A stretch of DNA of 61,745 bases, from contig JBGSPE010000006.1 of the NCBI GenBank assembly GCA_041738755.1, positions 1 through 61,745 of the forward strand, in the 5' to 3' direction. This DNA comes from Minisyncoccia bacterium (lineage in GTDB: Bacteria; Patescibacteriota; Minisyncoccia; Phycocordibacterales; UBA918). The notes beneath the pieces are model-generated. The model searched no databases. It was not told the DNA's origin and saw nothing but the letters and a program-made list of their open reading frames with translations. Positions 1-61,745 of this stretch are shown here, one piece after another; the stretch's first letter is position 1, and every line of letters begins with the position of its first letter. A program made the translations under genes and the position numbers.

Positions 1-31
1 TTGGTCGTAGGTTCGAATCCTACCCGCGGAG
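1..31 (+). tRNA. 3' portion of a tRNA gene, truncated by the window edge; isotype not determinable
   Basis: T-arm GTAGG(7-11)-TTCGAAT(12-18)-CCTAC(19-23), then 3' acceptor strand CCGCGGA and discriminator G. CCA is not encoded. Confidence 0.6.
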
Positions 32-1588
32 CAATGCAGGACAAAGCGACTTGAAAGAGTCGTTTTGTCGTTTATTAGAGCGGTGTTTCTTAGGTTCGAA
101 ACTATTTTCAGCGTCTATCTTCTCCTGAACACGTTTAGAAATCACTTCTATAGGTTTCTTGAGTGTAGGCACCACTATTTCGTCCTTTAATACAAGGTTC
201 GAAAAAATATGAGATAAAAGAAGTCTTCTTTCTTCAGGACTTCTTTTTTCATATATCTCTCTTGCTCTATGAGCGAGATCTAGAATGTTTAACCATATCT
301 CGAAATACTTTGTCTCGACATTCTTAATCCTCTCCATTTGAGTTCGTATGTCTTCTTGCTCTTTGTTAATCTCGGCTTGTTTACTATCCCAGTAAGTAGT
401 ACTGATCTTTTGATCGAGTCTATCGTTATAGAGTATGTCCAATCGGCTCTGTAATTGAATGTAGCGTGAATTGAGAGTCTTCAGAGTAGTTTCCTTGTAT
501 TCTATTTCCTGAGCGTGATTTTCTTTAATTTTAGCTTTAATAGCTTCTGCTTCAGCAGGAGTAATATTTTCAAAAAATTTAAACACGCCGAAGAGTTGCT
601 CTTCAATCTCAGCTTCGGGTGTATATGGCTTCTGAGTACATTCGTGATAATGACTACAGTGATAGTAAACAATTCCTTTCTGCAGTTCAGCCGTCACAGT
701 TCCTTTGCACTCACCGCACTTCATTGTCTTCTTGAATTGGAAACTATGTTTACTATAGGTTGGAGCAAGCGATCCTTTACGGACACTCATAGCTTTATCG
801 AATAGTTCTTTGGTAATAATAGCTTCTTGTTTACCCTCGACATACAAGATATCCTTCCACCTCATAGATCCATAATAAAATGGTTCGTTAAGCATTTTCT
901 CGACAGTACTCTTAGATGGTTTGTTTCCAGCCCTTGTTCTGAAACCTGCCTTATATAACTCCTGTCGTACTGCTTCCATAGAGTAATTACCGCTAGCATA
1001 AAGATCAAAAGCGCTTTTAATATAAGGCGCCACATCAGGGTCGATGACGTGAATCTTATGCCCCTTATCGCCAATTGTCTTGTATCCAAGTGGAGGTTTT
1101 GTTGGTAACCAGCCTTGAGCCAGTTTTTCTGCCTGACCTTTCTTAACTTCTTCCGAAAGATTAGAAATAAACTTTTTTGCTAATACGATCTCCATATCCC
1201 ATCGAAATTTCTCGTCAGATTTTGCGTGTCTATGAAGTATCAGATTCTGCTTAACGAAGTGAATTTTTCTTTCGATATCTGCGTCAATCCAATCGTTAGC
1301 AAACACAGCTTCTTTCAAATTTCTTGTTAATCTATCAACCTTCTCAACAACTAAGTTTTTAATATCTCGCTTTTCTATAAAATCCATCATCTCTGCAAAG
1401 ACTTTTCTTTGCTTTGCACCACTTGCACTCTCTGCAACTGAGAAGACTTTGACTACAGATAAGCCTTTACGAGTAGAGTACTCGTTTAGTAATTTTTCTT
1501 GTGAAGGCAAGGAATAACCTGTCTCTTCTTGTTCTTTAGAAGAAACTCGACAATATAGTACTGAACTATTTACATCGGAACTTTTCAT
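20..1588 (-). CDS. Large serine recombinase (integrase)
   Basis: N-terminal resolvase catalytic motif YCRVSSKEQ. Followed by a recombinase domain, a Cys-rich zinc ribbon (CGECKG...YYHCSHYHEC) and a long C-terminal coiled coil. 522 aa. Confidence 0.93.
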   Translation of the reverse strand: MKSSDVNSSVLYCRVSSKEQEETGYSLPSQEKLLNEYSTRKGLSVVKVFSVAESASGAKQRKVFAEMMDFIEKRDIKNLVVEKVDRLTRNLKEAVFANDWIDADIERKIHFVKQNLILHRHAKSDEKFRWDMEIVLAKKFISNLSEEVKKGQAEKLAQGWLPTKPPLGYKTIGDKGHKIHVIDPDVAPYIKSAFDLYASGNYSMEAVRQELYKAGFRTRAGNKPSKSTVEKMLNEPFYYGSMRWKDILYVEGKQEAIITKELFDKAMSVRKGSLAPTYSKHSFQFKKTMKCGECKGTVTAELQKGIVYYHCSHYHECTQKPYTPEAEIEEQLFGVFKFFENITPAEAEAIKAKIKENHAQEIEYKETTLKTLNSRYIQLQSRLDILYNDRLDQKISTTYWDSKQAEINKEQEDIRTQMERIKNVETKYFEIWLNILDLAHRAREIYEKRSPEERRLLLSHIFSNLVLKDEIVVPTLKKPIEVISKRVQEKIDAENSFEPKKHRSNKRQNDSFKSLCPALLRG

Positions 1589-1946
1589 AACATCATTTTA
1601 TCTTAATTTTTGACAATACGCCCCGCTTATCCCTTATGAGACTCTCACTTGGACTTCTATTCATTACTTCTTTATGTGGTTTGAGTTTGGATACACAACT
1701 AAGACTCCCTTCAGAAAAGCTAGTCCTCAGGACTGGCAGTTCACTTTTCTTTATTTTTCTCTTAGTTTATATCGGAGAGCATTAGATCTAAGTCAGACGG
1801 CAGGGTGGTAAGCGGTGCAACCATTTTCCCTGCTTTCGCACCTAGACCCAATAACTCCCTTGATTGTTTGCGCCTTGAGTTGATTGCCATAAACAAAGCG
1901 TTTTTAAAGAGCTTCTTTTACTTCTCTGCTCTTTGAAGAAGGTTTC

Positions 1947-2138
1947 TCAAACGATGTGGTCTTTTTGGAAGACGCTAGAAGAGGTCTCCCTCTCAGTCAA
2001 AGAGAGACCTTTTCCAATTTCCTCCACCTCGGCTCTATGCGTAAGCGCATCCTCATAATCAAACTTAGCAAGCAAGTCAAAGAAGCTCGCTAGCTCGGAG
2101 ATATCCTGCTTATTTAATTGTGAGTTACTGAAAGCCAT
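1947..2138 (-). CDS. Hypothetical small acidic protein
   Basis: ORF only; no clear SD; lies in a 1-kb otherwise non-coding stretch. Confidence 0.25.
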   Translation of the reverse strand: MAFSNSQLNKQDISELASFFDLLAKFDYEDALTHRAEVEEIGKGLSLTERETSSSVFQKDHIV

Positions 2139-2509
2139 ATTTGTTCACAGCAGGTGAAACAAATTTATGCTTAGGTAACAAAAAACTCGAAAGTAGAATG
2201 GAACTTAAGACACAAAGTGTCTCTGAGTTCATCTAATTTCGAGTTCTCTGACCGTTTAGCTTTTTCTTGTCGACTGGATTTCTCAATGACCAATCGGGAA
2301 AAGTGAAGCTTAAGACTGAGGTTTTCTCAAGATGAGTTTTATTTAGCTGTAATTAAATTATAGCACTTTGATGGCTTAAACTAAGGGGATAAGTGACTGC
2401 AACACAGTTCTAAATAGTTAACAAATTTAATTTCAAAAACGCCTTATTTCATTGCAGTTTTTATTTCTGATATACTTACACTCGACAACTTAATAATTGC
2501 TCACCTAAC

Positions 2510-2531
2510 CCTTGCTGTAAGTACAGCAAGG
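2510..2531. repeat. Near-perfect 22-bp palindrome CCTTGCTGTA-AG-TACAGCAAGG
   Basis: Read directly from the sequence; intergenic; likely a protein-binding site or hairpin. Confidence 0.6.
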
Positions 2532-2542
2532 TATGGTGGAAA

Positions 2543-2681
2543 AACGCGACAAATGTAAAGAACCTATCATTAGGGCGTTTGTCGCGTTACATCGGGAAAC
2601 TGGTGTAGAGGTCCTCGGATCTTCCTAGTGATAGGCTTTTTGTGTATATAGCACAACCTCACTATTTTAAACGCGACAAAC
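2543..2681 (+). promoter_or_regulatory. Three copies of an ACGCGACAAA box, a candidate operator set
   Basis: Copies are AACGCGACAAA (2543-2553), the inverted TTTGTCGCGTT (2578-2588) and AAACGCGACAAAC (2669-2681). The first two form an 11-bp inverted repeat. The third lies 3 nt before the ATG at 2684. Confidence 0.5.
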
Positions 2682-2683
2682 TT

Positions 2684-2953
2684 ATGGAAATACTACTACT
2701 AATCATTATTTGGATACTCTCTCAATGGAAGGCGATCTTGGGCTTTTTATTTGTTGTACTAATCTTTAAAATCATTACTAACGATATTGGTAATCTTCTG
2801 AAGAAAATTAACGACATTGACCGCAATGTTAAAGCAATAGCCAAGTCAATGGAAGTTTTTGGGACTGAAGAAGAAAACAAAAAAACCCCTTTGCATAAAA
2901 AAACTTTTACAGAGATTTATAAGGAGCAGAAACGAAAAGACCTAGATATCTAA
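2684..2953 (+). CDS. Hypothetical small membrane protein (N-terminal TM segments plus a charged tail)
   Basis: Hydrophobic N-terminus EILLLIIIWILSQWKAILGFLFVVLIF. I prefer the ATG at 2684 over the GTG at 2642 given in the ORF track. Confidence 0.45.
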   Translation: MEILLLIIIWILSQWKAILGFLFVVLIFKIITNDIGNLLKKINDIDRNVKAIAKSMEVFGTEEENKKTPLHKKTFTEIYKEQKRKDLDI

Positions 2954-2954
2954 C

Positions 2955-3338
2955 CTACAGTCTTTCAATAACCCTATCTGCTATTGCGTCTAAGTTGAAT
3001 CCAAATGGTGGAAAATCATACAATAAATCCTTCTCAAACTCAGTGTCTGTAGAGAAATCTTTCTTGAACTTACGCTCAAGGAGCCACGCTGTAGCTTTCC
3101 AGTCTTTCTCTCCAGCTTTTTCAATACGCTTCATAAGCTTTTGCTTATATTCGATTGCTTTTTGACCCATTTGTTCTGAAAATTCTGAATTTGTACGTTT
3201 CCAGATACACAAAGTATCCTCGGAGATCCCTGCGAGCATTGAGGCATCTCTTTGTGTCATTCCATCTCCTAGAGCGTCTAGAATGATTTTAACCCTCTCT
3301 GGGGTCATTTTATAAGGTTTGGTGACGTGTTCACTCAT
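2955..3338 (-). CDS. HTH DNA-binding protein, phage terminase-small-subunit-like / phBC6A51-type HTH
   Basis: Motif ...MLAGISEDTLCIWKRTNSEF...WLLERK. Same architecture as the ORF at 60982-61440. Confidence 0.65.
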   Translation of the reverse strand: MSEHVTKPYKMTPERVKIILDALGDGMTQRDASMLAGISEDTLCIWKRTNSEFSEQMGQKAIEYKQKLMKRIEKAGEKDWKATAWLLERKFKKDFSTDTEFEKDLLYDFPPFGFNLDAIADRVIERL

Positions 3339-3510
3339 ACTAACCAGTGGTTAATTTATAATGAACGATTTAGATTTTTTGGCTTACGTTTATTATAGCA
3401 AATGTACGTTATAAAGAAAATGACAGTTTTCTGGCAAAATACTTGACTTTTAATACAAAAAGTATAATATAGTAATATAATAATACAAAATATTGTCATA
3501 TTCATAAATT

Positions 3511-4791
3511 ATGTTAATAACAAGAATTAAAGCTAGTAATTTTTACGGAATAAAGGATCCTATCGAAGCAGTCTTCACAGAAGGTGGAGAGAAAGAGAAA
3601 ATAGGATATGTAAATAAAGGAAAAGAGAGAATATCACTTATCTCTGGTTTTTACGGATCCAATGCTTCAGGTAAAAGTACGGTATTAAACGTAATGGATA
3701 CAGTTATTAGAATAATGCTTTCTAAGCAACAAGATTACGTAACAAACCCTAATGGGATAAAGGAAGAAACGATAATTGCTTTCCCGAACTTTAGCTCTGA
3801 CTCAAAAGACAAACCTATTATCTTAGAGATTGACTTTATATTTGGTGACGATGATAACAAGTACAACTATTTGGTCTCAATTATAAATGATGGAAAAGAG
3901 ATATCAGAGGAGGTTCTATACAAGAACGGTAAGAAGATATTTAGTAGAAACGAACACAGAGTTTCTTTCGGTGAGTATATAGAAAAGAAAGTTGGTGATG
4001 TTGTGGCAAAGAATATTATCGCTCCAAAAAAATCTTCCTTCCTCTCAGTTCTTTTGGATGAGACCTCTGATATATCAGTATTTAGTAACCTTAAAACTGA
4101 AATCGGTGTTTCTGAGCTTAAGGAAATAAGAAATAAAATTTGTTTTATAACTGACAAACGGTCAGTCCAAATGGGACAAAATAACATAAACGGATTACTT
4201 GGTTTTGCAGTTAATTACCTCAATGATACTAAGACACAAGAAGAAAAACTTGGAGCTGTTAATTCTGTAGTAAAATACTTCGAGCCTTCATTTGAAAGTC
4301 TTATTATCAAAAAGGGTTCTGATGAGAATCCAATAAACAAGACTTTCTCATTCACTTACGAAGCAAAATACACCAACTTCTATAAAAATCTCGGTATGAT
4401 GGAGCTTTCGGCTGGTACGCGAGAGCTTGTTGCTTACATTAGCGATATTCTGAAGATTATAAAGAACGGCGGTATTGTAGTGTATGACGAAACGAGCAAG
4501 TACTATCATCCAGATATGGAAATTGCGATATTAAACTTATTTAAAGACAAGGATATCAACTTACACAATGCTCAAATATTCTTTTCTTCCCACAACCACG
4601 AAACTTTCGATTTATTGCAAAATAATCAAGCTCACATCCTAGAAAAGAAAGATACAGGTATAACTATAAATAAAGTGTCTGATTATGGGGTTAGGGAGAG
4701 AGACAATATAAAGAGAGTGTATCGCCTAGGTTCTCTTGGTGGTGTCCCTGATACTATCGACTTTAGTAGAATTATAAATAATTTACTTTAA
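3511..4791 (+). CDS. AAA_15/AAA_21-type ABC-like ATPase (AbiLi / AriA-like defence ATPase)
   Basis: N-terminal IKASNFYGIK. Walker A GSNASGKST. Signature-like LSAGTREL. Walker B IVVYDET. FFSSHNHE. Confidence 0.88.
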   Translation: MLITRIKASNFYGIKDPIEAVFTEGGEKEKIGYVNKGKERISLISGFYGSNASGKSTVLNVMDTVIRIMLSKQQDYVTNPNGIKEETIIAFPNFSSDSKDKPIILEIDFIFGDDDNKYNYLVSIINDGKEISEEVLYKNGKKIFSRNEHRVSFGEYIEKKVGDVVAKNIIAPKKSSFLSVLLDETSDISVFSNLKTEIGVSELKEIRNKICFITDKRSVQMGQNNINGLLGFAVNYLNDTKTQEEKLGAVNSVVKYFEPSFESLIIKKGSDENPINKTFSFTYEAKYTNFYKNLGMMELSAGTRELVAYISDILKIIKNGGIVVYDETSKYYHPDMEIAILNLFKDKDINLHNAQIFFSSHNHETFDLLQNNQAHILEKKDTGITINKVSDYGVRERDNIKRVYRLGSLGGVPDTIDFSRIINNLL

Positions 4792-4796
4792 AGCCT

Positions 4797-5372
4797 ATGG
4801 GTAACAAAAAAGGTTTTAAAGTATATTATTTACTCCTAAATGAAGGGACTACTGAGTTTAACTTATTTGCTTATCTAACTAGAAATAAATACAGAGAGCT
4901 TTTTACTGGTTCAAATATTCAATTTAGTAACAAAGTTGAAATTATAAAAGATGGTAATCAAATAATTTCACAAGGTAAATTAGATGGAGTAAGTGATATT
5001 TCTCACTTCACAGCAAAGCATATTTTAATTAAGGAAAAATATGAAAATCAAAGACTGTTTTATTTTCTTGATAAAGATATAGACGATTCTACTGCTATAG
5101 AAACCCTAGTTCTACAAGATGGCGATATTGTTCAATTTTTAGAGTACAACTCAGAACATTTACTACTTAGACTTGCAGGGAGAAGTCCTCAAAATCCAAT
5201 GGATTTTGCAAATTTAGGAGAGTTCCGAACATACTGTAAAAAAGAGTTTGTAAGTCAATTTGGGAAAAATGCTCATAAATTTAAGGATGCAGATTTTGAA
5301 TTGGTATTTAACATACCTACAGAAGAGGAAGTAAGAGCAAGTTTCAGTGAACTTTTTTCCACATTGACTTAA
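4797..5372 (+). CDS. RloB-like / Toprim-like partner protein (AbiLii / AriB-like)
   Basis: N-terminal YYLLLNEGTTEFNLFAYL resembles the RloB EGxxTE..YF motif. Starts 5 nt after the ATPase stop. Confidence 0.6.
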   Translation: MGNKKGFKVYYLLLNEGTTEFNLFAYLTRNKYRELFTGSNIQFSNKVEIIKDGNQIISQGKLDGVSDISHFTAKHILIKEKYENQRLFYFLDKDIDDSTAIETLVLQDGDIVQFLEYNSEHLLLRLAGRSPQNPMDFANLGEFRTYCKKEFVSQFGKNAHKFKDADFELVFNIPTEEEVRASFSELFSTLT

Positions 5373-5477
5373 AGCACTACAGTACAAGCATTTTTATTTC
5401 AGACAAACTAATCGAGGGATAAGGATACTCATCAGCCCAATCTATAGTTCGGAAATCGTCAGTCAAAGCGAGCAATG

Positions 5478-5521
5478 AAAATCCCCGAAAGGGGATTTTC
5501 TTATCGTACCGCGGGAGTAAT
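5478..5521 (+). repeat. Copy A of a repeated hairpin/terminator, plus a degenerate tRNA-end-like tail
   Basis: AAAATCCCCGAAAGGGGATTTT at 5478-5499 is 22/22 identical to 7232-7253. The downstream roughly 18 nt match at about 13/18. Confidence 0.7.
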
Positions 5522-5726
5522 AGTCTGGGAGACTGTTACGTTAGGATTCGAAAAGGTTAGCCAGATAGTTTGGGAGTGAAGTGAATCAAAATATCCAAAC
5601 GCTGCACCGTCCATGTAATGGAAGAATCCTACTATTCAAACGAGTAAGCAATATGAAAGTTTATTTTCATATTGTTCTTACGAGTGCAGAATAGAAGATC
5701 CATTACCAAGGGAATATGGTAATATA

Positions 5727-5755
5727 TTGACAAATTGTAATATATATGATATTAT
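5727..5755 (+). promoter_or_regulatory. Sigma70-like promoter
   Basis: TTGACA (5727-5732), 17-nt spacer, TATTAT (5750-5755). Confidence 0.55.
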
Positions 5756-5785
5756 TTGAAATGGATAGATTTGGAAGGATATGCA

Positions 5786-6040
5786 ATGAGCTTCAATCAT
5801 GCAAATTTGAGCAAAGACCAGCTCGAAAGAAAAATCGACGAACTGTGCGAACAATCTGGCAGCGAAGAAGATCTTCGCCATCTGTTGGTTGAGAATGGCT
5901 TTGACGGTCAGATTGCATCAATCGAGTGGCGTAAGTTCGATAAAAATGGGAAGAACCAATCGACCCAGGTTATGGTCTACTCGAGTTCGAGACACGATCT
6001 CAGCTGTTGGCTGTATGGCTCGCACGTCATTTACGCCTAG
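5786..6040 (+). CDS. Hypothetical protein
   Basis: ATG at 5786 is preceded by GGAAGGA (5773-5779). The track start at 5756 overlaps the predicted -10 element. Confidence 0.5.
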   Translation: MSFNHANLSKDQLERKIDELCEQSGSEEDLRHLLVENGFDGQIASIEWRKFDKNGKNQSTQVMVYSSSRHDLSCWLYGSHVIYA

Positions 6041-6186
6041 CTCAAACAACATCACGAGACCCCAGCGATAACATCAAGGGGTCTCATTTTGTATATAAAA
6101 AGTTCGCACCACAAGGGCATTTCCATTTTTATATTCACTACAATCATTAAAAATTAGGTCAACATCATCCCATAGGCGGAGCACTA

Positions 6187-6215
6187 TTGACAAATACTTA
6201 TTTCATAAGTATATT
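6187..6215 (+). promoter_or_regulatory. Sigma70-like promoter with an embedded palindromic operator
   Basis: TTGACA (6187-6192), 17-nt spacer, TATATT (6210-6215). The inverted repeat ACTTAT-TTC-ATAAGT (6196-6210) sits in the spacer. Confidence 0.55.
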
Positions 6216-6262
6216 GCTATTAGCAAAACAGCACATCAAATTTATCAAAGGGGGTACGACCT

Positions 6263-7036
6263 ATGACAAACAACCAAGCAGTTGCTGAAGCAGCTAAAAG
6301 ACTCTCTGCGTCCAACTTGCGTGCTCACATCGAACGGGTTCAGGGTGCTTGGGGAAATGAAGCGCACCGTATCTTTCCTGTCATCTGGTCGCACATGGAC
6401 GATATTCTGACTCTGGTTGATGCGGGTGATGCAATTTCGAGCATCTTTCGCACCATCCCTGAGTCGGAGTACCAGAACCATGATCCTGGCAAGTTGGACG
6501 AAGGTCTTTGTCGTCGCTTCAGTGAACTTCCACAGTACGCCGATGCGTCAAAGGCGGTTCAGCGGGTCGTTCGTGGCCTGGGCTACGCCGACGTTATCGG
6601 CATCTTCCTGGCAAAAAAGCCGGACAGGTTCAGGTTTGTCATCGGCGGTGTCGGGCCGAAGACGTGGGAGGAATTCCTCGACTGGGTCAAAACCGTCCTG
6701 AGTGAGGAAAGTATCACTGGTGACAAAGCGTCGTTGGCTGCGTTCGAGAAGTTCTCAACGCTCACAGAGCTGCTGCGTCACACTTCAGGCCTCGATTCGT
6801 TCAGTTGGCTCAACCAGCCGTCTGGGCATGAATTGAAGAATGAACCGATTCGTTCGACAGATTGCGAACGTCTACTGGAGATAGGCATCAAAACCACCCC
6901 CGACCTGGCACAGACCAGTGTTCAAGAACTGGCACAGGCCTTTTCTGGCGATGAATTCGCCATGAAGCGTTTGCAGGCGTTTCTCACGAAGCGTGGCCTG
7001 GCATTCGGCATGAAGTTCTTGCCTCAGTGGGGCTAA
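6263..7036 (+). CDS. Hypothetical protein with helix-hairpin-helix-like motifs (possible DNA binding)
   Basis: SD AAGGGGG lies upstream. HhH-like VIGGVGPKTWEEF and C-terminal LLEIGIKTTPDLAQTSVQELAQ. GC-richer than the adjacent island. Confidence 0.55.
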   Translation: MTNNQAVAEAAKRLSASNLRAHIERVQGAWGNEAHRIFPVIWSHMDDILTLVDAGDAISSIFRTIPESEYQNHDPGKLDEGLCRRFSELPQYADASKAVQRVVRGLGYADVIGIFLAKKPDRFRFVIGGVGPKTWEEFLDWVKTVLSEESITGDKASLAAFEKFSTLTELLRHTSGLDSFSWLNQPSGHELKNEPIRSTDCERLLEIGIKTTPDLAQTSVQELAQAFSGDEFAMKRLQAFLTKRGLAFGMKFLPQWG

Positions 7037-7062
7037 CGACCGCTCACAACCAATCTCACTTA

Positions 7063-7089
7063 GAGACCGTTGGAGGGCGGTTTCTTTTT
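7063..7089 (+). terminator. Rho-independent terminator
   Basis: GAGACCG...CGGTTTC stem followed by a T-run. Confidence 0.5.
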
Positions 7090-7231
7090 ATGTACCCAAG
7101 TTCTGAAGCGCCTGATTTTGGAAAAAATACAAAATCCTATTCCGACCTAACTCTTTCTGAATTTGTGACCAGTTTGCTCGTATAAATCTATTTACCAAGA
7201 GTTCTGAACCCGTCCAGCTTAGGGAGCCAAT

Positions 7232-7275
7232 AAAATCCCCGAAAGGGGATTTTTTTTATTGCGACGCGAGAGCGA
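7232..7275 (+). repeat. Copy B of the repeated hairpin/terminator
   Basis: AAAATCCCCGAAAGGGGATTTT at 7232-7253 is identical to 5478-5499, followed by a T-run and a related tail. Confidence 0.7.
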
Positions 7276-7343
7276 GTGACTGGCCCTTTATTGTGGTCCT
7301 ATAAACGCTTCCAATTAGCCAAAAATGCTATATACTAGCCTCC

Positions 7344-7469
7344 ATGTCACGAATAATTGCATTAAGTCCAAAGAAGAATACTTCTAAACGACCATATAAA
7401 TCACCAGCCCGTCTAGCTGCTAAAAAGGAACTATTAGCTAAGAAAGCTGCCAAGAAAGGAAAGAAGTAA
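7344..7469 (+). CDS. Small, highly basic 41-aa protein (too short for the ORF track)
   Basis: Translation MSRIIALSPKKNTSKRPYKSPARLAAKKELLAKKAAKKGKK. TATACT lies just upstream. A strong hairpin terminator follows. Confidence 0.4.
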   Translation: MSRIIALSPKKNTSKRPYKSPARLAAKKELLAKKAAKKGKK

Positions 7470-7480
7470 TAAACATAAAA

Positions 7481-7506
7481 CCACACGTACGTGTGGTTTT
7501 ATTTTT
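7481..7506. terminator. Palindromic hairpin CCACACGT/ACGTGTGG flanked by A and T runs (possibly bidirectional)
   Basis: Read from the sequence, between convergent genes. Confidence 0.6.
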
Positions 7507-7530
7507 CAATATACATTGATACATAAAAAA

Positions 7531-7923
7531 TCACCCGACTGAACTCAGCCGGGTGTCTTGGATCAGGATTGCAAACTCCCCGCGTTCGGTTGGGGTAATT
7601 GCTTCGTGTAAGCTATCCCAACTGTCATCTCGAAAGCGACGCAGTTGTCGAGGTTTGTATTTCACAAACGGTTTGAAGTTGTCTCGAATTTCCTTCAAGA
7701 CCGTTGTATCGTGATGATTATTGTGCATCCCACAAATCACGACCTTGCCCTTGTGTAGGGCGATATAGAATACCGAACGCTTGAACGGTCGAACCCCAAT
7801 CAGGCCACGATCAAGTTTGAAATAGAGCCAAGACGGAGTAAACAGTTTGTGGCCAGTTCGGGCGAGAATCAACTTTGCCTCTTCATAGGCTTTTTCTGGT
7901 GTGAGCGGGGTTTCTATCTTCAC
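7531..7923 (-). CDS. Hypothetical protein
   Basis: 130-aa ORF; no recognisable motifs. Confidence 0.55.
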   Translation of the reverse strand: MKIETPLTPEKAYEEAKLILARTGHKLFTPSWLYFKLDRGLIGVRPFKRSVFYIALHKGKVVICGMHNNHHDTTVLKEIRDNFKPFVKYKPRQLRRFRDDSWDSLHEAITPTERGEFAILIQDTRLSSVG

Positions 7924-7982
7924 AAAGGATCTCCTCTTCCTGTATAAAACATCAAAAGGGGTGGTAATGCAACTCTACAGTT

Positions 7983-8564
7983 TTATCGAAGCGCTAATTG
8001 CTGTTTTAATTCAATGAGTGTTTCTAAGACAGAAATAAGTTCAAGGAGGAGGGTAATTTGTTTTTGAAGTTCAGCTTTATCTTGAGATAGGGAAGGAGTA
8101 GCTGGAGTGGTTGCTGTTGTAATAGCTGCAGCAGCAGGTATCTCCCAACAGCTTCGGGCCGAGTTCCACGGTGTGGTGCCTTGAGTCTCGTAAACGTGCC
8201 TGGCATATCCAAGGTTGCCTTCAAGGGTACTCAAATCAAATCCGAGAGAGCGCGCCGCAGTATTGTGTACGCTTTCAAAAAATTGAAAGACCCCAATCAT
8301 TTGTCCACCAGCTCCGCCTCGCAGCGGATTACCACTATCGGTAAATTGACGGAACTTTGATTCGCAGCGAGCAATTTCTACCATGGCTGGTGAATCAGCA
8401 AATACTTTTCGAACTTCTGCTTCAACCATCGCTGCATTATGGACTGTGCTGGTACTTGAGGTAGCGGTCTGCGCTGATACGGTCTGGCTAACTCCCAGTC
8501 CAAAGAAAAGACTAGCAATAAAGAGGAACGAAGATATGTGTTTCATAGCCTTCAATTCTACCAT
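7983..8564 (-). CDS. Secreted transglycosylase-like (lysozyme-like, Rpf-type ARCES motif) protein with a C-terminal coiled coil
   Basis: Signal peptide ending VSAQT. IARCESKFRQF...GVFQF motifs. Confidence 0.6.
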   Translation of the reverse strand: MVELKAMKHISSFLFIASLFFGLGVSQTVSAQTATSSTSTVHNAAMVEAEVRKVFADSPAMVEIARCESKFRQFTDSGNPLRGGAGGQMIGVFQFFESVHNTAARSLGFDLSTLEGNLGYARHVYETQGTTPWNSARSCWEIPAAAAITTATTPATPSLSQDKAELQKQITLLLELISVLETLIELKQQLALR

Positions 8565-8635
8565 TTACAGCTGCGATAATAGCTTGCCGAACGGTCATTT
8601 CGGTGGCTTGTCGTTTATTGAACCACTACATATAA

Positions 8636-8668
8636 ATAAAAAACGGCCCCCTCAATAGAGGGGGCCGT
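8636..8668 (-). terminator. Rho-independent terminator downstream of nhaB
   Basis: ACGGCCCCCTC-aata-GAGGGGGCCGT, followed on the minus strand by a T-run. Confidence 0.65.
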
Positions 8669-8693
8669 AAGGTGTTTAGACCTGGCTAAGGTC

Positions 8694-10220
8694 TTACAAG
8701 AAGAACCAGATACCAGCAAAGCCGACGATAGTGGTGACCACCGCATAGGGCAAGGCTAGCACCAGCATCCGCAGATACGATAGTTGGATGTGCTTGGTAG
8801 CCAAGACCGACATCAGCAAGAACAAGAACGCCGCCTGACCATTTGGGGTTGAGATACTCGGGATGTTCGTCCCGGTATTGATTGCAATTGCAATCTGGTC
8901 AAACTCGGCCCGAGTAATCTGGCCCGAGTCATACAACGTCTTGGCATCGGTGATGTAGAGCGAGGCCACAAACACATTGTCACTGATGGACGAGAGACCA
9001 CCAGTTGAAGCGTAGTAGGCGAGCAGTCGCTGCTTGCCTTCAAAGCTCATAATCCACTGCGTCACGGGATCAAACAGATGCTGCTGATGAATCATGGCAA
9101 CGACGGCAAAGAAGACGGCCAAGACCATCGAGAAAGCAGCGCTTTCCTTAATCGCCTCACCAATGTGGTGCTCCTCAGTCACGCCATTACTGATTGTGAC
9201 GAAGATGAGCACCCCCAACCCAACCAGGAACGGTGGGTAGGTGTGGGCTACCAGCCCGGCCACCAAGAGGATGGCTCCGAGTGCTTGTACCAAGAGAACG
9301 CTTGTGTCGTTCTTCGTCCGCTTCTTGGCGAGCTTCGCCGCCTCGATTTCAAGAACAGTCCGGACTCGGTAGGGCATCTCAGTACCATAATCAAGCCATT
9401 TGCTTTTCTCAAGCAGGATGCAGACCACAAAGCCACTGAAGGTAACCGGCAAAGTGACCGGAGCCATGATGAGAAAGAATTCAACAAAGCTCCAACCCAT
9501 AAGCTCGCCAATCAGCAGGTTTTGCGGCTCACCGACCAAGGTTAGAATACCGCCGAGCATGGTGCCGACAGCAGCGTGCATAGCGATACTGCGCAAAAAC
9601 GCGTCAAACTGAGCTCCATCATCTCGATGGTACTCAAAAATCTGCTTCTGCTCGGGTGTAAGTTTTTCGAGTTGCTGACCCAAGACCGAAATGGTGTTTT
9701 GGTAGGTCGTGTGTAGTCCGGTGAGGACCACGACCACCACCGAGATAACGGTCAGTGCGTCAAGCATCGCAGACATCAAAGCGCCAGCCACACTGAAGAG
9801 CAGAGCTACCGTAGTCTTGTTCCTGATACCAAGAATCAGCTTGGTGAAGGAGAAGATGAGTAACTCCTTCATCAGGGTGACCGCAGTCACTAGGAACAGT
9901 ACCAGGAGGATGATCGGCATATTGTGCTCGATTTCCTTCGTAACTGCCTCCGGGGTAGCCATTTGAAGCAGGACAATTGCCTGAAAGGCAATGATCCCAC
10001 CAGGCAAGAGAGGAAAGCATTTGATGGCCAGCGTCAGGGTGGCGATGAACTCGGCCAGAATCAGCCAGCCAGCGGCGAATGGTCCGAGTGTCAGGTAGAC
10101 AAGCGGATTGATGATGAGGGCTGCGATGACCGCCTGTTTGTACCAGACGGGCGAGTGGCCCATGAAGTTGTTGAGAAAGCTATTGCTCTCCCAAATCGTT
10201 GCGGCTTGTGCGTTTTTCAC
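8694..10220 (-). CDS. nhaB: Na+/H+ antiporter NhaB
   Basis: Collinear, from memory, with E. coli NhaB. Shared segments include FLNNFMGHSPVWYKQAVIAALIINPLV, VGEPQNLLIG, SSISDNVFV and NTGTNIPSISTPNGQAAFLFLL. 508 aa. Confidence 0.92.
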   Translation of the reverse strand: MKNAQAATIWESNSFLNNFMGHSPVWYKQAVIAALIINPLVYLTLGPFAAGWLILAEFIATLTLAIKCFPLLPGGIIAFQAIVLLQMATPEAVTKEIEHNMPIILLVLFLVTAVTLMKELLIFSFTKLILGIRNKTTVALLFSVAGALMSAMLDALTVISVVVVVLTGLHTTYQNTISVLGQQLEKLTPEQKQIFEYHRDDGAQFDAFLRSIAMHAAVGTMLGGILTLVGEPQNLLIGELMGWSFVEFFLIMAPVTLPVTFSGFVVCILLEKSKWLDYGTEMPYRVRTVLEIEAAKLAKKRTKNDTSVLLVQALGAILLVAGLVAHTYPPFLVGLGVLIFVTISNGVTEEHHIGEAIKESAAFSMVLAVFFAVVAMIHQQHLFDPVTQWIMSFEGKQRLLAYYASTGGLSSISDNVFVASLYITDAKTLYDSGQITRAEFDQIAIAINTGTNIPSISTPNGQAAFLFLLMSVLATKHIQLSYLRMLVLALPYAVVTTIVGFAGIWFFL

Positions 10221-10305
10221 GCGATTCTCCTTTCAAAGGACAGAGGAACTTATAGCTGAATCAGGTCAGTTGCCCGGAAAATACCACACTTTATCAAAAA
10301 GGTCA

Positions 10306-11598
10306 TTATTGACTTGAGTCGTAAATGCTTTTACAGTCAATTTTTTTGGCAATTAGGCTCGCAGTATAGGTAACCAAAAGTAATGGAAGCAGTAATTCAA
10401 AAGAGTCAGACATTTCAAATATAATAAAGGCTGCCGTAAGGGGAGCGTGGGCGGCCCCAGCAAATACACCCGCCATACCAAGGAGAATCAAGTATGGTGC
10501 AAAGGTTGGTGGTATAAGACCAAAAAGTAAGAGTGTGCTCACTACAATACTCCCGAGAATAGCACCGAGCAAAAGCAACGGAGCGAAAATGCCACCAGAG
10601 CCACTAGAGCCAAGGGTAATGCTTGTGGCGAGCATTTTTGCAACTAAAAGAACGAGTAAGAATGTTATTGGAAGACTGGTTAGTCGGACGAGGTCAATAA
10701 TGAGTGGGTTGGCGGCTGGTTCGTGAAGGTAGGGAAGGAGAAGACCCATGCAGCCAATCACAAATCCTCCAAGTGCTGGTTTGAAAATTGGGTGCAAGGC
10801 AATCTTTTTAAAGATTTTTCTACCAAGATTGAGAATGGTTCCAAATGAAAGTGCCAGTAGAGCTGCTGCTATGCCAAGTCCAATAATGCTCACAAACGTA
10901 CCGATTGAGATAACCATGATGGCGTCGGTTGTTTGCCATTTGATTTCGTGGCCGATTATAAAGGCGGCAATTAAACTTGAGAGGATTGCACTCGTGGTGA
11001 TTAAGAAGATGTGAAAGAAACTCTTCGTACGGTGTCGAAGAATTTCGATGGTAAAAAATACGCCGGCGATGGGGGCACCGAAGGTGCCCCCAATACCAGC
11101 GGCTGCTCCGCAGGCAAGAAGGAGGCGACGTTCAGGAGTTGCTTGCTTGGTGAGCTGAGCGATAGTCGAGCCAATGGTGGAGCCAATCTGAATAATCGGT
11201 CCTTCTCGTCCGGCTGAGCCACCTGAGCCGAGAGTGAGCGCAGCGGTGATAATTTTGACTGGTGCAACTATGGGTCGGATTCGGCCTCTTCGTTCCGCGA
11301 GTGCATCCATAACTTCTGGAACACCTTCACCTTCAGCTTCACTCACTTTGGCGAGATAGAATATAATCCCTACCAATAACCCGCCAAGCGTAGGAATGAG
11401 GACTCTTTGCCAGGTAGGAATCGCTGTTACGGTGGTAATAAAATCACCACTACCAGAAAACCCAAAAAAGCCGTATGTACTCAAAAAGATCAGAAAATGA
11501 AAGAGGGCAGCACCAATAGCACCCCCAACTCCCACGATAAGAGCCAAAAGTAATAATCCAATCGGGGTACCCTTACTCAGCCAGGTCTGAAACGTCAT
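10306..11598 (-). CDS. ClC family chloride channel / H+-Cl- antiporter
   Basis: Motifs GSGGSAGREGP, GGTFGAPIAGVFFTIE and GSSGSGGIFAP. Confidence 0.92.
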   Translation of the reverse strand: MTFQTWLSKGTPIGLLLLALIVGVGGAIGAALFHFLIFLSTYGFFGFSGSGDFITTVTAIPTWQRVLIPTLGGLLVGIIFYLAKVSEAEGEGVPEVMDALAERRGRIRPIVAPVKIITAALTLGSGGSAGREGPIIQIGSTIGSTIAQLTKQATPERRLLLACGAAAGIGGTFGAPIAGVFFTIEILRHRTKSFFHIFLITTSAILSSLIAAFIIGHEIKWQTTDAIMVISIGTFVSIIGLGIAAALLALSFGTILNLGRKIFKKIALHPIFKPALGGFVIGCMGLLLPYLHEPAANPLIIDLVRLTSLPITFLLVLLVAKMLATSITLGSSGSGGIFAPLLLLGAILGSIVVSTLLLFGLIPPTFAPYLILLGMAGVFAGAAHAPLTAAFIIFEMSDSFELLLPLLLVTYTASLIAKKIDCKSIYDSSQ

Positions 11599-11665
11599 CT
11601 GTTCATTCTAGTACGAAAGTGATAAAAACTGAGAAACATGCTGTCCATAAGGTATACTTTGCTAT

Positions 11666-12520
11666 ATGAATACATTCCATCGAAGATTGCTGGGATTATC
11701 GAGGCCACACTTCTGGCTCTATGAACTAGGAACCTTTTTTATTGGGGTAGTGATTGCAGCGTCTGCAAGTAGTGTGTTACTTAGTCCTTGGGTACTCTTG
11801 TATGCATTATATTTTCTTTTTCCAGCCAATCTTTTGATTTACGGCATTAATGATATTTATGATTATGAAACTGACCGATTAAATCCGAAAAAAGCTGGGT
11901 ACGAAGCAGTGTTACCAAAATCCCTTCATCCAAAAGTCTTAAAAGCCATTTTATATACCAACGCACCATTCATTTTGTTGGCGGTATGGTTGCCTCAGCC
12001 TGCGACGATTGCTCTTTTAGTGTTTGTTCTGTGTGCGACATTTTATTCTGCGTCACCTATCCGAGCAAAGGCTCGTCCAGGCTATGATAGTGTATTCTCA
12101 GCAGGGCATTATGTAGCAACCGGTGTCTTTGGGTATTACGTGGCAGGTGGTACGACAGGAGCCATATGGCTTCCGGTAGTCGCAGGGATGGCGTGGGCTA
12201 TGGCAATGCACGCCTACTCAGCGGTGCCTGATATAAAAGCTGATGCATCTGCCAAGCTGGCAACTATTGCGACTTTGCTAGGGAAGAAAGTGACCATTTG
12301 GTTATGTCTGGTATTTTATACCGTGGCAGCGTGGATAGCATCACAATATCTTGGCGGTATGGCGATTGTGTTGTATATCCCATATCTCCTCATGATGATT
12401 CTTTCGCTTTACAGTAATGAAGCGCAGCTTTTTAAACTGTATACCTACTTTCCATGGATTAATGGGATTGTTGGGATGGTTATTTTCTTCACTATCCTCT
12501 TACAAAAGTCGTGGCTATAA
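11666..12520 (+). CDS. UbiA-family prenyltransferase, possibly a lycopene elongase-type carotenoid prenyltransferase
   Basis: Polytopic membrane protein with NDIYDYETD. Its 3' end converges on crtI. Confidence 0.75.
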   Translation: MNTFHRRLLGLSRPHFWLYELGTFFIGVVIAASASSVLLSPWVLLYALYFLFPANLLIYGINDIYDYETDRLNPKKAGYEAVLPKSLHPKVLKAILYTNAPFILLAVWLPQPATIALLVFVLCATFYSASPIRAKARPGYDSVFSAGHYVATGVFGYYVAGGTTGAIWLPVVAGMAWAMAMHAYSAVPDIKADASAKLATIATLLGKKVTIWLCLVFYTVAAWIASQYLGGMAIVLYIPYLLMMILSLYSNEAQLFKLYTYFPWINGIVGMVIFFTILLQKSWL

Positions 12521-14023
12521 TTCAGTCAGTGGATGTGGTCCAGTCAAACCTTCAATTCGTTTATAGGCATTTTGGGCTGAGATAACACAGATAGGCATCC
12601 CGATACCGGGGTTGGTGTACGAACCAACAAAGTACAGGTCCTTCACTTTTTTAGATATATTATTTGGTCGCCAGAGGGCTGACTGTCCCAGAGTGTGAGC
12701 GAGACCAAGAGCGGTTCCTTGGTAGCTATTGTAGTCTTGCTTGAAATCAGCTACAGAGTAGGTTCGTTTGAATACAATCAATTCCCGAAGTCCGCTCATG
12801 CCCATGTTTTTTTCGAGGATAGCAATCGTTCTGTCGCTCCATTTATCGAGTGTCGCTTGGTCGTAGGTGATGCCAGCTGAGATGGGGACTAGCACAAACA
12901 AGTTTTCATTCCCTGCGGGAGCTACCTTTGGATCAGTCTTGCTCGGAGCACAGACATAAATCGACGGGTCGGTAGGGAAGTCATGATAATCAAAAATCTC
13001 CTTGAAGTTTTTGTCCCAGTCAGGTGAAAAGAGAAGATTATGGTGCGAAAGACTCGGAAGGGTTTTGTTGACACCCAGGTACATAATGAACGCACTGGGA
13101 GCGAGTTTCCGATTTTTCCAATACTGTTCACTATGATCACGCAATTCGACCGGAAGGAGTTTGGTCTCAGTATGATGAAGGTCAGCGTTTGATATCACGA
13201 CATCGGCGTGAATGGTTTCACCCGACTCAAGGGTGATTCCAACCGCCTTTTTATCTTTGGTAACGATAGAAGCAACTGGGGCATCAAAGTGAAATTCAGC
13301 TCCGTATTTTTTAGCTACCTCGGCAATTGCCAAAGGCAGTTTACCAATCCCTCCGTCTGGGTACCAAATACCAAGATCAAAGTCGACATGGTTCATCAGT
13401 CGGTACATACCGGGGGCGTCTTTTGGTGCGGTACCAAGTAACACCATCTGGAACATCATGACTTTTTTAAGTAACTCTGATTTGAAGGTTCGACTAATAA
13501 TCTGCTCCATGTTGCGGTAAATCTCTAGTTTACGACCTTCTCGCATCACTCGCTTATTGAAGAAGTCGAAGAGTGAATTGTAGTTTTTATAAATAAACTC
13601 ATGCTTAGCGATTTGATATTGCCGTTTACTTTCATCAAGGTAGGTGACAAGTTTTTCACCAGACCCTGGTTCAATTGCATTAAAAATCTCTTGGTTCTTT
13701 TCTCGGTCAGCAAAGAAATCCTGGTAACTCCCATCGCTTGAAAGGAATACTCGGTATGATGGGGCAAGTTTTTTTAAGGAAAGATAGTCGTTGATGTCTT
13801 CGCCAAGGAGGGTAAAGAATTCCTCAAATACGTCCGGCATCATGTACCATGATGGACCTAAGTCAAACGCAAATCCTTCATGTTCAATAATCCGAGCCCG
13901 ACCGCCGAGCGTACTATTTTTTTCATAGACAGACACCGCATACCCTTTTTTGGCAAGCATAGCGGCGAGAGACAGACCACCGATACCGGCTCCGATAATG
14001 ATGGCAGTTTTTTTATTTGACAT
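12515..14023 (-). CDS. crtI: Phytoene desaturase
   Basis: FAD fingerprint IIGAGIGGLSLAAMLAKKGYAVSVYEKNSTLGGRA. 502 aa. Sits next to crtB. Confidence 0.9.
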   Translation of the reverse strand: MSNKKTAIIIGAGIGGLSLAAMLAKKGYAVSVYEKNSTLGGRARIIEHEGFAFDLGPSWYMMPDVFEEFFTLLGEDINDYLSLKKLAPSYRVFLSSDGSYQDFFADREKNQEIFNAIEPGSGEKLVTYLDESKRQYQIAKHEFIYKNYNSLFDFFNKRVMREGRKLEIYRNMEQIISRTFKSELLKKVMMFQMVLLGTAPKDAPGMYRLMNHVDFDLGIWYPDGGIGKLPLAIAEVAKKYGAEFHFDAPVASIVTKDKKAVGITLESGETIHADVVISNADLHHTETKLLPVELRDHSEQYWKNRKLAPSAFIMYLGVNKTLPSLSHHNLLFSPDWDKNFKEIFDYHDFPTDPSIYVCAPSKTDPKVAPAGNENLFVLVPISAGITYDQATLDKWSDRTIAILEKNMGMSGLRELIVFKRTYSVADFKQDYNSYQGTALGLAHTLGQSALWRPNNISKKVKDLYFVGSYTNPGIGMPICVISAQNAYKRIEGLTGPHPLTEL

Positions 14024-14855
14024 ACGAGGTGATAACTAACTTACATTTTTGTAATGGGCTGAGACTGGCTTTGGGGAGTGTGATGTTGTACTGATTTTTT
14101 TCGATTCGGTCTAAAATCCCCTCATAAAATCGAGCAGCTAGACGAACGGCTCGTCTAGCTTTCGGTGGTAGAAGGTCGATACCAGTATCTGCCTCCCGAA
14201 AGAGCATACGCGCCCGATCGACTTCAAATTTCATAAGAGCAATTAATTTCGGTGAGGGTGTGTCGGCTACGAGGTCAGATATGTGCACGCCGTAGATAGC
14301 AAGATCAGCTTGAGGGAGATAAACTCGCTTCCGCAACTCATAGTCTTCTTTGATGTCTCGTAAGAAGTTTGTGAACTGCATCGCCTCACCGAGCTTTTCT
14401 GCGTAAGGGAGAGCAGCTTCGTTCGTGCACCCAAACACTTTGGTTAACATTACCCCAACTACTTCGGCCGAGCCACGCATGTAATGCTTGAGTTCATCAT
14501 AGGTTTGATACTCGGTTTTGTGTAAATCAAGAATCATGGCATCAATAAATTCGATACTCACAGAAAACGGGATATCATATTCTAAAAATACTTCCCGGGT
14601 GGCCAGCATGATGTCATTGGTGCCTTCACCCGTTTCGTACACTCGCTGCCAATCTTCTTTCCAAGTGCGTAAAAGTTCGGCCGGGTCACTGCCGGGCGTG
14701 GGGTTATCAACCATCTCGTCAGGAATACGGACAAAGGCGTAGAGAATAAATACCGCTTCGCGCATTTTTTTTGGTAAGAACAAGGTGGCAAGGTAGTAGT
14801 TGCTACCATAAGTACGTTCAATCCCTCGAGCTTTGTTGATGGTTGCTAGTTTCAT
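14013..14855 (-). CDS. crtB: Phytoene synthase
   Basis: Squalene/phytoene synthase motifs YAFVRIPDEMVD and FTNFLRDIKEDYELRKRVYLP. Confidence 0.9.
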   Translation of the reverse strand: MKLATINKARGIERTYGSNYYLATLFLPKKMREAVFILYAFVRIPDEMVDNPTPGSDPAELLRTWKEDWQRVYETGEGTNDIMLATREVFLEYDIPFSVSIEFIDAMILDLHKTEYQTYDELKHYMRGSAEVVGVMLTKVFGCTNEAALPYAEKLGEAMQFTNFLRDIKEDYELRKRVYLPQADLAIYGVHISDLVADTPSPKLIALMKFEVDRARMLFREADTGIDLLPPKARRAVRLAARFYEGILDRIEKNQYNITLPKASLSPLQKCKLVITSYVK

Positions 14856-15952
14856 TATGAAGTTCGTTTGGTGAGGAGCCCAAGAAGATTGGTAAACAAC
14901 GCAGCGTCAGACTGTGATAATTTATGCTCTATAATTAGCCCCTTAGCAGTAGTTTCGTACGAGACGATGAGTTCTTCTGCATACGAAACGGCACCAGACT
15001 GCATAAACGCAGACATCAGCTCAGCCTGATCTTCAGTAGTGAGTTGTTTACCACTGAAGTCCTCAAGAAGGTCTTTGGCATCACCTCCATTTTCACGGAT
15101 ATACGTAGTTAACATGGTGTGTTGATTTTGTGTTATATCCTGGAAACAGGGCTTTTTGGTATTTTTTGGATCACCAATGACATCAAGTAAGTCATCTTGC
15201 AACTGGAAGAGAAGACCGAGTTGTTCACCAAAGGCTAGTACAAAAGGAACTAACTCAGGCTTATTAGCTGCTAGTACTCCCATGTGGAGTGGGCGAGTGA
15301 AGGTGTAGTACGCAGTTTTGAGACGATTTTTTTCTTCAACTTGTGCTTTGGTGACCGTGGATTGACTCGTGAGATGTACATCGAGCATTTGTCCGATACA
15401 TACCTCATCAATCAAGGTGCTAAATACCGCACAAACAGCCTGTGCTTGCGGGTGACCACTCTGTCGAAATTCTGTAATGAGTGTAAATACCGAATTAAAA
15501 AGAATATCTCCGGCCAGAATAGCTTGATTATCCGCTACTCGTTTTGGCGGAAGTCCTACTGTTTGACTGTAAAACTGTTCTTCTGCAAAGGTGTGGATGG
15601 TTGGTACACCGTGTCTCGTATGAGCTTCATCCATCACGTCATCATGAACCAGGCAAAAGACATGGAATAACTCAAGAGCCTTTAATAGCGGTAGAAGGTC
15701 TGCTTCTCTGGCATCCCGGGTGAAGTGTCGATACACTGACCAGACCAAGAACGGTCTAATACGCTTACCGCCCTGAGCCACTGCGGTGAGATGGTTCAAA
15801 ATAGCACTAATTTCTGGGGCACTAGAAATTGCCTGATATCGAGTGGTTTCGGTCTCGAGCCAGGATTGGATTTCAATATTGAGTAGCGTTCTAAAACTTG
15901 CTGCGTCGTCTTGCATAGGGATGACCCCGCAAAACATGCGCGTGGGTACCAC
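14855..15952 (-). CDS. Polyprenyl (probably geranylgeranyl) diphosphate synthase
   Basis: First DDxxD motif LVHDDVMDEAHTRHG and second FQLQDDLLDVIGD. The true start may be the ATG at 15916 (MQDDAAS). Confidence 0.85.
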   Translation of the reverse strand: MVPTRMFCGVIPMQDDAASFRTLLNIEIQSWLETETTRYQAISSAPEISAILNHLTAVAQGGKRIRPFLVWSVYRHFTRDAREADLLPLLKALELFHVFCLVHDDVMDEAHTRHGVPTIHTFAEEQFYSQTVGLPPKRVADNQAILAGDILFNSVFTLITEFRQSGHPQAQAVCAVFSTLIDEVCIGQMLDVHLTSQSTVTKAQVEEKNRLKTAYYTFTRPLHMGVLAANKPELVPFVLAFGEQLGLLFQLQDDLLDVIGDPKNTKKPCFQDITQNQHTMLTTYIRENGGDAKDLLEDFSGKQLTTEDQAELMSAFMQSGAVSYAEELIVSYETTAKGLIIEHKLSQSDAALFTNLLGLLTKRTS

Positions 15953-16072
15953 CAGTATACACTACTGAATAAAAAACTGAGTAAATTTAGTAGGTGGAAG
16001 GGTATATATTGACTTTATGTAGTAAAATGGTATTATATGCGAGTAACATTGTTCTCAATTTAGGGGGTTATC

Positions 16073-16831
16073 ATGCCTGTAATTACCACTGCTCTCGCAG
16101 TAGTCGCTTCCGCATCGGCCCCACTCGTGGTCTTTGATAATGAAGGTAAATCTATTCAGTCGGAATTTTGCCTGGAGGATCTTCAGGCACAGGAAACTGA
16201 GTTGAAAGAGGACTCGGAAAAGCTCAATGTCGAAGGCTACGTAGCGGTTTGGAATCGCTATGTAGACCACGATTCGTTTGTTCAGGTGGACGAGCCAGTT
16301 ATTGACGCTTATGCAACAATCGAAGTCGTCGATGGTTTGAGCTTGGCAGTCTGGAATATTCAGGCGGTTGATCCAGAACCACAGGTGGGGGACGAGCTGT
16401 ACTTGTCAGCTATCTATGAGCTGCCGGTTACAGACGAGCTTTTGCTGACGGCAGAGGTCGGACGGTCATGGAACAATGGGTTCAATGATATCTGGATTTT
16501 CTCCGGTACAGCCGAATACCATTCGTTCGATGTCTCAATCACGAAGTTTGTGGTTGATGATGGACCATTTACCGAAGAAGGCGATGGTGAAAATGCCACA
16601 CGACTCCAGTTTGGCTATACGTTTCCTGAGCTTGGAGAAATGACAACTCGAGCGATGGTGACCCACGAAACAGGCTTTGGTCTGTCTGACATCACAACAG
16701 TTGGCGTGGAGGCAGAATTACCACTCACTGACCGTTGGTCACTACGAGCAGAAGTCCTTGCTCCGCTTGTTAAAAGGTTTGATGACGATCGCTCGGCGTC
16801 GATTACGTTCGGCATCGCCTTTACCTTCTAA
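16073..16831 (+). CDS. Hypothetical secreted protein with outer-membrane beta-barrel-like features
   Basis: SD AGGGGG. Signal-like N-terminus ...ASASA. Repeated amphipathic beta-strand pattern. C-terminus ITFGIAFTF ends in Phe. Confidence 0.5.
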   Translation: MPVITTALAVVASASAPLVVFDNEGKSIQSEFCLEDLQAQETELKEDSEKLNVEGYVAVWNRYVDHDSFVQVDEPVIDAYATIEVVDGLSLAVWNIQAVDPEPQVGDELYLSAIYELPVTDELLLTAEVGRSWNNGFNDIWIFSGTAEYHSFDVSITKFVVDDGPFTEEGDGENATRLQFGYTFPELGEMTTRAMVTHETGFGLSDITTVGVEAELPLTDRWSLRAEVLAPLVKRFDDDRSASITFGIAFTF

Positions 16832-16872
16832 CTTCAAACATGAAAGCCACGTGCTGCTTGAAGTACATCTAC

Positions 16873-16906
16873 GCCCCGGACCAATTTGGTCCGGGGCTTT
16901 TCTTTT
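16873..16906 (+). terminator. Rho-independent terminator
   Basis: GCCCCGGACC-aattt-GGTCCGGGGC followed by TTTTCTTTT. Confidence 0.75.
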
Positions 16907-16923
16907 AGAATATAAAGTTTTGA

Positions 16924-16952
16924 TTGACAGATAATTTATTATATTGTAGTAT
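16924..16952 (+). promoter_or_regulatory. Sigma70-like promoter of the cold-shock gene, with a long (about 85-nt) 5' UTR
   Basis: TTGACA (16924-16929), 17-nt spacer, TAGTAT (16947-16952). Confidence 0.55.
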
Positions 16953-17036
16953 AGTTGTTCAAATCGAAATTGTAGAAAACCAAAAGTTTTTGCAGTCTTA
17001 GAGTTTGAGACTTTATCCGCTTTTGTTTTACACAAT

Positions 17037-17237
17037 ATGCAAACAGGCACTATCGCACGACTTAACAATGGTTACGGGTTCATCGCTCGAGAAGGAGGAG
17101 AAAAAGATCTTTTCTTTCACGTAAATGAACTCCAAGGCGTTACATTTGACGAACTTCGAGAAGGAGACAAGCTTCAATTTGAAGTCGGAGAAGGTCCAAA
17201 GGGACCAAACGCTGTCAAAGTAAGTCGAGCTGCGTAA
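17037..17237 (+). CDS. Cold-shock protein (CspA family)
   Basis: RNP motifs GYGFI and DLFFHV. 66 aa. Confidence 0.93.
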   Translation: MQTGTIARLNNGYGFIAREGGEKDLFFHVNELQGVTFDELREGDKLQFEVGEGPKGPNAVKVSRAA

Positions 17238-17255
17238 GTATTCGCAACGACCACG

Positions 17256-17285
17256 AAAAATCCCTCACTTGGTGAGGGATTTTTC
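17256..17285 (+). terminator. Rho-independent terminator
   Basis: AAAAATCCCTCAC-ttg-GTGAGGGATTTTT. Confidence 0.75.
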
Positions 17286-17353
17286 GTGCCTGGGGATACT
17301 CGTCTTTTGAAAACGTAGTATACTGTAGGTACTTACTACGTAATTATTGCCAT

Positions 17354-17665
17354 ATGCTTACCTTGTTTTATCGACCGACCTGTCCATTTTGCCAACGTGT
17401 TCTCCAGATGGCAGAAAATTTAAACGTCACCCTTGACCTTAAAGATATTTCAGAAGATGCAGATGCAGCTGAAGAATTAGTAGCCAAAGGCGGAAAGACT
17501 CAAGTGCCATTTCTCGTAGATACCGATCGAGATGTGATGATGTATGAGTCGAGTGATATTATCGACTACTTGCGTGAACATGGTGGAAAGAAGGAGGCTG
17601 TTGCCGCTACTGCAAAGCCACGAGTTCATATCAGTAGTTCTGTCTGTGAATCGTGTGAGGGCTAA
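17354..17665 (+). CDS. Glutaredoxin-family protein
   Basis: CPFC active site, QVPFL, and ESSDIIDYL. Confidence 0.75.
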   Translation: MLTLFYRPTCPFCQRVLQMAENLNVTLDLKDISEDADAAEELVAKGGKTQVPFLVDTDRDVMMYESSDIIDYLREHGGKKEAVAATAKPRVHISSSVCESCEG

Positions 17666-17669
17666 GTAG

Positions 17670-17891
17670 ATGTACGTAAAGGTTCACGTCTACCCGGGAA
17701 TGAAAAGAGAACAGGTAATAAAACGTGCCCAAAATACGTATGAATTAATACTCAAGGTTCCAGCCAAACGGAATTTTGCAAATGTACGAGCTCGAGAGAT
17801 TGTGGCAGATTTGTACGCAGTACCACTATCGAATGTTCGTTTGGTTACAGGACATCATTCACCCTCGAAGATAATCGAAATTACTCAATAA
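17670..17891 (+). CDS. DUF167 (YggU-like) protein
   Basis: Pattern VKVHVYPGMKRE...NFANVRAREIVADL...VRLVTGHHSPSKIIEI matches the YggU family layout. Confidence 0.6.
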   Translation: MYVKVHVYPGMKREQVIKRAQNTYELILKVPAKRNFANVRAREIVADLYAVPLSNVRLVTGHHSPSKIIEITQ

Positions 17892-17907
17892 GTACGTTTT
17901 ATAAAGT

Positions 17908-18270
17908 ATGACATTTCCAGCTATCAACTATAAATTTAACGGTATTGAAGAAGCTAAGTCGCTGGCACCGGTCATCGACCAAAAATTTGCACCGTTGGAG
18001 AAATACTACAAGCCAGATACAAAAATTGTCTGCGATGTAGAATTTGAAAAAATTGGGAGCCACCACAATGGGAGAATTTTCCGAGTCGAAGCCAATCTCA
18101 CCATTGACGGACAGCTTCACCGGGCCGAAGCAACTGAAGAAAGTTTTGAAAAAGCTATTGATGAAGTCCGGGATGAATTGGATAAGACTTTGAGGCGTAC
18201 TAAGGACAAAGAACACACCCTCGACAAAGACGCCGGTCGAGAACTGAAGGATATGTTATTGGGAGAGTAG
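17908..18270 (+). CDS. hpf: Ribosome hibernation-promoting factor (HPF/RaiA family)
   Basis: Short HPF layout. ...RVEANLTIDGQLHRAEATEESFEKAIDEVRDELDKTLRR. Confidence 0.72.
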   Translation: MTFPAINYKFNGIEEAKSLAPVIDQKFAPLEKYYKPDTKIVCDVEFEKIGSHHNGRIFRVEANLTIDGQLHRAEATEESFEKAIDEVRDELDKTLRRTKDKEHTLDKDAGRELKDMLLGE

Positions 18271-19134
18271 TGTGAGATATTGTGAAAACGTCGTTTCGAA
18301 TTTTCCTTCCGGGACGACTTTTTCTATAGAGAGCTGACCATCTGCGGTTATTGAGGCAGACAGAACCTTTACGCGTTTCCCTTGGTAGAAAAAGTACGTT
18401 CCAGGATTTCCGGCAAGGGCATTGATTTTGTATAACAAGGCAGTGGCCTCAGTGCCATAGGGAAGTTCAGGTGGGTTTATGGATAATTCCCCATCTGTTT
18501 TGGTGATTTTTTTGGTGTAGGTGGCAGCTTCATGTTCTTGCTCTCGTGGTGTAATAGAGCCGGCAAGCCATTTTGGAATAGTCTGTGCTAATAAGGTAGC
18601 ACCGGTGTCAGCCAGAGCCATATCGAGCTCAGGACCAGTGATGGGCCAGATGGCTGGCTGGTACGGCTCTTGAGCTAAGATTGGTCCATGGTCCATTTTT
18701 TCATCCATAAGCATGATGGTAAGGCCAATGTCTTCTGGTTTATTTTCGAGAATTGCGGTGCGAATTGGGCTCGCTCCACGAAGTTTCGGAAGGAGGGAAG
18801 GGTGGACATTAATAACACCATGTTTAGGGAGCGCCAGAAACCAAGCTGGCAGTATGAAGTTATACGCCACCACGACAAATAAGTCCCAGGCTTGGTCTGT
18901 AAGTTCCGGAAACTCAACTTGGTCCCGGAACGAAGTTGGCTGTCTGACTGCAATTGAGTGTTGCAGCGCGAGGGTTTTAATCGCTGGCGCCTGGAGTTGT
19001 TGGCCTCTGCCTTTCGGACGGTCAGGATTACAAAATACTAGTGTCGGCGTAAGACCGGCAGCAATTAATGCTTGTAGGGCGGGGAGCCCGAGGGGCTCCC
19101 CGCCAAAGAACGCAATTCTTGGTGATTCATTCAT
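18256..19134 (-). CDS. fmt: Methionyl-tRNA formyltransferase
   Basis: RIAFFGGEPLGLPALQAL, HPSLLPKLRGASPI. I chose the start at 19134 (MNESPRIAFFG) to avoid overlapping def. Confidence 0.9.
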   Translation of the reverse strand: MNESPRIAFFGGEPLGLPALQALIAAGLTPTLVFCNPDRPKGRGQQLQAPAIKTLALQHSIAVRQPTSFRDQVEFPELTDQAWDLFVVVAYNFILPAWFLALPKHGVINVHPSLLPKLRGASPIRTAILENKPEDIGLTIMLMDEKMDHGPILAQEPYQPAIWPITGPELDMALADTGATLLAQTIPKWLAGSITPREQEHEAATYTKKITKTDGELSINPPELPYGTEATALLYKINALAGNPGTYFFYQGKRVKVLSASITADGQLSIEKVVPEGKFETTFSQYLTLLSQ

Positions 19135-19148
19135 AGAGTTTATGCAGA

Positions 19149-19676
19149 TTATGTCTTGTCTGCTTTTTGTTTGGCTTGCTCCTTCTCTACCGGCCAACTC
19201 TTCTCCGCCCGCTCAACGAAGAGCGTTCCATCAAGGTGATCATATTCGTGTTGGATAATTTGCGCTAAGAGTCCACCAGCACCGCGAGTGAAGGTTTTAC
19301 CGTGTTCATCGAGGGCTTCGAGCGTCACATTGGTATGACGCTTCACAACTCCGTATAAGTCTGGGACTGACAGACAGCCTTCCCCAACTTCATGCGTTTT
19401 TTTGGAGTATTTAACAATCTTTGGATTAATTGCAATGATGGTTGGAAAACGATCTGGTTCACCACTTTGGTCTTCAATCAAAAACATTCGTTTAGCAACT
19501 CCGATTTGTGGCGCAGCGATAGCTACAGCGGCAAAGCCGTCGACTTTGTATGTCTTGATAGCTTGTCTCAGCCCTTTGAGAAGTTTTTCAACAGTTCCAT
19601 TACTAAATTCTTCGGGAGTGATTTCCTCAGAAATAGTATGCAAGGCAGGGTGATTTTGGGCGACTAACTTGGCCAT
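19149..19676 (-). CDS. def: Peptide deformylase
   Basis: Motifs GVAAPQIG-like (AIAAPQIGV), EGCLSVP and HEYDHLDG. Confidence 0.93.
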   Translation of the reverse strand: MAKLVAQNHPALHTISEEITPEEFSNGTVEKLLKGLRQAIKTYKVDGFAAVAIAAPQIGVAKRMFLIEDQSGEPDRFPTIIAINPKIVKYSKKTHEVGEGCLSVPDLYGVVKRHTNVTLEALDEHGKTFTRGAGGLLAQIIQHEYDHLDGTLFVERAEKSWPVEKEQAKQKADKT

Positions 19677-19847
19677 ATTCTGCTTAATATAGCAAAACTT
19701 ATCTAAAATCGCGACCCGTTACTCTAAGGTTGCTTAAAATGCTTTAGCTACGAGGCGTTGAATCAGAAAAAGATGAGGCGTATCTCGTATACGATGAGTG
19801 TTTTTCTGGTGAAAACAACAAAGTAGATGAAGTATTTTTAGGAAACG

Positions 19848-21740
19848 CTAGACGATTCGTTCCGGATTCACTTCGACTTTAACAAACGGCGGTAAACTCC
19901 GAATCTTTTGCAATAACACCTCATACTCTGCAGTCTGTGACGGTTCGATTCTGATGAGGGCGTGTCGAGCCAGACGGTGTTCAGTGCTGTGCGGACTCGG
20001 GTAGTACTGAACTAACGGAGACTGGAGAATGTTTTTGATGGTTTGTTCTGCTTTCAGAACCGGTTCTGCCGGACCTGACCATGAGAGGAGAATAAAGGTT
20101 TGAAACGGTGGATACCGAAGTAATTGTCGCAATGCGATTTCGTCATCAAAAAATCGTTCGATTGATCCTCGTTTAGCGTATTCAATCAAGGCGTCAGGTT
20201 CGGTTCGGGTCTGCACCAGTACTTCTTTTTGAGTACATTCCCGTAAGCGAAAGAGTAACCGAAAGAGTGATTCGTCTGCTCGCCATGTCGGTGTGGCTCT
20301 TGCCGCATCAAGTGAAATAATGGCGCTGACAGCAACGCCACGAGTAAGGTAGGGTAGAGCAATCTGGGTACCAATCAGGACACCACTTTTCTGTTCATAA
20401 AATTGGTCAATTATTTTCTTCGCTTTCACTGACGTTGGCGCAGTTTCGTGGTCGATAATGGTAATGTCGTGGTGTGGTACTTTTTCCCGCCACTCGTCGT
20501 ACGCTTGTTGAATACCAATGCCACGTTCACGCAGGCGCCAGGAACCACAGTAGTCACACACGTCAGATGCTCGCACTCGGCTCCCTGAGGTGCTAGAGAC
20601 AAACCACCGTTCCTCCACACCATTCTTTACTGTTCGGATGAGTGAGTATGGTGAGTTGGAGTCGGGACAGCGGAAGATATATCCACAATCAACACACGCT
20701 ACGACCGGTGCCAAGCCTCTTCTTGCAGCATAGAGAAAGACGTGTCCACGGCCTTCGAGCGCTCGTTCAACGGTTGAGAGGAGGGTTGGAGAAAATAACT
20801 GAAAGGGTGATTCAACGCTCGGTTTGTCCTTTTGGGTAATAACGGTGAGTGGGGCAGAGAAGGCGATTCGTTTGGCTTCTTCGCCTACGGTGCTGTAGAT
20901 TTCTTGGCGCCGCTTTACTTCGTCTTCAGTTCGTACCACAGTGTCACCAAGGATGATGCTGCGACCAGAGACTTTAGCAAATGCCATGAGGGCATCGCGA
21001 TGATCAAGGTAAGGCCTGTGCCGCAACACATAATAGGGACTAGCTGATTGCTCAACAATGATACTCAATAAATCAGCGCGCTCAAAATATGCGTATTGAG
21101 GAGTTGTGATGATGAGTTTAGAAAGCGAAGTATCTTCAAGTTTGAGGTACGCAGTGTCGCGGTCACGTTTACTCTGAAGTGGTGAAAGAACAACCAGACG
21201 GTCTTTGATGCCTTGTTGAAGTTCTTTGGCGATGTACGCTACATCTGCCGCCGTAGGCACTACAAGAAGTACTGAGCCACGGTGCGCAAACGTGCTTCGG
21301 ATATGACTCTGGTAGTGAAGGAGTCGTTCGTCGAGCCGGGCGGTGAGGATGCTCGGTGCCGAATCCTCGGTCTGCGTAACTGATTCAACTTCTGGAAAAG
21401 TCCTTGCTCCAGATTTAATATCAGGTGGCAAGAGATTAAAAAGGATTGACCCAACAGAAGCCGGGTATCGTTTGGCGAGCAGCGTAGCAGTGTCGCGGAT
21501 GCTTTTAGGAACTACCTTGGCTTCTGGTTGGTTAGGGAGTTTGCGAAGAGAAAATGATGCCGCTTTAAGAGCGGTTTTGGTGCTGCTGACGGGTTTTATT
21601 TCAGTGACAATAGCGGTTTGATTTTTGCCTCGAATGGGGACTTGGAGAAAGCTCCCGACTTCGTAGGAAATACTAGAGAAATACGATAATGATTCAAGTT
21701 GGGTACCGCGAATGAGAGGGGTGACTTGAATAACGTACAT
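19848..21740 (-). CDS. priA: Primosomal protein N' (PriA) homolog with degenerate ATPase motifs
   Basis: N-terminal 3'-DNA-binding-like domain, Cys-rich zinc region (CVDCG...CPDS...CDYCGS) and a PriA-like C-terminus. No Walker A is present, and DEEH is replaced by VEQS. Confidence 0.8.
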   Translation of the reverse strand: MYVIQVTPLIRGTQLESLSYFSSISYEVGSFLQVPIRGKNQTAIVTEIKPVSSTKTALKAASFSLRKLPNQPEAKVVPKSIRDTATLLAKRYPASVGSILFNLLPPDIKSGARTFPEVESVTQTEDSAPSILTARLDERLLHYQSHIRSTFAHRGSVLLVVPTAADVAYIAKELQQGIKDRLVVLSPLQSKRDRDTAYLKLEDTSLSKLIITTPQYAYFERADLLSIIVEQSASPYYVLRHRPYLDHRDALMAFAKVSGRSIILGDTVVRTEDEVKRRQEIYSTVGEEAKRIAFSAPLTVITQKDKPSVESPFQLFSPTLLSTVERALEGRGHVFLYAARRGLAPVVACVDCGYIFRCPDSNSPYSLIRTVKNGVEERWFVSSTSGSRVRASDVCDYCGSWRLRERGIGIQQAYDEWREKVPHHDITIIDHETAPTSVKAKKIIDQFYEQKSGVLIGTQIALPYLTRGVAVSAIISLDAARATPTWRADESLFRLLFRLRECTQKEVLVQTRTEPDALIEYAKRGSIERFFDDEIALRQLLRYPPFQTFILLSWSGPAEPVLKAEQTIKNILQSPLVQYYPSPHSTEHRLARHALIRIEPSQTAEYEVLLQKIRSLPPFVKVEVNPERIV

Positions 21741-21865
21741 GGATTGCCAGTATAACAAATTAGAGAACAGAGGTCGAAACGCACAGACTCGCAAAATGCT
21801 GATGATACATAACCCAAAAATCTTTCAATCAATTGGAAGACTTTGGGTAAGGCTGGTTTGCGAGT

Positions 21866-21908
21866 AAAAAAGAAAACCGCCCGATTTGCTAGATCGGGCA
21901 GGTTTTGG
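21866..21908 (-). terminator. Rho-independent terminator (copy 1 of a duplicated terminator)
   Basis: AAAACCGCCCGAT...CGGGCAGGTTT. On the minus strand the hairpin is followed by TTTTCTTTTTT. Confidence 0.65.
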
Positions 21909-21923
21909 TTTTGTTACATCTAT

Positions 21924-22166
21924 TCAGGAACCGGGATTACACTCTACAACAAGCAGAGCTTCATCTGTGTTGGGGTTCGGTGTGCTATATTCCCAAACCT
22001 TCCCCGACTCACACCGTTTTTCAAGTGCTGCCAAGGCCATTTCTTGAGTGACTAAGGCATCATCGGGAACTAGTAAAAAGACTAAAAAACCACCAACTAT
22101 CATTCCGCTGAAAAAGATAAAAGTTGCTTGCGGAATCATAGAACCATTAGATTTTTGGTTGTGCAT
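21924..22166 (-). CDS. Hypothetical small membrane protein
   Basis: One TM segment (ATFIFFSGMIVGGFLVFLLV). It has its own terminator. Confidence 0.4.
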   Translation of the reverse strand: MHNQKSNGSMIPQATFIFFSGMIVGGFLVFLLVPDDALVTQEMALAALEKRCESGKVWEYSTPNPNTDEALLVVECNPGS

Positions 22167-22211
22167 CGAGCGTCTCCAATCTGAGTGTCTTTCCGTATAC
22201 TGTATGTTTTA

Positions 22212-22229
22212 CTAAAACTCGTCAAGGTA
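22212..22229 (+). repeat. 18-nt direct repeat CTAAAACTCGTCAAGGTA, a copy of the murA 3' terminus at 22646-22663
   Basis: Exact 18/18 match read from the sequence. Confidence 0.7.
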
Positions 22230-22274
22230 TTTTTAATTTAAGACAAAATCCAAGAGGTATTATTTTAGAATCAG

Positions 22275-22312
22275 TCATTCTCTTACTATCATATATGATA
22301 GTAAGAGAATGA
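22275..22312. repeat. Perfect 38-bp palindrome TCATTCTCTTACTATCATA|TATGATAGTAAGAGAATGA
   Basis: Read from the sequence; intergenic. Confidence 0.85.
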
Positions 22313-22334
22313 TGTGTGAGGGATTAAAGTAGTT

Positions 22335-22376
22335 GCACATAAAAACCGCCCGATCTAAAAGACCGGGCAGGTTTGG
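22335..22376 (-). terminator. Rho-independent terminator (copy 2 of the duplicated terminator)
   Basis: It has the same arms, AAAACCGCCCGAT...CGGGCAGGTTT, as 21873-21905. Confidence 0.6.
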
Positions 22377-22391
22377 TAAGTCTGAATAAAT

Positions 22392-22598
22392 TCAGCTTCG
22401 CTCATATTTCAAAATGAGCTTGAAAGCAAAGAAAAACAGGAGGTGGACGAAAGCAAGGCTGTAACCCAAGTTCCTGGTTAAAGTGATTTGTGCTTCGCTC
22501 AAGTCGTCCATCTGAATCGACCACGTCGTATTGACTGATAAACAGATGGCTAGGAAAAGCGCAATATAACTAAACGCTTGATATACACGTTTCATCAC
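22392..22598 (-). CDS. Hypothetical small membrane protein (2 TM)
   Basis: Hydrophobic segments FSYIALFLAICLSV and LAFVHLLFFFAFKLIL. Confidence 0.4.
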   Translation of the reverse strand: MMKRVYQAFSYIALFLAICLSVNTTWSIQMDDLSEAQITLTRNLGYSLAFVHLLFFFAFKLILKYERS

Positions 22599-22645
22599 TG
22601 TTGTCCTTTTGATTTGTGCCTCTATGTAAGATAGTAGCTACTAGT

Positions 22646-24145
22646 CTAAAACTCGTCAAGGTAGCTAATAGAGGCACCGAGAGTTGTGAGACGTTCGACG
22701 AGTTTCTCGTAGCCGCGGTTGATGCTATAGATATTGCGAAGAATCGATTTACCTTCAGCCCCTAACATGGCAATGAGGAGAATGGTTGCGGGACGCAGCG
22801 CCGGTGGGCACACGAGCTCAGTAGCTCGGAGTTTGCTAGGGCCGGTGATGTAGATGCGGTGCGGGTCGGCCAGGGCAGTGTCACCACCAAGCTTATCAAG
22901 TTCGGTAAAGTAAATGGCTCGTTTTTCGTACATCCAATCATGGATAAGGGTCTGTCCGGTAGCTTGGGTACAGATGACGGCGAAGAAGGGAAGATTATCA
23001 GCATTAATACCGGGGTAGGGGCGAGAGTGGATTTTGTCAGTAGCAGCCCGGAGCTTTGAAGGTTTCGTCGTAATATCTACGAGATTCACCTGACCGTTCT
23101 TCCCGAGGTACGGTTTGCTCTGTGTATATTTAAAACCCATTTTTTTGAGTGTTAGAAGTTCAAGTTCAAGAAATTCAATCGGGCAACGAGTGATGGTAAG
23201 GGTGGAGTTTGTAACAATCGCCGCGGCGAGGAAAAACATTGAGTCGGTCGGATCTTCAGCCAACGAATATTCAATATCTTGTTTTATCTTAGAAAGACCA
23301 GTCACGGTGAGGGTAGTGGTCCCGATACCTTCAATGGTGACACCAAGAGCTTGCAGGAATACGCATAGTTCTTGCACCATGTAGTTGGCGGAACAGTATT
23401 TGATAGTCGTGGTACCAGTTTTTAAAGCGGCGGCCATAAGGGCATTTTCAGTGACCGTATCACCAGACTCATAGAGAATGATCTCGCTTGGTTGCTTATG
23501 AACGACTGAGACATTGTATGCGTCCTCGGTGACTTTAATGGAGACGCCAAATTCTTCCAGCGCATAGAAGTGCGGGCGGACAGTTCGGCTCCCGAGTTTG
23601 CACCCACCTGATTGGGGGAGGGCAAAGCCACTCATGCGATGCATGAGTGGCCCGATGAACATAACAATACTGCGAGTCCGTTTGGCAGCCTCGATGTCAA
23701 TTTTTGAGAGATCTATCTTCACGGGTGGAGTAATTCGGACTGCATTTTTCACCCACTCGACTTTAACCCCGATGCTACGGAGTACTTCAATCAGACGATG
23801 GACTTCTTCGATGCGCGGCATGCCGTGTAGGGTGGTGGTGCCCTGATTTAAGAGGGAAGCACACAAGAGACCAACGGCCCCATTTTTTGAAGTATTGGTT
23901 TGAATCGTTCCCGAGAGTTTTTTGCCCCCTGTAACTCCCACACTCACGGTACCGGGTGAAAGGGTGATGAGGTTTTTCCCAAGCGCCTTTCCAATTCGCT
24001 TAAGCATATCCGCACTCACGTTTTGGCGACCGCTTTCCATGCGGGCGATGGCACTTTGGGTGGTTTTAAGTTTTTTAGCTAAGTCAGTTTGGGTGAGTCC
24101 AACAGTTTCGCGCATGTCGGCAATGCGGGTACCAATATCTTGCAT
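22646..24145 (-). CDS. murA: UDP-N-acetylglucosamine 1-carboxyvinyltransferase (MurA) fused to an N-terminal XRE-type HTH domain
   Basis: HTH GLTQTDLAKKLKTTQSAIARMESGRQN, followed by an EPSP-synthase-fold MurA body with the active-site Cys context PQSGGCKLGSRTV. Confidence 0.86.
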   Translation of the reverse strand: MQDIGTRIADMRETVGLTQTDLAKKLKTTQSAIARMESGRQNVSADMLKRIGKALGKNLITLSPGTVSVGVTGGKKLSGTIQTNTSKNGAVGLLCASLLNQGTTTLHGMPRIEEVHRLIEVLRSIGVKVEWVKNAVRITPPVKIDLSKIDIEAAKRTRSIVMFIGPLMHRMSGFALPQSGGCKLGSRTVRPHFYALEEFGVSIKVTEDAYNVSVVHKQPSEIILYESGDTVTENALMAAALKTGTTTIKYCSANYMVQELCVFLQALGVTIEGIGTTTLTVTGLSKIKQDIEYSLAEDPTDSMFFLAAAIVTNSTLTITRCPIEFLELELLTLKKMGFKYTQSKPYLGKNGQVNLVDITTKPSKLRAATDKIHSRPYPGINADNLPFFAVICTQATGQTLIHDWMYEKRAIYFTELDKLGGDTALADPHRIYITGPSKLRATELVCPPALRPATILLIAMLGAEGKSILRNIYSINRGYEKLVERLTTLGASISYLDEF

Positions 24146-24250
24146 ATGACTTGAGTATAGCAAGTATGCTATGATAGGCAGGTAGCTATAAACATTGACA
24201 ATTATACAATTTTATGCATTAATTATAACATTGATATAGGAGTTCTTTTT

Positions 24251-24415
24251 ATGCGTGAAAGTACATATCATATGCATGTGTGGGCAATTATGACCTGCTT
24301 CGGTGTCGGGGTAAGTCTCATGACATATCTCAGCGGTGACACCGCTGCTGCCGTGGTGCAGGCGTTATTTGTACCTCTTTGTATCTACATGTTTGTTAAA
24401 GAACGTAGGACATAA
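24251..24415 (+). CDS. Small 54-aa membrane protein (too short for the ORF track)
   Basis: SD AGGAG lies 8 nt upstream. Two hydrophobic segments. GC-rich hairpins with a T-run lie downstream (about 24425-24500). Confidence 0.35.
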   Translation: MRESTYHMHVWAIMTCFGVGVSLMTYLSGDTAAAVVQALFVPLCIYMFVKERRT

Positions 24416-24551
24416 TTCTGCCAAGAGCCCCCGGGGAGCTTCCGCAAGGAAGTCCCGGGGCCGCCACCCAAAGCCCACAAGCCCGCTTGGGGGCTTTTTT
24501 AGTACTCAATTTCCTCTATTTTTGTATTTAAGGTACTATTGAGACCTATAT

Positions 24552-25565
24552 ATGTTTGGAGGTTTAACGCCCAAAATTGGTATCGACTTAGGTACCACGA
24601 ATATCCTCGTCTTTGTCCCTGGGCAAGGCATTGTTCTTAATGAACCGTCGGTAGTAGCGATTGGTGAAGATAACAAAGTATTGGCCGTTGGAAGCGAAGC
24701 CAAGCTCATGATTGGACGTACCCCAGAGAGTATCCGAGCGTACCGGCCGATGCGAGACGGCGTCATTGCTGACTACCGTGTGACCGAAGCCATGCTCCGG
24801 TACTTCCTTCGGAAGTCGATGAGTAAATATAGTTTGTTTAGGCCGGACGTGATGGTATCCGTACCAGCTGGCGTGACCTCAACTGAGCGCCGAGCGGTAG
24901 TCGAGGCGTCTATCAAAGCTGGTGCTCGAAATGCCTACGTCGTTAAAGAACCAATCTTGGCCGCGATTGGTGCCGGAATTCCGATTTATGAACCACAAGG
25001 TCACATGATTGTTGATATCGGCGGTGGAACAATTGACGTAGCGGTGATTTCGCTCGGTGGTATTGTGGCGGCCAACTCAGTCAAGTGTGCCGGCAATCGC
25101 ATTGATGCTGCGATTATTGATTATGTGAAAAAGACTCGCAACCTTGCGATTGGAGAAAAAACCGCCGAAGATATTAAAATCAAAGTCGGATCAGCCTTAC
25201 CACTTGAAGAGGAACTCGTCATGGATATCAAAGGTCGCGATATGCTCTCAGGGTTACCGCGAACGACAGAGATTAAGAGTAATGAAGTGGTGCGAGCGAT
25301 TAGTCGTGAACTACGAGAAATGGTAAAAGCCATTCGTGACGTGTTTCAAGAGACGCCACCTGAGCTTGCGGCCGACATTATTGACGGCGGTATTATTATG
25401 ACGGGTGGAACTTCACAGCTTCGAAACTTTCCAGAACTCATCCGTCGTCGCACTGGTGTAAAAGCTATGGTAGCTGAACAAGCACTCTTTTGTGTAGCAA
25501 AAGGTACCGGCATTGCCCTTGAACACCTTGGTGTCTATAAGCGTGCGGTAATTGCTAAAAAATAA
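24552..25565 (+). CDS. mreB: Rod shape-determining protein MreB (paralog 1)
   Basis: Actin-fold motifs GIDLGTTNILVF, DIGGGTIDVAV and GGIIMTGGTSQL. Confidence 0.93.
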   Translation: MFGGLTPKIGIDLGTTNILVFVPGQGIVLNEPSVVAIGEDNKVLAVGSEAKLMIGRTPESIRAYRPMRDGVIADYRVTEAMLRYFLRKSMSKYSLFRPDVMVSVPAGVTSTERRAVVEASIKAGARNAYVVKEPILAAIGAGIPIYEPQGHMIVDIGGGTIDVAVISLGGIVAANSVKCAGNRIDAAIIDYVKKTRNLAIGEKTAEDIKIKVGSALPLEEELVMDIKGRDMLSGLPRTTEIKSNEVVRAISRELREMVKAIRDVFQETPPELAADIIDGGIIMTGGTSQLRNFPELIRRRTGVKAMVAEQALFCVAKGTGIALEHLGVYKRAVIAKK

Positions 25566-25619
25566 TTTCTCTGGGGTTAAACGAGCGGTTGTACCAGCGA
25601 CTCACGGTACAATAGTGGC

Positions 25620-28388
25620 ATGCCTGAGGGTGCTCCCAAACAATTTACGACGCCGGAACAAGAAATCGCCTACTTGCGAGCGCAAATTGCTGAACGTGAA
25701 CGTACGCTTCTGGAGCGAACTCCTGAAATTGACCGAACAGATATTGAAACGGTCGGTCGCCAAGAAATCAAAGCCTACACGAGCTTTACGCCAAAAATGG
25801 TACTTGATAAAGAGTATCAACTCACTGACGAGCAACTCCGGCAGTCGGTTGAAATGGTGTCGTTATCCCATCATCCAGCTGAAGATATTATGCAGTTGGC
25901 TTTTGAAAAGGGAATTAAAAATGCCCTGACAGTACTCGAGAGTTTTTCAGATCCATATGTGGTTGATGAAGTACATCGCCGTTTGATTGAAGAAATTCGT
26001 AGCGGTGCGCAAATTGCTGATTTGAAGGAAGGTATGCCAGCCTGGCATGTACTCCATATGACACTCTACGAGGTGACGTTGCCAGGACAAAAAAATACTG
26101 ATAACCCCGTCGGACAGACTGCTGAGCTCGTGGGGATGATGGAACAACTCTTGATGGGGTTACGGACGATTGGCTCGGTAAAAGAGGGAAATCATTTTGT
26201 GATTGAAGTGGCTGTTGCTGATAAGAGCGACGATATCGTCTTTTATGTGGCGGTACCAAATGAATATACGTCTTTGTTTGAAAAACAAACGCTCGCCTTG
26301 TTCCACAACGCCGTGCTTACTATCCAGCCACATGACTACAACGTCTTCGTTGAACATGGTGTTACTGAAGTGGTGGAGTTGGGACTTAAAAAACACCCTC
26401 TGTATTCACTGCGAACCCATGATCAATTCACGAGCGATCCGCTCTCAGTAATTTTAAATGCATTTTCAAAAATCGAACGGGAGGGTGGGGGAGCTGCGTT
26501 GCAGTTTGTGATTCGTCACCCGAAAGACGAGCGGATTCGTAATAATTATAAAAGCATCATCAAAGAAGTAGAGCGTGGGGTGAAGCCAAAAGATGCAATT
26601 GCAAGGAGCACCGTGACTGGTGAATTCAAAGGCCTTGTGACTGACATCTTCTTCACGGCTAAAAAAGAAGCCATGAATGAGAGTAAAGAGGTTACAAAAG
26701 AAGTTGATAGCGTAACGCTCGAACACTTTCGAACAAAGCTCAAAACCGATATCTTTGAAACAAATATCCGGATTGTGGTTTCAGCGAGCGATAGTGCCCG
26801 TGTTAATCAAATTATGAAAGAGATTCAATCTACCTTTAATCAGTTTGATAATCACGACGGCAATACCTTCACGTTTAACCCGCTTAATCGAGCAGCCCTA
26901 CCGAAAGCTCGAAAAGCCTTTGCGTTTCGTGAATTTTCCCTGAAAGCCGCTATGTCACTCTCAACGACTGAGCTCGCCACCCTCATTCACTTCCCAGGTA
27001 GTGGAGTGTTGTCGGCTACGCAATTTAAGCAGTCATACGCTAAGACAGCAGCTGCTCCAACCGAAATGCCAACCGCTGGTACGTACCTTGGCGTAAATGA
27101 TCATCGAGGTAATAAAAAAGATATCTTCATCACGGAGAAAGACCGAATGCGTCATTTCTATATCATTGGGCAAACTGGTACAGGTAAATCAAAGTTCTTA
27201 ACAAATCTCATTGCCCAAGACATTCATGCGGGTGCGGGTGTGTGTTTCATTGACCCACACGGTACTGACTTGGATGAGGTGTTGGGAATTATTCCTCCAG
27301 AGCGAGAGCAAGATGTAATCTATTTTGACCCATCACACATGGAGAGTGTGGTTGGCCTCAACATGTTGGATTATGACTACAGTAAACCGGAACAAAAGAC
27401 ATTTGTAGTCAACGAACTGTTCTCAATTTTCCAAAAATTGTATGGAGCCAATCCAGAGTCAATGGGGCCGATGTTTGAACAGTACTTCCGAAATGCCACG
27501 ATGCTTGTCATGGAAGATCCAGACAGCGGTAATACGCTCATGGATATCTCTCGAGTTATGGCCGATGCTCGGTATCGTCGACATAAGCTCGAACGAGCTC
27601 AGAATCCGGTGGTGGTCCAATTCTGGAGAGAAATTGCTACGAAGGCGGGCGGAGAAGCGTCACTTGAAAATATCGTTCCGTATATTGTTTCAAAGTTCGA
27701 TGTCTTTACTGCCAACGACTTCATGCGGCCAATTATTGGGCAGCAACGGAGTGCTTTCAATTTCCGTCAAGTAATGGATGAGCGAAAGATTCTCTTAGTC
27801 AATCTCTCAAAAGGTCGCCTCGGAGAGATTAATGCAAATCTCATCGGAATGATTTTTGTAGGGAAGATTTTAATGGCCGCACTGTCTCGGGTTGATGATC
27901 CGACCGGAAATTTTGCACCATTTTTCCTCCATATCGATGAGTTCCAAAATATTTCTACTAATTCCATTGCATCAATTTTATCTGAGGCACGAAAATACAA
28001 ACTTGGTCTTACTGTAGCTCACCAGTTTATTGCTCAGCTTGACCCAGTTATTAAGGACGCCGTATTTGGTAACGTCGGATCGATGGCCGCGTTTCGTGTC
28101 GGTCCTGAAGATGGGCAATTCCTTGAATCACAATTCGGTCCGACGTTTACTGCAGCCGAGCTCATGAATATTCCAAACTTCAACGCCTATATGCGAGTGC
28201 TTGCCAATGGAGTTCCGACCGTGCCGTTTAGTGTGGCGGCTCCACAGCCAATTACTCCAGATTCAGAAAAGGTTGTCCGTCTCAAAGCTCAGAGTTTTGC
28301 GCGATATGGCCGGGCGCGGAGCGAAGTTGAGGCAGAAATACAGCAACGTTATCAAAAGCCAGTCTTATCAGTACCACCGCTTCAATAA
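25620..28388 (+). CDS. Large P-loop ATPase with a VirD4/TraG/TraD-like (type IV coupling protein-like) C-terminal half
   Basis: Walker A IIGQTGTGKSKF, IDPHGTDL, and Walker B FFLHIDEFQN..ARKYKLGLTVAHQFIAQL. I cannot assign the N-terminal roughly 500 aa. Confidence 0.8.
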   Translation: MPEGAPKQFTTPEQEIAYLRAQIAERERTLLERTPEIDRTDIETVGRQEIKAYTSFTPKMVLDKEYQLTDEQLRQSVEMVSLSHHPAEDIMQLAFEKGIKNALTVLESFSDPYVVDEVHRRLIEEIRSGAQIADLKEGMPAWHVLHMTLYEVTLPGQKNTDNPVGQTAELVGMMEQLLMGLRTIGSVKEGNHFVIEVAVADKSDDIVFYVAVPNEYTSLFEKQTLALFHNAVLTIQPHDYNVFVEHGVTEVVELGLKKHPLYSLRTHDQFTSDPLSVILNAFSKIEREGGGAALQFVIRHPKDERIRNNYKSIIKEVERGVKPKDAIARSTVTGEFKGLVTDIFFTAKKEAMNESKEVTKEVDSVTLEHFRTKLKTDIFETNIRIVVSASDSARVNQIMKEIQSTFNQFDNHDGNTFTFNPLNRAALPKARKAFAFREFSLKAAMSLSTTELATLIHFPGSGVLSATQFKQSYAKTAAAPTEMPTAGTYLGVNDHRGNKKDIFITEKDRMRHFYIIGQTGTGKSKFLTNLIAQDIHAGAGVCFIDPHGTDLDEVLGIIPPEREQDVIYFDPSHMESVVGLNMLDYDYSKPEQKTFVVNELFSIFQKLYGANPESMGPMFEQYFRNATMLVMEDPDSGNTLMDISRVMADARYRRHKLERAQNPVVVQFWREIATKAGGEASLENIVPYIVSKFDVFTANDFMRPIIGQQRSAFNFRQVMDERKILLVNLSKGRLGEINANLIGMIFVGKILMAALSRVDDPTGNFAPFFLHIDEFQNISTNSIASILSEARKYKLGLTVAHQFIAQLDPVIKDAVFGNVGSMAAFRVGPEDGQFLESQFGPTFTAAELMNIPNFNAYMRVLANGVPTVPFSVAAPQPITPDSEKVVRLKAQSFARYGRARSEVEAEIQQRYQKPVLSVPPLQ

Positions 28389-28393
28389 TATCT

Positions 28394-29368
28394 ATGGAAC
28401 AAAATTTTGATACTACCGAACAAGAAGATGTGATTGCCGTAGACAGTAAGGCCGGTCTCGAGGTATTTGCTGAGCATGTCGACCAGCTACGCGAGGAAGT
28501 TGAGACGCTTCAAGCTGAATATCACACGCGATACGAAAATATCCCGCCGGAGTTCTACGCCGCGGGAGAAGCGTACCAGCGATTACGAACACTGGTCATA
28601 GAAGCCCTTGGGCAGTTATTTACCAGTGATCAGGTGAGTGATGATTTAGTAGATGAGCTTCAAGCTACCTATAACAGTCTTTCTGAAGCACGTGATGGAA
28701 TGGCACTCTTAACGGCTGTCGGAGAAGAGGTGAGTGAGGTCATTGACGAGGTTATTGAAGAAGTCACGTTGCCTCACCCTGATGCTGGGATAACTACCGC
28801 TCCCTCGTCAGGAGAAGGAATTGCCTCACCATTTTATACGCCTGCTGAAGTGGCACAGTCACAAATCCCAGAACGAAAGCAACCAGCAGCCAGAAATTTT
28901 GCTAGTCATGCCAAAAAGGCAGATGCGCTCTTTAAGAAAAAAGAACCAGCGCCACGTCCGCTTGAATTACTGACACCTGAAATCCTAGCTAACTCAAAAT
29001 ACCAAAAGGTGATTGAACATTATTTCGGTTCACCAGCGCTTTTTGAAGCAACCTTACTTCGAGAAATAGAAAAGCGCGAACAGCCTTCAAAGCTCGATGC
29101 TTTTTTAGGTGTTGTGCATCAAAGTGCATTTCATACCTTCTTGAAAGATCTTCCGTTGTCAGAGATTGCCATGTTAGAAGGGGAATCGTTTACGGTGATT
29201 CGTGAACGGGTGAGTGCCTTACACATCGACTACGGTATATATGTTGAATGGATGAAAGATGTGCCGGTTATGCAACATGTTGTACGACCACACGCTGCGA
29301 TGACATTTTCTGAACTGTATGTTCGAGCAGAGTTGGAAATTTTGTGGCAACAATTTTCAAACGGATAG
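28394..29368 (+). CDS. Hypothetical acidic protein
   Basis: Starts 5 nt after the ATPase stop. No motifs recognised. Confidence 0.55.
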   Translation: MEQNFDTTEQEDVIAVDSKAGLEVFAEHVDQLREEVETLQAEYHTRYENIPPEFYAAGEAYQRLRTLVIEALGQLFTSDQVSDDLVDELQATYNSLSEARDGMALLTAVGEEVSEVIDEVIEEVTLPHPDAGITTAPSSGEGIASPFYTPAEVAQSQIPERKQPAARNFASHAKKADALFKKKEPAPRPLELLTPEILANSKYQKVIEHYFGSPALFEATLLREIEKREQPSKLDAFLGVVHQSAFHTFLKDLPLSEIAMLEGESFTVIRERVSALHIDYGIYVEWMKDVPVMQHVVRPHAAMTFSELYVRAELEILWQQFSNG

Positions 29369-29428
29369 GTAATACACAGGTCGGGATAACTTTCTTCTCT
29401 CACATCTCTGACAAGAGTGGTATCATAA

Positions 29429-30910
29429 TTGCATATGGTGAACGTCAGTTCTTTGCCAGTTGTCGGAGGTAGTTCTTTTGACCTGGATTCACAATCGGGA
29501 GTTACACAACTTCTTGTTTCAATTCGCGCTAGCGATATTTCGTCGGCTGATAAAAATGACGTTCGTGACCTTGTATTTCAGTACACAAATGGCGGCAAAG
29601 ATGCAACAGTGCGTCGCGCCCTTGAACAAAAAATTACCACCCTCGGTATTACCCCAGTAGCTCCCAAGGTAACAACCGCTCCGCTTCCACCACTACCACC
29701 GCCACCAATCATTGGAACGTATCGAATGGCACCAGCTTTTGTTGCGCCAAAAGTTATGAGTGTACCAGTGACACCAGTTTTAAAAACTCCAATTGCACAG
29801 GAGACACTGGCTCCAGTAGCTGCTCCTGCGCCGGTTGCGCCCGTGCCAATTCCTGAACCAGTAGTTGTACCTACTCCTCCTGCACCAAGACCTGAACCTA
29901 CTCCAGAGCCAGCACCTCAAACACCACCTGTACCGTCGTCAGACAATAACCAAGACTATCTCAACCGAATTCGTGAGATTAAATCAATTGTTAATGAGCG
30001 AGTGGGTAACCCGGTCAACTTGGTTGATATTGATAATACCGTCGGTCGAGAGTACATGAGCGCGCTCTTGGATGCGATGAAAAAACTTAACGATGGTAGT
30101 TCACCAGCGCCGGCAATGCGACGGCTAGAAGCAGCCTTTACGGCGGTTGAAGAAACATTAGAAAAGCATGATAAAGGTGTACCGGCTCAAGAAATTCCAC
30201 CAGCGACTCCGGTAGCGCCAGTAGCAGAACCAGTCTCTGGTTTTTCTATACCAGTAACTCCAGCACCACCAGTGTCTCCAGTGGTGCCCCCACCAACATT
30301 CAATGAGCCAACGCAAGAGGCCTCACAACCTGTTAGCACACCACTACCTCCAACTCAAACCAGTTGGCAGCCTCCGGTTACTACACCTGAAGTACCACCA
30401 GCACCGTATGTGCCACCAGCCCCTATTCCGGCCTCTGCACCAGAACCAGCTAGTGGATGGAATGCGGTACCGACGAAGACCATGGCGGCTCCTCTGGTCC
30501 ACTCAATTGCAGAGCGTGAACCACCGAAGACTCCAGCCTCACTACCACTCACTCGAGCAACTGAAGTATCAGCCCCAACCGGAGATGTACTTCATACTGA
30601 CGAAGTTAATCAAGGACTCGAGCAACTACTTTTAGAGTGGTCACTCTTTAAGAAAAGTGGCATGTTTGGCACTGGTCCAAAAGGACGTGAGCACCCACTC
30701 TTCAAAAAAGTTGCAGAGTTACAAATACCGCTACTACTAGCCGGGAGATTCGAAGGGGCAACCCAAGAAATCAAACAAAGTATCACTGATTACATGAATG
30801 GCTGGCGGTATGAGCAAGGTATCATTTATGAGCCGGGTGAGCAGTTTGAGCATTACCTGAGACGAGTGATACGCCACATTCTCGATTTGCAAAAAAATAA
30901 AATCCGCTGA
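29429..30910 (+). CDS. Hypothetical proline-rich protein
   Basis: Long PxP/APV low-complexity tracts flank globular N- and C-terminal segments. Confidence 0.55.
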   Translation: MHMVNVSSLPVVGGSSFDLDSQSGVTQLLVSIRASDISSADKNDVRDLVFQYTNGGKDATVRRALEQKITTLGITPVAPKVTTAPLPPLPPPPIIGTYRMAPAFVAPKVMSVPVTPVLKTPIAQETLAPVAAPAPVAPVPIPEPVVVPTPPAPRPEPTPEPAPQTPPVPSSDNNQDYLNRIREIKSIVNERVGNPVNLVDIDNTVGREYMSALLDAMKKLNDGSSPAPAMRRLEAAFTAVEETLEKHDKGVPAQEIPPATPVAPVAEPVSGFSIPVTPAPPVSPVVPPPTFNEPTQEASQPVSTPLPPTQTSWQPPVTTPEVPPAPYVPPAPIPASAPEPASGWNAVPTKTMAAPLVHSIAEREPPKTPASLPLTRATEVSAPTGDVLHTDEVNQGLEQLLLEWSLFKKSGMFGTGPKGREHPLFKKVAELQIPLLLAGRFEGATQEIKQSITDYMNGWRYEQGIIYEPGEQFEHYLRRVIRHILDLQKNKIR

Positions 30911-30920
30911 TAATAAGAGC

Positions 30921-31544
30921 ATGAATCAACACCATGCTCTTTTAGTATATGACAAAGAGCCATTCTCGTGTGACCTGGCTCGAATTCTTGGTACAACACC
31001 CGACCGAGTTCATGAATTTCAAAAGTGTACCGTAGCCGATGTACGAACTGTCGTCGCTTCTGCCTGGCTTCGCCCAGAAGGGGAAGACCGTGAACAGCTC
31101 ATTGCCGTTAAGACAGAATTTATTGTTGAAGAGGCGCAGCAGGCATTATTAAAAATTGTAGAAGAGCCGCCGGTTGGGACCAGATTTGTTTTTGTGTTGC
31201 CGGAGGGCTACACCATACTCTCAACCCTGCAATCAAGATTTCAAATAGTCGAACAAACCGAGGTTGAGGTCGGAGGTACTGCTCAGTTTGCTTCGTTTAT
31301 TGAAGCTGATTATAAAGACCGAATGGCACAAATTGAAGTGGCCATAAAACAAAAAGATCAACTCTGGCAAAAAGCTATAAAAGATGGTCTACGCTTCTAT
31401 CTTATGAGTAGAAAAACGAACCTCAACGGCGTGACATTGGATCAGCTTCAGTATGTACTGCAAACATTACTAAGCCGAGGGGCTTCTAATAAGTTTTTAT
31501 TAGAGCAATTGGCGTTGGTATTACCAGTTCGAAGTACGAGGTAG
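30921..31544 (+). CDS. holB: DNA polymerase III delta-prime-like clamp-loader subunit (no P-loop)
   Basis: EAQQALLKIVEEPPVGTRFVFV...LSTLQSRFQ matches the sensor region of clamp-loader AAA+ proteins. Confidence 0.6.
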   Translation: MNQHHALLVYDKEPFSCDLARILGTTPDRVHEFQKCTVADVRTVVASAWLRPEGEDREQLIAVKTEFIVEEAQQALLKIVEEPPVGTRFVFVLPEGYTILSTLQSRFQIVEQTEVEVGGTAQFASFIEADYKDRMAQIEVAIKQKDQLWQKAIKDGLRFYLMSRKTNLNGVTLDQLQYVLQTLLSRGASNKFLLEQLALVLPVRSTR

Positions 31545-31593
31545 AAAATGCTATACTTAGAGCATATTGTAAATTATTGATTTCATTGAATGT

Positions 31594-32136
31594 ATGGAGA
31601 GCACGATTGCAAAACGACTAAAAGAAACTGAGGAATGGCTCCAAAAAGAGCATGCCAGTATCAGAACCGGCCAGGCCGCCCCAGGGTTACTTGATGGTGT
31701 GCGAGTTGAAAGTTATGGTTCGGTCATGTCACTCAATCAACTGGCGAGCGTTGGGGTTGAGGATGCCAGGACGCTTAGAATTAGCGTTTGGGACAATACT
31801 GTGATTGCGGCCATTGAACGGGCTATTCGCGAAGCTGATCTTGGTGTATCAACCGTGACCGACTCAACCGGGATTCGAGTCATCTTCCCTGAACTTACTT
31901 CAGAACGACGTGTACAACTCTTAAAGCTTGCCAAGAATAAGCTTGAAGAGTCACGAATTGCGGTACGAGCTATCCGGGATGAGGCAATGAAAGGTATTGA
32001 AAAGCAACAAAAGGACGGTGAATTGAGCGAAGACGAAAAGTTTACTCGTAAAGATGAAATCCAAGCAGCGGTAGATAAAACCAACCAAGCTTTGGAGACC
32101 CAGTTTCTGAAAAAAGAAGCTGAACTACAAAAATAA
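31594..32136 (+). CDS. frr: Ribosome recycling factor
   Basis: Typical RRF length and motifs (IRTGQAAPGLLDGVRVE, LGVSTVTDSTGIRVIFPELTSERR). Confidence 0.93.
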   Translation: MESTIAKRLKETEEWLQKEHASIRTGQAAPGLLDGVRVESYGSVMSLNQLASVGVEDARTLRISVWDNTVIAAIERAIREADLGVSTVTDSTGIRVIFPELTSERRVQLLKLAKNKLEESRIAVRAIRDEAMKGIEKQQKDGELSEDEKFTRKDEIQAAVDKTNQALETQFLKKEAELQK

Positions 32137-32145
32137 TCATAACGT

Positions 32146-33240
32146 ATGTCTATCCTCTTATTCCTTGCTGTCCTGTTCGTTCTGGTTCTCGTTCACGAGT
32201 GGGGACATTTTATTGTAGCCAAAAAGACCGGCATGCGGGTTGATGAATTTGGTATTGGCTTCCCACCAAAATTATTTGGCAAGAAATGGGGTGAGACTGA
32301 GTATACCCTCAATGCCTTACCGCTTGGTGGGTTTGTAAAAATTTATGGTGAAAACGGAGATGAGGAACATGATATTGAGGCTCAAAAAGACAGTCGAGCG
32401 TTTGGTTCGCGACCAAAGTGGGCTCAGGCCCTCGTATTGATTGCCGGAGTGACGATGAACGTTCTCTTTGCCTGGTTCTTATTTTCCCTCACCTACATGA
32501 TTGGTGTACCAACTGCCGTTGATGAAGCGGTTGCGAGTCCTGAAGCCAAGCTCTATATTGCTTCGACGTTACCAAATGCTCCGGCTGATGGAGTCATTCC
32601 GGTTGGTGCCGTGGTTGAATCAGTCGCAAGCGGAGAATCAATGATTTCATCACCAACTCCCACCTCATTTAGTGAGTTCGTTGCTGCTGCTGCTCCAAAC
32701 GCTGTTGATATCACCTATACCATCAATGAAGTGACACAGACTGTTTCTGTCACTCCAGTGGCAGGTTTGATTGCCGATAGTCCGGAACGATTCGTGATTG
32801 GCACATCACTCACCTTAGTTGAGACGATGGAGCGAGGTTTCTTCCGCGCCATTGGAGATGGATTTATTGCAACCATGGCAGGTTTAGGGAGTATTGCGAC
32901 AGGTCTCTTTACGCTTATCTCACAATCAATCACTGGTTCAGCTGACTTCAGTAATATTGCCGGACCGGTGGGTATTGTGGGCTTAGTAGGGGATGCGGCG
33001 GCTTTTGGGATTATTGCGTTGCTTACTTTCACTGCTGTAATTTCACTCAACTTAGCAGTCATCAACATGCTTCCGTTTCCGGCGCTAGATGGTGGACGAT
33101 TGGTATTCGTCTTTATTGAAGCGGTGACTGGGAAGCAGATTCCGGCGGTATGGGCGGGGCGGGTGAATTTGGTGGGGTTTGCGCTTCTTATGCTACTTAT
33201 GATCGTTGTTACCTACAACGACATCGTAAGACTCCTATAA
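32146..33240 (+). CDS. rseP: Site-2 (M50) zinc metalloprotease RseP-like
   Basis: HEWGHF zinc motif, FGIGFPPKLF, and LNLAVINMLPFPALDGG. Confidence 0.9.
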   Translation: MSILLFLAVLFVLVLVHEWGHFIVAKKTGMRVDEFGIGFPPKLFGKKWGETEYTLNALPLGGFVKIYGENGDEEHDIEAQKDSRAFGSRPKWAQALVLIAGVTMNVLFAWFLFSLTYMIGVPTAVDEAVASPEAKLYIASTLPNAPADGVIPVGAVVESVASGESMISSPTPTSFSEFVAAAAPNAVDITYTINEVTQTVSVTPVAGLIADSPERFVIGTSLTLVETMERGFFRAIGDGFIATMAGLGSIATGLFTLISQSITGSADFSNIAGPVGIVGLVGDAAAFGIIALLTFTAVISLNLAVINMLPFPALDGGRLVFVFIEAVTGKQIPAVWAGRVNLVGFALLMLLMIVVTYNDIVRLL

Positions 33241-33489
33241 ATCACTTCGTCTGCGTCGTTGTGTTCGCGAAAAATTATTTCAATGTACATCTAGGTACAC
33301 CTCAAGAATTTTTCGCTCCACGCCTCGCATCTAAAGCAATTTCTCGGAGCCTTTAAAGTACGCCTCCTGTTATATTCCTCCTAATCCTCGCACCTTCAGC
33401 ACTTTTAAACCCTCAAAGTGCTTCTGTCATATTGAATTTTGCAAAAGCTATTGCGTGTGATACTTTGAACTCAGAAGGAGAGTGTCACC

Positions 33490-33666
33490 ATGGTTGCTAA
33501 GGCAAAAGATATTAAAATAATGCTTCTTTCAGGGACAGGTATTGGTACCTGTTTCGGGTTAAATCCAACGCGAATCACGCATCCTGCCAGAGAATCCGAA
33601 ATACCAAATGAACCCAAGCCTGGCGAAGGTGCAGCATTTAGACTCCTTGATAAGTTTGAATGGTAA
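33490..33666 (+). CDS. Small 58-aa hypothetical protein (too short for the ORF track)
   Basis: Strong SD AGAAGGAGAG lies 7 nt upstream of the ATG. A hairpin GACCTGTAG...CTACGGGTC plus T-run lies downstream. Translation MVAKAKDIKIMLLSGTGIGTCFGLNPTRITHPARESEIPNEPKPGEGAAFRLLDKFEW. Confidence 0.35.
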   Translation: MVAKAKDIKIMLLSGTGIGTCFGLNPTRITHPARESEIPNEPKPGEGAAFRLLDKFEW

Positions 33667-33755
33667 AGCATGACCTGTAGGAAGAAGCTCGCTTCAATCT
33701 ACGGGTCTTCTTTCTTTTAAAAAGAGTGCTAAAATCAAGCTTATAAATTTACAAT

Positions 33756-35018
33756 ATGCGACAATCACACCTATTTACGAAGACACGAAAAGAAGCGCCA
33801 GCCGATGAGGTCGCGAAGAACGCACAGCTCTTGATTCGAGCAGGGTACGTCCACAAAGTAATGGCTGGGGTATATGCGTATACGCCGTTGGGTTTACGTG
33901 TGCTCGAGAATATAAAACAAATCGTTCGCGAAGAAATGAATGCAGTAAAGGGGCAGGAACTTATCATGACTAGCCTCCAATCACCCGAAGTATGGGAAGA
34001 AACTGGTCGTTGGAGCGACGAGGCTGTGGACGTATGGTTTAAAACAAAACTACAAGATGGTAATGAACTTGGTCTGGCTTGGTCTCATGAAGAAGCAATA
34101 GTTTCAATGATGGCCCAATACGTAAATAGCTATAAAGATTTGCCGATTAGTGTCTATCAGTTCCAAACCAAGCTCCGTAATGAACTTCGTGCTAAGAGCG
34201 GAATCATGCGAGGGCGAGAATTTGTGATGAAAGATATGTATTCATTGCATGCTACACAAGAAGACATGGATGAATACTACGATACTGTGGTTGAAGCATA
34301 TAAGCGCATCTATGGGCGGCTTGGTATTGGTGGAGATACATTTGTAACGTTTGCGAGTGGGGGAGCGTTTACTAAATTTAGTCACGAGTTTCAAACACTT
34401 TGTGATGCTGGTGAAGATGTGCTTTATATCAACGACAAAAAAACTATTGCGGTGAACGAGGAGGTGCTTGATGCTGCCACGTCTGAAATTGGTATTTCAA
34501 AAGAAGAGCTTTCACCAGTAAAGACAGCTGAGGTAGGAAATATTTTCAAATTTGGTACTGAAAAGGGTGAGCAAATGAATGTAACTTTCAAAGATTCCGA
34601 TGGCGAAGACAAGCCAATTTATTTGGCTTCATACGGGGTTGGAATTACACGCGTCATGGGTGTGTTGGTAGAAAAATTTGGTGATGATAAGGGGATTGTG
34701 TGGCCGGAATCAGTTGCGCCGTTTAAAGTACACTTAGTAGGGCTCAATTTGGAAGATAGTGAAATCAAAGACTGGGCCGATGGTGTCTATAGTTCACTCA
34801 GTAAAGCCGGAGTGGAGGTACTTTTTGATGATCGAATCGAAGCGAGAGCTGGTGAAAAGTTCTCCGATAGTGACCTGCTTGGTATGCCATACCGGGTGGT
34901 GGTAAGTAAAAAAGGGAAGGAAAGTGGCCTGTTTGAGGTGGTGACCCGTGCCACTGGTGAAGTTCGTCAGCTTTCTGAGGAAGAATTATTTGCTGATTTT
35001 GTTCCAGAAGGAAACTAA
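33756..35018 (+). CDS. proS: Prolyl-tRNA synthetase (short form, no editing insertion)
   Basis: N-terminus MRQSHLFTKTRKEAPADEVAKNAQLLIRAGY, class II motifs, and a C-terminal anticodon-binding domain. 420 aa. Confidence 0.9.
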   Translation: MRQSHLFTKTRKEAPADEVAKNAQLLIRAGYVHKVMAGVYAYTPLGLRVLENIKQIVREEMNAVKGQELIMTSLQSPEVWEETGRWSDEAVDVWFKTKLQDGNELGLAWSHEEAIVSMMAQYVNSYKDLPISVYQFQTKLRNELRAKSGIMRGREFVMKDMYSLHATQEDMDEYYDTVVEAYKRIYGRLGIGGDTFVTFASGGAFTKFSHEFQTLCDAGEDVLYINDKKTIAVNEEVLDAATSEIGISKEELSPVKTAEVGNIFKFGTEKGEQMNVTFKDSDGEDKPIYLASYGVGITRVMGVLVEKFGDDKGIVWPESVAPFKVHLVGLNLEDSEIKDWADGVYSSLSKAGVEVLFDDRIEARAGEKFSDSDLLGMPYRVVVSKKGKESGLFEVVTRATGEVRQLSEEELFADFVPEGN

Positions 35019-35053
35019 GGGCCACTTTGTCGCTATAGACAATACATAGTACA

Positions 35054-36133
35054 ATGACCGGCATGAAGTTTTTCTCGCGACATATTAATTCGCTCTTGTC
35101 TTTGGTGTCGACCGATATGGCAATTGACCTTGGAACAGCCAATACGTTGGTGTATGTAAAAGGTAAGGGAATTGTACTCAATGAACCGACGATTGTAGCT
35201 ATCAATAAAAAGACGGGACAACTGGTAGCTGTTGGAAATGAGGCCAAGACCATGTTGGGACGTACCCCAGCCCACATTGATGTGATTAGGCCGCTGGTTG
35301 ACGGAGTAATTTCTGACTTTGAAGTAGCTGAAGAAATGTTGGCGTATTTGATTGGAAAAGTCCGAAGTGATATGCGGTCACTGGTCGCACCACGAATGCT
35401 TATCGGGGTACCATCAGGGATTACCAACGTCGAGATGCGGGCTGCTCGTGACGCTGCCAAGAATGCCGGTGCCCGAGACGTGTTTTTGATTGAAGAACCA
35501 ATGGCAGCTGCGATTGGTGCCAAGCTTCCCATTGGGAAAGCAATTGGCAGTATGATTATTGATATTGGTGGAGGTACCACTGATATTGCAGTTATTTCTT
35601 TAAGTGGACTGGTAGTCTCAAAAAATCTTCGCATTGCTGGAGATCATCTCAACGCATCAATCTCTTCATATATTCGTGACCAGTTTAAGGTACATGTCGG
35701 AGAGAAAACTGCAGAAGATGCCAAGATTGCCCTGACTGCCATTGCATCAGATGGTGGCGATAAAGAGTTTGTCGTACGTGGTCGTGATGTGGTGACTGGT
35801 TTGCCGCGGGAGGTGGTGATTACTGACTCTGATGTGAGAGATGCCGTGGCTGGTCAGATTGATACCATTGTGGAAAATGTCCGAACGGTGCTTGAAACGA
35901 CGCCACCTGAAGTATTGGCTGATATTATGCAACGTGGTATTCACCTCTCGGGCGGTGGAGCCTTAATCCCTGGTCTTTCGACACTCCTTGAACATGCTCT
36001 TGAGGTGCCTGTCATAGTGGTACCTGACCCACTTCGAGCTGTTGTGCGTGGTGCCGGTATTGTTATTGAAGATATTGATGCCTACACCGATATTCTTTTA
36101 GATCATGAAATCTCCTTCTCGTCACAATTCTAA
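35054..36133 (+). CDS. mreB: Rod shape-determining protein MreB (paralog 2, in the mreBCD-mrdA cluster)
   Basis: Motifs AIDLGTANTLVYV, DIGGGTTDIAV and GIHLSGGGALIPG. Confidence 0.92.
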   Translation: MTGMKFFSRHINSLLSLVSTDMAIDLGTANTLVYVKGKGIVLNEPTIVAINKKTGQLVAVGNEAKTMLGRTPAHIDVIRPLVDGVISDFEVAEEMLAYLIGKVRSDMRSLVAPRMLIGVPSGITNVEMRAARDAAKNAGARDVFLIEEPMAAAIGAKLPIGKAIGSMIIDIGGGTTDIAVISLSGLVVSKNLRIAGDHLNASISSYIRDQFKVHVGEKTAEDAKIALTAIASDGGDKEFVVRGRDVVTGLPREVVITDSDVRDAVAGQIDTIVENVRTVLETTPPEVLADIMQRGIHLSGGGALIPGLSTLLEHALEVPVIVVPDPLRAVVRGAGIVIEDIDAYTDILLDHEISFSSQF

Positions 36134-37043
36134 ACGAAAACCAGTTTCCAAAATAGTACTCATCACTATCGGAGTAATTTTACTCGGACTTGCACTTCCG
36201 TGGTTATTTTCTTCGGTGAGTCGGATTATTTTGGCTCCAATACATGCCGTTCATGCCTGGTATCAAGGTTCAAGCGCAGCCTTTCCGATGTATTTTAAAG
36301 AACGACATGATTTGATAAGTCAGATTGAAACGCTGGAAAACGAATTAGCCTTAGCCGGTGTGACTGACCTTACCCAACAAAGGCTCTATGACGAAAATAT
36401 TTGGCTCAGAGAACTGCTCGGAGCTCCGTCAGAGACACGGATTGCTGCAGCGGTATTAGCCAGGCCGGCAGACTTACCGTATGACTTGTTACAAATCGAC
36501 CGGGGAAGTGAAGACGGCATTGTGCTTGGCGCTCCGGTATATATTGGACTTGATACCGTTGTTGGAATTGTGACCGATGTTGCTCCTCGGTATGCGTTTG
36601 TACAGCTCTTCTCGAGCCCTGGTTTCAATGCTACGGCCTTTATCAGTGGAACGAACGTCGTTGCGCCACTTGAAGGGCGAGGCGGCGGAGTCGCCCGTGT
36701 GCGAGTGCCACAGGGTATTCCACTTGAAATTGGTAGCATGGTGCATTTACCAAGTATTAATCCCGGAGTGTTTGGTCAGATTTCATATATTGAAAACCTT
36801 CCTTCACAACCTGAGCAGTATGGGTACGTTGCGTTACCAAAGTCAGTCCATTCAATTCATTACGTCGCGGTTGCGTCAGAAACAATTTCGGTAGCTGATC
36901 CAGGGGCTGTCGATGCAAATATCCTTGAGTTAATACGACAACAATTTGTCGTTGAAAATCTCTCATTTACTCCAGCTAGTACCACTGAAGCACTCGCTAG
37001 CAGTACAGCTACCAGTACAGCCGCAACTACTACTACACCATGA
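36105..37043 (+). CDS. mreC: Rod shape-determining protein MreC
   Basis: Positioned after mreB. N-terminal TM plus coiled coil, and a beta-rich domain (YDLLQIDRGSEDGIVLGAPV). Confidence 0.72.
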   Translation: MKSPSRHNSKRKPVSKIVLITIGVILLGLALPWLFSSVSRIILAPIHAVHAWYQGSSAAFPMYFKERHDLISQIETLENELALAGVTDLTQQRLYDENIWLRELLGAPSETRIAAAVLARPADLPYDLLQIDRGSEDGIVLGAPVYIGLDTVVGIVTDVAPRYAFVQLFSSPGFNATAFISGTNVVAPLEGRGGGVARVRVPQGIPLEIGSMVHLPSINPGVFGQISYIENLPSQPEQYGYVALPKSVHSIHYVAVASETISVADPGAVDANILELIRQQFVVENLSFTPASTTEALASSTATSTAATTTTP

Positions 37044-37291
37044 AATTATTTCTCTCAATCGGACTCTTTTTAGCGATTGGTTTCTTGTTACTTCAAAACC
37101 ACCTTCTGTTGGCTGCAGTCGCTGTCGTCTTATTTACCATGCGTACGAGCGCTGCCTGGCTTATTCCACTCGCTATCTTGCTTGATGGTTATTTTGGAGC
37201 GTTTTCAGCGGTACCAGTTCTCAGTTTAGTATTTTTGTTGTGGTATATCGCGAGTGAGTTTATCAAACCAAGATTACTGGTACAATCATAG
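37040..37291 (+). CDS. mreD: Small polytopic membrane protein in the mreD position
   Basis: ATGA overlap with mreC. Three hydrophobic segments. Shorter than canonical MreD. Confidence 0.4.
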   Translation: MKLFLSIGLFLAIGFLLLQNHLLLAAVAVVLFTMRTSAAWLIPLAILLDGYFGAFSAVPVLSLVFLLWYIASEFIKPRLLVQS

Positions 37292-37295
37292 AATA

Positions 37296-39002
37296 ATGAG
37301 TAGCCTTAAAGACAGATATACAAAACATGTAGAGGTGGAAGAAGTATTGCTTGATGCTTCAAATATTCCGGCCTTTAACCATGGGCGTCTCGAAGGGAAG
37401 CGAGAACAGCCAATTGCGAGGAGAAATGTTCGTACGATAGGTATAATTTTTTCACTCGTTGTGACGGTATTTACGTACCAAGTGTTTTCATTACAGGTAG
37501 TAAAGGGTGAAGAGTATCGTAATATTGCTGAAAATAATCGAGTTAATAAAGTGGCAATTATTGCAGAGCGTGGGGTTGTCTATGACAGACGGGGTGAAAT
37601 GATTGCCTGGAATGAAGTAGATGAAACGGGAGAGTATGATTTCCCAATTCGAGCGTATACAGACCGACTCGGCCTTGGGCAAGTACTGGGATACGTCAGC
37701 TACCCCAAAAAGGATTCTAGTGGCTTTTTCTTTCGGACAGAGTATCTCGGTCGTAGTGGAGTCGAACTGGCCTTTGATGAAGTATTGAAAGGGAAGAATG
37801 GTAATAAAATCGTTGAGGTCGATGCGTTGAGCCATGTCGTGAGTGAGTTTGAAATTGAACCAGCTCAAAATGGTGAAGCGATGCATCTTTCTATTGATGC
37901 AGAACTCTCACAGGCGATGTACGACATTATCGCCACCTCAAGTGAGAAGGCAGGTTTTCGCAGTGGAGCGGGAGCGATTATGGATGTAGAAACCGGTGAG
38001 CTATTAGCACTCACGAGTTTTCCGTCGTACGACCCAGAAGTGATGGCTGATGGAGATAATATTGATTTAATAAATCAATACAACAATGATGACCGTCTGC
38101 CATTTTTAAATAAAATTGTTGGTGGAGCCTATACCCCTGGTTCAATTGTGAAGCCGTTTGTAGCGTATGCTGCTTTGGAAGAGGGAATCATTAGTCCGCA
38201 AAAGCAAATTGTCAGTAACGGATTTTTATCATTACCAAATCCGTACAATCCGAGTAATCCAACTCGCTTTAATGACTGGCGAGTCCACGGCACGATGGGT
38301 ATGGAAGAGGCGATTGCGTTTTCTTCTAACGTCTACTTTTACATTATCGGCGGTGGCTTTGGTGACCAACCGGGTATTGGAATTACGAAAATGGCCGAGA
38401 CCTACAGGCGTTTTGGCATGGGGGAACTGACTGGTATCAACCTCGCTCAAGAGCAGGCTGGAGTAGTCCCTGATCCAGCGTGGAAGCAAGAAGTATTTCA
38501 AGATGATTGGCGCCTTGGAGATACCTACTATACAGCGATTGGACAGTTCGGTTTTTTGACGACTCCAATTCAAATGCTTCGTGCGTACGCAGCTTTAGCT
38601 AACGGCGGTACGCTGATTACACCACACGTTGCTAAAGGTAAAACGGGTGAAAAAACCGAGCTAAATCTGAACCAAGAGTATCTTGACATTGTGCACCGAG
38701 GAATGCGTAAGACAGTAAATTACAGTGGCGGAACGGCTCGTTCACTAGAACAAGCCTCGGTGGCAATTGCAGCCAAATCAGGGACGGCCGAAGTAGGGGC
38801 AGGTAACGCGAGTGTAAACTCCTGGGCAGCTGGATTTTGGCCCTATGAAGAGCCGAAATACGCCTTCATTTTGATGATGGATAAAGCGCCACGAAGCAAT
38901 GCGCTCGGGTCTACCCGCATCATGGGTGATGTGGTGGAATGGATGAAAATCAATCGACCAGAATACTTAGGAATTGAGCCGGAAGTGGGAGAGAGTGAAT
39001 AA
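37296..39002 (+). CDS. mrdA: Penicillin-binding protein 2 (elongation transpeptidase)
   Basis: SxxK (GSIVKP), SxN (SSN) and KSGT (AKSGTAE). Confidence 0.9.
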   Translation: MSSLKDRYTKHVEVEEVLLDASNIPAFNHGRLEGKREQPIARRNVRTIGIIFSLVVTVFTYQVFSLQVVKGEEYRNIAENNRVNKVAIIAERGVVYDRRGEMIAWNEVDETGEYDFPIRAYTDRLGLGQVLGYVSYPKKDSSGFFFRTEYLGRSGVELAFDEVLKGKNGNKIVEVDALSHVVSEFEIEPAQNGEAMHLSIDAELSQAMYDIIATSSEKAGFRSGAGAIMDVETGELLALTSFPSYDPEVMADGDNIDLINQYNNDDRLPFLNKIVGGAYTPGSIVKPFVAYAALEEGIISPQKQIVSNGFLSLPNPYNPSNPTRFNDWRVHGTMGMEEAIAFSSNVYFYIIGGGFGDQPGIGITKMAETYRRFGMGELTGINLAQEQAGVVPDPAWKQEVFQDDWRLGDTYYTAIGQFGFLTTPIQMLRAYAALANGGTLITPHVAKGKTGEKTELNLNQEYLDIVHRGMRKTVNYSGGTARSLEQASVAIAAKSGTAEVGAGNASVNSWAAGFWPYEEPKYAFILMMDKAPRSNALGSTRIMGDVVEWMKINRPEYLGIEPEVGESE

Positions 39003-39055
39003 AAAAATATTTGACCCCACCCCGTAACTGCGTATAATTAGGAAAATTTTAAATT

Positions 39056-39526
39056 ATGAATGAAACACAAGCCTTCCTAACCCCAGAGAAATTTGAAGAG
39101 TTAAAGAAAGAACTAGAACACCTCAAGACCGTTCGTCGAAAAGAAGTCGCTGAGTCACTCGAGTACGCTCGAAGTCTTGGAGACCTTTCAGAAAATGCTG
39201 AATACCAAGAAGCCCGTGACATGCAGGCTGCTATCGAAGAGCGAATCGGTTACTTAGAAAAAACTATCAAAGAAGCAAAGATTGTCGCTCACGAAAAGCA
39301 TGGTGATATCGTTGGTCTCGGTTCAATGGTAACGATTCAAAAAGAAAAAGATAAAGAGAAGCGAGAATACATTATTGTGGGATCTGATGAGGCAAATATT
39401 CATGAGCGAAAGCTTTCATACCTCTCACCACTTGGAGAAGCGTTGATGGGGAAGAATAAGGGAGATGAGTTTGAGTTTGAGACACCAGTAGGAAAACAAA
39501 AATACAAAGTTCTCAAAGTCGAGTAA
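39056..39526 (+). CDS. greA: Transcription elongation factor GreA
   Basis: N-terminal coiled coil with GDLSENAEYQEA, and a C-terminal FKBP-like domain. Confidence 0.93.
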   Translation: MNETQAFLTPEKFEELKKELEHLKTVRRKEVAESLEYARSLGDLSENAEYQEARDMQAAIEERIGYLEKTIKEAKIVAHEKHGDIVGLGSMVTIQKEKDKEKREYIIVGSDEANIHERKLSYLSPLGEALMGKNKGDEFEFETPVGKQKYKVLKVE

Positions 39527-39708
39527 AGTATCCATCTGCTTTGTTACACTGCGAAAAAAGACCCTCGCTGGACACGCTCGTCCCACTTGGGTCTTTTTTC
39601 TTGTGTGCCGCGCATCTGGACCCTTTCTTCAACTTTGAACGTACTAAAAACGTAACGTAACGCTATTGGTCTTTTCTTTTTGTTGTTCCTGGGCTAGGAT
39701 AAGTCATT

Positions 39709-41292
39709 ATGTTTTGGGCAGATACTATTGCAGATGAGGTAGAGCGACGCTACGCGTCGCTCCTGGCTTTGAGTGAACCACTGGTGGTCCGTGACGAAAA
39801 GACTGCTTCAGGGAAGGTTCATGTTGGATCTCTTCGGAGTGCCTCAATGCACGCCATTGTGGCAGATGTTTTAAAGAGTCGCGGACACAACGTAAAGTTC
39901 CTTTTTGAAATCAATGACTTTGACCCGATGGATGGTATTCCGAGCTATTTAGACGCAAGCGAGTATGAACAATACATGGGAGTACCGCTGTGCAATATCC
40001 CTTCACCAGTCCCGGGCTTTGCCAACTTTGCCGAGTACTATGGGCAAGAGTATGTAGCGGTTTTAAATAAAATTGGCTTTGGAGCTGAAGTGTACCGAGC
40101 CAGTGAACTCTATCGCAGTGGTGCAATGAATGACATGATTAAAAAAGCCCTCGAGCGACGAGCCTTGGTTCGTGAAATTTATTTCCATATCTCAAAGAGT
40201 GAGAAGCCAGAGGATTGGTATCCGTTTAATGTTATCTGTGAGCACTGCGGCAACCTCAGTGCTACGAAGATTACTGACTTTGATGGTGAGACCGTAGCGT
40301 ACACGTGTAGCTCAGATACTATCGCCTGGGCGAAGGGCTGTGGTCATACAGGCCGGGTGTCCCCGTACAATGGTAACGGGAAGTTCCCGTGGAAGCTCGA
40401 CTGGGCTGCTAAGTTTGTTGCTCAAAAGGTCAACTTTGAAGGGGGAGGTAAAGATCATTATACCAAGGGCGGTTCACGCCAAGTTGCTGAAGCAATTGCG
40501 CGAGAAATCTTTGATCATGAACCACCGTATGGTGTCTTTAATGAATTCTTCTTAGTTGGCGGCAAAAAGATGTCGTCTTCAAAAGGTAACGCTGCTTCAG
40601 CCGAAGAAATGACGGAAATTCTTCCACCACATATCCTCCGTCTGTTACTTCTAAAAACTCCCATCAATCGTCAACTCGACTTTGACCCAGAAGGGGATGC
40701 AATTCCAGTTCTGTTTGATACCTACGATAAACTGGCTGAAAAGTATTGGAGTGGAGTACGAGATGATGATTCGCAAGTCTTTACCTTTAGTCACTTACGA
40801 GATGAGCGGGCTGAATTTCCGGTTCGCTACCTACCACGCTTCTCACAAGTGGCATTTCTAGTGCAGATGCCTCATATGGATATCTATGATGAAGTAGCTG
40901 TTATGAAAGGTGAAGAGTTAACTGACGTTGATATCGCCGAGCTTGATGAACGAGTCGTGTATGCCAAGCGTTGGCTCAAGCACTATGCTGACGATAAGTT
41001 TATCTTTACCCTACAATCAACCATTCCAGAATTAGTAGGTTCACTTTCAGAGGCGCAACAAACAGCCCTTGCTTTATTGTCAGATAAAATTGAGTTACTT
41101 GAAACTATTGATGGACAAGTTTTACACGAACTCATTCATGATGTGAAGGAAACCTCCGGACTTACTCCGCAGGAATTCTTCAGTGCTATTTACACCGTCT
41201 TTCTCGGTAAAACCAGCGGTCCAAAGGTAGGATGGTTTTTAAGTACGCTTGATAAAGATTTCTTATTGAAGAGATTTAGAAGTGAGGAGTAA
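39709..41292 (+). CDS. lysS: Lysyl-tRNA synthetase, class I
   Basis: Class I layout. HVGSLRS (HIGH-like), KMSSSKG (KMSKS-like). 527 aa. Confidence 0.88.
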   Translation: MFWADTIADEVERRYASLLALSEPLVVRDEKTASGKVHVGSLRSASMHAIVADVLKSRGHNVKFLFEINDFDPMDGIPSYLDASEYEQYMGVPLCNIPSPVPGFANFAEYYGQEYVAVLNKIGFGAEVYRASELYRSGAMNDMIKKALERRALVREIYFHISKSEKPEDWYPFNVICEHCGNLSATKITDFDGETVAYTCSSDTIAWAKGCGHTGRVSPYNGNGKFPWKLDWAAKFVAQKVNFEGGGKDHYTKGGSRQVAEAIAREIFDHEPPYGVFNEFFLVGGKKMSSSKGNAASAEEMTEILPPHILRLLLLKTPINRQLDFDPEGDAIPVLFDTYDKLAEKYWSGVRDDDSQVFTFSHLRDERAEFPVRYLPRFSQVAFLVQMPHMDIYDEVAVMKGEELTDVDIAELDERVVYAKRWLKHYADDKFIFTLQSTIPELVGSLSEAQQTALALLSDKIELLETIDGQVLHELIHDVKETSGLTPQEFFSAIYTVFLGKTSGPKVGWFLSTLDKDFLLKRFRSEE

Positions 41293-41345
41293 AAGTAATG
41301 ATTTTAAACTTCTAAAATTTGTATTAAATTGGTTAATATCTCAGA

Positions 41346-41855
41346 TTAACCCGTTATTTCCGAAGCAAGGACTACGCCTCCTTGTTCTTCTAAAAACCCC
41401 CTTGGCATGATTGTCTGATTAGACATAATGTTACATGGCATTTTTACAATGTCACAAAATTTTTGCACCTCGCCCTTTTTAAGATAAAGTTCAAAGTCTT
41501 CAAAAGGTGTCTCAAATAACTCAGATAGATATTTCTTATCTTCATCTGTTACTTTGGAGGGGTTATTCGTACAGTCAAATGTTTTTTTCTTACCAAGAAG
41601 AAAGCAAATGATTTCCCAGCTTTGATAATCTTCGTCTATCCAAATCTCAACTACTTTTGTGAACTGGTGTGATAATTTCTCTTTTTCTTCTAATCGTTTG
41701 TCGTAGTCATTAGCAATTTCAACGGCAACCCATTTTAGGTCGGTGCGATCTGGATTGTCGTCAATCACTGCTAGTATATTTTCAAGTTGCAGTTTATTTT
41801 TCAGTGCCTTATAGGTCATTCCGCTAAAGGCATAATAGTTTGTGTATTCTGACAT
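41346..41855 (-). CDS. Hypothetical protein (AT-rich singleton insert)
   Basis: 169-aa ORF on the opposite strand to its neighbours. No motifs recognised. Confidence 0.5.
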   Translation of the reverse strand: MSEYTNYYAFSGMTYKALKNKLQLENILAVIDDNPDRTDLKWVAVEIANDYDKRLEEKEKLSHQFTKVVEIWIDEDYQSWEIICFLLGKKKTFDCTNNPSKVTDEDKKYLSELFETPFEDFELYLKKGEVQKFCDIVKMPCNIMSNQTIMPRGFLEEQGGVVLASEITG

Positions 41856-42098
41856 ATTTATAATTGTAATAGTTTCTAAATCTACCTATTTCCACCTTAT
41901 TGTTTCCATTGGCAGTATTGTTCACCTAGACCTTGCTTGGGTGAAGTTTCCGCGGTCAGCGATTCTGCATACTTTAGCATAGCGGGCTTTTTCATTACAA
42001 GAAAAAGTTGGACGCTTGTCGAGCGGAGCACTGCAGCAACTTCTGGCACCGAACTCCGAATCTTCCTTCGTTCACTACTAAGTTAAGTGTGTATAACT

Positions 42099-42159
42099 GT
42101 GGTTGCTGGTGGGGTAAAGTGGTATAGAATGTACGAGTGGTGGGAGATAGTGGTATACT
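42099..42159 (+). promoter_or_regulatory. Candidate MraZ operator (GTGGK direct repeats) overlapping -10-like elements
   Basis: GTGGT/GTGGG at 42099, 42109, 42119 (10-bp phasing), 42137 and 42150. TAGAAT at 42125-42130 and TATACT at 42154-42159. Confidence 0.5.
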
Positions 42160-42253
42160 ATGAAAATAGTATGTCGGGCTGGTTTCCGAACCTTTCGCAA
42201 CCATCTCCACATTAAGTTGTGGAAGGTTCGGAGGCCAGCACGGCTATCAAGTT

Positions 42254-42688
42254 ATGTTAATTGGCGAATACAAGCACACGTTGGATCCTAAGAAACGGCT
42301 GTCCTTGCCGTCTAAATGGCGGAAGGAACTTGGGACGTCGCTTGTCGTCACACGAGGGCTTGATAACTGTCTCTTTGTATATCCGCTCACGGAGTGGGAG
42401 AAAATCACCAAGAAAATTGGTGAACTCCCACTCGGGCAGGCGGATACAAGAAGCTTCAATCGATTCTTCTTGTCAGGAGCCACAGAAGTGGAGGTGGATT
42501 CAGTTGGACGTATTCTCGTGCCAGACTTCTTGAAAGATTTCGCGGTACTTACGAGCAAAGTTGTGCTCGCCGGTATCCATAATCGTATCGAGATTTGGGA
42601 TGAGGAGAAATGGGAGACCTACAAGCGTACCATCGAAAAACAAGCTGATGCACTCGCAGAAAAGCTTGGTGAGATTGGCGTCCTCTAA
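42254..42688 (+). CDS. mraZ: Transcriptional regulator MraZ
   Basis: Two SpoVT/AbrB-like repeats, DPKKRLSLPSKWR and DSVGRILVPDFL. Confidence 0.93.
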   Translation: MLIGEYKHTLDPKKRLSLPSKWRKELGTSLVVTRGLDNCLFVYPLTEWEKITKKIGELPLGQADTRSFNRFFLSGATEVEVDSVGRILVPDFLKDFAVLTSKVVLAGIHNRIEIWDEEKWETYKRTIEKQADALAEKLGEIGVL

Positions 42689-42703
42689 CACCATCTATAA
42701 CGT

Positions 42704-43588
42704 ATGCAACATAAAACAGTACTGCTCAAAGAAGCAGTTGATGCACTCGAGTTAAGAACCGATAGCGTCGTGTTTGATGGAACCTTCGGCAGTGGGGGAC
42801 ACGCAAGGGAAATAAGTAGTCGCCTAGGAGCGACCGGTCGTTATATCGGAGTTGATGCAGATGCAACAGCTTTTGAAACGACAAATCTTAAAGATGTTAA
42901 ACCACAGATTCATTTGGTCAATGACAACTTTAAGAACATTACAGAGATTTTACGTTCTTTACATATTACTGAAGTTGATGCCATCCTGGCAGACCTGGGG
43001 TGGCGGATTGAGCAGTTCACCGGCAGTGGAAAAGGATTTTCGTTTCAATACGACGAACCCCTCCTCATGACCTATGGCAATCCTAAAGACTATGTCTTTA
43101 CGGCTGCCGACATTGTGAACGAGTGGGAAGAGGTATCTATAGCAGATGTAATCTTCGGCTACGGTGAAGAGCGATACGCGAGGCGAATTGCTAAGGCTAT
43201 TGTAGCCAAAAGAGCCCTGGCTCCCATCACAACCACGTTTGCTTTACGAGATTGTGTAGCCAGTGCCGTCCCACAGTTCAAAGGTCGACGGACCATCAAT
43301 CCAGCTACCAAGACCTTCCAAGCGCTTCGAATCGCAGTTAATGATGAGCTTGGTATTTTGTCAGGTTTCCTCACAGCGGCTTTTGAAGCCCTAAAGCCTG
43401 GTGGAAATATGGCAATTATTACGTTCCATAGCTTGGAAGATCGAATTGTAAAGCATCACTTCAGAAATTTAGAAGACGCAGATCTCGGGGAGCGAATGAC
43501 TAAGCGTCCAGTCGTTCCGTCTCCCGAAGAGTTAGTAGAAAACCCACGAGCTCGCAGTGCCAAATTAAGAGTTATCAAAAAACACTAA
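42704..43588 (+). CDS. rsmH: 16S rRNA (cytosine1402-N4)-methyltransferase RsmH
   Basis: Motifs DGTFGSGGH, DLGWRIEQF and HSLEDRIVK. Confidence 0.93.
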   Translation: MQHKTVLLKEAVDALELRTDSVVFDGTFGSGGHAREISSRLGATGRYIGVDADATAFETTNLKDVKPQIHLVNDNFKNITEILRSLHITEVDAILADLGWRIEQFTGSGKGFSFQYDEPLLMTYGNPKDYVFTAADIVNEWEEVSIADVIFGYGEERYARRIAKAIVAKRALAPITTTFALRDCVASAVPQFKGRRTINPATKTFQALRIAVNDELGILSGFLTAAFEALKPGGNMAIITFHSLEDRIVKHHFRNLEDADLGERMTKRPVVPSPEELVENPRARSAKLRVIKKH

Positions 43589-43598
43589 TACAAGTCGC

Positions 43599-43904
43599 AT
43601 GAAAAAAATGAACGATACCCCACACAACATTACACCAATGCTGATTGGTGTAGGATTCCTTATAGTTGGTGTGGTAGCGTACTTGTATTTCTTAAACCTT
43701 TCTGTTGTCCATGTGGTAATGCGGAAAGAGGCAACTCAGCAACAAAATCAATTGAGGGCCGAAATTGCGATGCTTGAAACAAGCTACATTGAAGCGCAGC
43801 ACGCTATAGCTGCTCGAATAGCAACCCTTGAAGGGTATAATACTGAAACCGACAAGGTTTTCGTCACTCGTGGTGAGACCAGTCTCGTACTCAATACCAA
43901 CTAG
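43599..43904 (+). CDS. FtsL-like cell division protein (single TM plus coiled coil)
   Basis: Positioned between rsmH and ftsI. The topology fits FtsL. Confidence 0.5.
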   Translation: MKKMNDTPHNITPMLIGVGFLIVGVVAYLYFLNLSVVHVVMRKEATQQQNQLRAEIAMLETSYIEAQHAIAARIATLEGYNTETDKVFVTRGETSLVLNTN

Positions 43905-43907
43905 TCT

Positions 43908-45629
43908 ATGAAGCGCAAGCAGCTTACCAATCGAATTAGATTCCTGTCGGTAGTTGTTGCGATGGTTGGGGTGTTAATGATTGGTCGTCTGTATCAATTA
44001 CAAATTGCTAATGCGAGTTATTATCAAGAGCGAGCGGAGCGACAATACGTCCATACGAAGGCCGACCTCTACTCACGAGGATCAATCTATTTTACTACCA
44101 AAGACGGTGAGTACCTTTCGGCTGCAGCTATTCAGTCAGGCTTTATATTGGCAGCCAACCCAACGCACATCACAGACAAAGAGACCTTTTGTCGTGAATT
44201 ACAACCATATTATAAGGTTGAGTATGAGCGATGTGTTGAGCGTGTTTCGCTTCCAGAGCGTACCTATGTTGAGCTCGCCGATGATTTAACAACCGAACAA
44301 GCTGATGAAGTCGAAGCAAAAGACTTCGACGGTGCGTTATTATATAAAAATCAGTGGCGCTATTACCCTGGTGGTAGTGTGGCCGCTCGTTCAGTAGGGT
44401 TCGTGGCATATTCCGATGAAGAAGGAGATGTGATTCGAGGTAAGTATGGACTTGAACGCTTTTATGATGATGTGCTGTACCGTAAGCGTGAAGTTCTCTC
44501 GGTCAACTTTTTTGCAGAACTATTTACTAACATGGGAGATTTTCTGACTCAAAAGGAGGCAGAAAAATCAGGTAGTGTTGTAACGACACTCGAGCCTGCA
44601 GTATCACGTCTGCTTGATACAGTCCTCCAGGACACAAATGATCTCTATAATAGTAAGTTTACGGGCGCTATTATTATGGATCCAAATACTGGGGAGATAT
44701 ACGCCATGAATGCAGTGCCGGGCTTTGACCTTAATGACCGCAGTGAAGCAACGGTAGAGGAGTTTCGTAATCCGCTCGTTGAAAACGTCTATGAGTTTGG
44801 CTCCACCATTAAAGCCCTCACGATTGCAGCTGGACTTGATTCAGGGGCAATTACTCGTAATTCTACCTACTACGACGGTGGTTCAATCACTCTAAATGAG
44901 TTTACGATTCGTAACTTCGATGGTAAGGGTCGAGGTACAGTTGATATGCAACAAGTATTGAATCAGTCACTCAATACTGGGGTCTCCCATATTGTACAAG
45001 AAATGGGCAAAGAACAATTTCGTGATTATTTTGTGAACATGGGACTTGGCGTTGAGACGGGCATTGATTTGCCAAACGAAACGACTGGCCTTATCGCTAA
45101 CTTACAATCACCACGTGATGTGGAGTACGCCACAGCGTCGTTTGGACAAGGTATCGCTCTTACACCAATTGCGACGGTTCGTGCACTCGCAACCCTCGCC
45201 AATGGTGGCAAATTAGTTACGCCACACCTCGTAAAACGAATTGAATATGACGATGGAAGTTTTAAAGATATTCAGTATCCAGACGGGGCCCAGGTTCTCA
45301 AACCAGAAACAAGTGAAGAAATCTCACGGATGTTAACCGCCGTGGTTGATGATGCGTTACGCGGCGGAGGTGTAGCCTTGCCAAACCATACCATCGGCGC
45401 CAAAACAGGGACCGCTCAAATTGCTGACCCGGTCAATGGTGGATATTACGAAGACAAATTCCTCCACTCGTTTTTTGGGTATTTTCCGGCCTATGAACCT
45501 CGATTTATTGTTTTCATGTATACTGTAGAGCCACAAGGGGTACGATATGCGTCAGAAACACTGACTGACCCCTTCATGGACATTGCTCGATTTTTGATTA
45601 ATTATTATTCAATCCCCCCTGACCGGTAA
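43908..45629 (+). CDS. ftsI: Penicillin-binding protein (FtsI/PBP3-type division transpeptidase)
   Basis: SxxK (GSTIKA), SxN (SLN) and KTGT (AKTGTAQ). Confidence 0.9.
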   Translation: MKRKQLTNRIRFLSVVVAMVGVLMIGRLYQLQIANASYYQERAERQYVHTKADLYSRGSIYFTTKDGEYLSAAAIQSGFILAANPTHITDKETFCRELQPYYKVEYERCVERVSLPERTYVELADDLTTEQADEVEAKDFDGALLYKNQWRYYPGGSVAARSVGFVAYSDEEGDVIRGKYGLERFYDDVLYRKREVLSVNFFAELFTNMGDFLTQKEAEKSGSVVTTLEPAVSRLLDTVLQDTNDLYNSKFTGAIIMDPNTGEIYAMNAVPGFDLNDRSEATVEEFRNPLVENVYEFGSTIKALTIAAGLDSGAITRNSTYYDGGSITLNEFTIRNFDGKGRGTVDMQQVLNQSLNTGVSHIVQEMGKEQFRDYFVNMGLGVETGIDLPNETTGLIANLQSPRDVEYATASFGQGIALTPIATVRALATLANGGKLVTPHLVKRIEYDDGSFKDIQYPDGAQVLKPETSEEISRMLTAVVDDALRGGGVALPNHTIGAKTGTAQIADPVNGGYYEDKFLHSFFGYFPAYEPRFIVFMYTVEPQGVRYASETLTDPFMDIARFLINYYSIPPDR

Positions 45630-45632
45630 GTT

Positions 45633-46925
45633 ATGAAAGACGTATTCAAGAAAATTATCACTGCACTGTTAATCCAAGAGGCCAAGCTACTTTTGCGCCG
45701 ACGCAAACCAACTATTATTGCTATTACGGGTAGTGTGGGTAAGACTACTGCCAAAGATGCAATCTACGCAGCCATCAAAAATTCTGTTTCAGCTCGCAAG
45801 AGTGAGAAAAGCTTTAATTCTGAAATCGGCGTTCCGTTAACGATTCTGGGTCTACAAAATGCGTGGAGCAATCCGCTGTTATGGACAAAGAACTTATTTG
45901 ACGGACTCCTGGTTATTCTGTTTTCAAAAGATTACCCAGATGTATTGGTGCTTGAAACTGGTATCGATAGACCCGGTGATATGGGGAAGCTTACCAGCTG
46001 GTTAAAACCAGATATTGTTGTTATTACTCGCTTCCCAAACGTACCCGTTCACGTTGAATTTTTCTCGACACCGGAAGCCGTGGTCGCAGAGAAAATGAAG
46101 CTCGCCTTTGCCCTCAAACCAGAGGGTACGCTGATTTATAACCAAGACGATCCGATTATTGAAGCACAGCTACCACAAGTGAGACAGACGCAGATTAGCT
46201 TCGGTCGGTACCTTGAAGCCGATTTCAAGGGTACCAATGACCGGATTGTCTACGACGCAGATACTGCTCTTGGAGTGACGTTTGCTATCAAGCATTTGAG
46301 CGAACTACATCAAGTAACACTACAAGGTACTGTTGGATCGCATCAGGTCTATGCGTGCGCCGCAGCGATGGCCGTAGCCTCCACCTTAGGGGTTGATCAT
46401 CATGCTGCCGCGCTTGGATTGTGTGAGCTAAGGACGCCCAATGGTCGACTACGACTCATTCCGGGTATAAAAGCCAGTATGATACTCGATGATACCTATA
46501 ATGCCTCACCAGCTGCTGCTGAAATGGCCTTACAAACACTGGGAGAGGTAAAATACGCGAAGCGAAAGATAGCAGTGATTGGCGATATGCTTGAACTGGG
46601 GCGATTTTCATCTGAAGAACATGAACGTGTCGGGGCTCACGCTGCAAAGGTAGCAACTCATCTTGTGACGGTCGGGGTTCGGGCACAAAAAATTGCTGAA
46701 GGAGCATTAGAGGCTGGTTTGTCTGAGAAAAACATCTTCCAGTATGATGACGTCGCTCGAGCCGGTCGCGAGCTCCAAGCGTTTTTAGAGCCGGGTGATA
46801 TTGTATTGGTTAAAGCCTCGCAAGGAATTCGAGCGGAACGTATCGTAGAGGAAATAATGGCTCACCCCGATGCCGCTGAAGAACTCCTCGTACGACAAGA
46901 CGAAAATTGGAAACGTAAAAAATAA
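45633..46925 (+). CDS. murF: UDP-N-acetylmuramoyl-tripeptide--D-alanyl-D-alanine ligase
   Basis: Mur ligase P-loop ITGSVGKTT, and DDTYNASP. Confidence 0.88.
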   Translation: MKDVFKKIITALLIQEAKLLLRRRKPTIIAITGSVGKTTAKDAIYAAIKNSVSARKSEKSFNSEIGVPLTILGLQNAWSNPLLWTKNLFDGLLVILFSKDYPDVLVLETGIDRPGDMGKLTSWLKPDIVVITRFPNVPVHVEFFSTPEAVVAEKMKLAFALKPEGTLIYNQDDPIIEAQLPQVRQTQISFGRYLEADFKGTNDRIVYDADTALGVTFAIKHLSELHQVTLQGTVGSHQVYACAAAMAVASTLGVDHHAAALGLCELRTPNGRLRLIPGIKASMILDDTYNASPAAAEMALQTLGEVKYAKRKIAVIGDMLELGRFSSEEHERVGAHAAKVATHLVTVGVRAQKIAEGALEAGLSEKNIFQYDDVARAGRELQAFLEPGDIVLVKASQGIRAERIVEEIMAHPDAAEELLVRQDENWKRKK

Positions 46926-46929
46926 ATAT

Positions 46930-47403
46930 ATGTTAAAAATCGGACGCAAAGCCCCAAAGTTCTCATTGCTTGACCAAGATGAAAATACCGTAACCCTCGC
47001 AAGTCTAGCGGGGAAGTGGGCAGTTATATATTTTTATCCTAAAGATGATACACCAGGTTGTACCAAAGAAGCGTGTATGATTGCTGAAGTCTTCAAGGAG
47101 TTTAAGACGCTTGGAGTTATGGTGTTTGGGGTCAGTAAGGATTCTCCAAAATCACATAAAAAATTTGCCGAGAAGTATCAGCTACCATTTACGCTACTTT
47201 CAGATAAAGAAACGACCATGATTCAGGCGTATGGTGCTTGGAAAGAAAAGTCGATGTACGGCAAGAAATACATGGGTATCGACCGTATAACATACATCAT
47301 AAATCCCGAAGGGAAGATTGCTCATGTGTACGAAAAAGTAGATCCAGCCAGTCACGCACTTGAAATTATTAAAGACCTTAAGCAGCTAAAGAAACAAGGG
47401 TAG
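46930..47403 (+). CDS. bcp: Thiol peroxidase / peroxiredoxin Bcp
   Basis: FYPKDDTPGCTKEAC. I chose the start at 46930 (MLKIGRKAPKF). Confidence 0.92.
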   Translation: MLKIGRKAPKFSLLDQDENTVTLASLAGKWAVIYFYPKDDTPGCTKEACMIAEVFKEFKTLGVMVFGVSKDSPKSHKKFAEKYQLPFTLLSDKETTMIQAYGAWKEKSMYGKKYMGIDRITYIINPEGKIAHVYEKVDPASHALEIIKDLKQLKKQG

Positions 47404-47416
47404 ATAACATAATTTA

Positions 47417-47452
47417 AAACCGCAGTCTCAAATGGAGACTGCGGTTTTTTTT
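47417..47452 (+). terminator. Rho-independent terminator after bcp
   Basis: AAAACCGCAGTCTC-aaatg-GAGACTGCGG followed by T8. Confidence 0.8.
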
Positions 47453-47461
47453 AAGTAAAAG

Positions 47462-47503
47462 AAAAAGCCGGATGAGAATCTCAAATTGAGATTCTCATCC
47501 GGC
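47462..47503 (-). terminator. Rho-independent terminator for the convergent minus-strand gene
   Basis: GCCGGATGAGAATCTCAA/TTGAGATTCTCATCCGGC long perfect stem, with a T-run on the minus strand. Confidence 0.75.
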
Positions 47504-47540
47504 CAAAGAACTGTAAGAGGATTACTCCTCAGGGTCGACG

Positions 47541-48107
47541 CTACGCGTCGGCTGTTTGTGCTTCTGCAACTGCGGTGATGACCGTCATCCCGGTCAAAAC
47601 AAAGCCCTGGAAAGCCTCTGCCTGTTGACATGCACCATCAAGTGCCAAATGAATATCTGATTCGGCCGAACGATTACCGATATCACGGTTCCAGATTTCG
47701 ATACCAGCTTCTGATTCGCGCAGCTTTTCATCGAGTGCGGAGACCAGATGCGAAACCTCCTTCACATAGTGCGGGAAGCCGCGGCGGGAGATTGTTGCAA
47801 CGGCAATTCTTTGTGCGCTTCCAGCAATCGGACCGTAGTTCAGTTGTTCAGCTGACTGTTTCAGCCCGTCCGTCTTGAAGGCAGCCTGGTCGGCGACCAA
47901 GCCATACTCGTGTGCGAGTTTTTGATCGTCCGTCTCCAATGTCTTAACCAAAATCCGTAGTTGGAGAATGGAAGCGAGAGATTTTTCAGGAACTCGCTCG
48001 TTGTTAGCGAGCCAGGCCAGGACGTCGGTACGAACTTGAGCTGCAGCATCGACAAAAGTTTTGATGTCGGTGCCGAAATCTTTGGCAACGGTTACCAGAT
48101 TTTCCAT
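47541..48107 (-). CDS. Hypothetical helical protein
   Basis: The start at 48107 (MENLV) is preceded by GAAGGAGAG. No motifs recognised. Confidence 0.55.
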   Translation of the reverse strand: MENLVTVAKDFGTDIKTFVDAAAQVRTDVLAWLANNERVPEKSLASILQLRILVKTLETDDQKLAHEYGLVADQAAFKTDGLKQSAEQLNYGPIAGSAQRIAVATISRRGFPHYVKEVSHLVSALDEKLRESEAGIEIWNRDIGNRSAESDIHLALDGACQQAEAFQGFVLTGMTVITAVAEAQTADA

Positions 48108-48178
48108 AGTCTCTCCTTCGGAAATTTTCCCAACCACCCCTCGTGATCAGGGAATGAAAAATAGCACGTTACTTGACC

Positions 48179-48529
48179 TTAAGCAATGTAGTTTAGTTCA
48201 AAATCCGAGTACTTTCTGATTCCAAACGGGTGATGCTGTTCACCTTTCGTCACTTCCCAAAGTCGGTGACTACCATCAGTGTGTGTATGAATCCAGACAT
48301 AAACCCCGCAGACCGGACGTTCAAGCCAAAGGTTGCAAGACTCAACATCAATCGAACGTTGTGGCTCTCTGCCCGCAAGCCAGAGTAGAAATCTATGTCT
48401 GGCGGTAGGGTCACGACCACGCTGTTGATTCCTTAAAGCATCAAGTAGCTCTGAGGTAATCACAGCAGGATTGATTGGTTTCCCGGTGTGGCTTCGTAAT
48501 GATGCTTCGGTAATGGTTCTACTATTCAT
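48179..48529 (-). CDS. Hypothetical protein, tandem paralog of 48522-48842
   Basis: Shares the C-terminal ...H..D...RLWEVT motif with the upstream ORF. Confidence 0.5.
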   Translation of the reverse strand: MNSRTITEASLRSHTGKPINPAVITSELLDALRNQQRGRDPTARHRFLLWLAGREPQRSIDVESCNLWLERPVCGVYVWIHTHTDGSHRLWEVTKGEQHHPFGIRKYSDFELNYIA

Positions 48530-48842
48530 CAGAGTTCCTTTCCGGTGTGATTTCCCAAAGTCTGTCTACTTTATCCAGATGGGAAAAGAAACGGTAATAC
48601 CTACCGTTAAGGGGAGATTTTAGGTAGTGGTTATATTCGTTAGCAGTAAAGGGAAGGTTAGGTACTGACCCTTCAAGCCAACGCTCTAGTCCAACCTTAA
48701 GTCGCTTTGTGCGAGAAAATCGGCCAAGGAGCTGTGTTTTTTCACCCGCGCTCAGTGAGGCAATTTTTATTCGTGTTCCTTTGAAGGTTCGTTCAGCATT
48801 CCGGTGAACTGGTGCGATATCCATAAAAGACCCCTCTGTCAA
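48522..48842 (-). CDS. Hypothetical protein, tandem paralog of 48179-48529
   Basis: ...SHLDKVDRLWEIT. Overlaps the next gene by 8 nt. Confidence 0.5.
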   Translation of the reverse strand: MTEGSFMDIAPVHRNAERTFKGTRIKIASLSAGEKTQLLGRFSRTKRLKVGLERWLEGSVPNLPFTANEYNHYLKSPLNGRYYRFFSHLDKVDRLWEITPERNSDE

Positions 48843-48979
48843 AAATCAATCCGCGGCTATAATACATCTTTTTAGCAAGGTGACAATTTTCTGACCCACA
48901 TCACTTCAAAATATCTGCTGTATGAAATTACGTACACACCTGAGGTATACTTAAACTATTAATCAAATAATGTAAGTTT

Positions 48980-49333
48980 ATGGACATTAAAGCTATTGCA
49001 GAACGTGTCGTTGAGCTAAATAAAATTGGCGACCATGAGACAATTTATGCAGAACTCTACAGTGACGATATTGTGAGTATAGAAAACTGGGGCGAGCGGC
49101 AAGTCTATCAGGGAATGGCCGAGCTCAAAAAGAAAAGTGAACAATGGGGTGAGAATCTGGTTGAGATGCATGATACAAGGACCAGCGAACCGTTGATTGC
49201 AGATAAGAGCTTTGCTATTACCTTTTATATCGACGCGACTATGAAAGAAGGTGGGCGAAGCGCAATGACAGAGCTGGCGGTTTATCGAGTCAATGATGAG
49301 GGAAAAATTTATCACGAAGAGTTCTTTGGATAA
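48980..49333 (+). CDS. SnoaL-like / NTF2-fold family protein
   Basis: Size and alpha+beta pattern typical of NTF2-like proteins. Weak assignment. Confidence 0.45.
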   Translation: MDIKAIAERVVELNKIGDHETIYAELYSDDIVSIENWGERQVYQGMAELKKKSEQWGENLVEMHDTRTSEPLIADKSFAITFYIDATMKEGGRSAMTELAVYRVNDEGKIYHEEFFG

Positions 49334-49336
49334 TAC

Positions 49337-49366
49337 AAAAGGCCGGCCACATGTGGCCGGCCTTTT
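49337..49366. terminator. Bidirectional terminator (perfect palindrome AAAAGGCCGGCCACATGTGGCCGGCCTTTT)
   Basis: Read from the sequence, between convergent genes. Confidence 0.8.
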
Positions 49367-49395
49367 GTATTAGTAAGCATGTAGCTCGTATCTGA

Positions 49396-50163
49396 CTATG
49401 TTCGAGGGAACCAGGGAATAAACTTACTCGTTGTTTTCTTATATTGAGCAAACTCGGGATGTTGTTCCATTTTTGTTTCAAGGAGTGGAATCCCAGAGAC
49501 AAACAAGATAAGTATGGTAATCGTGAGTGGACTCACGATGGTAAACAGTCCACCTGGAATCGAGAGAGCTACGAGCCACAATCCCCACCACTGCGTTACT
49601 TCACCAAAGTAGTTTGGATGTCTCGTATAGTGCCATAAGCCCTTTTGCATCAAGTGTCCTTTATTATTCTCATCCTTCAAAAACGAAGCTAGCTGTGCAT
49701 CTCCGACTGATTCAAAAGTAAATCCAATAATCCAGACCAAGAGGCCAGCGATACTAAGCCAGGTAAGATTGGGGCCGGGGGAGAGGATACTGTATACGAC
49801 CGGTAAGACAATGATATAGAGAAATATTCCTTGCAAGAGATATACCTGAAGATACGAACGACGATAAAACCATTTCCCCCAGTCCTTGCGCCATTTGGCA
49901 TAGCGGTAGTCTTCGCTTTTACCTTTATTACGTCTATGAATATGCCACGCCAGTCGACCACCCCAGAGCGTGACCAGTCCAGAGATAAGTACATCAAGTG
50001 GCGAGATATCAGGACTCAGAAATAGAGCGCAGACAGTCATCAAAATAAATCCCAACCCCCAGGCCACATCAGCGATGTCATTTCGCTGCTTGATAATAGA
50101 GAGGATAAACCACCCACTCATATAGCAGAGAAGAATCAGTCCAAGGGTAATATAGGTACTCAT
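49396..50163 (-). CDS. DUF1295 / steroid 5-alpha-reductase-like membrane protein
   Basis: GLWHYTRHPNYFGEVTQWWG motif. Polytopic. Confidence 0.78.
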   Translation of the reverse strand: MSTYITLGLILLCYMSGWFILSIIKQRNDIADVAWGLGFILMTVCALFLSPDISPLDVLISGLVTLWGGRLAWHIHRRNKGKSEDYRYAKWRKDWGKWFYRRSYLQVYLLQGIFLYIIVLPVVYSILSPGPNLTWLSIAGLLVWIIGFTFESVGDAQLASFLKDENNKGHLMQKGLWHYTRHPNYFGEVTQWWGLWLVALSIPGGLFTIVSPLTITILILFVSGIPLLETKMEQHPEFAQYKKTTSKFIPWFPRT

Positions 50164-50558
50164 AGACCAAGCTTTGTAGCGATTAAGACTGTGATAGTTG
50201 AAACCAAAGCTGCGAGAACTGCTCCCCAGATCAAATCAACGATAGTCACAAGGAGTGGCCAATCTTTCGTTAAGGCTAGATTAGTGAGGTCGTAGGTAGC
50301 ATATGTAATGAGTCCAAAGAGAGCTCCGTATCCTAAGGCATACTTCCATGAACCAGCTTCCATGGCTGGCGTTACGACAAAGGCAATCAATCCAACAATA
50401 AAAAGGAGGTAGAATATTATCGCCGCAACCCAATTAACATCTGGTTTCAATAAATAACCAATTTGGTTGGCATAAAACGACTTAGCTACCAGCCCAAGCC
50501 AGATCATGTCAATCAAGAAAAATACCGGTAGCGCAATCAAATATAATTTTATAAACAT
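50160..50558 (-). CDS. DUF2177 family membrane protein
   Basis: 4 TM. IDMIWLGLVAKSFY and YATYDLTNLA motifs. 4-nt overlap with the downstream gene. Confidence 0.65.
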   Translation of the reverse strand: MFIKLYLIALPVFFLIDMIWLGLVAKSFYANQIGYLLKPDVNWVAAIIFYLLFIVGLIAFVVTPAMEAGSWKYALGYGALFGLITYATYDLTNLALTKDWPLLVTIVDLIWGAVLAALVSTITVLIATKLGL

Positions 50559-50646
50559 ATCTCTAAGTATAACAGGGAAGTGAGGTCATAAAAGAAAAGC
50601 CACCCGATTTTTAGGCCGGGTGTGCTTGTATGTGAACGGGTTGTTA

Positions 50647-50904
50647 TTACCAAAGTTCTCGTTTTCTAACTGACAAGATATAGATGTCGCAGCTTATGCA
50701 GATAGCCAGTCCAGCCATTAATAGGTACGGTGAGCCGCCATTAAACCCAAGTGCGATAAACATCGTCCCGAAGATTGCGGTCATACGGAGGTGTGAAGGA
50801 AATCCCTTTCGAGTTAATGGATCTTGGTACCTCACAATGTCTCGAATCAAAGTCCCACATAATACCGCAAGGAGCACTAAAATGAAAAACCCTAATGGGT
50901 GCAT
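50647..50904 (-). CDS. Hypothetical small membrane protein (3 TM)
   Basis: Hydrophobic ORF with a downstream hairpin. Confidence 0.5.
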   Translation of the reverse strand: MHPLGFFILVLLAVLCGTLIRDIVRYQDPLTRKGFPSHLRMTAIFGTMFIALGFNGGSPYLLMAGLAICISCDIYILSVRKRELW

Positions 50905-51098
50905 GTGTATTCTCCTCGAATTGAAGATCTCCTTTTGAAACTATGCCAGATTTAGTAGGGAATGCAAGTGCAATGAAGTAGAGGTTTGCGGTGGGTCTGA
51001 GGGTAAAATTTCATTAGTTATTTTGAAGATGAATAATGAACGTGTATGCTGTGGGCAGAATTGTCTTTTGTCATTTCATAACAACTTGAGGAGTACGT

Positions 51099-52136
51099 AT
51101 GAAAGTACCATATGTATCGCTTTCAGTAGCATCAGCTCTCATCATCGCAGGCTTTTCTAGCTTGCTGCAAGCTCGACCTGAGGTCGGGACTCAAAGTATT
51201 GTAAACAAGCAACCTTCAATTGTGTTTGATCAAGCAACCGGCGAATACTTCACTACACTCAGTGTTTTGACCTACAATATTGCTGGCTTACCCTGGCCAG
51301 TTAAACAGGATAGGGAAGCTGCACTAACTGACATAAAAGAAGTGTTGCAAGCTATGCAATACGCTGGGACTGCACCCGATATTGTCTTAGTTCAAGAGGC
51401 GTTCACCGAACAAGGCTTCGACATTGGGCGAGAAGCCGGGTATTCATATATTGCAAAAGGTCCATTGGCTGATACTGATGCAGAATCACTTTCAGGGTCA
51501 GAGTACCAGGACTTCCTTGATGAACGCACTTATGAAAAAGGGGAGTTATCTGGGAAGATGGTCGGAAGTGGATTAGTTGCCTTCAGTAATTATCCAATTA
51601 TTGAACAGACAGCCAAGCCATTTCGAGACAGTGCCTGTGGTGGGTATGATTGTTTGGCAAATAAAGGTATGTTGCTGGTGCGTGTAGCAGTGCCTGGTGT
51701 ACCACTACCGCTCGATATTCTTACTACCCACCTTAATTCACGTGGTGCTTCAGGAGTCTCAGCTGAACGTTCTTTGTTCGCTCATAAACTTCAGGTAGAT
51801 GACCTGGTAGGCTTTATCAAGGAGAATCAAAATCCACGTTATCCGTTTTTGATGGCTGGTGATTTCAATTTCCGAGGGGGTAATGAGCGTCTTCAGTATC
51901 TTACGTCAAAACTCACCTACACGTTCACCCGTGAATACTGCGAAGGAGTCAGCCAGTGTCAGGCTGATACCATTCCGTGGGAGAATCATCAAGATCATCA
52001 AACCTTTGCGGATACCCCGATAGTTCGTATCGTTCCGATAGCTGCAGAGGAAGTGTTTGATACACCAGTTAAGGGTCGGGTACTCTCTGATCACAACGGC
52101 TACCTAGTTGTGTATCGAATATCTTGGCGAAAATAA
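51099..52136 (+). CDS. Secreted endonuclease/exonuclease/phosphatase (EEP) family enzyme, sphingomyelinase/phospholipase C-like
   Basis: Signal peptide. Motifs LTYNIAGLPWP, VLVQEAF, THLNS, AGDFNF and LSDHNGY. Confidence 0.78.
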   Translation: MKVPYVSLSVASALIIAGFSSLLQARPEVGTQSIVNKQPSIVFDQATGEYFTTLSVLTYNIAGLPWPVKQDREAALTDIKEVLQAMQYAGTAPDIVLVQEAFTEQGFDIGREAGYSYIAKGPLADTDAESLSGSEYQDFLDERTYEKGELSGKMVGSGLVAFSNYPIIEQTAKPFRDSACGGYDCLANKGMLLVRVAVPGVPLPLDILTTHLNSRGASGVSAERSLFAHKLQVDDLVGFIKENQNPRYPFLMAGDFNFRGGNERLQYLTSKLTYTFTREYCEGVSQCQADTIPWENHQDHQTFADTPIVRIVPIAAEEVFDTPVKGRVLSDHNGYLVVYRISWRK

Positions 52137-52160
52137 GATACGCTCCCAAATCCACTAGTA

Positions 52161-52196
52161 AACCCTGGCCACATCATGGCCGGGGTTTTTGTTTTT
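52161..52196 (+). terminator. Rho-independent terminator
   Basis: AACCCTGGCC-acatcat-GGCCGGGGTT followed by T-runs. Confidence 0.7.
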
Positions 52197-52207
52197 GATA
52201 AATTGCT

Positions 52208-52236
52208 GTGACTCTCTGTAGTACGAATTGGAACCG
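52208..52236 (+). repeat. Cassette-boundary repeat R1: GTGAC-N16-TGGAACC
   Basis: GTGACTCTCTGTAGTACGAATTGGAACCG. Positions 52214-52236 are 23/23 identical to R2 (52544-52566). Confidence 0.8.
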
Positions 52237-52258
52237 TACAGTAATCCAGATTTATGCT

Positions 52259-52480
52259 TTAGAGGTTTTGATATTCCTCTTTTGTGATTACGTCACCTTG
52301 TTCTCCAACGCCATATCCTAAAGTGTTCCCAGTAAGAGCATCGTTGGCCCTACCCATTTCTTCTGTACCACCTTGAATTATAGTCTCAACACCGTTACTT
52401 CGTCTACGAACCTCAGATCTTTCATTATCAAAACAATAACCAATTGATCCTAAGCGTATGTATTTAATTCCCTTTGACAT
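52259..52480 (-). CDS. Hypothetical small protein
   Basis: ORF only; no SD. Confidence 0.35.
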   Translation of the reverse strand: MSKGIKYIRLGSIGYCFDNERSEVRRRSNGVETIIQGGTEEMGRANDALTGNTLGYGVGEQGDVITKEEYQNL

Positions 52481-52537
52481 ACTTCATAGTAACATTTACA
52501 GAAAGGGACTTCCGGAGAAGTACCTCCTATGTCCTCA

Positions 52538-52566
52538 GCGACCCTCTGTAGTACGAATTGGAACCG
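52538..52566 (+). repeat. Cassette-boundary repeat R2
   Basis: GCGACCCTCTGTAGTACGAATTGGAACCG. Confidence 0.8.
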
Positions 52567-52715
52567 GATCTTTGTTTATTTAAAACTGTTGGTTACTAAT
52601 CATTAATAACCATTGTATATTATTAGAATTTCTGATTTACTGGGTATCAGGTATCGTCCGTTGAAAGCTGGTAACATCACATTGCGTGGTGTCAGCAACA
52701 ACGGAGGATAAGTTC

Positions 52716-53462
52716 ATGATTGACATAGATCAATTGGATATACTTCCCACCAAAAGCGCCTTAAGGCGCCGTAAACGTCGGGAAAAACGCGCTTATCACG
52801 AGCTTCGGCTAGCAAACTATCGTCAATCATTTGCTGGCAGGAAGGCCGCCCGCGAGCGCGAACAAGCATCGGTTGCATTTCGTGCACAGGAAGAACGTCG
52901 ATTAGAACTTTTAAGGCGACGCACGCTTGCTATGGCAAGTGCGCTCGCAGTATCAGTTGTCAACTTCGAGGTGGAATTCGGTTCATACCTCACCACTGAC
53001 CTCAATCGTGCTAGGGCATACATGTTGGGGGAGACTCATCGTTGCATGCCATTGCCTCTTGAATTGAGTGTTGCGGTCGGTGACTACAGGCGGGATCTTC
53101 TGGCTCGACGACTACAAATCGAGCCCTTCATTACAGAAATTAATGCACTTACTTCTGTTCAGTATAATGAAGTGCTCGATGCCTTAGTCGGCCATTTTGA
53201 AGAATTGATGGAGGTTTCTGATGGTCTCTACAATTGCTCTGTCTGGCACCCGCTCTGCAAGAATACCAATGACCATGCCCGGTCAAGACGTATTTCTCGG
53301 CGTTCGGCCACACGCAAGTGGCAACGTAATGTTTTGAAAGTATATATCAACATTACCGGTTTATCCGCAGTTGAAGATCTCTTTAGTTACGCGTTGATTC
53401 CACAGCCGCGTTGGCTACGGCAAATAATTGCTCAATCAAAGACTGTTCGTTTGATCGCCTGA
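52716..53462 (+). CDS. Hypothetical Arg-rich protein
   Basis: The ATG at 52716 is preceded by GGAGGA (52703-52708). GC-richer than its neighbours. Confidence 0.5.
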   Translation: MIDIDQLDILPTKSALRRRKRREKRAYHELRLANYRQSFAGRKAAREREQASVAFRAQEERRLELLRRRTLAMASALAVSVVNFEVEFGSYLTTDLNRARAYMLGETHRCMPLPLELSVAVGDYRRDLLARRLQIEPFITEINALTSVQYNEVLDALVGHFEELMEVSDGLYNCSVWHPLCKNTNDHARSRRISRRSATRKWQRNVLKVYINITGLSAVEDLFSYALIPQPRWLRQIIAQSKTVRLIA

Positions 53463-53484
53463 GCCGTTGGAGGCACAGAGGCAG

Positions 53485-53519
53485 AAAGGGGTTGGCTTAG
53501 CCGACCCCTTTTCTTTTTT
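53485..53519 (+). terminator. Rho-independent terminator
   Basis: AAAGGGGTTGGC-tta-GCCGACCCCTTT followed by a T-run. Confidence 0.75.
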
Positions 53520-53527
53520 ACAAGTCT

Positions 53528-53555
53528 GTGAATCTCTGTAGTATGAATCGAAGCC
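53528..53555 (+). repeat. Cassette-boundary repeat R3 (diverged)
   Basis: GTGAATCTCTGTAGTATGAATCGAAGCC. Same register as R1 and R2, with a few substitutions. Confidence 0.65.
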
Positions 53556-53629
53556 AGATTGTAAATTTTATATAAAAAGCCCCCACATCATACAAGTGTG
53601 AGGGCTCGGAACTTATAGGTTAATCGCAA

Positions 53630-53785
53630 TTATCCTGGAGTTGCTTGAATTCTGTCTGCAATTGTGCGCAAAACTTCAGGGCGACTATCACCAAACCTTT
53701 TCTCTGCTTGCAGTTCATCGGCAAGCTCACGAAGAACTTTAACTTCCTCTTCTTTTGTTACAGGATGTGCTGCCAAGTTTCTCAT
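53630..53785 (-). CDS. Small 51-aa hypothetical protein (too short for the ORF track)
   Basis: GGAG lies 7 nt upstream of the ATG. Translation MRNLAAHPVTKEEEVKVLRELADELQAEKRFGDSRPEVLRTIADRIQATPG. Confidence 0.3.
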   Translation of the reverse strand: MRNLAAHPVTKEEEVKVLRELADELQAEKRFGDSRPEVLRTIADRIQATPG

Positions 53786-54024
53786 GTTCGATCTCCAGAA
53801 ATAGCACCAAAACTAGTACTAAAGATATATTAAATAAATTTTGTTTTAAGTCAATTTAGACGTTAATTTAAGAATACTTTATGTATTAACATCCGTATCA
53901 TGTGTTTGACCCTACAAGCAGGGGATTTCAGCAAGTTCCAGAAAATTAGTGTGACTTTACAATAGGAAAAAAATATATATAGTCACGTCAGAAAAGCATA
54001 TAAATTGGCAAAAAGGAAAATCAG

Positions 54025-54405
54025 ATGCCTTTAACTGAAGAAGAAATTGCCACAAAGTGTGTCTCACAAGAAAGACTTTTTGAGATTTTGAAAGCCGAAG
54101 GAGTAACAATAACCAAATGCAGCGTTAGCAAAAACTCAGTTGGAGAATTCTTGTTTATTCGTGCAAAATGGGAGCACAATCCTGAATTTTATATGCTTTG
54201 TACTGGGTGTGGAGATTATCACATAGGACCCTATCCCGGACTAAGTTTTTTCGGTATGGGATTTGATGAAAATGAGAACGTCTTTTTCGAGAGCGAGTGG
54301 CGTTTCCATGGCGCAACTCTGCCAGTAATTGATACCGGCATGTCTGTACCATTTGAAGAGGTCGTCCAAGAGATCGAGAAGAGAAGACCAATTTTACAGT
54401 CATGA
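54025..54405 (+). CDS. Hypothetical protein
   Basis: 126-aa ORF followed by a 12-bp-stem hairpin. Confidence 0.5.
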   Translation: MPLTEEEIATKCVSQERLFEILKAEGVTITKCSVSKNSVGEFLFIRAKWEHNPEFYMLCTGCGDYHIGPYPGLSFFGMGFDENENVFFESEWRFHGATLPVIDTGMSVPFEEVVQEIEKRRPILQS

Positions 54406-54410
54406 TCCTC

Positions 54411-54450
54411 GAAGCCAGCGAACGTTTCGCTGGCTTCATTTATATATTTT
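54411..54450 (+). terminator. Rho-independent terminator
   Basis: GAAGCCAGCGAA-cgt-TTCGCTGGCTTC followed by an AT/T-rich tail. Confidence 0.65.
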
Positions 54451-54454
54451 ACGC

Positions 54455-54482
54455 GTGACCCAAATGGGACAAAGTTGGAACC
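54455..54482 (+). repeat. Possible cassette-boundary repeat R4: the ends are conserved (GTGAC-N16-TGGAACC) but the middle differs
   Basis: GTGACCCAAATGGGACAAAGTTGGAACC. Same 16-nt spacing as R1. Confidence 0.4.
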
Positions 54483-54534
54483 AGTTGGTGAAGGAAATGA
54501 AAATGTGGGAAGAATTTGGGAGATTAACAGAAAA

Positions 54535-54873
54535 TTAAATCTGGTCTAAATCTTTTAGAATCATCTCTTCAGATTCATGAGTCTTCCACAATTCAATGTA
54601 TGAAAGGTCGTCTTTAGATAAGTGTTTACCCCCACCAAGTCCTATTAAAGATTTAGCCATTGTCCACCTTGCATAGTATTGTTCACCGCAATTTTCTATT
54701 GAAAAACGTATTACTTCAGAGACTAAATCTGGTCGTTTTTGTAGTAATTTATTTAACTCAGTCGAACAATAAATCATCTGAATTGGCATTGGCGTCATTG
54801 TTACGCCAATGCCTGAAGCCATTAATTTTAGATGGTCTAGTTTCTGTTCTATATCCAAATCAGTTTCACTCAT
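54535..54873 (-). CDS. Hypothetical protein
   Basis: 112-aa ORF; no motifs. Confidence 0.5.
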   Translation of the reverse strand: MSETDLDIEQKLDHLKLMASGIGVTMTPMPIQMIYCSTELNKLLQKRPDLVSEVIRFSIENCGEQYYARWTMAKSLIGLGGGKHLSKDDLSYIELWKTHESEEMILKDLDQI

Positions 54874-54951
54874 GGGATAAGCATAACAAAAGTTCCAAGT
54901 ATTTCCTTAGGTGTTAAAAAATTCCCATGTAAATTAACATCAAATGTCGCT

Positions 54952-54974
54952 GTGAGCCTAATCGTGATGGAACC
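54952..54974 (+). repeat. Weak cassette-boundary-like repeat R5 (GTGAG-N11-TGGAACC)
   Basis: GTGAGCCTAATCGTGATGGAACC. The spacing differs. Confidence 0.25.
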
Positions 54975-55046
54975 AAAGAAATTCATTGCCCAGTAAGGCT
55001 TTCGTAGCTATTCATTACAAAACACCCTCGACGCTTCTCGAGAGAG

Positions 55047-55406
55047 TTATTTATGCTCTGGACAGCCACCTTTTGTATATTCCTCATACTGAGCATAAGA
55101 CATCGACGCCGCTCCTTGGATGTGTTGTTCAATCAAAGCTAGGTCTTTGGGGTCAAGTTTAAGTTTGTTTGATTTTTCGTACGGACCCCACTCGTACATT
55201 TTCTCAATCAAATGAGCTATGAAATAGGACTTTTTATTATCGTATTGTTTACTCAATTCGATATTGCATGTGTGGTCGTTATCGTGTGTCAAAACAACAG
55301 CTAATGGTGCATCAGATGGTCCGTCAATAAACACAATAGGGTGCCACGCTTCTTTACGACCTCGTTCTGTACCCCATAAAATGTCTCCTCGCTTAAATTT
55401 TTTCAT
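55047..55406 (-). CDS. Possible PemK/MazF-like (SH3-fold toxin-like) protein
   Basis: N-terminus KRGDILWGTERGRKEAWHPIVFI resembles the RGDI...RP.V signature of PemK/MazF toxins. Weak assignment. Confidence 0.4.
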   Translation of the reverse strand: MKKFKRGDILWGTERGRKEAWHPIVFIDGPSDAPLAVVLTHDNDHTCNIELSKQYDNKKSYFIAHLIEKMYEWGPYEKSNKLKLDPKDLALIEQHIQGAASMSYAQYEEYTKGGCPEHK

Positions 55407-55444
55407 AATTGTATTTTACAAAAAGTGACAAAAGTGACACTTTT

Positions 55445-55924
55445 TTACCCAATTTTGTTATGACTAAAAAAGAGCTTGCCTAGTAGAAATTCAAAAACCA
55501 AAACCATTATGAAAAGTAAAGGTGACCAAAATATCGTTGCCATAGCTATAAAGAAAATAACAAAAGGAAGACCAGATATAACATCTTGATAAAGTCCTAT
55601 GCTTATATAAAACGGAACAAAAGCACTGAGGTTAATCCAAATACCCCAGTTAAGGATGTTGCCTTTTAGTCGGTTAATTACACCCTTAGACGCTTCGATA
55701 TAGATATATATGGAAATATATACCGCTACAATTATTCCCCAAACAAGTATGGTTTTGTCCTCTTGCAGGTTTTCTGTGCCGAGTGCAGATAATATGGTTG
55801 GAGTAAATAAGATAAGACCAATCAGCATTTGAAGACGTCTTTCCATTCTGGAAACATCAACAGAATCCATATAATCATTATGGAGTGATTCGAGCTTCTT
55901 ATATGTTAGTTTAATAAATTTCAT
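55445..55924 (-). CDS. Hypothetical 4-TM membrane protein (operon gene 4)
   Basis: Four hydrophobic segments. Its ATG overlaps the upstream stop (ATGA). Confidence 0.6.
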   Translation of the reverse strand: MKFIKLTYKKLESLHNDYMDSVDVSRMERRLQMLIGLILFTPTILSALGTENLQEDKTILVWGIIVAVYISIYIYIEASKGVINRLKGNILNWGIWINLSAFVPFYISIGLYQDVISGLPFVIFFIAMATIFWSPLLFIMVLVFEFLLGKLFFSHNKIG

Positions 55925-57000
55925 TTCTTTTTGGAGACTAATTTGAGCAAATCCTCCTCACGGTCATAACCATGCAGTCTACCCTCAAGCATTCCTAGTC
56001 TATAAGATACTCCATCCGTAACAAGACGCCAGTTAGTCTCTTTTAGGGCTTTTCTGAGTAAACATTCAAGCTCGTAGGTACTTGCTCGACCTTCTCGGTC
56101 TGACTTCTGCTCATAGACTATAAACGGTAAAAAGACATCTTTGGTTACATCGGGTTCTTTAAACTGGAGTTTGATATAGCCAGCTTTCTCAAGTAGTGGA
56201 ACGAGGTACTCCTCTAGTTCTAGAATCTTTAATTTCTTTAGTTTAGCGACTGCATCATAGAGGTCTTTATTTTTCTCTTTTTCTTTTATCTCATCAAACA
56301 GATGACCCATTCGCATTATTTGTTCAGTTGATCGAATGTACTCCTGTCCATCTTTTTCAGATAGACAGAACTCTTGACGGTCTTTAGCAAAATGTGGGTC
56401 TTCAACTTCTTCTGGTTTAGAACCGAAGTCAAAATCTTCAATGTTCGTGTAATCACAAGACGAACATGTTTGCTCAATAACAATCTTTTCAGTTTCTTTT
56501 TGACGTACCTCCTTTAATTCTGAGTGGCACTTTGGGCAAGTAGGTGTTTTATGTTGAAACTCTTCACCAGTGTTAAAGAACGCCCTGCGAGGGAGGTGGT
56601 CTAGCGGACAATCATAGAAAAAGAGAACGGTATCATCATCGTTCATTCCGATATTTAAATGCTTTGAGCTAACAAACATCAATCTTCCACAAGTGTGACA
56701 AGTAATGTCTTCTGGCGGTTCAGCTTCTTCTAAAAGTCTGTCTCTGGCTTCATCTGACTGGATCCAGCGTTTGATAGTTTCTTCTCGGTGAACGTAACGG
56801 TCGCCTTTGGTGTAGTAGATGTGTAGGTTTTTAGTAACCACCAAAGCACGAATCATTTCTGACTCTTCAATGTCTTTACCCTTAGCTTCTTTTCTATATT
56901 TCTCAATATCGACTTCTTCAGATAATAAACCACGACAGATTTCCACCGTCCGACGGTCATACTGGTCTTCGTAGTACTGTTTAGACTTTAAGTTGCTCAT
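55921..57000 (-). CDS. Hypothetical double zinc-ribbon protein (operon gene 3)
   Basis: CHTC...C...H and CPKC-N21-CSSC. I cannot assign the C-terminal domain. Confidence 0.6.
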   Translation of the reverse strand: MSNLKSKQYYEDQYDRRTVEICRGLLSEEVDIEKYRKEAKGKDIEESEMIRALVVTKNLHIYYTKGDRYVHREETIKRWIQSDEARDRLLEEAEPPEDITCHTCGRLMFVSSKHLNIGMNDDDTVLFFYDCPLDHLPRRAFFNTGEEFQHKTPTCPKCHSELKEVRQKETEKIVIEQTCSSCDYTNIEDFDFGSKPEEVEDPHFAKDRQEFCLSEKDGQEYIRSTEQIMRMGHLFDEIKEKEKNKDLYDAVAKLKKLKILELEEYLVPLLEKAGYIKLQFKEPDVTKDVFLPFIVYEQKSDREGRASTYELECLLRKALKETNWRLVTDGVSYRLGMLEGRLHGYDREEDLLKLVSKKK

Positions 57001-57706
57001 GTTCAGTTTTTCTTACAAACTTCTGACGTCTAATATTCTGTTCGTATCTTGCATACCATGATAGAGCGTAAAGAAAAGGCAGAAGTAATATCGATAGGTA
57101 GATTGGAAGAATGAGCTCATGGATGGTAGAGGTGCTTGCAAGCGATTCAATGTCCTCGACAGCTCTGCTGATACAGAAGATAAAAATTGCAATACCAAAC
57201 ACAATCTGTACACGGTTTAAAAATGTGTACAATATTTTGTATTCGTCTTTTGTACCCGAGAAGAACGTCAGTAGACTTAACGTGATAGCCAATGGAACAA
57301 GAATCAACTCAATCCATAAAGGAAATGTGTAAAAGTTAACAAAGAAAGCAATCAAGATTGTAATATTCAAAACTTCTCTAAAGACTTTAAACAGATATCC
57401 TTTCTCTTGGTGTAGCTTTCCAGAGTTTATGAAGGCAATTATCGACCAGCCGAATACCCAGTATATTGTCGTTTTTGTAAGGCCGGTGTTCCAAATGGAA
57501 AGCTCGTATAGAATTAATAATGTGATAGCGATGTATAGGAAAAGTAGAAAGAAAAATTTTCCTAAAGGCACTATTGATTTTAAGAATGCCCAGATGCTTG
57601 AACGAACATCTTTCTTTGTAAGAATCCATGCTGAAAAAACGGCGACCCAAAAGATGGTCGCCAGCTCTCTCGTTGTAAAAATTGTGTAAAGCAGAGACAC
57701 AGACAT
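56981..57706 (-). CDS. Hypothetical polytopic (about 7 TM) membrane protein (operon gene 2)
   Basis: Seven hydrophobic segments. Starts 5 nt after the gene 1 stop and overlaps gene 3 by 20 nt. Confidence 0.6.
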   Translation of the reverse strand: MSVSLLYTIFTTRELATIFWVAVFSAWILTKKDVRSSIWAFLKSIVPLGKFFFLLFLYIAITLLILYELSIWNTGLTKTTIYWVFGWSIIAFINSGKLHQEKGYLFKVFREVLNITILIAFFVNFYTFPLWIELILVPLAITLSLLTFFSGTKDEYKILYTFLNRVQIVFGIAIFIFCISRAVEDIESLASTSTIHELILPIYLSILLLPFLYALSWYARYEQNIRRQKFVRKTEHEQLKV

Positions 57707-57711
57707 ATCTG

Positions 57712-59190
57712 TTATTTTGCTTTACTAGCGGATTCTTTAGGTCTGCCATCAATCACAATTAATTCAGGATGTTTCGTTTCATCTTTGTCTTCTTGTTCGG
57801 CTTGTTTGATAATGTCGTCTAGTGCCTTAGAAGTATCTGTTACCTGTAAAACTACAAAGAATGCGTGTTGTGCATCCTCCGAGGTTTGGTAAATACCAGT
57901 TTGTCTCTCATAACCTTGTCGAACATTCCCACTTGTGAGTTTTACCTCAACTACAACTTTCGAAGTCCCTCGACTTAGTTTGAAGTCTACAGGTCCCTGT
58001 CCAGCATTGCTTTGTGGGCTAATATCTATATTTGAATCAGCACAGTATTTAAGAGCCATCGCATAGAAAAGAAGACAAGCATGCTCTTCATGCAGTCTAT
58101 TACCTTTACTATCGTATAGGCCACGCCAGCCACCTCGTGTTTCAATAAAACGTTTAAACGCAGAGACGATTGCACTGACAACATCGACAACCTCTGTTTC
58201 AGTAGATACTACCTTTGGAATTGTAAGCGGAATCTCTCTGACAGCTTCAGTCGATTCATCAAGCCATCGCTGTCGCCCTGCGGGGTCATTTTCAAAGTCG
58301 TAATGTTGTGGATGTGCAGATTTGTAGCCACGGAGAAGAACATCGATTCTTTCGGGATTTTCAAAGAGATAGCTTTTAATATCACCCTTAGTAGGTCTTT
58401 TTGTTCTAGCCAAAATCGGTGCAAGGATTCGGTTAAATTTTTCTCGCAACTCATCGTTGTAGGAAGCTACATCGGGAATATCTTCTGGTGTAAGTGCAAT
58501 TGGGATGTCTCGCAAAAGCGATTGAGGTACTAGCACTAGCGGCTTACTGCCAGAAGGGTGTTCTGGTAACAAAAATGTTTGTCGGGTACGGAGTGTTACT
58601 ACTTCTCGAGTACATGGAATTTTCAGTTCGACCGCTACACGTGCTGTGTAAGAATAGATACTGTCTTGGAGGATGTTAATTACTGCGTCACTAATACGGT
58701 CAGGACCAAAATCCTCTTCAAACAGTCCCATCAAATGGAATATTGCTGGGTCATTAAACCCCATTTGTAGTAGCTGTTGGGCAGATGTCACTAGTCGTCC
58801 TGCAAGTTTTTTACCAATAGCTGAACCATCATCGGTGCGAGCTCCATATCCGATTCCAACACCTCTGATTTCTCGAAGTGTCATAAGCCTTCGTGCTCGC
58901 ATTACTCCACGGACATGATTTGTTGCAATTAGAGTAATGACGTCAGCAAAGAATCTATCAAGGGTTGCTTTTGCTTCTGCAAATTCAGGAATTGTTGTTT
59001 CCTCTAAGAGTGTCGGGTCAAGAAAGAACGGTCTGTCGACTCCAATTATGGCGTTGAATGCACCAGTATTATCAAATGTGTCTTGATCAACCTTGAAATA
59101 TTCGTTTATTCGGGAAATCTGTTCGGGGTTCATGTAAATGAAGTATGAACCGATTATAAAAATATTCAAGATATTAGCCAATTTCGACAC
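57712..59190 (-). CDS. Protein with a C-terminal PD-(D/E)xK (RecB/Cas4-like) nuclease domain and an unassigned N-terminal region (operon gene 1)
   Basis: HEEH...GPVDFKL...VVVEVKL...QTGIY gives the E / D / ExK / QxxxY motifs. The GTG start is preceded by AGAGG. Confidence 0.65.
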   Translation of the reverse strand: MSKLANILNIFIIGSYFIYMNPEQISRINEYFKVDQDTFDNTGAFNAIIGVDRPFFLDPTLLEETTIPEFAEAKATLDRFFADVITLIATNHVRGVMRARRLMTLREIRGVGIGYGARTDDGSAIGKKLAGRLVTSAQQLLQMGFNDPAIFHLMGLFEEDFGPDRISDAVINILQDSIYSYTARVAVELKIPCTREVVTLRTRQTFLLPEHPSGSKPLVLVPQSLLRDIPIALTPEDIPDVASYNDELREKFNRILAPILARTKRPTKGDIKSYLFENPERIDVLLRGYKSAHPQHYDFENDPAGRQRWLDESTEAVREIPLTIPKVVSTETEVVDVVSAIVSAFKRFIETRGGWRGLYDSKGNRLHEEHACLLFYAMALKYCADSNIDISPQSNAGQGPVDFKLSRGTSKVVVEVKLTSGNVRQGYERQTGIYQTSEDAQHAFFVVLQVTDTSKALDDIIKQAEQEDKDETKHPELIVIDGRPKESASKAK

Positions 59191-59353
59191 CTAACCTCTC
59201 AATATTCCATATTCTTCCTATCGAAAACGTGTTGAAATCAACGATTTTAAACGATATCCACAGTCGCTTGGCTGAGAATTTTGCCTTATTTCATAAGGTG
59301 TTTTAGTCTGGATATACAAACGAATAACCCGAGTGGGTAACCAGCTTAAATGT

Positions 59354-59400
59354 GGGCTCACGCACAAACCAACCATTGTTGGCGTGCGTGAGCCCTTTTT
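59354..59400 (+). terminator. Strong plus-strand intrinsic terminator / attenuator hairpin
   Basis: GGGCTCACGCAC (59354-59365) pairs with GTGCGTGAGCCC (59384-59395). There is an inner CCAAC/GTTGG stem, then TTTTT. It lies 29 nt upstream of the ATG at 59430. Confidence 0.7.
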
Positions 59401-59429
59401 CGTTTGTTTAATCAAATAAGCAAATAATC

Positions 59430-59711
59430 ATGAAAAACCAAAAGATTAGAGACCATTTCTTTGCACACACACAAGAAGTCATCGAATACTACGCAGACAT
59501 CAAGACTAAGGAGGTTAGTCCTGAAGAGAAAGAAGCTCTAAAGGCACTACTCATCGACCACGCAACCTCATGTCTCTTTTCGCTCCTCGTATACATCGAT
59601 GGCGATGCGGAAGGAAAGAACATCGAAATCGTTAACGTCAAAACTAACAAACCAATTGCCGAGGACATTCTCCACGAATGCTACACAAATTATCTACTCT
59701 CAATTAAATAA
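59430..59711 (+). CDS. Hypothetical protein
   Basis: 93-aa ORF immediately upstream of the ParB-MTase gene. Confidence 0.5.
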   Translation: MKNQKIRDHFFAHTQEVIEYYADIKTKEVSPEEKEALKALLIDHATSCLFSLLVYIDGDAEGKNIEIVNVKTNKPIAEDILHECYTNYLLSIK

Positions 59712-59714
59712 CCT

Positions 59715-60998
59715 ATGAACAACATACAACTCATATGGCACACCGAGTCTCGAAAAGTAGACTCACTCCTGCCACACAAGAAATCACCACGAAAGATTAG
59801 CAAAGAGCAAGCCGAGCGTTTGAAGAAAAGCTTGGAGAACTACGGCTTGGTAGAAATCGCAGCGATAGACCTAGACGGAACAATCCTCGCAGGACACCAA
59901 AGAATGAAAGCTCTCCAACTCATGGGACAAGGAGACACGATGGTGGACGTCCGAGTACCCAACCGCAAACTCACTGATGAAGAAGCAGAGCGATACATGA
60001 TTGGAAGCAACGCCATTCACGGCGAGTGGGACTTTGACCTCCTCAAGGGTTTTGAGATGGATTTGCTCATAGATCTAGGCTTTGACCAGAAAGAGCTAGA
60101 CGACATCTGGAACAAAGAGCTGAAGAAAGAGTTTGATGTTGAGAAGGAACTAAAGGAAATCAAGAAAGCCAAGACCAAACTCGGAGACATCATTCATCTT
60201 GGTGACAACCGACTTATCTGTGGCGACTCCACCAAGGCAGAAACTCTCGAACGACTCTTCGGCGATGAACGTGCGTCTATGATTATGAGTGACCCGATCT
60301 ATAACATTTCCATTGACTACAACAAGGGCATTGGTGGAAAGCAGTCATACGGAGGTATGGTAAACGACAGCAAGACCGACGAGGAATACAAGACCTTCCT
60401 TAAGTCGAGCATGGAAGCCGCCCTCACCGTCACTAAACCCGATGCTCACGTCTTCTACTGGTCAGACGAAACATACATCTGGCTGATTCAAACCTTATAC
60501 CGTGAATTCGGTATCACCAATAAGCGAGTCTGCTTGTGGCTCAAGAACAGCCAGAATCCTGTTCCGAGCGTAGCGTTCAATAAGTGCTATGAGCCGTGTA
60601 CCTATGGTGTCCGTGGTAATCCGCAACTGGTGAAAGGTGTGACGAAGCTGAACGAAGTCCTTAATGCAGATATGACTACAGGTAACGAACTCCTCCAACA
60701 AGTCCACGACCTATTCACGGTCTGGCCTGAACCTCGTTTGTCTTCTAAAGACTACGAACACTCAACGATGAAACCACCAGCGTTATACGAGAAAGCGATA
60801 CGTCGCTGTTCTAAAGCGGGAGACATCATCCTTGATAGCTTCAACGGCTCAGGGAGCAATCTCATCGCTGCTCAAAGACTGGGCCGTCGAGTGTATGTCG
60901 TCGAGATAGAACCAAAGTTCTGTGACCTCACCATTAAACGCTTTGAAGCCGAAACAGGTCTCAAAGCCAAGGTAATAAGAAATGAAAAAGAAGTATAA
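59715..60998 (+). CDS. ParB-like nuclease domain fused to a beta-class N6-adenine/N4-cytosine DNA methyltransferase
   Basis: ParB-N motif DGTILAGHQRMKAL. MTase motif IV SDPIYN. AdoMet motif DSFNGSGSNLIAAQRLGR. Confidence 0.88.
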   Translation: MNNIQLIWHTESRKVDSLLPHKKSPRKISKEQAERLKKSLENYGLVEIAAIDLDGTILAGHQRMKALQLMGQGDTMVDVRVPNRKLTDEEAERYMIGSNAIHGEWDFDLLKGFEMDLLIDLGFDQKELDDIWNKELKKEFDVEKELKEIKKAKTKLGDIIHLGDNRLICGDSTKAETLERLFGDERASMIMSDPIYNISIDYNKGIGGKQSYGGMVNDSKTDEEYKTFLKSSMEAALTVTKPDAHVFYWSDETYIWLIQTLYREFGITNKRVCLWLKNSQNPVPSVAFNKCYEPCTYGVRGNPQLVKGVTKLNEVLNADMTTGNELLQQVHDLFTVWPEPRLSSKDYEHSTMKPPALYEKAIRRCSKAGDIILDSFNGSGSNLIAAQRLGRRVYVVEIEPKFCDLTIKRFEAETGLKAKVIRNEKEV

Positions 60999-61440
60999 AG
61001 AAGACAAATTTCTTGAACAACTGGAACGAGTGCCGAACGTATCGCTCGCTTGCGAAAAGGTCGGGCTTTCTCGAAACACCGTCTACCGATGGTGTATCGA
61101 GGATGCCGACTTTAAAGTGAGAATGGACATGGCACTTGAATCAGGGGTTCATTCCATAAGTGACCTTGCTGAGAGCAAGCTGATTTCCCATATCAATGGT
61201 GGCAACCTGCGAGCAATACAATACTGGCTTGATAACAACAAGAAAAACTACATCAGACCAAGAGACAAGAATATGTGGCAACCGTTTGTACCTGTGACCA
61301 AGATTGAGATTGTGGGGTTTGAGGGATTTACTGCAAAAAAGATAGAGGAGGAAGAACCTCATGTTCCAGAGGAGTTTATGAAGATAGATGAAAAACTTCT
61401 AAACGAACCACTTCCCGAACCGATTGAGAAACTCAAATAA
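60982..61440 (+). CDS. HTH DNA-binding protein, terminase-small-subunit-like (paralogous in architecture to 2955-3338)
   Basis: ACEKVGLSRNTVYRWCIEDADF...YWLDNNKKNY. Confidence 0.6.
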   Translation: MKKKYKEDKFLEQLERVPNVSLACEKVGLSRNTVYRWCIEDADFKVRMDMALESGVHSISDLAESKLISHINGGNLRAIQYWLDNNKKNYIRPRDKNMWQPFVPVTKIEIVGFEGFTAKKIEEEEPHVPEEFMKIDEKLLNEPLPEPIEKLK

Positions 61441-61732
61441 AAATGCGTTGTCCAATCTCTGCGACATCCTCAAGAAATAACTGCTTGTTCTTCTTCATGC
61501 GGTAACTATTGGGATGACCAATTGAAAAGACTTTGCTGTATTCTGGAAACGCTAAACGAAAGAGTGATTCCGTATTCTTTCCAATACAGAATATGGGCGT
61601 TGTGAGGGTAATTCCCAAAATAGCGAACTGCTCTTTAAGATTCTGAATATGCAAACCTCGGAAGCTTTCATCTTTCCACTTTTCAACCACTACCTTGGCA
61701 CTCGGCTCACCAATTGAAATCAGGTCAGTCAT
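61433..61732 (-). CDS. Hypothetical protein (possibly N-terminally incomplete at the window edge)
   Basis: ORF only. Confidence 0.35.
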   Translation of the reverse strand: MTDLISIGEPSAKVVVEKWKDESFRGLHIQNLKEQFAILGITLTTPIFCIGKNTESLFRLAFPEYSKVFSIGHPNSYRMKKNKQLFLEDVAEIGQRIFI

Positions 61733-61745
61733 GTATGCACCAAGA

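Follow-up and report, generated by a model that had tools for sequence, protein, structure and literature searches.

Introduction

The closest described relatives of the locus reported here are genomic islands built by repeated insertion at one site. In Dehalococcoides, several tandem ssrA islands lie downstream of a single small RNA gene, the tmRNA gene; each is bounded by a 20-nt direct repeat of the 3' end of the target gene, a conserved extra motif without a match in the target gene lies beside the repeat, the integration module is missing from some units, and the recombinase is a large serine enzyme of the CcrB-like type with an ORF that extends into the att site. In the tycheposon islands of Prochlorococcus, successive integrations at particular tRNA genes push older elements inward, leaving scattered partial tRNAs and degenerated elements, some of them PICI-like with terS (bioRxiv 10.1101/2020.12.28.424599). 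The SCC composite islands of staphylococci are chains of cassettes at one chromosomal site, each delimited by direct repeats, and pseudo-SCC elements have no recombinase genes and need Ccr recombinases in trans (e.g. bioRxiv 10.1101/336396). The streptococcal CIMEs are att-flanked units without recombination genes that stand in tandem with ICEs or IMEs at the 3' end of a tRNA or other gene (PMC5704250). Here we describe an array of short repeats in a Minisyncoccia contig of 61,745 nt, the whole stretch of DNA that was analysed, hereafter the window. We hold, with moderate confidence, that these repeats are junction (att) sites arising from repeated site-specific integration at the 3' end of tRNA-Glu.

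Results

The first-pass annotation had reported a recurring element of about 29 nt at five positions, R1 to R5. The element is real, and the coordinates and sequences of all five sites were confirmed (Table 1); all are on the plus strand and together span 2.8 kb. R1, R2 and R3 are copies of a single element of 28-32 nt: R1 (52208) and R2 (52538) have an exact 22-mer in common where none is expected by chance, and R3 (53528) has mismatches at 5 of 28 positions. R4 (54455) differs from the R1 consensus at 11 of 28 positions, a score that about 14 chance sites in the window equal, and the match of R5 is worse than that of R4; by overall identity, therefore, neither is a copy of R1. As had been suspected, these two are weaker members that resemble R1 only via a bipartite motif. 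The motif GTGA[CG]-N9-18-TGGAAC(C) occurs three times on the plus strand, always within 52.2-55.0 kb, against 0.25-0.58 expected; the stricter GTGAC-N16-TGGAACC with at most one mismatch has 3 sites against 0.29 expected, and four of the five TGGAACC words on the plus strand of the window lie inside R elements. No hairpin was found in the R elements, and they fold as DNA no better than shuffled sequences do (z values from -0.65 to +1.7).

R opens with 9-11 nt, TGTGACCCT, that reverse-complement the last bases of tRNA-Glu genes in relatives. In three relatives the gene ends in ...GTAGGGTCA followed by CA, and R begins with the exact reverse complement of that end; no match of the start of R to other tRNAs of the same genome was found. 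In R1, it is the 9 nt after GC that resemble the reverse-complemented tRNA-Glu 3' end, and the following 20 nt form a conserved, non-tRNA arm. This arm (CTGTAGTACGAATTGGAACC) is not tRNA-derived, the identity of the R1 type with tRNA-Glu being limited to 9-11 nt and the other 20 nt matching at the random level (6/20), yet it is identical across distant genomes. Indeed, R1 and its counterpart in L002 are identical at 32 of 32 nt in two genomes whose only common gene here encodes a 50% identical protein, a conservation that points to a selected, putative protein-binding site. In a scan of a genome collection, only one species-representative genome had the 22-mer, and it had it at one locus. Other members of the family are closer to the tRNA: R5, in an ungapped alignment with the reverse-complemented tRNA-Glu 3' end, matches at 15 of 24 positions and retains the T-loop box at tRNA spacing, and other subtypes more tRNA-like than R1 occur at L002 5777 (TGTGACCCTACAGGAATCGG) and L021 2098 (TGTAATTCTTCGGAGAATCGGTCC). 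These subtypes, which share up to about 20 nt with the reverse complement of the tRNA-Glu 3' end, occur within the arrays of R sites, with which they agree in orientation and in the type of left flank.

The family is also located near tRNA-Glu. Two other contigs each have a member, oriented as predicted, at a distance of 0.55-0.75 kb from the 3' end of a tRNA-Glu gene on the minus strand. One is L004, where 740 bp of AT-rich DNA with a single ORF separate an R1-type site (181-209) from tRNA-Glu on the minus strand (952-1024). The other is a contig of 22,953 bp from the source metagenome, on which the R4 block (9747-9793) is followed about 550 nt further on by a minus-strand tRNA-Glu (10340-10416), oriented as in L004. 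No tRNA gene was found within the 61.7-kb window, which ends inside island DNA, and many contigs break inside tRNA-Glu. In relatives, the SnoaL_5 gene adjoins the tRNA-Glu gene or lies within a few kilobases of it: tRNA-Glu is found on the minus strand 3.4 kb after SnoaL_5 (L008), on the plus strand directly after it (L018), or on the plus strand before it (L010).

The endonuclease/exonuclease/phosphatase (EEP) gene ahead of R1 had been taken as the last core gene, a designation that we revise: it is not conserved in relatives, and SnoaL_5 is the last syntenic gene. The few named homologues of the EEP protein are proteobacterial, and the gene was probably itself acquired; in L021, terminators and an att site resembling tRNA-Glu likewise come after its 58% identical homologue. 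The earlier description of the array itself stands, in that terminator-like hairpins precede R1, R3 and R4 and each interval has one or two small ORFs, which may lie on either strand, with a GC content of 0.34-0.46 against 0.457 in the core. Cumulative GC skew flattens near 52-55 kb. The units measure 0.33-0.99 kb here, and 0.55 and 0.74 kb beside tRNA-Glu elsewhere. In L019 and L020, no R1-type site is adjacent to the homologues of the 248-aa ORF. Downstream of the R4 block lies a 13-codon remnant (MKMWEEFGRLTEN) of a small ORF (MKGWEEFGMS...) that is carried by the other copy. To the right of R5, the island DNA encodes a 492-aa product matching phrog_30194 and the candidate defence family PDC-M36A. 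The phage- or satellite-like element that follows, with a terS-like gene at 60982-61440, exists in several variants and at higher depth, and extends from a left boundary near 59354 to the end of the window.

Table 1. Positions of the R sites, units and neighbouring features in the window
Feature	Coordinates	Strand	Remarks
SnoaL_5 gene	48980..49333	+	last gene syntenic with relatives (mraZ-rsmH-ftsL-ftsI-murE-x-SnoaL_5)
EEP gene	51099..52136	+	best homologue 58% identical, others <=45%
Terminator hairpin before R1	52160..52188	+	
R1	52205..52236	+	GCTGTGACTCTCTGTAGTACGAATTGGAACCG; 32/32 identity with L002 5045-5076
R1-R2 unit, 73-aa ORF	52259..52480	-	interval GC 0.389; no family match
R2	52538..52566	+	single mismatch to consensus, GCGAC for GTGAC
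R2-R3 unit, 248-aa ORF	52716..53462	+	homologues in L019 (83%) and L020 (50%)
Terminator hairpin before R3	53484..53512	+	
R3	53527..53556	+	diverged copy; GAATCGAAG box nearer to tRNA T-loop region
R3-R4 unit	53630..54405		51-aa ORF 53630-53785 (minus), 126-aa ORF 54025-54405 (plus); interval GC 0.383; no family match
Terminator hairpin before R4	54411..54437	+	
R4 subtype	54455..54501	+	GTGACCCAAATGGGACAAAGTTGGAACC plus 19 nt, a 47-nt block
R4-R5 unit, 112-aa ORF	54535..54873	-	interval GC 0.342; no family match
R5 subtype and conserved arm	54945..55044	+	TGTCGC TGTGAGCCTAATCGTGATGGAACC...; includes minus-strand terminator 55025-55044
373-nt segment with 119-aa ORF (55047-55406)	55045..55417	-	in window and wastewater contig
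R5 module, right part	55418..55445	+	on minus strand, promoter-like GTGTCA-N16-TAAAAT ahead of 119-aa ORF
Further island DNA	55446..59353	-	GC 0.391; four minus-strand ORFs; no more R sites
Phage- or satellite-like element	59354..61745	+	ParB-DNA methyltransferase, small terminase-like HTH protein

Junctions were followed in the assembled Logan contigs of the source metagenome. Repeated or mobile DNA begins exactly at R4 and at R5, where contigs break or branch. The 47-nt block that starts at R4 recurs on the 22,953-bp contig, and the R5 block, present at 4-5 times the genome depth, has several alternative left flanks that start at 54945-54951. For both subtypes, the right-hand content travels with the subtype and the left flank varies. 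A wastewater metagenome holds 245 nt of the R5-headed unit at 100% identity behind a different left flank, and alternative right flanks of the R5 module begin after 55440/55445; other copies of the module have a single G where the 373-nt segment would be and lack the 119-aa ORF. No alternative junction or excision at R1-R4 was seen in the assembled contigs of four samples. Other cargo lies between family members in L002, L004 and L011: two copies in L002 (3672 and 5049) flank a 388-aa ORF, and members occur at 15925 and 18586 in L011. The array cargo of relatives includes restriction-modification, TIR-like, UvrD-like, AbiLi-like and PDC-M36A-like genes.

As previously stated, the array has no recombinase close by: the ORFs searched from 52.2 to 61.7 kb yielded no such domain. 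At the opposite end of the window (20-1588) lies the ORF of a CcrB/XisF-like large serine recombinase; it overlaps a tRNA 3' end at the start of the window, as the DsiB ORF does, and is part of a different tRNA-linked island.

Discussion

The first-pass annotation had offered two readings of the repeat, and only one of them is supported. Serial insertion at an att-like site agrees with the tRNA-Glu identity, the co-location and the variable content, and on other contigs family members lie at the far end of short inserts beside tRNA-Glu. The integron-like cassette array fared less well: there is no attC-like structure, ORFs run both ways, no integrase or attI-like end is visible next to the array within the window, and the only cassette gene traced elsewhere comes without an R1-type site. 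In the integration reading that we favour, the core TGTGAC(C/T)CT, in which the final 7 nt of tRNA-Glu and 2 flanking nt appear in reverse complement, would be the exchange point, and the 20-nt arm on the element side, as in the R1 type or as its relatives in the R4 and R5 types, is the presumed recombinase-binding half-site. With the core followed by an arm on the element side, each R would open the unit to its right. The DNA on the left would belong to the former flank downstream of the tRNA or to the end of the preceding unit, and this would explain why a terminator often precedes R. New units may enter beside the tRNA and push older ones away, the predicted outcome being a one-stranded array, R1-unit-R2-unit-R3-unit-R4-unit-R5-larger island, with tRNA-Glu expected on the minus strand beyond the window on the right. 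The small units without a recombinase could be decayed remnants, or passengers mobilisable in cis or in trans like CIMEs or pseudo-SCC elements. The recombinase gene is presumably located elsewhere; a large serine enzyme of the CcrB/DsiB-like kind, such as the one at the left end of the window, is a candidate, and a tyrosine integrase is equally possible. Several observations weigh against this scheme. The tRNA-Glu match of the R1 type is short, the window has no tRNA gene, no recombinase was found from 52.2 to 61.7 kb, and the assembled contigs of four samples show no excision at R1-R4. R1 is furthest from the presumed tRNA, and hence the oldest, yet it is the best conserved, which simple decay with age does not predict; and inverted TCACA-ended pieces are also present in L002, L011 and L021, unexplained by a simple one-direction model.

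One could imagine that the units are active single-gene cassettes, with live R sites at which a trans-encoded recombinase inserts, excises and shuffles them at tRNA-Glu. Each unit would bring its own promoter and terminator, an integron-like logic working on a short, unstructured site. The uniformly small units of one or two ORFs without internal recombinase, the R1-type site perfectly kept in distant genomes with both flanks different, and the R5 unit found identical in an unrelated metagenome all speak for such cassettes. Nevertheless, the 248-aa gene is found elsewhere without R1-type sites, R1-R4 show no presence/absence polymorphism in the assembled contigs of four samples, the sites are not tied to any recombinase, and the decay of larger islands yields the same picture, so that we give active cassettes a small chance of being right. 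The chance is slim that these small-genome bacteria exchange single-gene units at tRNA-Glu, each headed by an unstructured site of 29-32 nt that mimics the tRNA-Glu end, under the action of a recombinase encoded elsewhere, possibly of the CcrB/DsiB-like serine type.

The sharp break of homology at TGTGA could also be read as the end of a DDE-type transposon or MITE (TGTG...CACA) inserting just after terminators, the R sites being solo left ends. Tn7, Mu and IS481-type elements typically have TGT termini, the R4 arm may bear a loose resemblance to Tn7 TnsB sites, and inverted TGTGA.../...TCACA pairs exist in L002 (5777/6129), L021 (2098/2241) and L011 (18532 facing 18585). A transposon origin is nonetheless unlikely, as the window has no inverted partner throughout 50-61.7 kb, no target-site duplications, including at the boundaries of the R5 module, and no transposase, and as the tRNA-Glu identity and repeated co-location would be left unexplained. 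It is very unlikely that R is a host intergenic motif without a role in mobility, whether REP-like, a regulatory protein-binding site or a promoter element: the sites are indeed short, intergenic and often placed after terminators, but the copies are neither palindromic nor structured, they are clustered on one strand in 2.8 kb of the 61.7-kb window with none elsewhere in it, the 22-mer was at one locus in the genome-collection scan, downstream genes lie in either direction and the flanks vary in gene content. The dispersed REP-like repeat named at the outset as an outcome that would refute the insertion reading is thus not what was found; REP/BIME-type repeats are palindromic, often in inverted pairs, and number tens to hundreds of copies over a chromosome. 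As for a chromosomal dif-like Xer site with IMEX-type insertions, already disfavoured, the size of about 28 nt, the lack of an adjacent recombinase and the flattening skew would suit it; we consider it extremely improbable, because the arms GTGAC... and ...TGGAACC have no dyad symmetry, at least two more contigs of similar depth carry subtypes, and the link is to tRNA-Glu and not to a unique terminus site. To our knowledge, the R site resembles no known dif site; such sites measure 28-31 bp, with two inverted Xer-binding arms on either side of a 6-8 bp spacer.

Integration at tRNA-Glu would give a signature, TGTGAC(C/T)CT plus the R1-type arm and their subtypes, for flexible-genome hot spots in an uncultured hot-spring and pond lineage with almost no annotated mobile elements. 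It would tie the islands of this lineage, with their ORFans and defence-like genes, to tRNA-Glu integration through mechanisms like those of Dehalococcoides, Staphylococcus and Prochlorococcus. Independent mobility of the tiny units would open a new route of single-gene exchange, and should the cassette-exchange reading be true, the system would be a functional counterpart of the integron with different chemistry and another type of site. Otherwise, the locus is a neat but unexceptional example of island accretion, by which genomic islands are known to be built.

Among the known systems, integron arrays resemble the locus in their rows of small, mostly single-gene units with a recurring site and a recombinase outside the units. 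However, integron attC sites are imperfect palindromes of 57-141 nt with R''/L''-L'/R' boxes that recombine as folded single strands, whereas the R sites are unstructured and 29-32 nt long and derive from a tRNA end, and the ORFs here face both ways and have terminators of their own. Inspection of the R sites revealed no GTTRRRY/RYYYAAC pair, and the window has no intI/attI/Pc platform beside the array, whose right end is outside the window. With CIME/ICE/IME accretion the locus shares att-flanked tandem units that lack recombination genes, presumably at a tRNA 3' end; in contrast to it, no conjugation or mobilisation genes were seen here and no active partner element was identified. The repeat-delimited chain and the recombinase-less units recall the SCC composite islands, although SCC elements insert at the 3' end of rlmH (orfX) and not at a tRNA, and SCC cassettes measure kilobases to tens of kilobases. 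Presumed growth by serial integration at a tRNA, partial tRNAs and degenerated elements within the island, and a terS-like gene are shared with the tycheposon islands; the integrase and replication modules that define tycheposons were not found here, and the lineage and att sequence differ. Compared with the Dehalococcoides ssrA islands, the target is tRNA-Glu instead of tmRNA, the target-derived repeat is 9-11 nt instead of 20, unit size is far below theirs at 0.3-1 kb, with one or two ORFs per unit, and no integration module is seen in the present array. The locus is nevertheless like them in having several tandem units, presumably downstream of a single small RNA gene, each bounded by a short direct repeat of the 3' end of that gene, a conserved extra motif beside the repeat that the target gene does not match, units that lack the integration module and, at the left end of the window, a CcrB-like large serine recombinase ORF that runs into the att site in the same way.

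The R elements form one family

All five recurring elements, R1 to R5, lie where the first-pass annotation had placed them. R1 and R2 have in common an exact 22-mer, CTCTGTAGTACGAATTGGAACC, which occurs nowhere else in the window and is not expected there by chance, and R3 is a diverged copy (5/28 mismatches). R4 differs from the R1 consensus at 11 of 28 positions, a score that about 14 chance sites in the window also reach, and R5 scores lower still. Despite this low identity, R4 and R5 are members of the family, because the bipartite motif GTGA[CG]-N9-18-TGGAAC(C) clusters in this region (three occurrences, all on the + strand at 52.2-55.0 kb, against an expected 0.25-0.58) and because repeated DNA starts at the start points of both in contigs of the source metagenome, a set of four hot-spring runs, X1-X4. 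There, a 47-nt block beginning at 54455 (R4) was found again on a separate 22,953-bp contig, and the block beginning at 54945-54951 (R5) has at least four alternative left flanks, at 4-5x the local depth. In all copies the homology sets in abruptly at (GC)TGTGA and does not extend past GGAACC.

Most of the earlier description of the array also held: the hairpins before R1, R3 and R4 are terminator-like in each case, the small ORFs, one or two per interval, lie on either strand, the GC content of the intervals being 0.34-0.46 (0.457 in the core), and the ORFs searched at 52.2-61.7 kb contain no recombinase domain. The cargo of the five small units had no match in Pfam, NCBIfam, PHROGs or PADLOC. 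The core boundary has to be moved. The endonuclease/exonuclease/phosphatase (EEP) gene, taken at first for the last core gene, has a best homologue of 58% identity and others at 45% or less, the few named matches being proteobacterial; the last gene in synteny with related genomes is SnoaL_5.

The R element is not a widespread dispersed repeat of the REP kind: in the 185,579 species-representative genomes scanned, the degenerate 22-mer was present in a single MAG, at a single locus. Its scan of JGI metagenomes gave two real matches, L003 and L004, in which the 29-nt site stands in wholly different flanks and GC content; L005, from the metagenome scan, is eukaryotic and a chance match. The viral contigs scanned for the R1, R4 and R5 types gave 0 matches. 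At L002, a pond MAG locus, 32 nt (GCTGTGACTCTCTGTAGTACGAATTGGAACC) are identical to R1, and SnoaL_5 is the sole gene in common with the window (50% protein identity); a second copy with 3 mismatches lies 1.4 kb upstream, with an unrelated 388-aa ORF between the pair. Among the related loci, L011 has two family members, one combining features of R4 and R1 (GTGACCCAAATTAGTTTGAATTGGAATC) and the other those of R5 and R1 (TGTGAGCCTAAGTTGTACGAATTGTAACC), and L019 has an R5-like site immediately 3' of the SnoaL_5 terminator.

Positions of features in the window and in the compared loci
Feature	Sequence	Position	Strand	Remarks
3' part of another tRNA	window	1-33	+	T-arm GTAGG-TTCGAAT-CCTAC, then CCGCGGAGCA
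Large serine recombinase ORF, 522 aa	window	20-1588	minus	Resolvase, Recombinase and Zn_ribbon_recom domains
Second island	window	34-6170		low GC (0.36), behind left-end tRNA
LOOT RNA (RF03000)	window	2502-2623	+	full-length, 81 bits (gathering score 46.4); in second island, between serine recombinase and AbiLi-like gene
AbiLi-like AAA_21 ATPase	window	3511-4791		in second island
Possible partial repeat of tRNA end	window	5507		TACCGCGGGAGTAAT, 3' of terminator
Possible partial repeat of tRNA end	window	6174		AGGCGGAGCACTA
505-aa ORF	window	22646-24163	minus	N-terminal HTH_3 and full EPSP-synthase domain, an unusual fusion
SnoaL_5 gene	window	48980-49333		
EEP gene	window	51099-52136		
R1, R2, R3, R4, R5 (starts)	window	52208, 52538, 53528, 54455, 54952	+	
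R5 module	window	(length ~122 nt)		minus-strand terminator and promoter-like box
492-aa protein	window	57712-59190	minus	no Pfam domain; full-length phrog_30194 match (2e-82); also matches candidate defence family PDC-M36A (7e-13)
Phage- or satellite-like element	window	59354-61745		ParB-DNA methyltransferase phrog_498, small-terminase-like phrog_4044
Exchanged segment, 309 nt	window	59427-59735		contains 93-aa ORF 59430-59711
R1-type site	L004	181-209		
tRNA-Glu	L004	952-1024	minus	
R4 block	22,953-bp contig	9747-9793		
tRNA-Glu	22,953-bp contig	10340-10416		
Partial copy of tRNA-Glu 5' half	L008	13905-13965		CATAGCCGCTAGACGATAGGGCC
Y1_Tnp (IS200/RAYT-like) gene, 223 aa	L011	17730-18516		between 54-nt inverted repeats
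Small hairpin repeat	L019	~285-320, ~1018-1050		GCTCCGAAGGCCGGGCCYTCGGAAGAAA
Direct repeat, ~45 nt	L020	~1432-1482, ~1918-1966		..CCAAAACT.CACC.CC.C..GCTTCGGGATAAAAAGAAAA
Common stretch, ~100 nt	L021; L002	2098-2241; 5836-5930 / 6085-6129		GGAATCGGTCCTTA(A)CAGGACCAGTACACCTTTTGGCT.TTTCAGTTCA...

The R locus is linked to tRNA-Glu

The tRNA-Glu gene of three related genomes has the 3' end ...CCGTAGGGTCA, with CA after it, and the opposite strand reads TGTGACCCTACGG..., the first nine bases of which are those of the R site; the scores of four other tRNAs of the same genome against the R site were no more than background. The tRNA-derived part of the R1 type comprises only the first 9-11 nt, the following 20 nt matching at random level (6/20). 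More tRNA-like members of the family are found in L002 at 5777 (TGTGACCCTACAGGAATCGG) and in L021 at 2098 (TGTAATTCTTCGGAGAATCGGTCC), the latter 3' of the terminators that follow the EEP homologue with 58% identity, and R5 itself agrees with the tRNA end at 15 of 24 ungapped positions, T-loop box included, by our count.

Two examples are complete. In L004, 740 bp of AT-rich DNA containing a single membrane-protein ORF come after the R1-type site, and the 3' end of a tRNA-Glu adjoins this insert. The R4 block and the tRNA-Glu of the 22,953-bp contig (depth 27, near the 23 of the window) stand in the same relative orientation, and the two tRNA-Glu genes are identical. SnoaL_5 is followed by tRNA-Glu(-) at 3.4 kb in L008 and directly by tRNA-Glu(+) in L018, where the contig ends inside that tRNA; in L010 tRNA-Glu(+) precedes it. 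Many contigs of the source metagenome are broken within tRNA-Glu, the pattern expected where the sequence downstream of this gene varies. Altogether, the SnoaL_5/R locus itself is tied to tRNA-Glu; within the window there is neither a tRNA-Glu nor a recombinase of the R array.

Several of the compared loci bear other features. The partial tRNA-Glu copy of L008 lies about 100 nt past an intact tRNA-Glu(CUC) and is a sign of rearrangement at that gene. In L011 the immediate neighbours of the Y1_Tnp gene are a tRNA-Glu-end-like piece in inverted orientation, CGTAGGCTCACA (18521-18532), and a site of the R family (18585). The stretch common to L021 and L002 has in its L021 copy complementary ends (TGTAATTCTTCGGAG / CTCGTAGAATCACG) with hairpins inside and matches no Rfam family; candidate identities are a structured RNA, a MITE and nested tRNA-Glu debris.

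Units start at R sites

For R4 and R5, metagenome contigs show right-hand DNA that follows the subtype and a left flank that changes. The same small ORF starts after R4 in both copies: in the window it begins MKMWEEFG and stops short after 13 codons, and the second contig has MKGWEEFG. In the window the R5 module contains a 373-nt segment with a 119-aa ORF at a place where other copies have a single G. Moreover, a wastewater metagenome from another study contains 245 nt (54945-55189), spanning R5, its module and the first part of the 119-aa ORF, that are 100% identical and have a different left flank, which indicates that this unit, with the R site as its left boundary, has spread horizontally in recent times. 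The R1-R4 arrangement is the same in the assembled contigs of all four hot-spring samples. By contrast, the 248-aa gene of the R2-R3 unit has homologues in L019 and L020 without R1-type sites, and a fixed gene-plus-site cassette, in the manner of integrons, is therefore unsupported for the R1 type.

These two loci have repeats of their own. In L019 a small hairpin repeat lies at the junction joining a truncated 248-aa homologue and a truncated SnoaL_5, which suggests a deletion between two copies of it. In L020, from a high-GC organism, a terminator and a copy of the direct repeat come after both the 248-aa-gene homologue and the small gene next to it, another cassette-like pattern whose repeat is unrelated to R.

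Beyond the right end of the window the Logan contigs are fragmented into variants. The phage- or satellite-like element has several sequence variants in the metagenome, at 2-5x the depth, and an alternative left flank starts near 59354, a little ahead of the long hairpin GGGCTCACGCAC...GTGCGTGAGCCC. One variant, a minority (depth 8 in hot-spring run X1, 5 in X2), has 23 unrelated nt in place of the 309-nt segment, a second ORF-sized swap that resembles the 373-nt one of the R5 module.

A serine recombinase at another tRNA end

The left edge of the window cuts through a + strand tRNA, of which part of the 3' side, GGTCGTAGGTTCGAATCCTACCCGCGGAGCA, is included. ARAGORN missed this truncated tRNA, and the stop end of the 522-aa recombinase ORF overlaps it. 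This ORF has weak matches to XisF, CcrB and CcrA. Since the genome has an enzyme of that class, likewise placed at a tRNA 3' end, a large serine recombinase is a candidate enzyme for R, and a tyrosine integrase is just as likely. Both putative partial copies of the tRNA end are situated near the point where GC climbs to the core level.

Probable serial integration and its alternatives

We consider it rather probable that the R sites are att junctions and that they mark an integration hot spot linked to tRNA-Glu. Their anatomy fits attL-type junctions formed by site-specific integration at the tRNA-Glu 3' end. The core of the site would be tRNA-derived, and the element-side arm, CTGTAGTACGAATTGGAACC, would be the putative recombinase-binding part, conserved because the enzyme binds there. 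To the left of each R one would find either the DNA that originally followed the tRNA or the end of the preceding unit, which could explain why a module of terminator plus (T)AAGAAAATATGC recurs in L002, L011 and L021 and, in a weaker form, at R1. Serial integrations beside the tRNA would yield a one-stranded array such as that observed; growth direction, crossover position and enzyme are all inferred. The first-pass annotation had proposed repeated capture at an att-like site or an integron-like array. Serial insertion is supported by the tRNA-Glu link and by R4 and R5, which keep their right-hand content and have variable left flanks. The integron part is not supported: the 248-aa gene occurs elsewhere without R1-type sites, and the R sites as single-stranded DNA have no secondary structure (z -0.65 to +1.7) and are therefore neither attC-like nor REP-like.

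A system of single-gene cassettes mobilised in trans seems unlikely to us. R1, presumed to be the oldest junction, is yet the best conserved and is identical in a distant genome, and a selected, possibly still active site fits this better than a fossil, which gives cassette exchange some probability. There is also some room for the R sites being transposon ends, as in L002, L011 and L021 a palindromic terminator separates TGTGA... from ...TCACA pieces that face it in inverted orientation, which simple serial integration leaves unexplained; the window itself has no inverted partner at 50-61.7 kb. A tie to the Y1 transposase of L011 was rejected, the inverted repeats of that gene being unrelated to R. 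A dif/Xer site with IMEX insertions, an idea that started from the 28-nt site, the lack of a recombinase close by and the flattening GC skew, was dropped in view of the R subtypes on other contigs and the tRNA-Glu link; the two R ends are not inverted repeats, and R is therefore not a simple dif, lox or FRT-type site. Neither Rfam families nor tRNA genes (ARAGORN) overlap an R element, and readings as a CRISPR-like solo repeat, a sigma-54/ECF promoter or a piece of a tRNA or tmRNA gene that keeps a proper T-arm were discarded on sequence inspection for want of a consistent match.

Comparison with known islands

Serial integration at tRNA-Glu would share its design with several published systems. 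The ssrA islands of Dehalococcoides lie in tandem, a 20-bp repeat of the ssrA end marking their boundaries. Beside this repeat lies a conserved 15-bp motif without match to ssrA, and some of their units have no integration genes and are read as cis-mobilisable. Their CcrB-like large serine recombinase gene, DsiB, extends into the att site and overlaps ssrA, just as the serine recombinase ORF of the window overlaps a tRNA end. In Prochlorococcus, tycheposons build up islands at seven tRNAs, and partial tRNAs are dispersed through these islands (bioRxiv 10.1101/2020.12.28.424599), and SCC composite islands include pseudo-SCC elements (bioRxiv 10.1101/336396). The R array is a further representative of an established type of system, from a lineage about which little is known.

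Follow-up and report, generated by a model that had tools for sequence, protein, structure and literature searches.

Comparison with Described Defense Hotspots

The P2-like prophages and P4-like satellites have defense hotspots that are phage-derived, occupy a fixed slot between conserved genes, and carry different anti-phage systems in each related copy (Rousset et al. 2022, PMC9122126). The locus described here shares these features. It lies in a 61,745-nucleotide stretch of DNA from a Minisyncoccia bacterium (GCA_041738755.1 JBGSPE010000006.1:1-61745), the whole of which is referred to below as the window. The host is in this case a CPR/Patescibacteria bacterium, and the backbone of the element is unrelated to those of P2 and P4: it would consist of a large serine recombinase, a small-terminase-like (terS-like) HTH protein, a ParB-methyltransferase, and a small ORF, with the gene designated g5 as a flank and a terL-like ATPase gene in some copies. 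The element, known here from sequence alone, differs also in having no capsid or tail genes. Because its related copies carry varied anti-phage systems, the uncharacterized occupants of its slot are candidates for new systems. We conclude that the locus is a genuine, previously undescribed defense hotspot and that its cargo includes at least two uncharacterized candidate defense modules.

Organization of the Locus

The initial annotation described five closely spaced genes on one strand, g1 to g5, in an AT-rich accessory region. All five ORFs were found at the claimed positions, with a 5-nt gap between g1 and g2, a 20-nt overlap between g2 and g3, a 4-nt ATGA overlap between g3 and g4, and a 38-nt gap between g4 and g5. 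The GC content of 0.37-0.43 at 55-59 kb, as against ~0.44-0.49 for most of the window, agrees with the AT-rich description, and the accessory location was upheld. Each gene has conserved homologues and is confirmed by them as real; the block is also present, identical, in two further assemblies, which represent the window's own strain. The features, in order, are as follows.

54945-55046, minus strand: left flank, downstream of g5; conserved, with homology ending at 54945
55025-55044, within the left flank: terminator-like hairpin; a consensus-type match, and the host's signals may differ
55047-55406, minus strand: g5, 119 aa; conserved terminal (flank) gene of the cargo slot
55407-55444, minus strand: g4-g5 spacer; part of the conserved flank
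55413-55440, in the g4-g5 spacer: promoter-like site, 9/12 positions; match to a consensus that may not be that of the host
55445-55924, minus strand: g4, 159 aa; small membrane protein with 4-5 predicted TM segments; cargo
55921-57000, minus strand: g3, 359 aa; N-terminal helical domain, two zinc ribbons, long helix, and C-terminal alpha/beta domain
56981-57706, minus strand: g2, 241 aa; polytopic membrane protein with ~6-7 predicted TM segments; cargo, close relatives only
57712-59190, minus strand: g1 as counted from a GTG, 492 aa
57712-59133, minus strand: g1 from the ATG at 59133, 473 aa; DUF8370 and DUF8371; cargo
59153-59181, minus strand: promoter-like site upstream of the g1 ATG, TTGGCT-17-TATAAT, 10/12 positions; a consensus match that may not reflect the host's signals
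59430-59711, plus strand: o93; small, weakly conserved backbone ORF, divergent from the cargo
59715-60998, plus strand: ParB-N and N6/N4 DNA methyltransferase fusion (MTase); backbone, right flank of the slot
60982-61440, plus strand: terS-like HTH protein; backbone
61433-61732, minus strand: o99; backbone ORF; its counterpart in sibling elements is the C-terminal portion of a 171-aa gene

DNA homology between the window and a sibling element, L120, is confined to 54945-55445 (91%) and 59726-61742 (78%), and no DNA match to L120 is present between 55445 and 59726. The left-hand block runs up to the base at which the g4 stop codon ends. On the right, the MTase is 84% identical to its L120 counterpart, the o99 region is 88% identical to L120 3783-4079, and o93 is 35% identical to the 142-aa gene that occupies this position in L120 and has 32% identity to the gene upstream of g1 in L007. 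The MTase matches Pfam N6_N4_Mtase (1.5e-25), phrog_498, and ParB-like phrogs; the terS-like protein matches HTH_Tnp_1_2 (8e-6) and the phrog_4044 terminase small subunit (4e-10), whereas no Pfam match was obtained for o99. A serine recombinase, Terminase_6C, and an S24 repressor are annotated in the backbones of related elements, one of which, L134, is complete at 9.6 kb and is bordered on the far side by host genes. These comparisons suggest a small integrative element (~10 kb), satellite-like and derived from a phage, in a Patescibacteria/CPR host. The window ends inside the element, and the serine recombinase would fall past its end.

Nine loci have the backbone and g5 with differing cargo, and in several of these the cargo is recognizable.

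L120: IetA and IetS (ietAS; 1e-40 and 8e-64)
L123: HamA and HamB (Hachiman; HamB 8e-69)
L134: CD-NTase and Cap15 (CBASS; 9e-119 and 6.6e-24)
L131: Peptidase_C14 (caspase-like) and a ThsB-like TIR protein
L127: nearly empty slot

The defense-related setting proposed for the window is borne out by its siblings, in which this slot is occupied by Hachiman, ietAS, CBASS, or TIR/caspase genes. Not all slot cargo is obviously defensive, since one sibling carries a histidine-phosphatase gene there. In the window, the comparisons indicate that g1-g4 fill a swappable cargo slot that is bounded by g5. None of the five genes maps to a named defense system in profile searches (PADLOC-DB version 2023), as had been supposed, and a defense role for g1-g4, as candidates, is suggested by location and domain content.

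The Flank Gene g5

In L120, L123, L125, L127, L131, and L134, g5 comes after unrelated cargo, and it is preceded by a similar spacer of 37-49 nt irrespective of the cargo. It thus appears to be a conserved gene of the element's flank that has an upstream spacer to itself and lies outside both cargo units. Among its ~20 relatives Cys47, His65, Cys115, and His118 are invariant, and these may bind zinc. Searches of Pfam, PADLOC, and the PDB gave no match for g5. The initial annotation had likened it to MazF/PemK toxins, and a short resemblance does exist between the N-terminal motif KRGDILW...HPIVF of g5 and the RGD...RPxLV start of MazF/Kid, but the toxin identity did not survive profile tests: an hhalign comparison with MazF/Kid gave a probability of 0.8%, MazF/Kid proteins were absent among the PDB matches of sequence and profile queries even at E = 10, and there was no PemK Pfam match. 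Unlike MazF/PemK, g5 is not preceded by a partner of antitoxin size; the gene before it is whichever cargo fills the slot. The invariant Cys and His residues of g5 are missing from MazF.

The Nuclease g1

The g1 reading frame does extend to a GTG that gives 492 aa, as initially annotated, but the start most likely lies at the ATG at 59133, giving 473 aa; this ATG is the start in most homologues and is also the choice of the gene caller of the sequence collection. Because of this start, the disorder of residues 1-23 in the structural model, and the position of the 59153-59181 promoter-like site within the GTG extension, the hydrophobic N terminus previously attributed to g1 is probably outside the real protein; in any case, the stretch falls below the threshold in TM prediction. 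The C-terminal nuclease signature is on firmer ground. The family, which has more than 130 relatives and matches phrog_30194 (2e-82), retains Glu368, Asp402-Phe-Lys404, Glu415-x-Lys417, Gln430, and Tyr434 without exception in 36 sequences with identities down to 27%, so that the E, D, ExK, and QxxxY elements noted earlier are all invariant. The predicted structure (pLDDT 84, pTM 0.83) is a confident two-part fold, in which a novel N-terminal region of ~350 aa (DUF8370 and a helical linker) precedes a C-terminal PD-(D/E)xK nuclease, and a fold search recovered the proposed nuclease fold, with matches solely to PD-(D/E)xK nucleases. Fold and profile searches found no structural or functional analogue of the N-terminal region, and a sensor role for it is therefore conjecture.

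Several described proteins resemble g1 in part. In g1 and every one of its relatives, ~200 N-terminal residues match protein A of the PADLOC candidate PDC-M36 (E values of 1e-8 to 1e-25), but the match covers only profile positions ~6-225 of 457, and the nuclease half at the C terminus is different; true PDC-M36A-like proteins (1e-45) are encoded elsewhere, by separate genes of other loci. Since g2-g5 match no PADLOC model (PADLOC-DB 2023), the slot has no M36 partner. Shedu (SduA, DUF4263) is, like g1, a single protein of defense islands in which a PD-(D/E)xK nuclease at the C terminus follows a variable N-terminal region, and is a plausible working analogy. However, g1 is not itself Shedu, as had been considered: it has no DUF4263/SduA match, although the same models detect true SduA beside g3 elsewhere, its N-terminal fold differs, and it carries QxxxY. 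The best structural or profile matches of the nuclease domain, all weak, are to LmuA (C terminus, 1.5e-3), Can2 (E = 0.015), and Cdn1 (0.027). The ligand- or partner-gated logic of Can2/Card1, Cdn1, and LmuA/Cap4-type nucleases may be likened to that of g1, but CARF, SAVED, and SMC-associated domains are absent from g1, the slot contains no cyclase or signaling partner, and full-length TM-scores are <0.2.

By its distribution, g1 is a widespread stand-alone protein with its own mobility. It is found by itself in ~30 other contexts, often next to putative prophage integrases, and is a stand-alone gene in L001, L002, and L004; its chromosomal occurrences are sporadic. In 25 viral contigs its neighbors differ from contig to contig, but often include putative tyrosine integrases (clusters c2 and c11, called by sequence, not by profile). 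In L007, g4 directly follows g1, and g2 and g3 are absent. Between the window and L005, g1 is 90% identical, whereas g2 and g3 are 56 and 67% identical; these mosaic identities point to separate histories of g1 and g2/g3.

The Zinc-ribbon Protein g3 and the Membrane Proteins g2 and g4

g3 belongs to a highly conserved and widespread CPR family of defense islands, with more than 160 relatives, at least 265 species genomes encoding it, and a mean column identity of 57%. Both zinc sites recognized earlier are invariant within the family (Cys101/Cys104/Cys131 with His or Cys at position 135, and Cys155/Cys158/Cys179/Cys182). In the predicted structure (pLDDT 87), the C-terminal domain is a weak fold match to S24e/uL23-like proteins and one zinc ribbon a weak, NrdR-like match; the fold search recognized no enzymatic or effector fold.

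The g3 loci lie in defense islands in at least 80 species, with hypervariable neighbors; the immediate neighbors include profile matches to QatA, SduA, PDC-S11, PDC-S18, PDC-S20, mREase_IV, AbiEii, RT, and PDC-M36A. In 42-45 of 80 loci the MTase stands upstream of g3 in divergent orientation, and in 34-36 it is followed by the terS-like gene. At position +1 relative to g3, genes encoding three or more TM segments are overrepresented (9/64, against a background of 30/798; p = 0.0014). All 80 species-level g3 loci are without g2 or g4. When the gene upstream of g3 is on the same strand, it is within 60 nt in 46 of 55 cases, yet these upstream genes belong to 48 different clusters. Short gaps and overlaps are thus the rule around g3 whatever the neighbor, and say nothing about co-function.

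The TM content given earlier for g2 (about seven helices) and g4 (four) agrees with the 6-7 and 4-5 segments predicted. Profile searches gave no family match for g2, which is known from three diverged loci (49-56% identity) and whose homologues are limited to L005/L006 (56% identity) and L008/L009 (49%). The g4 family is larger (37 representative clusters), but the window, L005, and L008 are the only places where g4 adjoins g3; in L007 it adjoins g1. A g2-g3-g4 block with conserved overlaps is found in the window, L005, and L008, the last without g1, and has been co-inherited in these three diverged lineages. This three-gene module may be simply lineage synteny, because g2 and g4 are missing from all of the species-level g3 loci.

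Alternative Explanations

In the initial annotation, g1-g5 were a single co-translated defense system in which a nuclease effector, a zinc-ribbon sensor, membrane anchors, and a MazF-like toxin act together. The shared strand, the short gaps and overlaps, and the identical block in two assemblies are in keeping with this, but spacing does not imply one system, because g3 is packed as tightly against unrelated neighbors. The full set is found in none of ~80 g3-, 30 g1-, and 15 g5-anchored loci in other genomes; among these g5 is in no g1- or g3-anchored locus, and g1-g4 are in no other g5 locus. Every sub-combination can be found independently, and g5 falls outside the cargo as judged from flank homology at the DNA level. 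The single five-gene system is largely refuted, and we give it scarcely any credence. Nearly as improbable is a Type II restriction-modification system in which g1 is the restriction partner of the MTase at 59715-60998. The two genes adjoin and other MTases lie near g1 homologues in L001 and L004, but the MTase is of phage type and fused to ParB (phrog_498). Together with the terS-like gene it is inherited as part of the backbone in 42-45 loci lacking g1, and it sits with ietAS in L120 and with Hachiman in L123. Furthermore, homologues of it are present in 0 of 25 viral g1 loci, and its identity follows the backbone, whereas g1 is 90% identical between the window and L005.

It is also unlikely, although less so, that g1 is a nuclease of phage or element DNA metabolism (recombination, replication, or packaging) as opposed to an immune effector. 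Its family is a PHROG with members in viral contigs, and the RecB/Cas4-type QxxxY motif is typical of recombination nucleases as well. Against this, in the loci examined g1 is not inside replication or recombination modules but at prophage ends, by the integrase-like genes, or in islands with MmeI and T5orf172; its chromosomal copies stand alone, its N-terminal domain is common to a PADLOC defense candidate, and its slot here is otherwise occupied by defense systems. A more serious possibility, which we nevertheless consider less probable than a defense role, is that g3 (with g2 and g4) has a maintenance, regulatory, or superinfection-exclusion function, as a semi-core gene flanking the cargo insertion point in the manner of g5. 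g3 could be such a gene because it is unusually conserved and linked to the backbone in about half of its loci: of 57 loci with sufficient flanking sequence, 29 have it divergent from the MTase-terS backbone; it is immediately adjacent to the MTase in 9 loci and has variable genes on either side, and its lack of a recognized enzymatic or effector fold is in line with this role. However, g5-type siblings are entirely without g3, which is therefore dispensable for the element; about half of the g3 loci lack a backbone within 6-8 kb and follow restriction-modification, KAP-NTPase, Shedu, or other systems; and small membrane genes are enriched at the +1 position.

Proposed Explanation

The best explanation, which we regard as probably correct, is a swappable defense-cargo slot in a CPR element in which g1 and g2-g3-g4 are separate units. 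The slot would extend from ~55446 to 59430, between MTase/o93 and g5, with a cargo operon that diverges from the backbone and terminates at g5, and in the window it would hold at least these two independent units. g1 would be a stand-alone sensor-nuclease in a typical prophage-cargo position: its N-terminal region may sense a cue of infection or some feature of DNA and so license the nuclease domain to cleave DNA of the invader or the host, with direct restriction or abortive infection as the outcome. In the second unit, g3 would be translationally coupled to two polytopic membrane proteins; with its double zinc ribbon it probably binds nucleic acid and may act as a sensor or regulator, with g2 and g4 as effectors that compromise the membrane. 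Because the same slot holds known anti-phage systems in sibling elements, g1-g4 are good leads for new defense functions.

Genomic Setting of the Five Genes

ORF calling on the window places the five open reading frames g1 to g5 exactly where the initial annotation had put them.

57712-59190, minus strand: g1, 492 aa if the GTG start is used
56981-57706, minus strand: g2, 241 aa
55921-57000, minus strand: g3, 359 aa
55445-55924, minus strand: g4, 159 aa
55047-55406, minus strand: g5, 119 aa

They are taken to be genes because conserved homologues exist for all five. A 5-nt gap separates g1 from g2, g2 and g3 overlap by 20 nt, g3 and g4 share an ATGA overlap, and 38 nt lie between g4 and g5. 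The description of the region as AT-rich also holds, the GC content of the g1-g5 stretch being 0.37-0.43 as against ~0.44-0.49 across most of the window. An identical g1-g5 block is present in two further assemblies. When the region was compared by megablast with collections of phage, plasmid, and E. coli sequences, no near-identical DNA was detected. The remainder of the window is bacterial chromosome, encoding a class-I LysRS, MraW, FtsI, and a Mur ligase. The lysyl-tRNA synthetase (39709-41292; tRNA-synt_1f, 6e-89) is of the class I type, which is a minority type among bacteria and is compatible with an unusual, CPR-like lineage.

A second low GC island (GC 0.32-0.39) lies at the opposite end of the window, at 20-5372. 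It encodes a large serine recombinase on the minus strand (20-1588; Resolvase, Recombinase, and Zn_ribbon_recom domains) and an AAA_21 ATPase (3511-4791) tightly coupled to a 191-aa ORF (4797-5372); the latter two may be a further small defence or toxin-antitoxin-type pair in a separate integrative element.

A Cargo Slot between Conserved Flanks

Comparison with related loci from other genomes (designated by L-numbers) indicates that a small integrative element contains a defence hotspot here, with the region ~55446-59430 as its cargo slot. DNA homology between the window and its sibling L120 is limited to 54945-55445 (91%) and 59726-61742 (78%), with none between, and the left junction coincides exactly with the g4 stop codon. 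Nine loci that combine the element backbone with g5 show seven distinct slot states, and four of the six alternative states consist of recognised defence systems (ietAS, Hachiman, CBASS, and a caspase-like protein with a ThsB-TIR).

Cargo upstream of g5 in sibling elements
L120: IetA (1e-40) and IetS (8e-64)
L123 and L126: HamA and HamB (HamB 8e-69)
L134: CD-NTase (9e-119), Cap15 (6.6e-24), and a 248-aa ORF
L131: caspase-like protein, ThsB-type TIR, and a 3-TM protein
L125: histidine phosphatase
L127: single 103-aa ORF

In the window, g5 on one side and the methyltransferase ParB-MTase (59715-60998) with o93 on the other would form the flanks, g1 would be one cargo unit and g2-g3-g4 a second, and the recombinase end of the element would lie beyond the window end. 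The alternative that the contig is circular, with the recombinase at 20-1588 serving the element, was rejected, as that gene is on the wrong strand and has only 26-32% identity to the backbone recombinases. Nor is the element a full prophage: L134 is a complete sibling of ~9.6 kb with host genes (YceG) beyond g5, and no capsid, portal, or tail genes were found in it. Its content and boundary argue for a satellite-like element.

Beyond the g5 flank, toward the host-like genes (52137-54945), the only ORFs are small, and the sibling elements have no relatives of them.

54535-54873: o112, small ORF
54025-54405: o126, small ORF with a weak Arg_repressor-type winged-helix match
52686-53462: o258, small ORF

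This interval is perhaps another variable region, or it may mark where the element ends. At the other side, after the terS-like gene, a 99-aa ORF (61433-61732, minus strand) aligns (88%) with just the last 99 of the 171 residues encoded by an L120 gene; either truncation or a start hidden near the window end would account for the shorter window copy.

The flank gene g5 had been likened to PemK/MazF toxins, a resemblance that the searches did not bear out. It has ~20 relatives, all from CPR bacteria and none with a domain assignment, in which G7, D8, H22, P23, C47, N48, H65, C115, and H118 are invariant. It has no match in Pfam, and phmmer and hmmsearch against PDB returned no MazF or Kid at E ≤ 10. 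In an hhalign comparison with a MazF/Kid/EndoA alignment, whose MazF sequences were entered by hand, the probability was 0.8%. No antitoxin partner was found, the upstream gene varying with the cargo (g4, IetS, HamB, or the 248-aa ORF, among others). At the level of sequence, g5 is thus not detectably MazF. A spacer of 37-49 nt precedes it irrespective of cargo; in the window there is a promoter-like site within this spacer, and downstream of g5 comes a terminator-like hairpin.

The g1 Family of Predicted Nucleases

The restriction endonuclease-fold signature proposed for the C terminus of g1 is well borne out. Alignment of 36 family members, the most divergent at 27% identity, shows E368, D402-F-K404, E415-x-K417, Q430, and Y434 to be invariant; the same is true of a C-terminal SAS tail and of several Asp/Gly positions in the N-terminal part. 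The family thereby has the PD-(D/E)xK catalytic signature, consisting of an acidic residue in the first helix, the strand-2 Asp, and the strand-3 (D/E)xK. The AlphaFold (AF2) model is confident (pLDDT 84, pTM 0.83) and has a C-terminal α-β-β-β-α-β core (helix 368-382, strands 389-392, 403-407, and 410-418, helix 423-437, and strand 442-449). Foldseek searches of PDB and BFVD with this model gave no close match and only weak local ones (E ≥ 0.002), nearly all of them to PD-(D/E)xK nucleases (Can2, Cdn1, Hjc, the R2 RLE domain, Kpn2I, and XPF) and including phage proteins labelled “restriction endonuclease.” By its signature and modelled core fold the g1 C terminus belongs to the PD-(D/E)xK superfamily, and nuclease activity is predicted. 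For the ~350 N-terminal residues, sequence, profile, and Foldseek searches found no sequence or structural analogue in PDB; PDB sequence and profile searches with g1, g3, and g5 likewise returned nothing significant.

g1 has no match in the Pfam and NCBIfam releases searched, the Pfam release being older than the DUF8370 and DUF8371 models, and it matches phrog_30194 over its full length (2e-82). Both DUF8370 (PF28123) and DUF8371 (PF28130) are recorded in the identical 473-aa product of the two assemblies with the same block (L140 and L141) and in 120 of the 120 homologues listed. The family is widespread in CPR bacteria, Proteobacteria, Planctomycetes, and phages, and the literature search found no mention of DUF8370, DUF8371, PDC-M36, PF28123, or PF28130. 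In PADLOC-DB (2023 version), only residues 26-232 of g1 match the PDC-M36A profile, at positions 6-216 of 457; six diverse relatives behave likewise, the shared stretch of ~200 residues covering no more than positions 6-225, and g1 is therefore regarded as a sister family and not as PDC-M36A itself. A search for partner proteins of PDC-M36 was also negative, none of g2, g3, g4, and g5 having a PADLOC match at E ≤ 0.1.

The suggestion that g1 is a Shedu-like (DUF4263) nuclease was rejected, since it matches neither PF14082 in Pfam nor the SduA models, which reach 2e-112 with neighbours of g3 as a positive control. The start of g1 had been placed at a GTG with an AGAGG Shine-Dalgarno sequence. 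An AGAGG-like sequence does precede the GTG and leaves some doubt, but translation probably begins with the ATG at 59133, giving 473 aa, because most homologues start there, the gene caller of the collection uses the 473-aa form, residues 1-23 are disordered in the model, and a promoter-like site lies inside the GTG extension.

None of g2-g5 lies near the g1 homologues with 80, 62, and 52% identity, whose neighbours are a type IIG-like methyltransferase, or MmeI with T5orf172 and a resolvase; a possible relationship of g2 to the 237/241-aa neighbours of the 62% homologue (L002) was tested and rejected. g1 also occurs in 25 IMG/VR viral contigs, where its neighbours differ from locus to locus and it often adjoins presumed tyrosine integrases, judged by sequence (neighbour clusters c2 and c11 of the viral loci). 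A spot beside the integrase at a prophage end is a classic cargo position. The order g1-g2-g3-g4 is repeated only in the closest relative, L005, with identities of 90% for g1, 56% for g2, and 67% for g3, a mosaic that indicates separate histories of the three genes.

The g3 Family and Its Putative Membrane Partners

The zinc ribbons noted earlier in g3 are confirmed by the family alignment, in which both sites, C101/C104/C131/H-or-C135 and C155/C158/C179/C182, are invariant. There are >160 full-length relatives, the family is encoded in 265 GTDB species genomes, nearly all Patescibacteria, and no Pfam domain is on record for it. Many polar residues of the N- and C-terminal domains are also invariant, and mean column identity is 57%. 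The model (pLDDT 87) consists of a four-helix N-domain, the two zinc ribbons, a long helix, and a C-terminal α/β domain that weakly resembles ribosomal S24e/uL23, and one of the ribbons resembles NrdR; Foldseek searches of PDB gave only weak local matches and no recognised enzyme fold.

Neighbourhoods were compared by clustering ORFs, called by a simple longest-ORF heuristic, across 80 species-level loci. One strand carries a large serine recombinase, sometimes a gene for a large terminase (Terminase_6C), the terS-like HTH gene, and ParB-MTase; the divergent strand carries 0-5 variable genes, then g3, then further variable genes. The divergent methyltransferase is present in 29 of the 57 loci having at least 6 kb of upstream sequence. 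Immediate neighbours of g3 match the PADLOC families QatA, SduA (2e-112), PDC-S11 (9e-128), PDC-S18, PDC-S20, type IV REase, AbiEii, Type III MTase, RT, and PDC-M36A, and further genes close by belong to Type I R-M systems and to a KAP-NTPase/ResIII cluster. No single neighbour is commoner than the DUF8370-domain proteins, yet these are by no means obligatory, occurring upstream of g3 in 7 of 83 loci. PDC-M36A-like or g1-like proteins end 2-60 nt before g3 in distant species (6520-7998 in L064 and 6415-7953 in L034); the recurrent order may reflect chance co-residence in a hotspot or a functional link. Type I R-M genes often lie just outside or upstream of the elements and g3 (17-757 in L134; also L016, L061, L064, L076, and L088) as HsdR/HsdS/HsdM-like clusters with a YgjP-like metallopeptidase. 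Larger defence islands may serve as insertion sites for the elements or may grow up around them.

Among the loci compared, relatives of g2 and g4 occur only in the window, L005, L007, and L008. In L008, a block of g2 (49%), g3 (68%), and g4 (49%) with conserved coupling lies beside the same MTase/terS pair and has no g1; in L007 (g1 84%), g4 directly follows g1, and neither g2 nor g3 is present. HMMs of the g2 and g4 families revealed no diverged relatives beside g3 in the 80 loci. At position +1 of g3, small proteins with at least three TM segments are overrepresented (9/64 versus a background of 30/798, p = 0.0014), a figure that rests on crude ORF calling and loci that are not phylogenetically independent. 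One such family, c11 of the g3 loci (132 aa, 3 TM), is encoded by the next gene after g3 in four species, and in a further two species it lies no more than two genes downstream.

L015, 3326-3724: c11 family protein
L036, 9062-9460: c11 family protein
L050, 9056-9466: c11 family protein
L056, 9068-9463: c11 family protein

This family shares the position of g4 after g3 and has no detectable relationship to it.

Discussion

The initial annotation treated the five genes as one operon and a single candidate defence system, a proposal that direct tests contradict: g1 is found without g2-g5 in many contexts, and g5 follows unrelated cargo in the sibling elements. The close packing that suggested one system is also a general feature of the g3 loci, since same-strand genes upstream lie ≤60 nt from g3 in 46 of 55 cases, with overlap in 13 of 55, and yet these 55 genes fall into 48 different clusters. 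It had further been considered that g1 is the restriction partner of the methyltransferase at 59715-60998, forming a Type II R-M pair with it. Co-inheritance fails in both directions, ParB-MTase being present without g1 in 42-45 of the g3 loci and in siblings L120 and L123, and g1 being present without this methyltransferase in the 25 viral loci and in L002-L004.

Function is inferred throughout from location, domains, and conservation. By analogy, g1 would be a self-contained sensor-nuclease that works like Shedu or the ligand-gated nucleases while belonging to neither family. With less confidence, g3 may be a nucleic acid-binding sensor or regulator that acts through membrane proteins; the main rival, that it has an element-maintenance or regulatory role, appears somewhat unlikely. 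A broader reading, in which g3 would be a new CPR-specific defence component (at least 265 species) and g1 would represent a new immunity family of single-protein sensor-nucleases whose sensor domain has a novel fold, is rather improbable as a whole and takes two forms. In one, g3 would be the sensor core of a novel abortive infection system, a zinc ribbon nucleic acid binder acting via small membrane proteins with several TM segments (g2/g4 in the window, the c11 family in other loci). In the other, g3 would serve a wide variety of defence effectors encoded upstream of it, as a common accessory factor transcribed together with them; these effectors would include nucleases of the g1 and PDC-M36A types, KAP NTPases, Shedu, and R-M systems.

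The variable slots of prophages and satellites are among the most productive sources of new anti-phage systems. To our knowledge no such slot has been described for Patescibacteria/CPR bacteria, and a literature search found nothing on CPR hotspots. The concept is the same as that of the P2/P4 hotspots (PMC9122126). Conserved flanks around a variable segment rich in recognised defence systems are common to both, whereas the backbone, the host clade, and the occupants are new here, and the phage resistance role of the cargo is predicted. The slot is cleanly delimited, and its flanks, ParB-MTase and g5, can be used as handles for metagenome searches. It should also be recognised that overlapping co-directional genes in compact genomes are not to be taken as one system. 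Patescibacteria are tiny episymbionts whose immunity is poorly known, and for these organisms the slot offers two concrete candidates, the g1 nuclease and the g3-centred zinc ribbon family; no domain or defence database contains a relative of the latter. Both g1 and g3 are short enough to test directly by heterologous expression.
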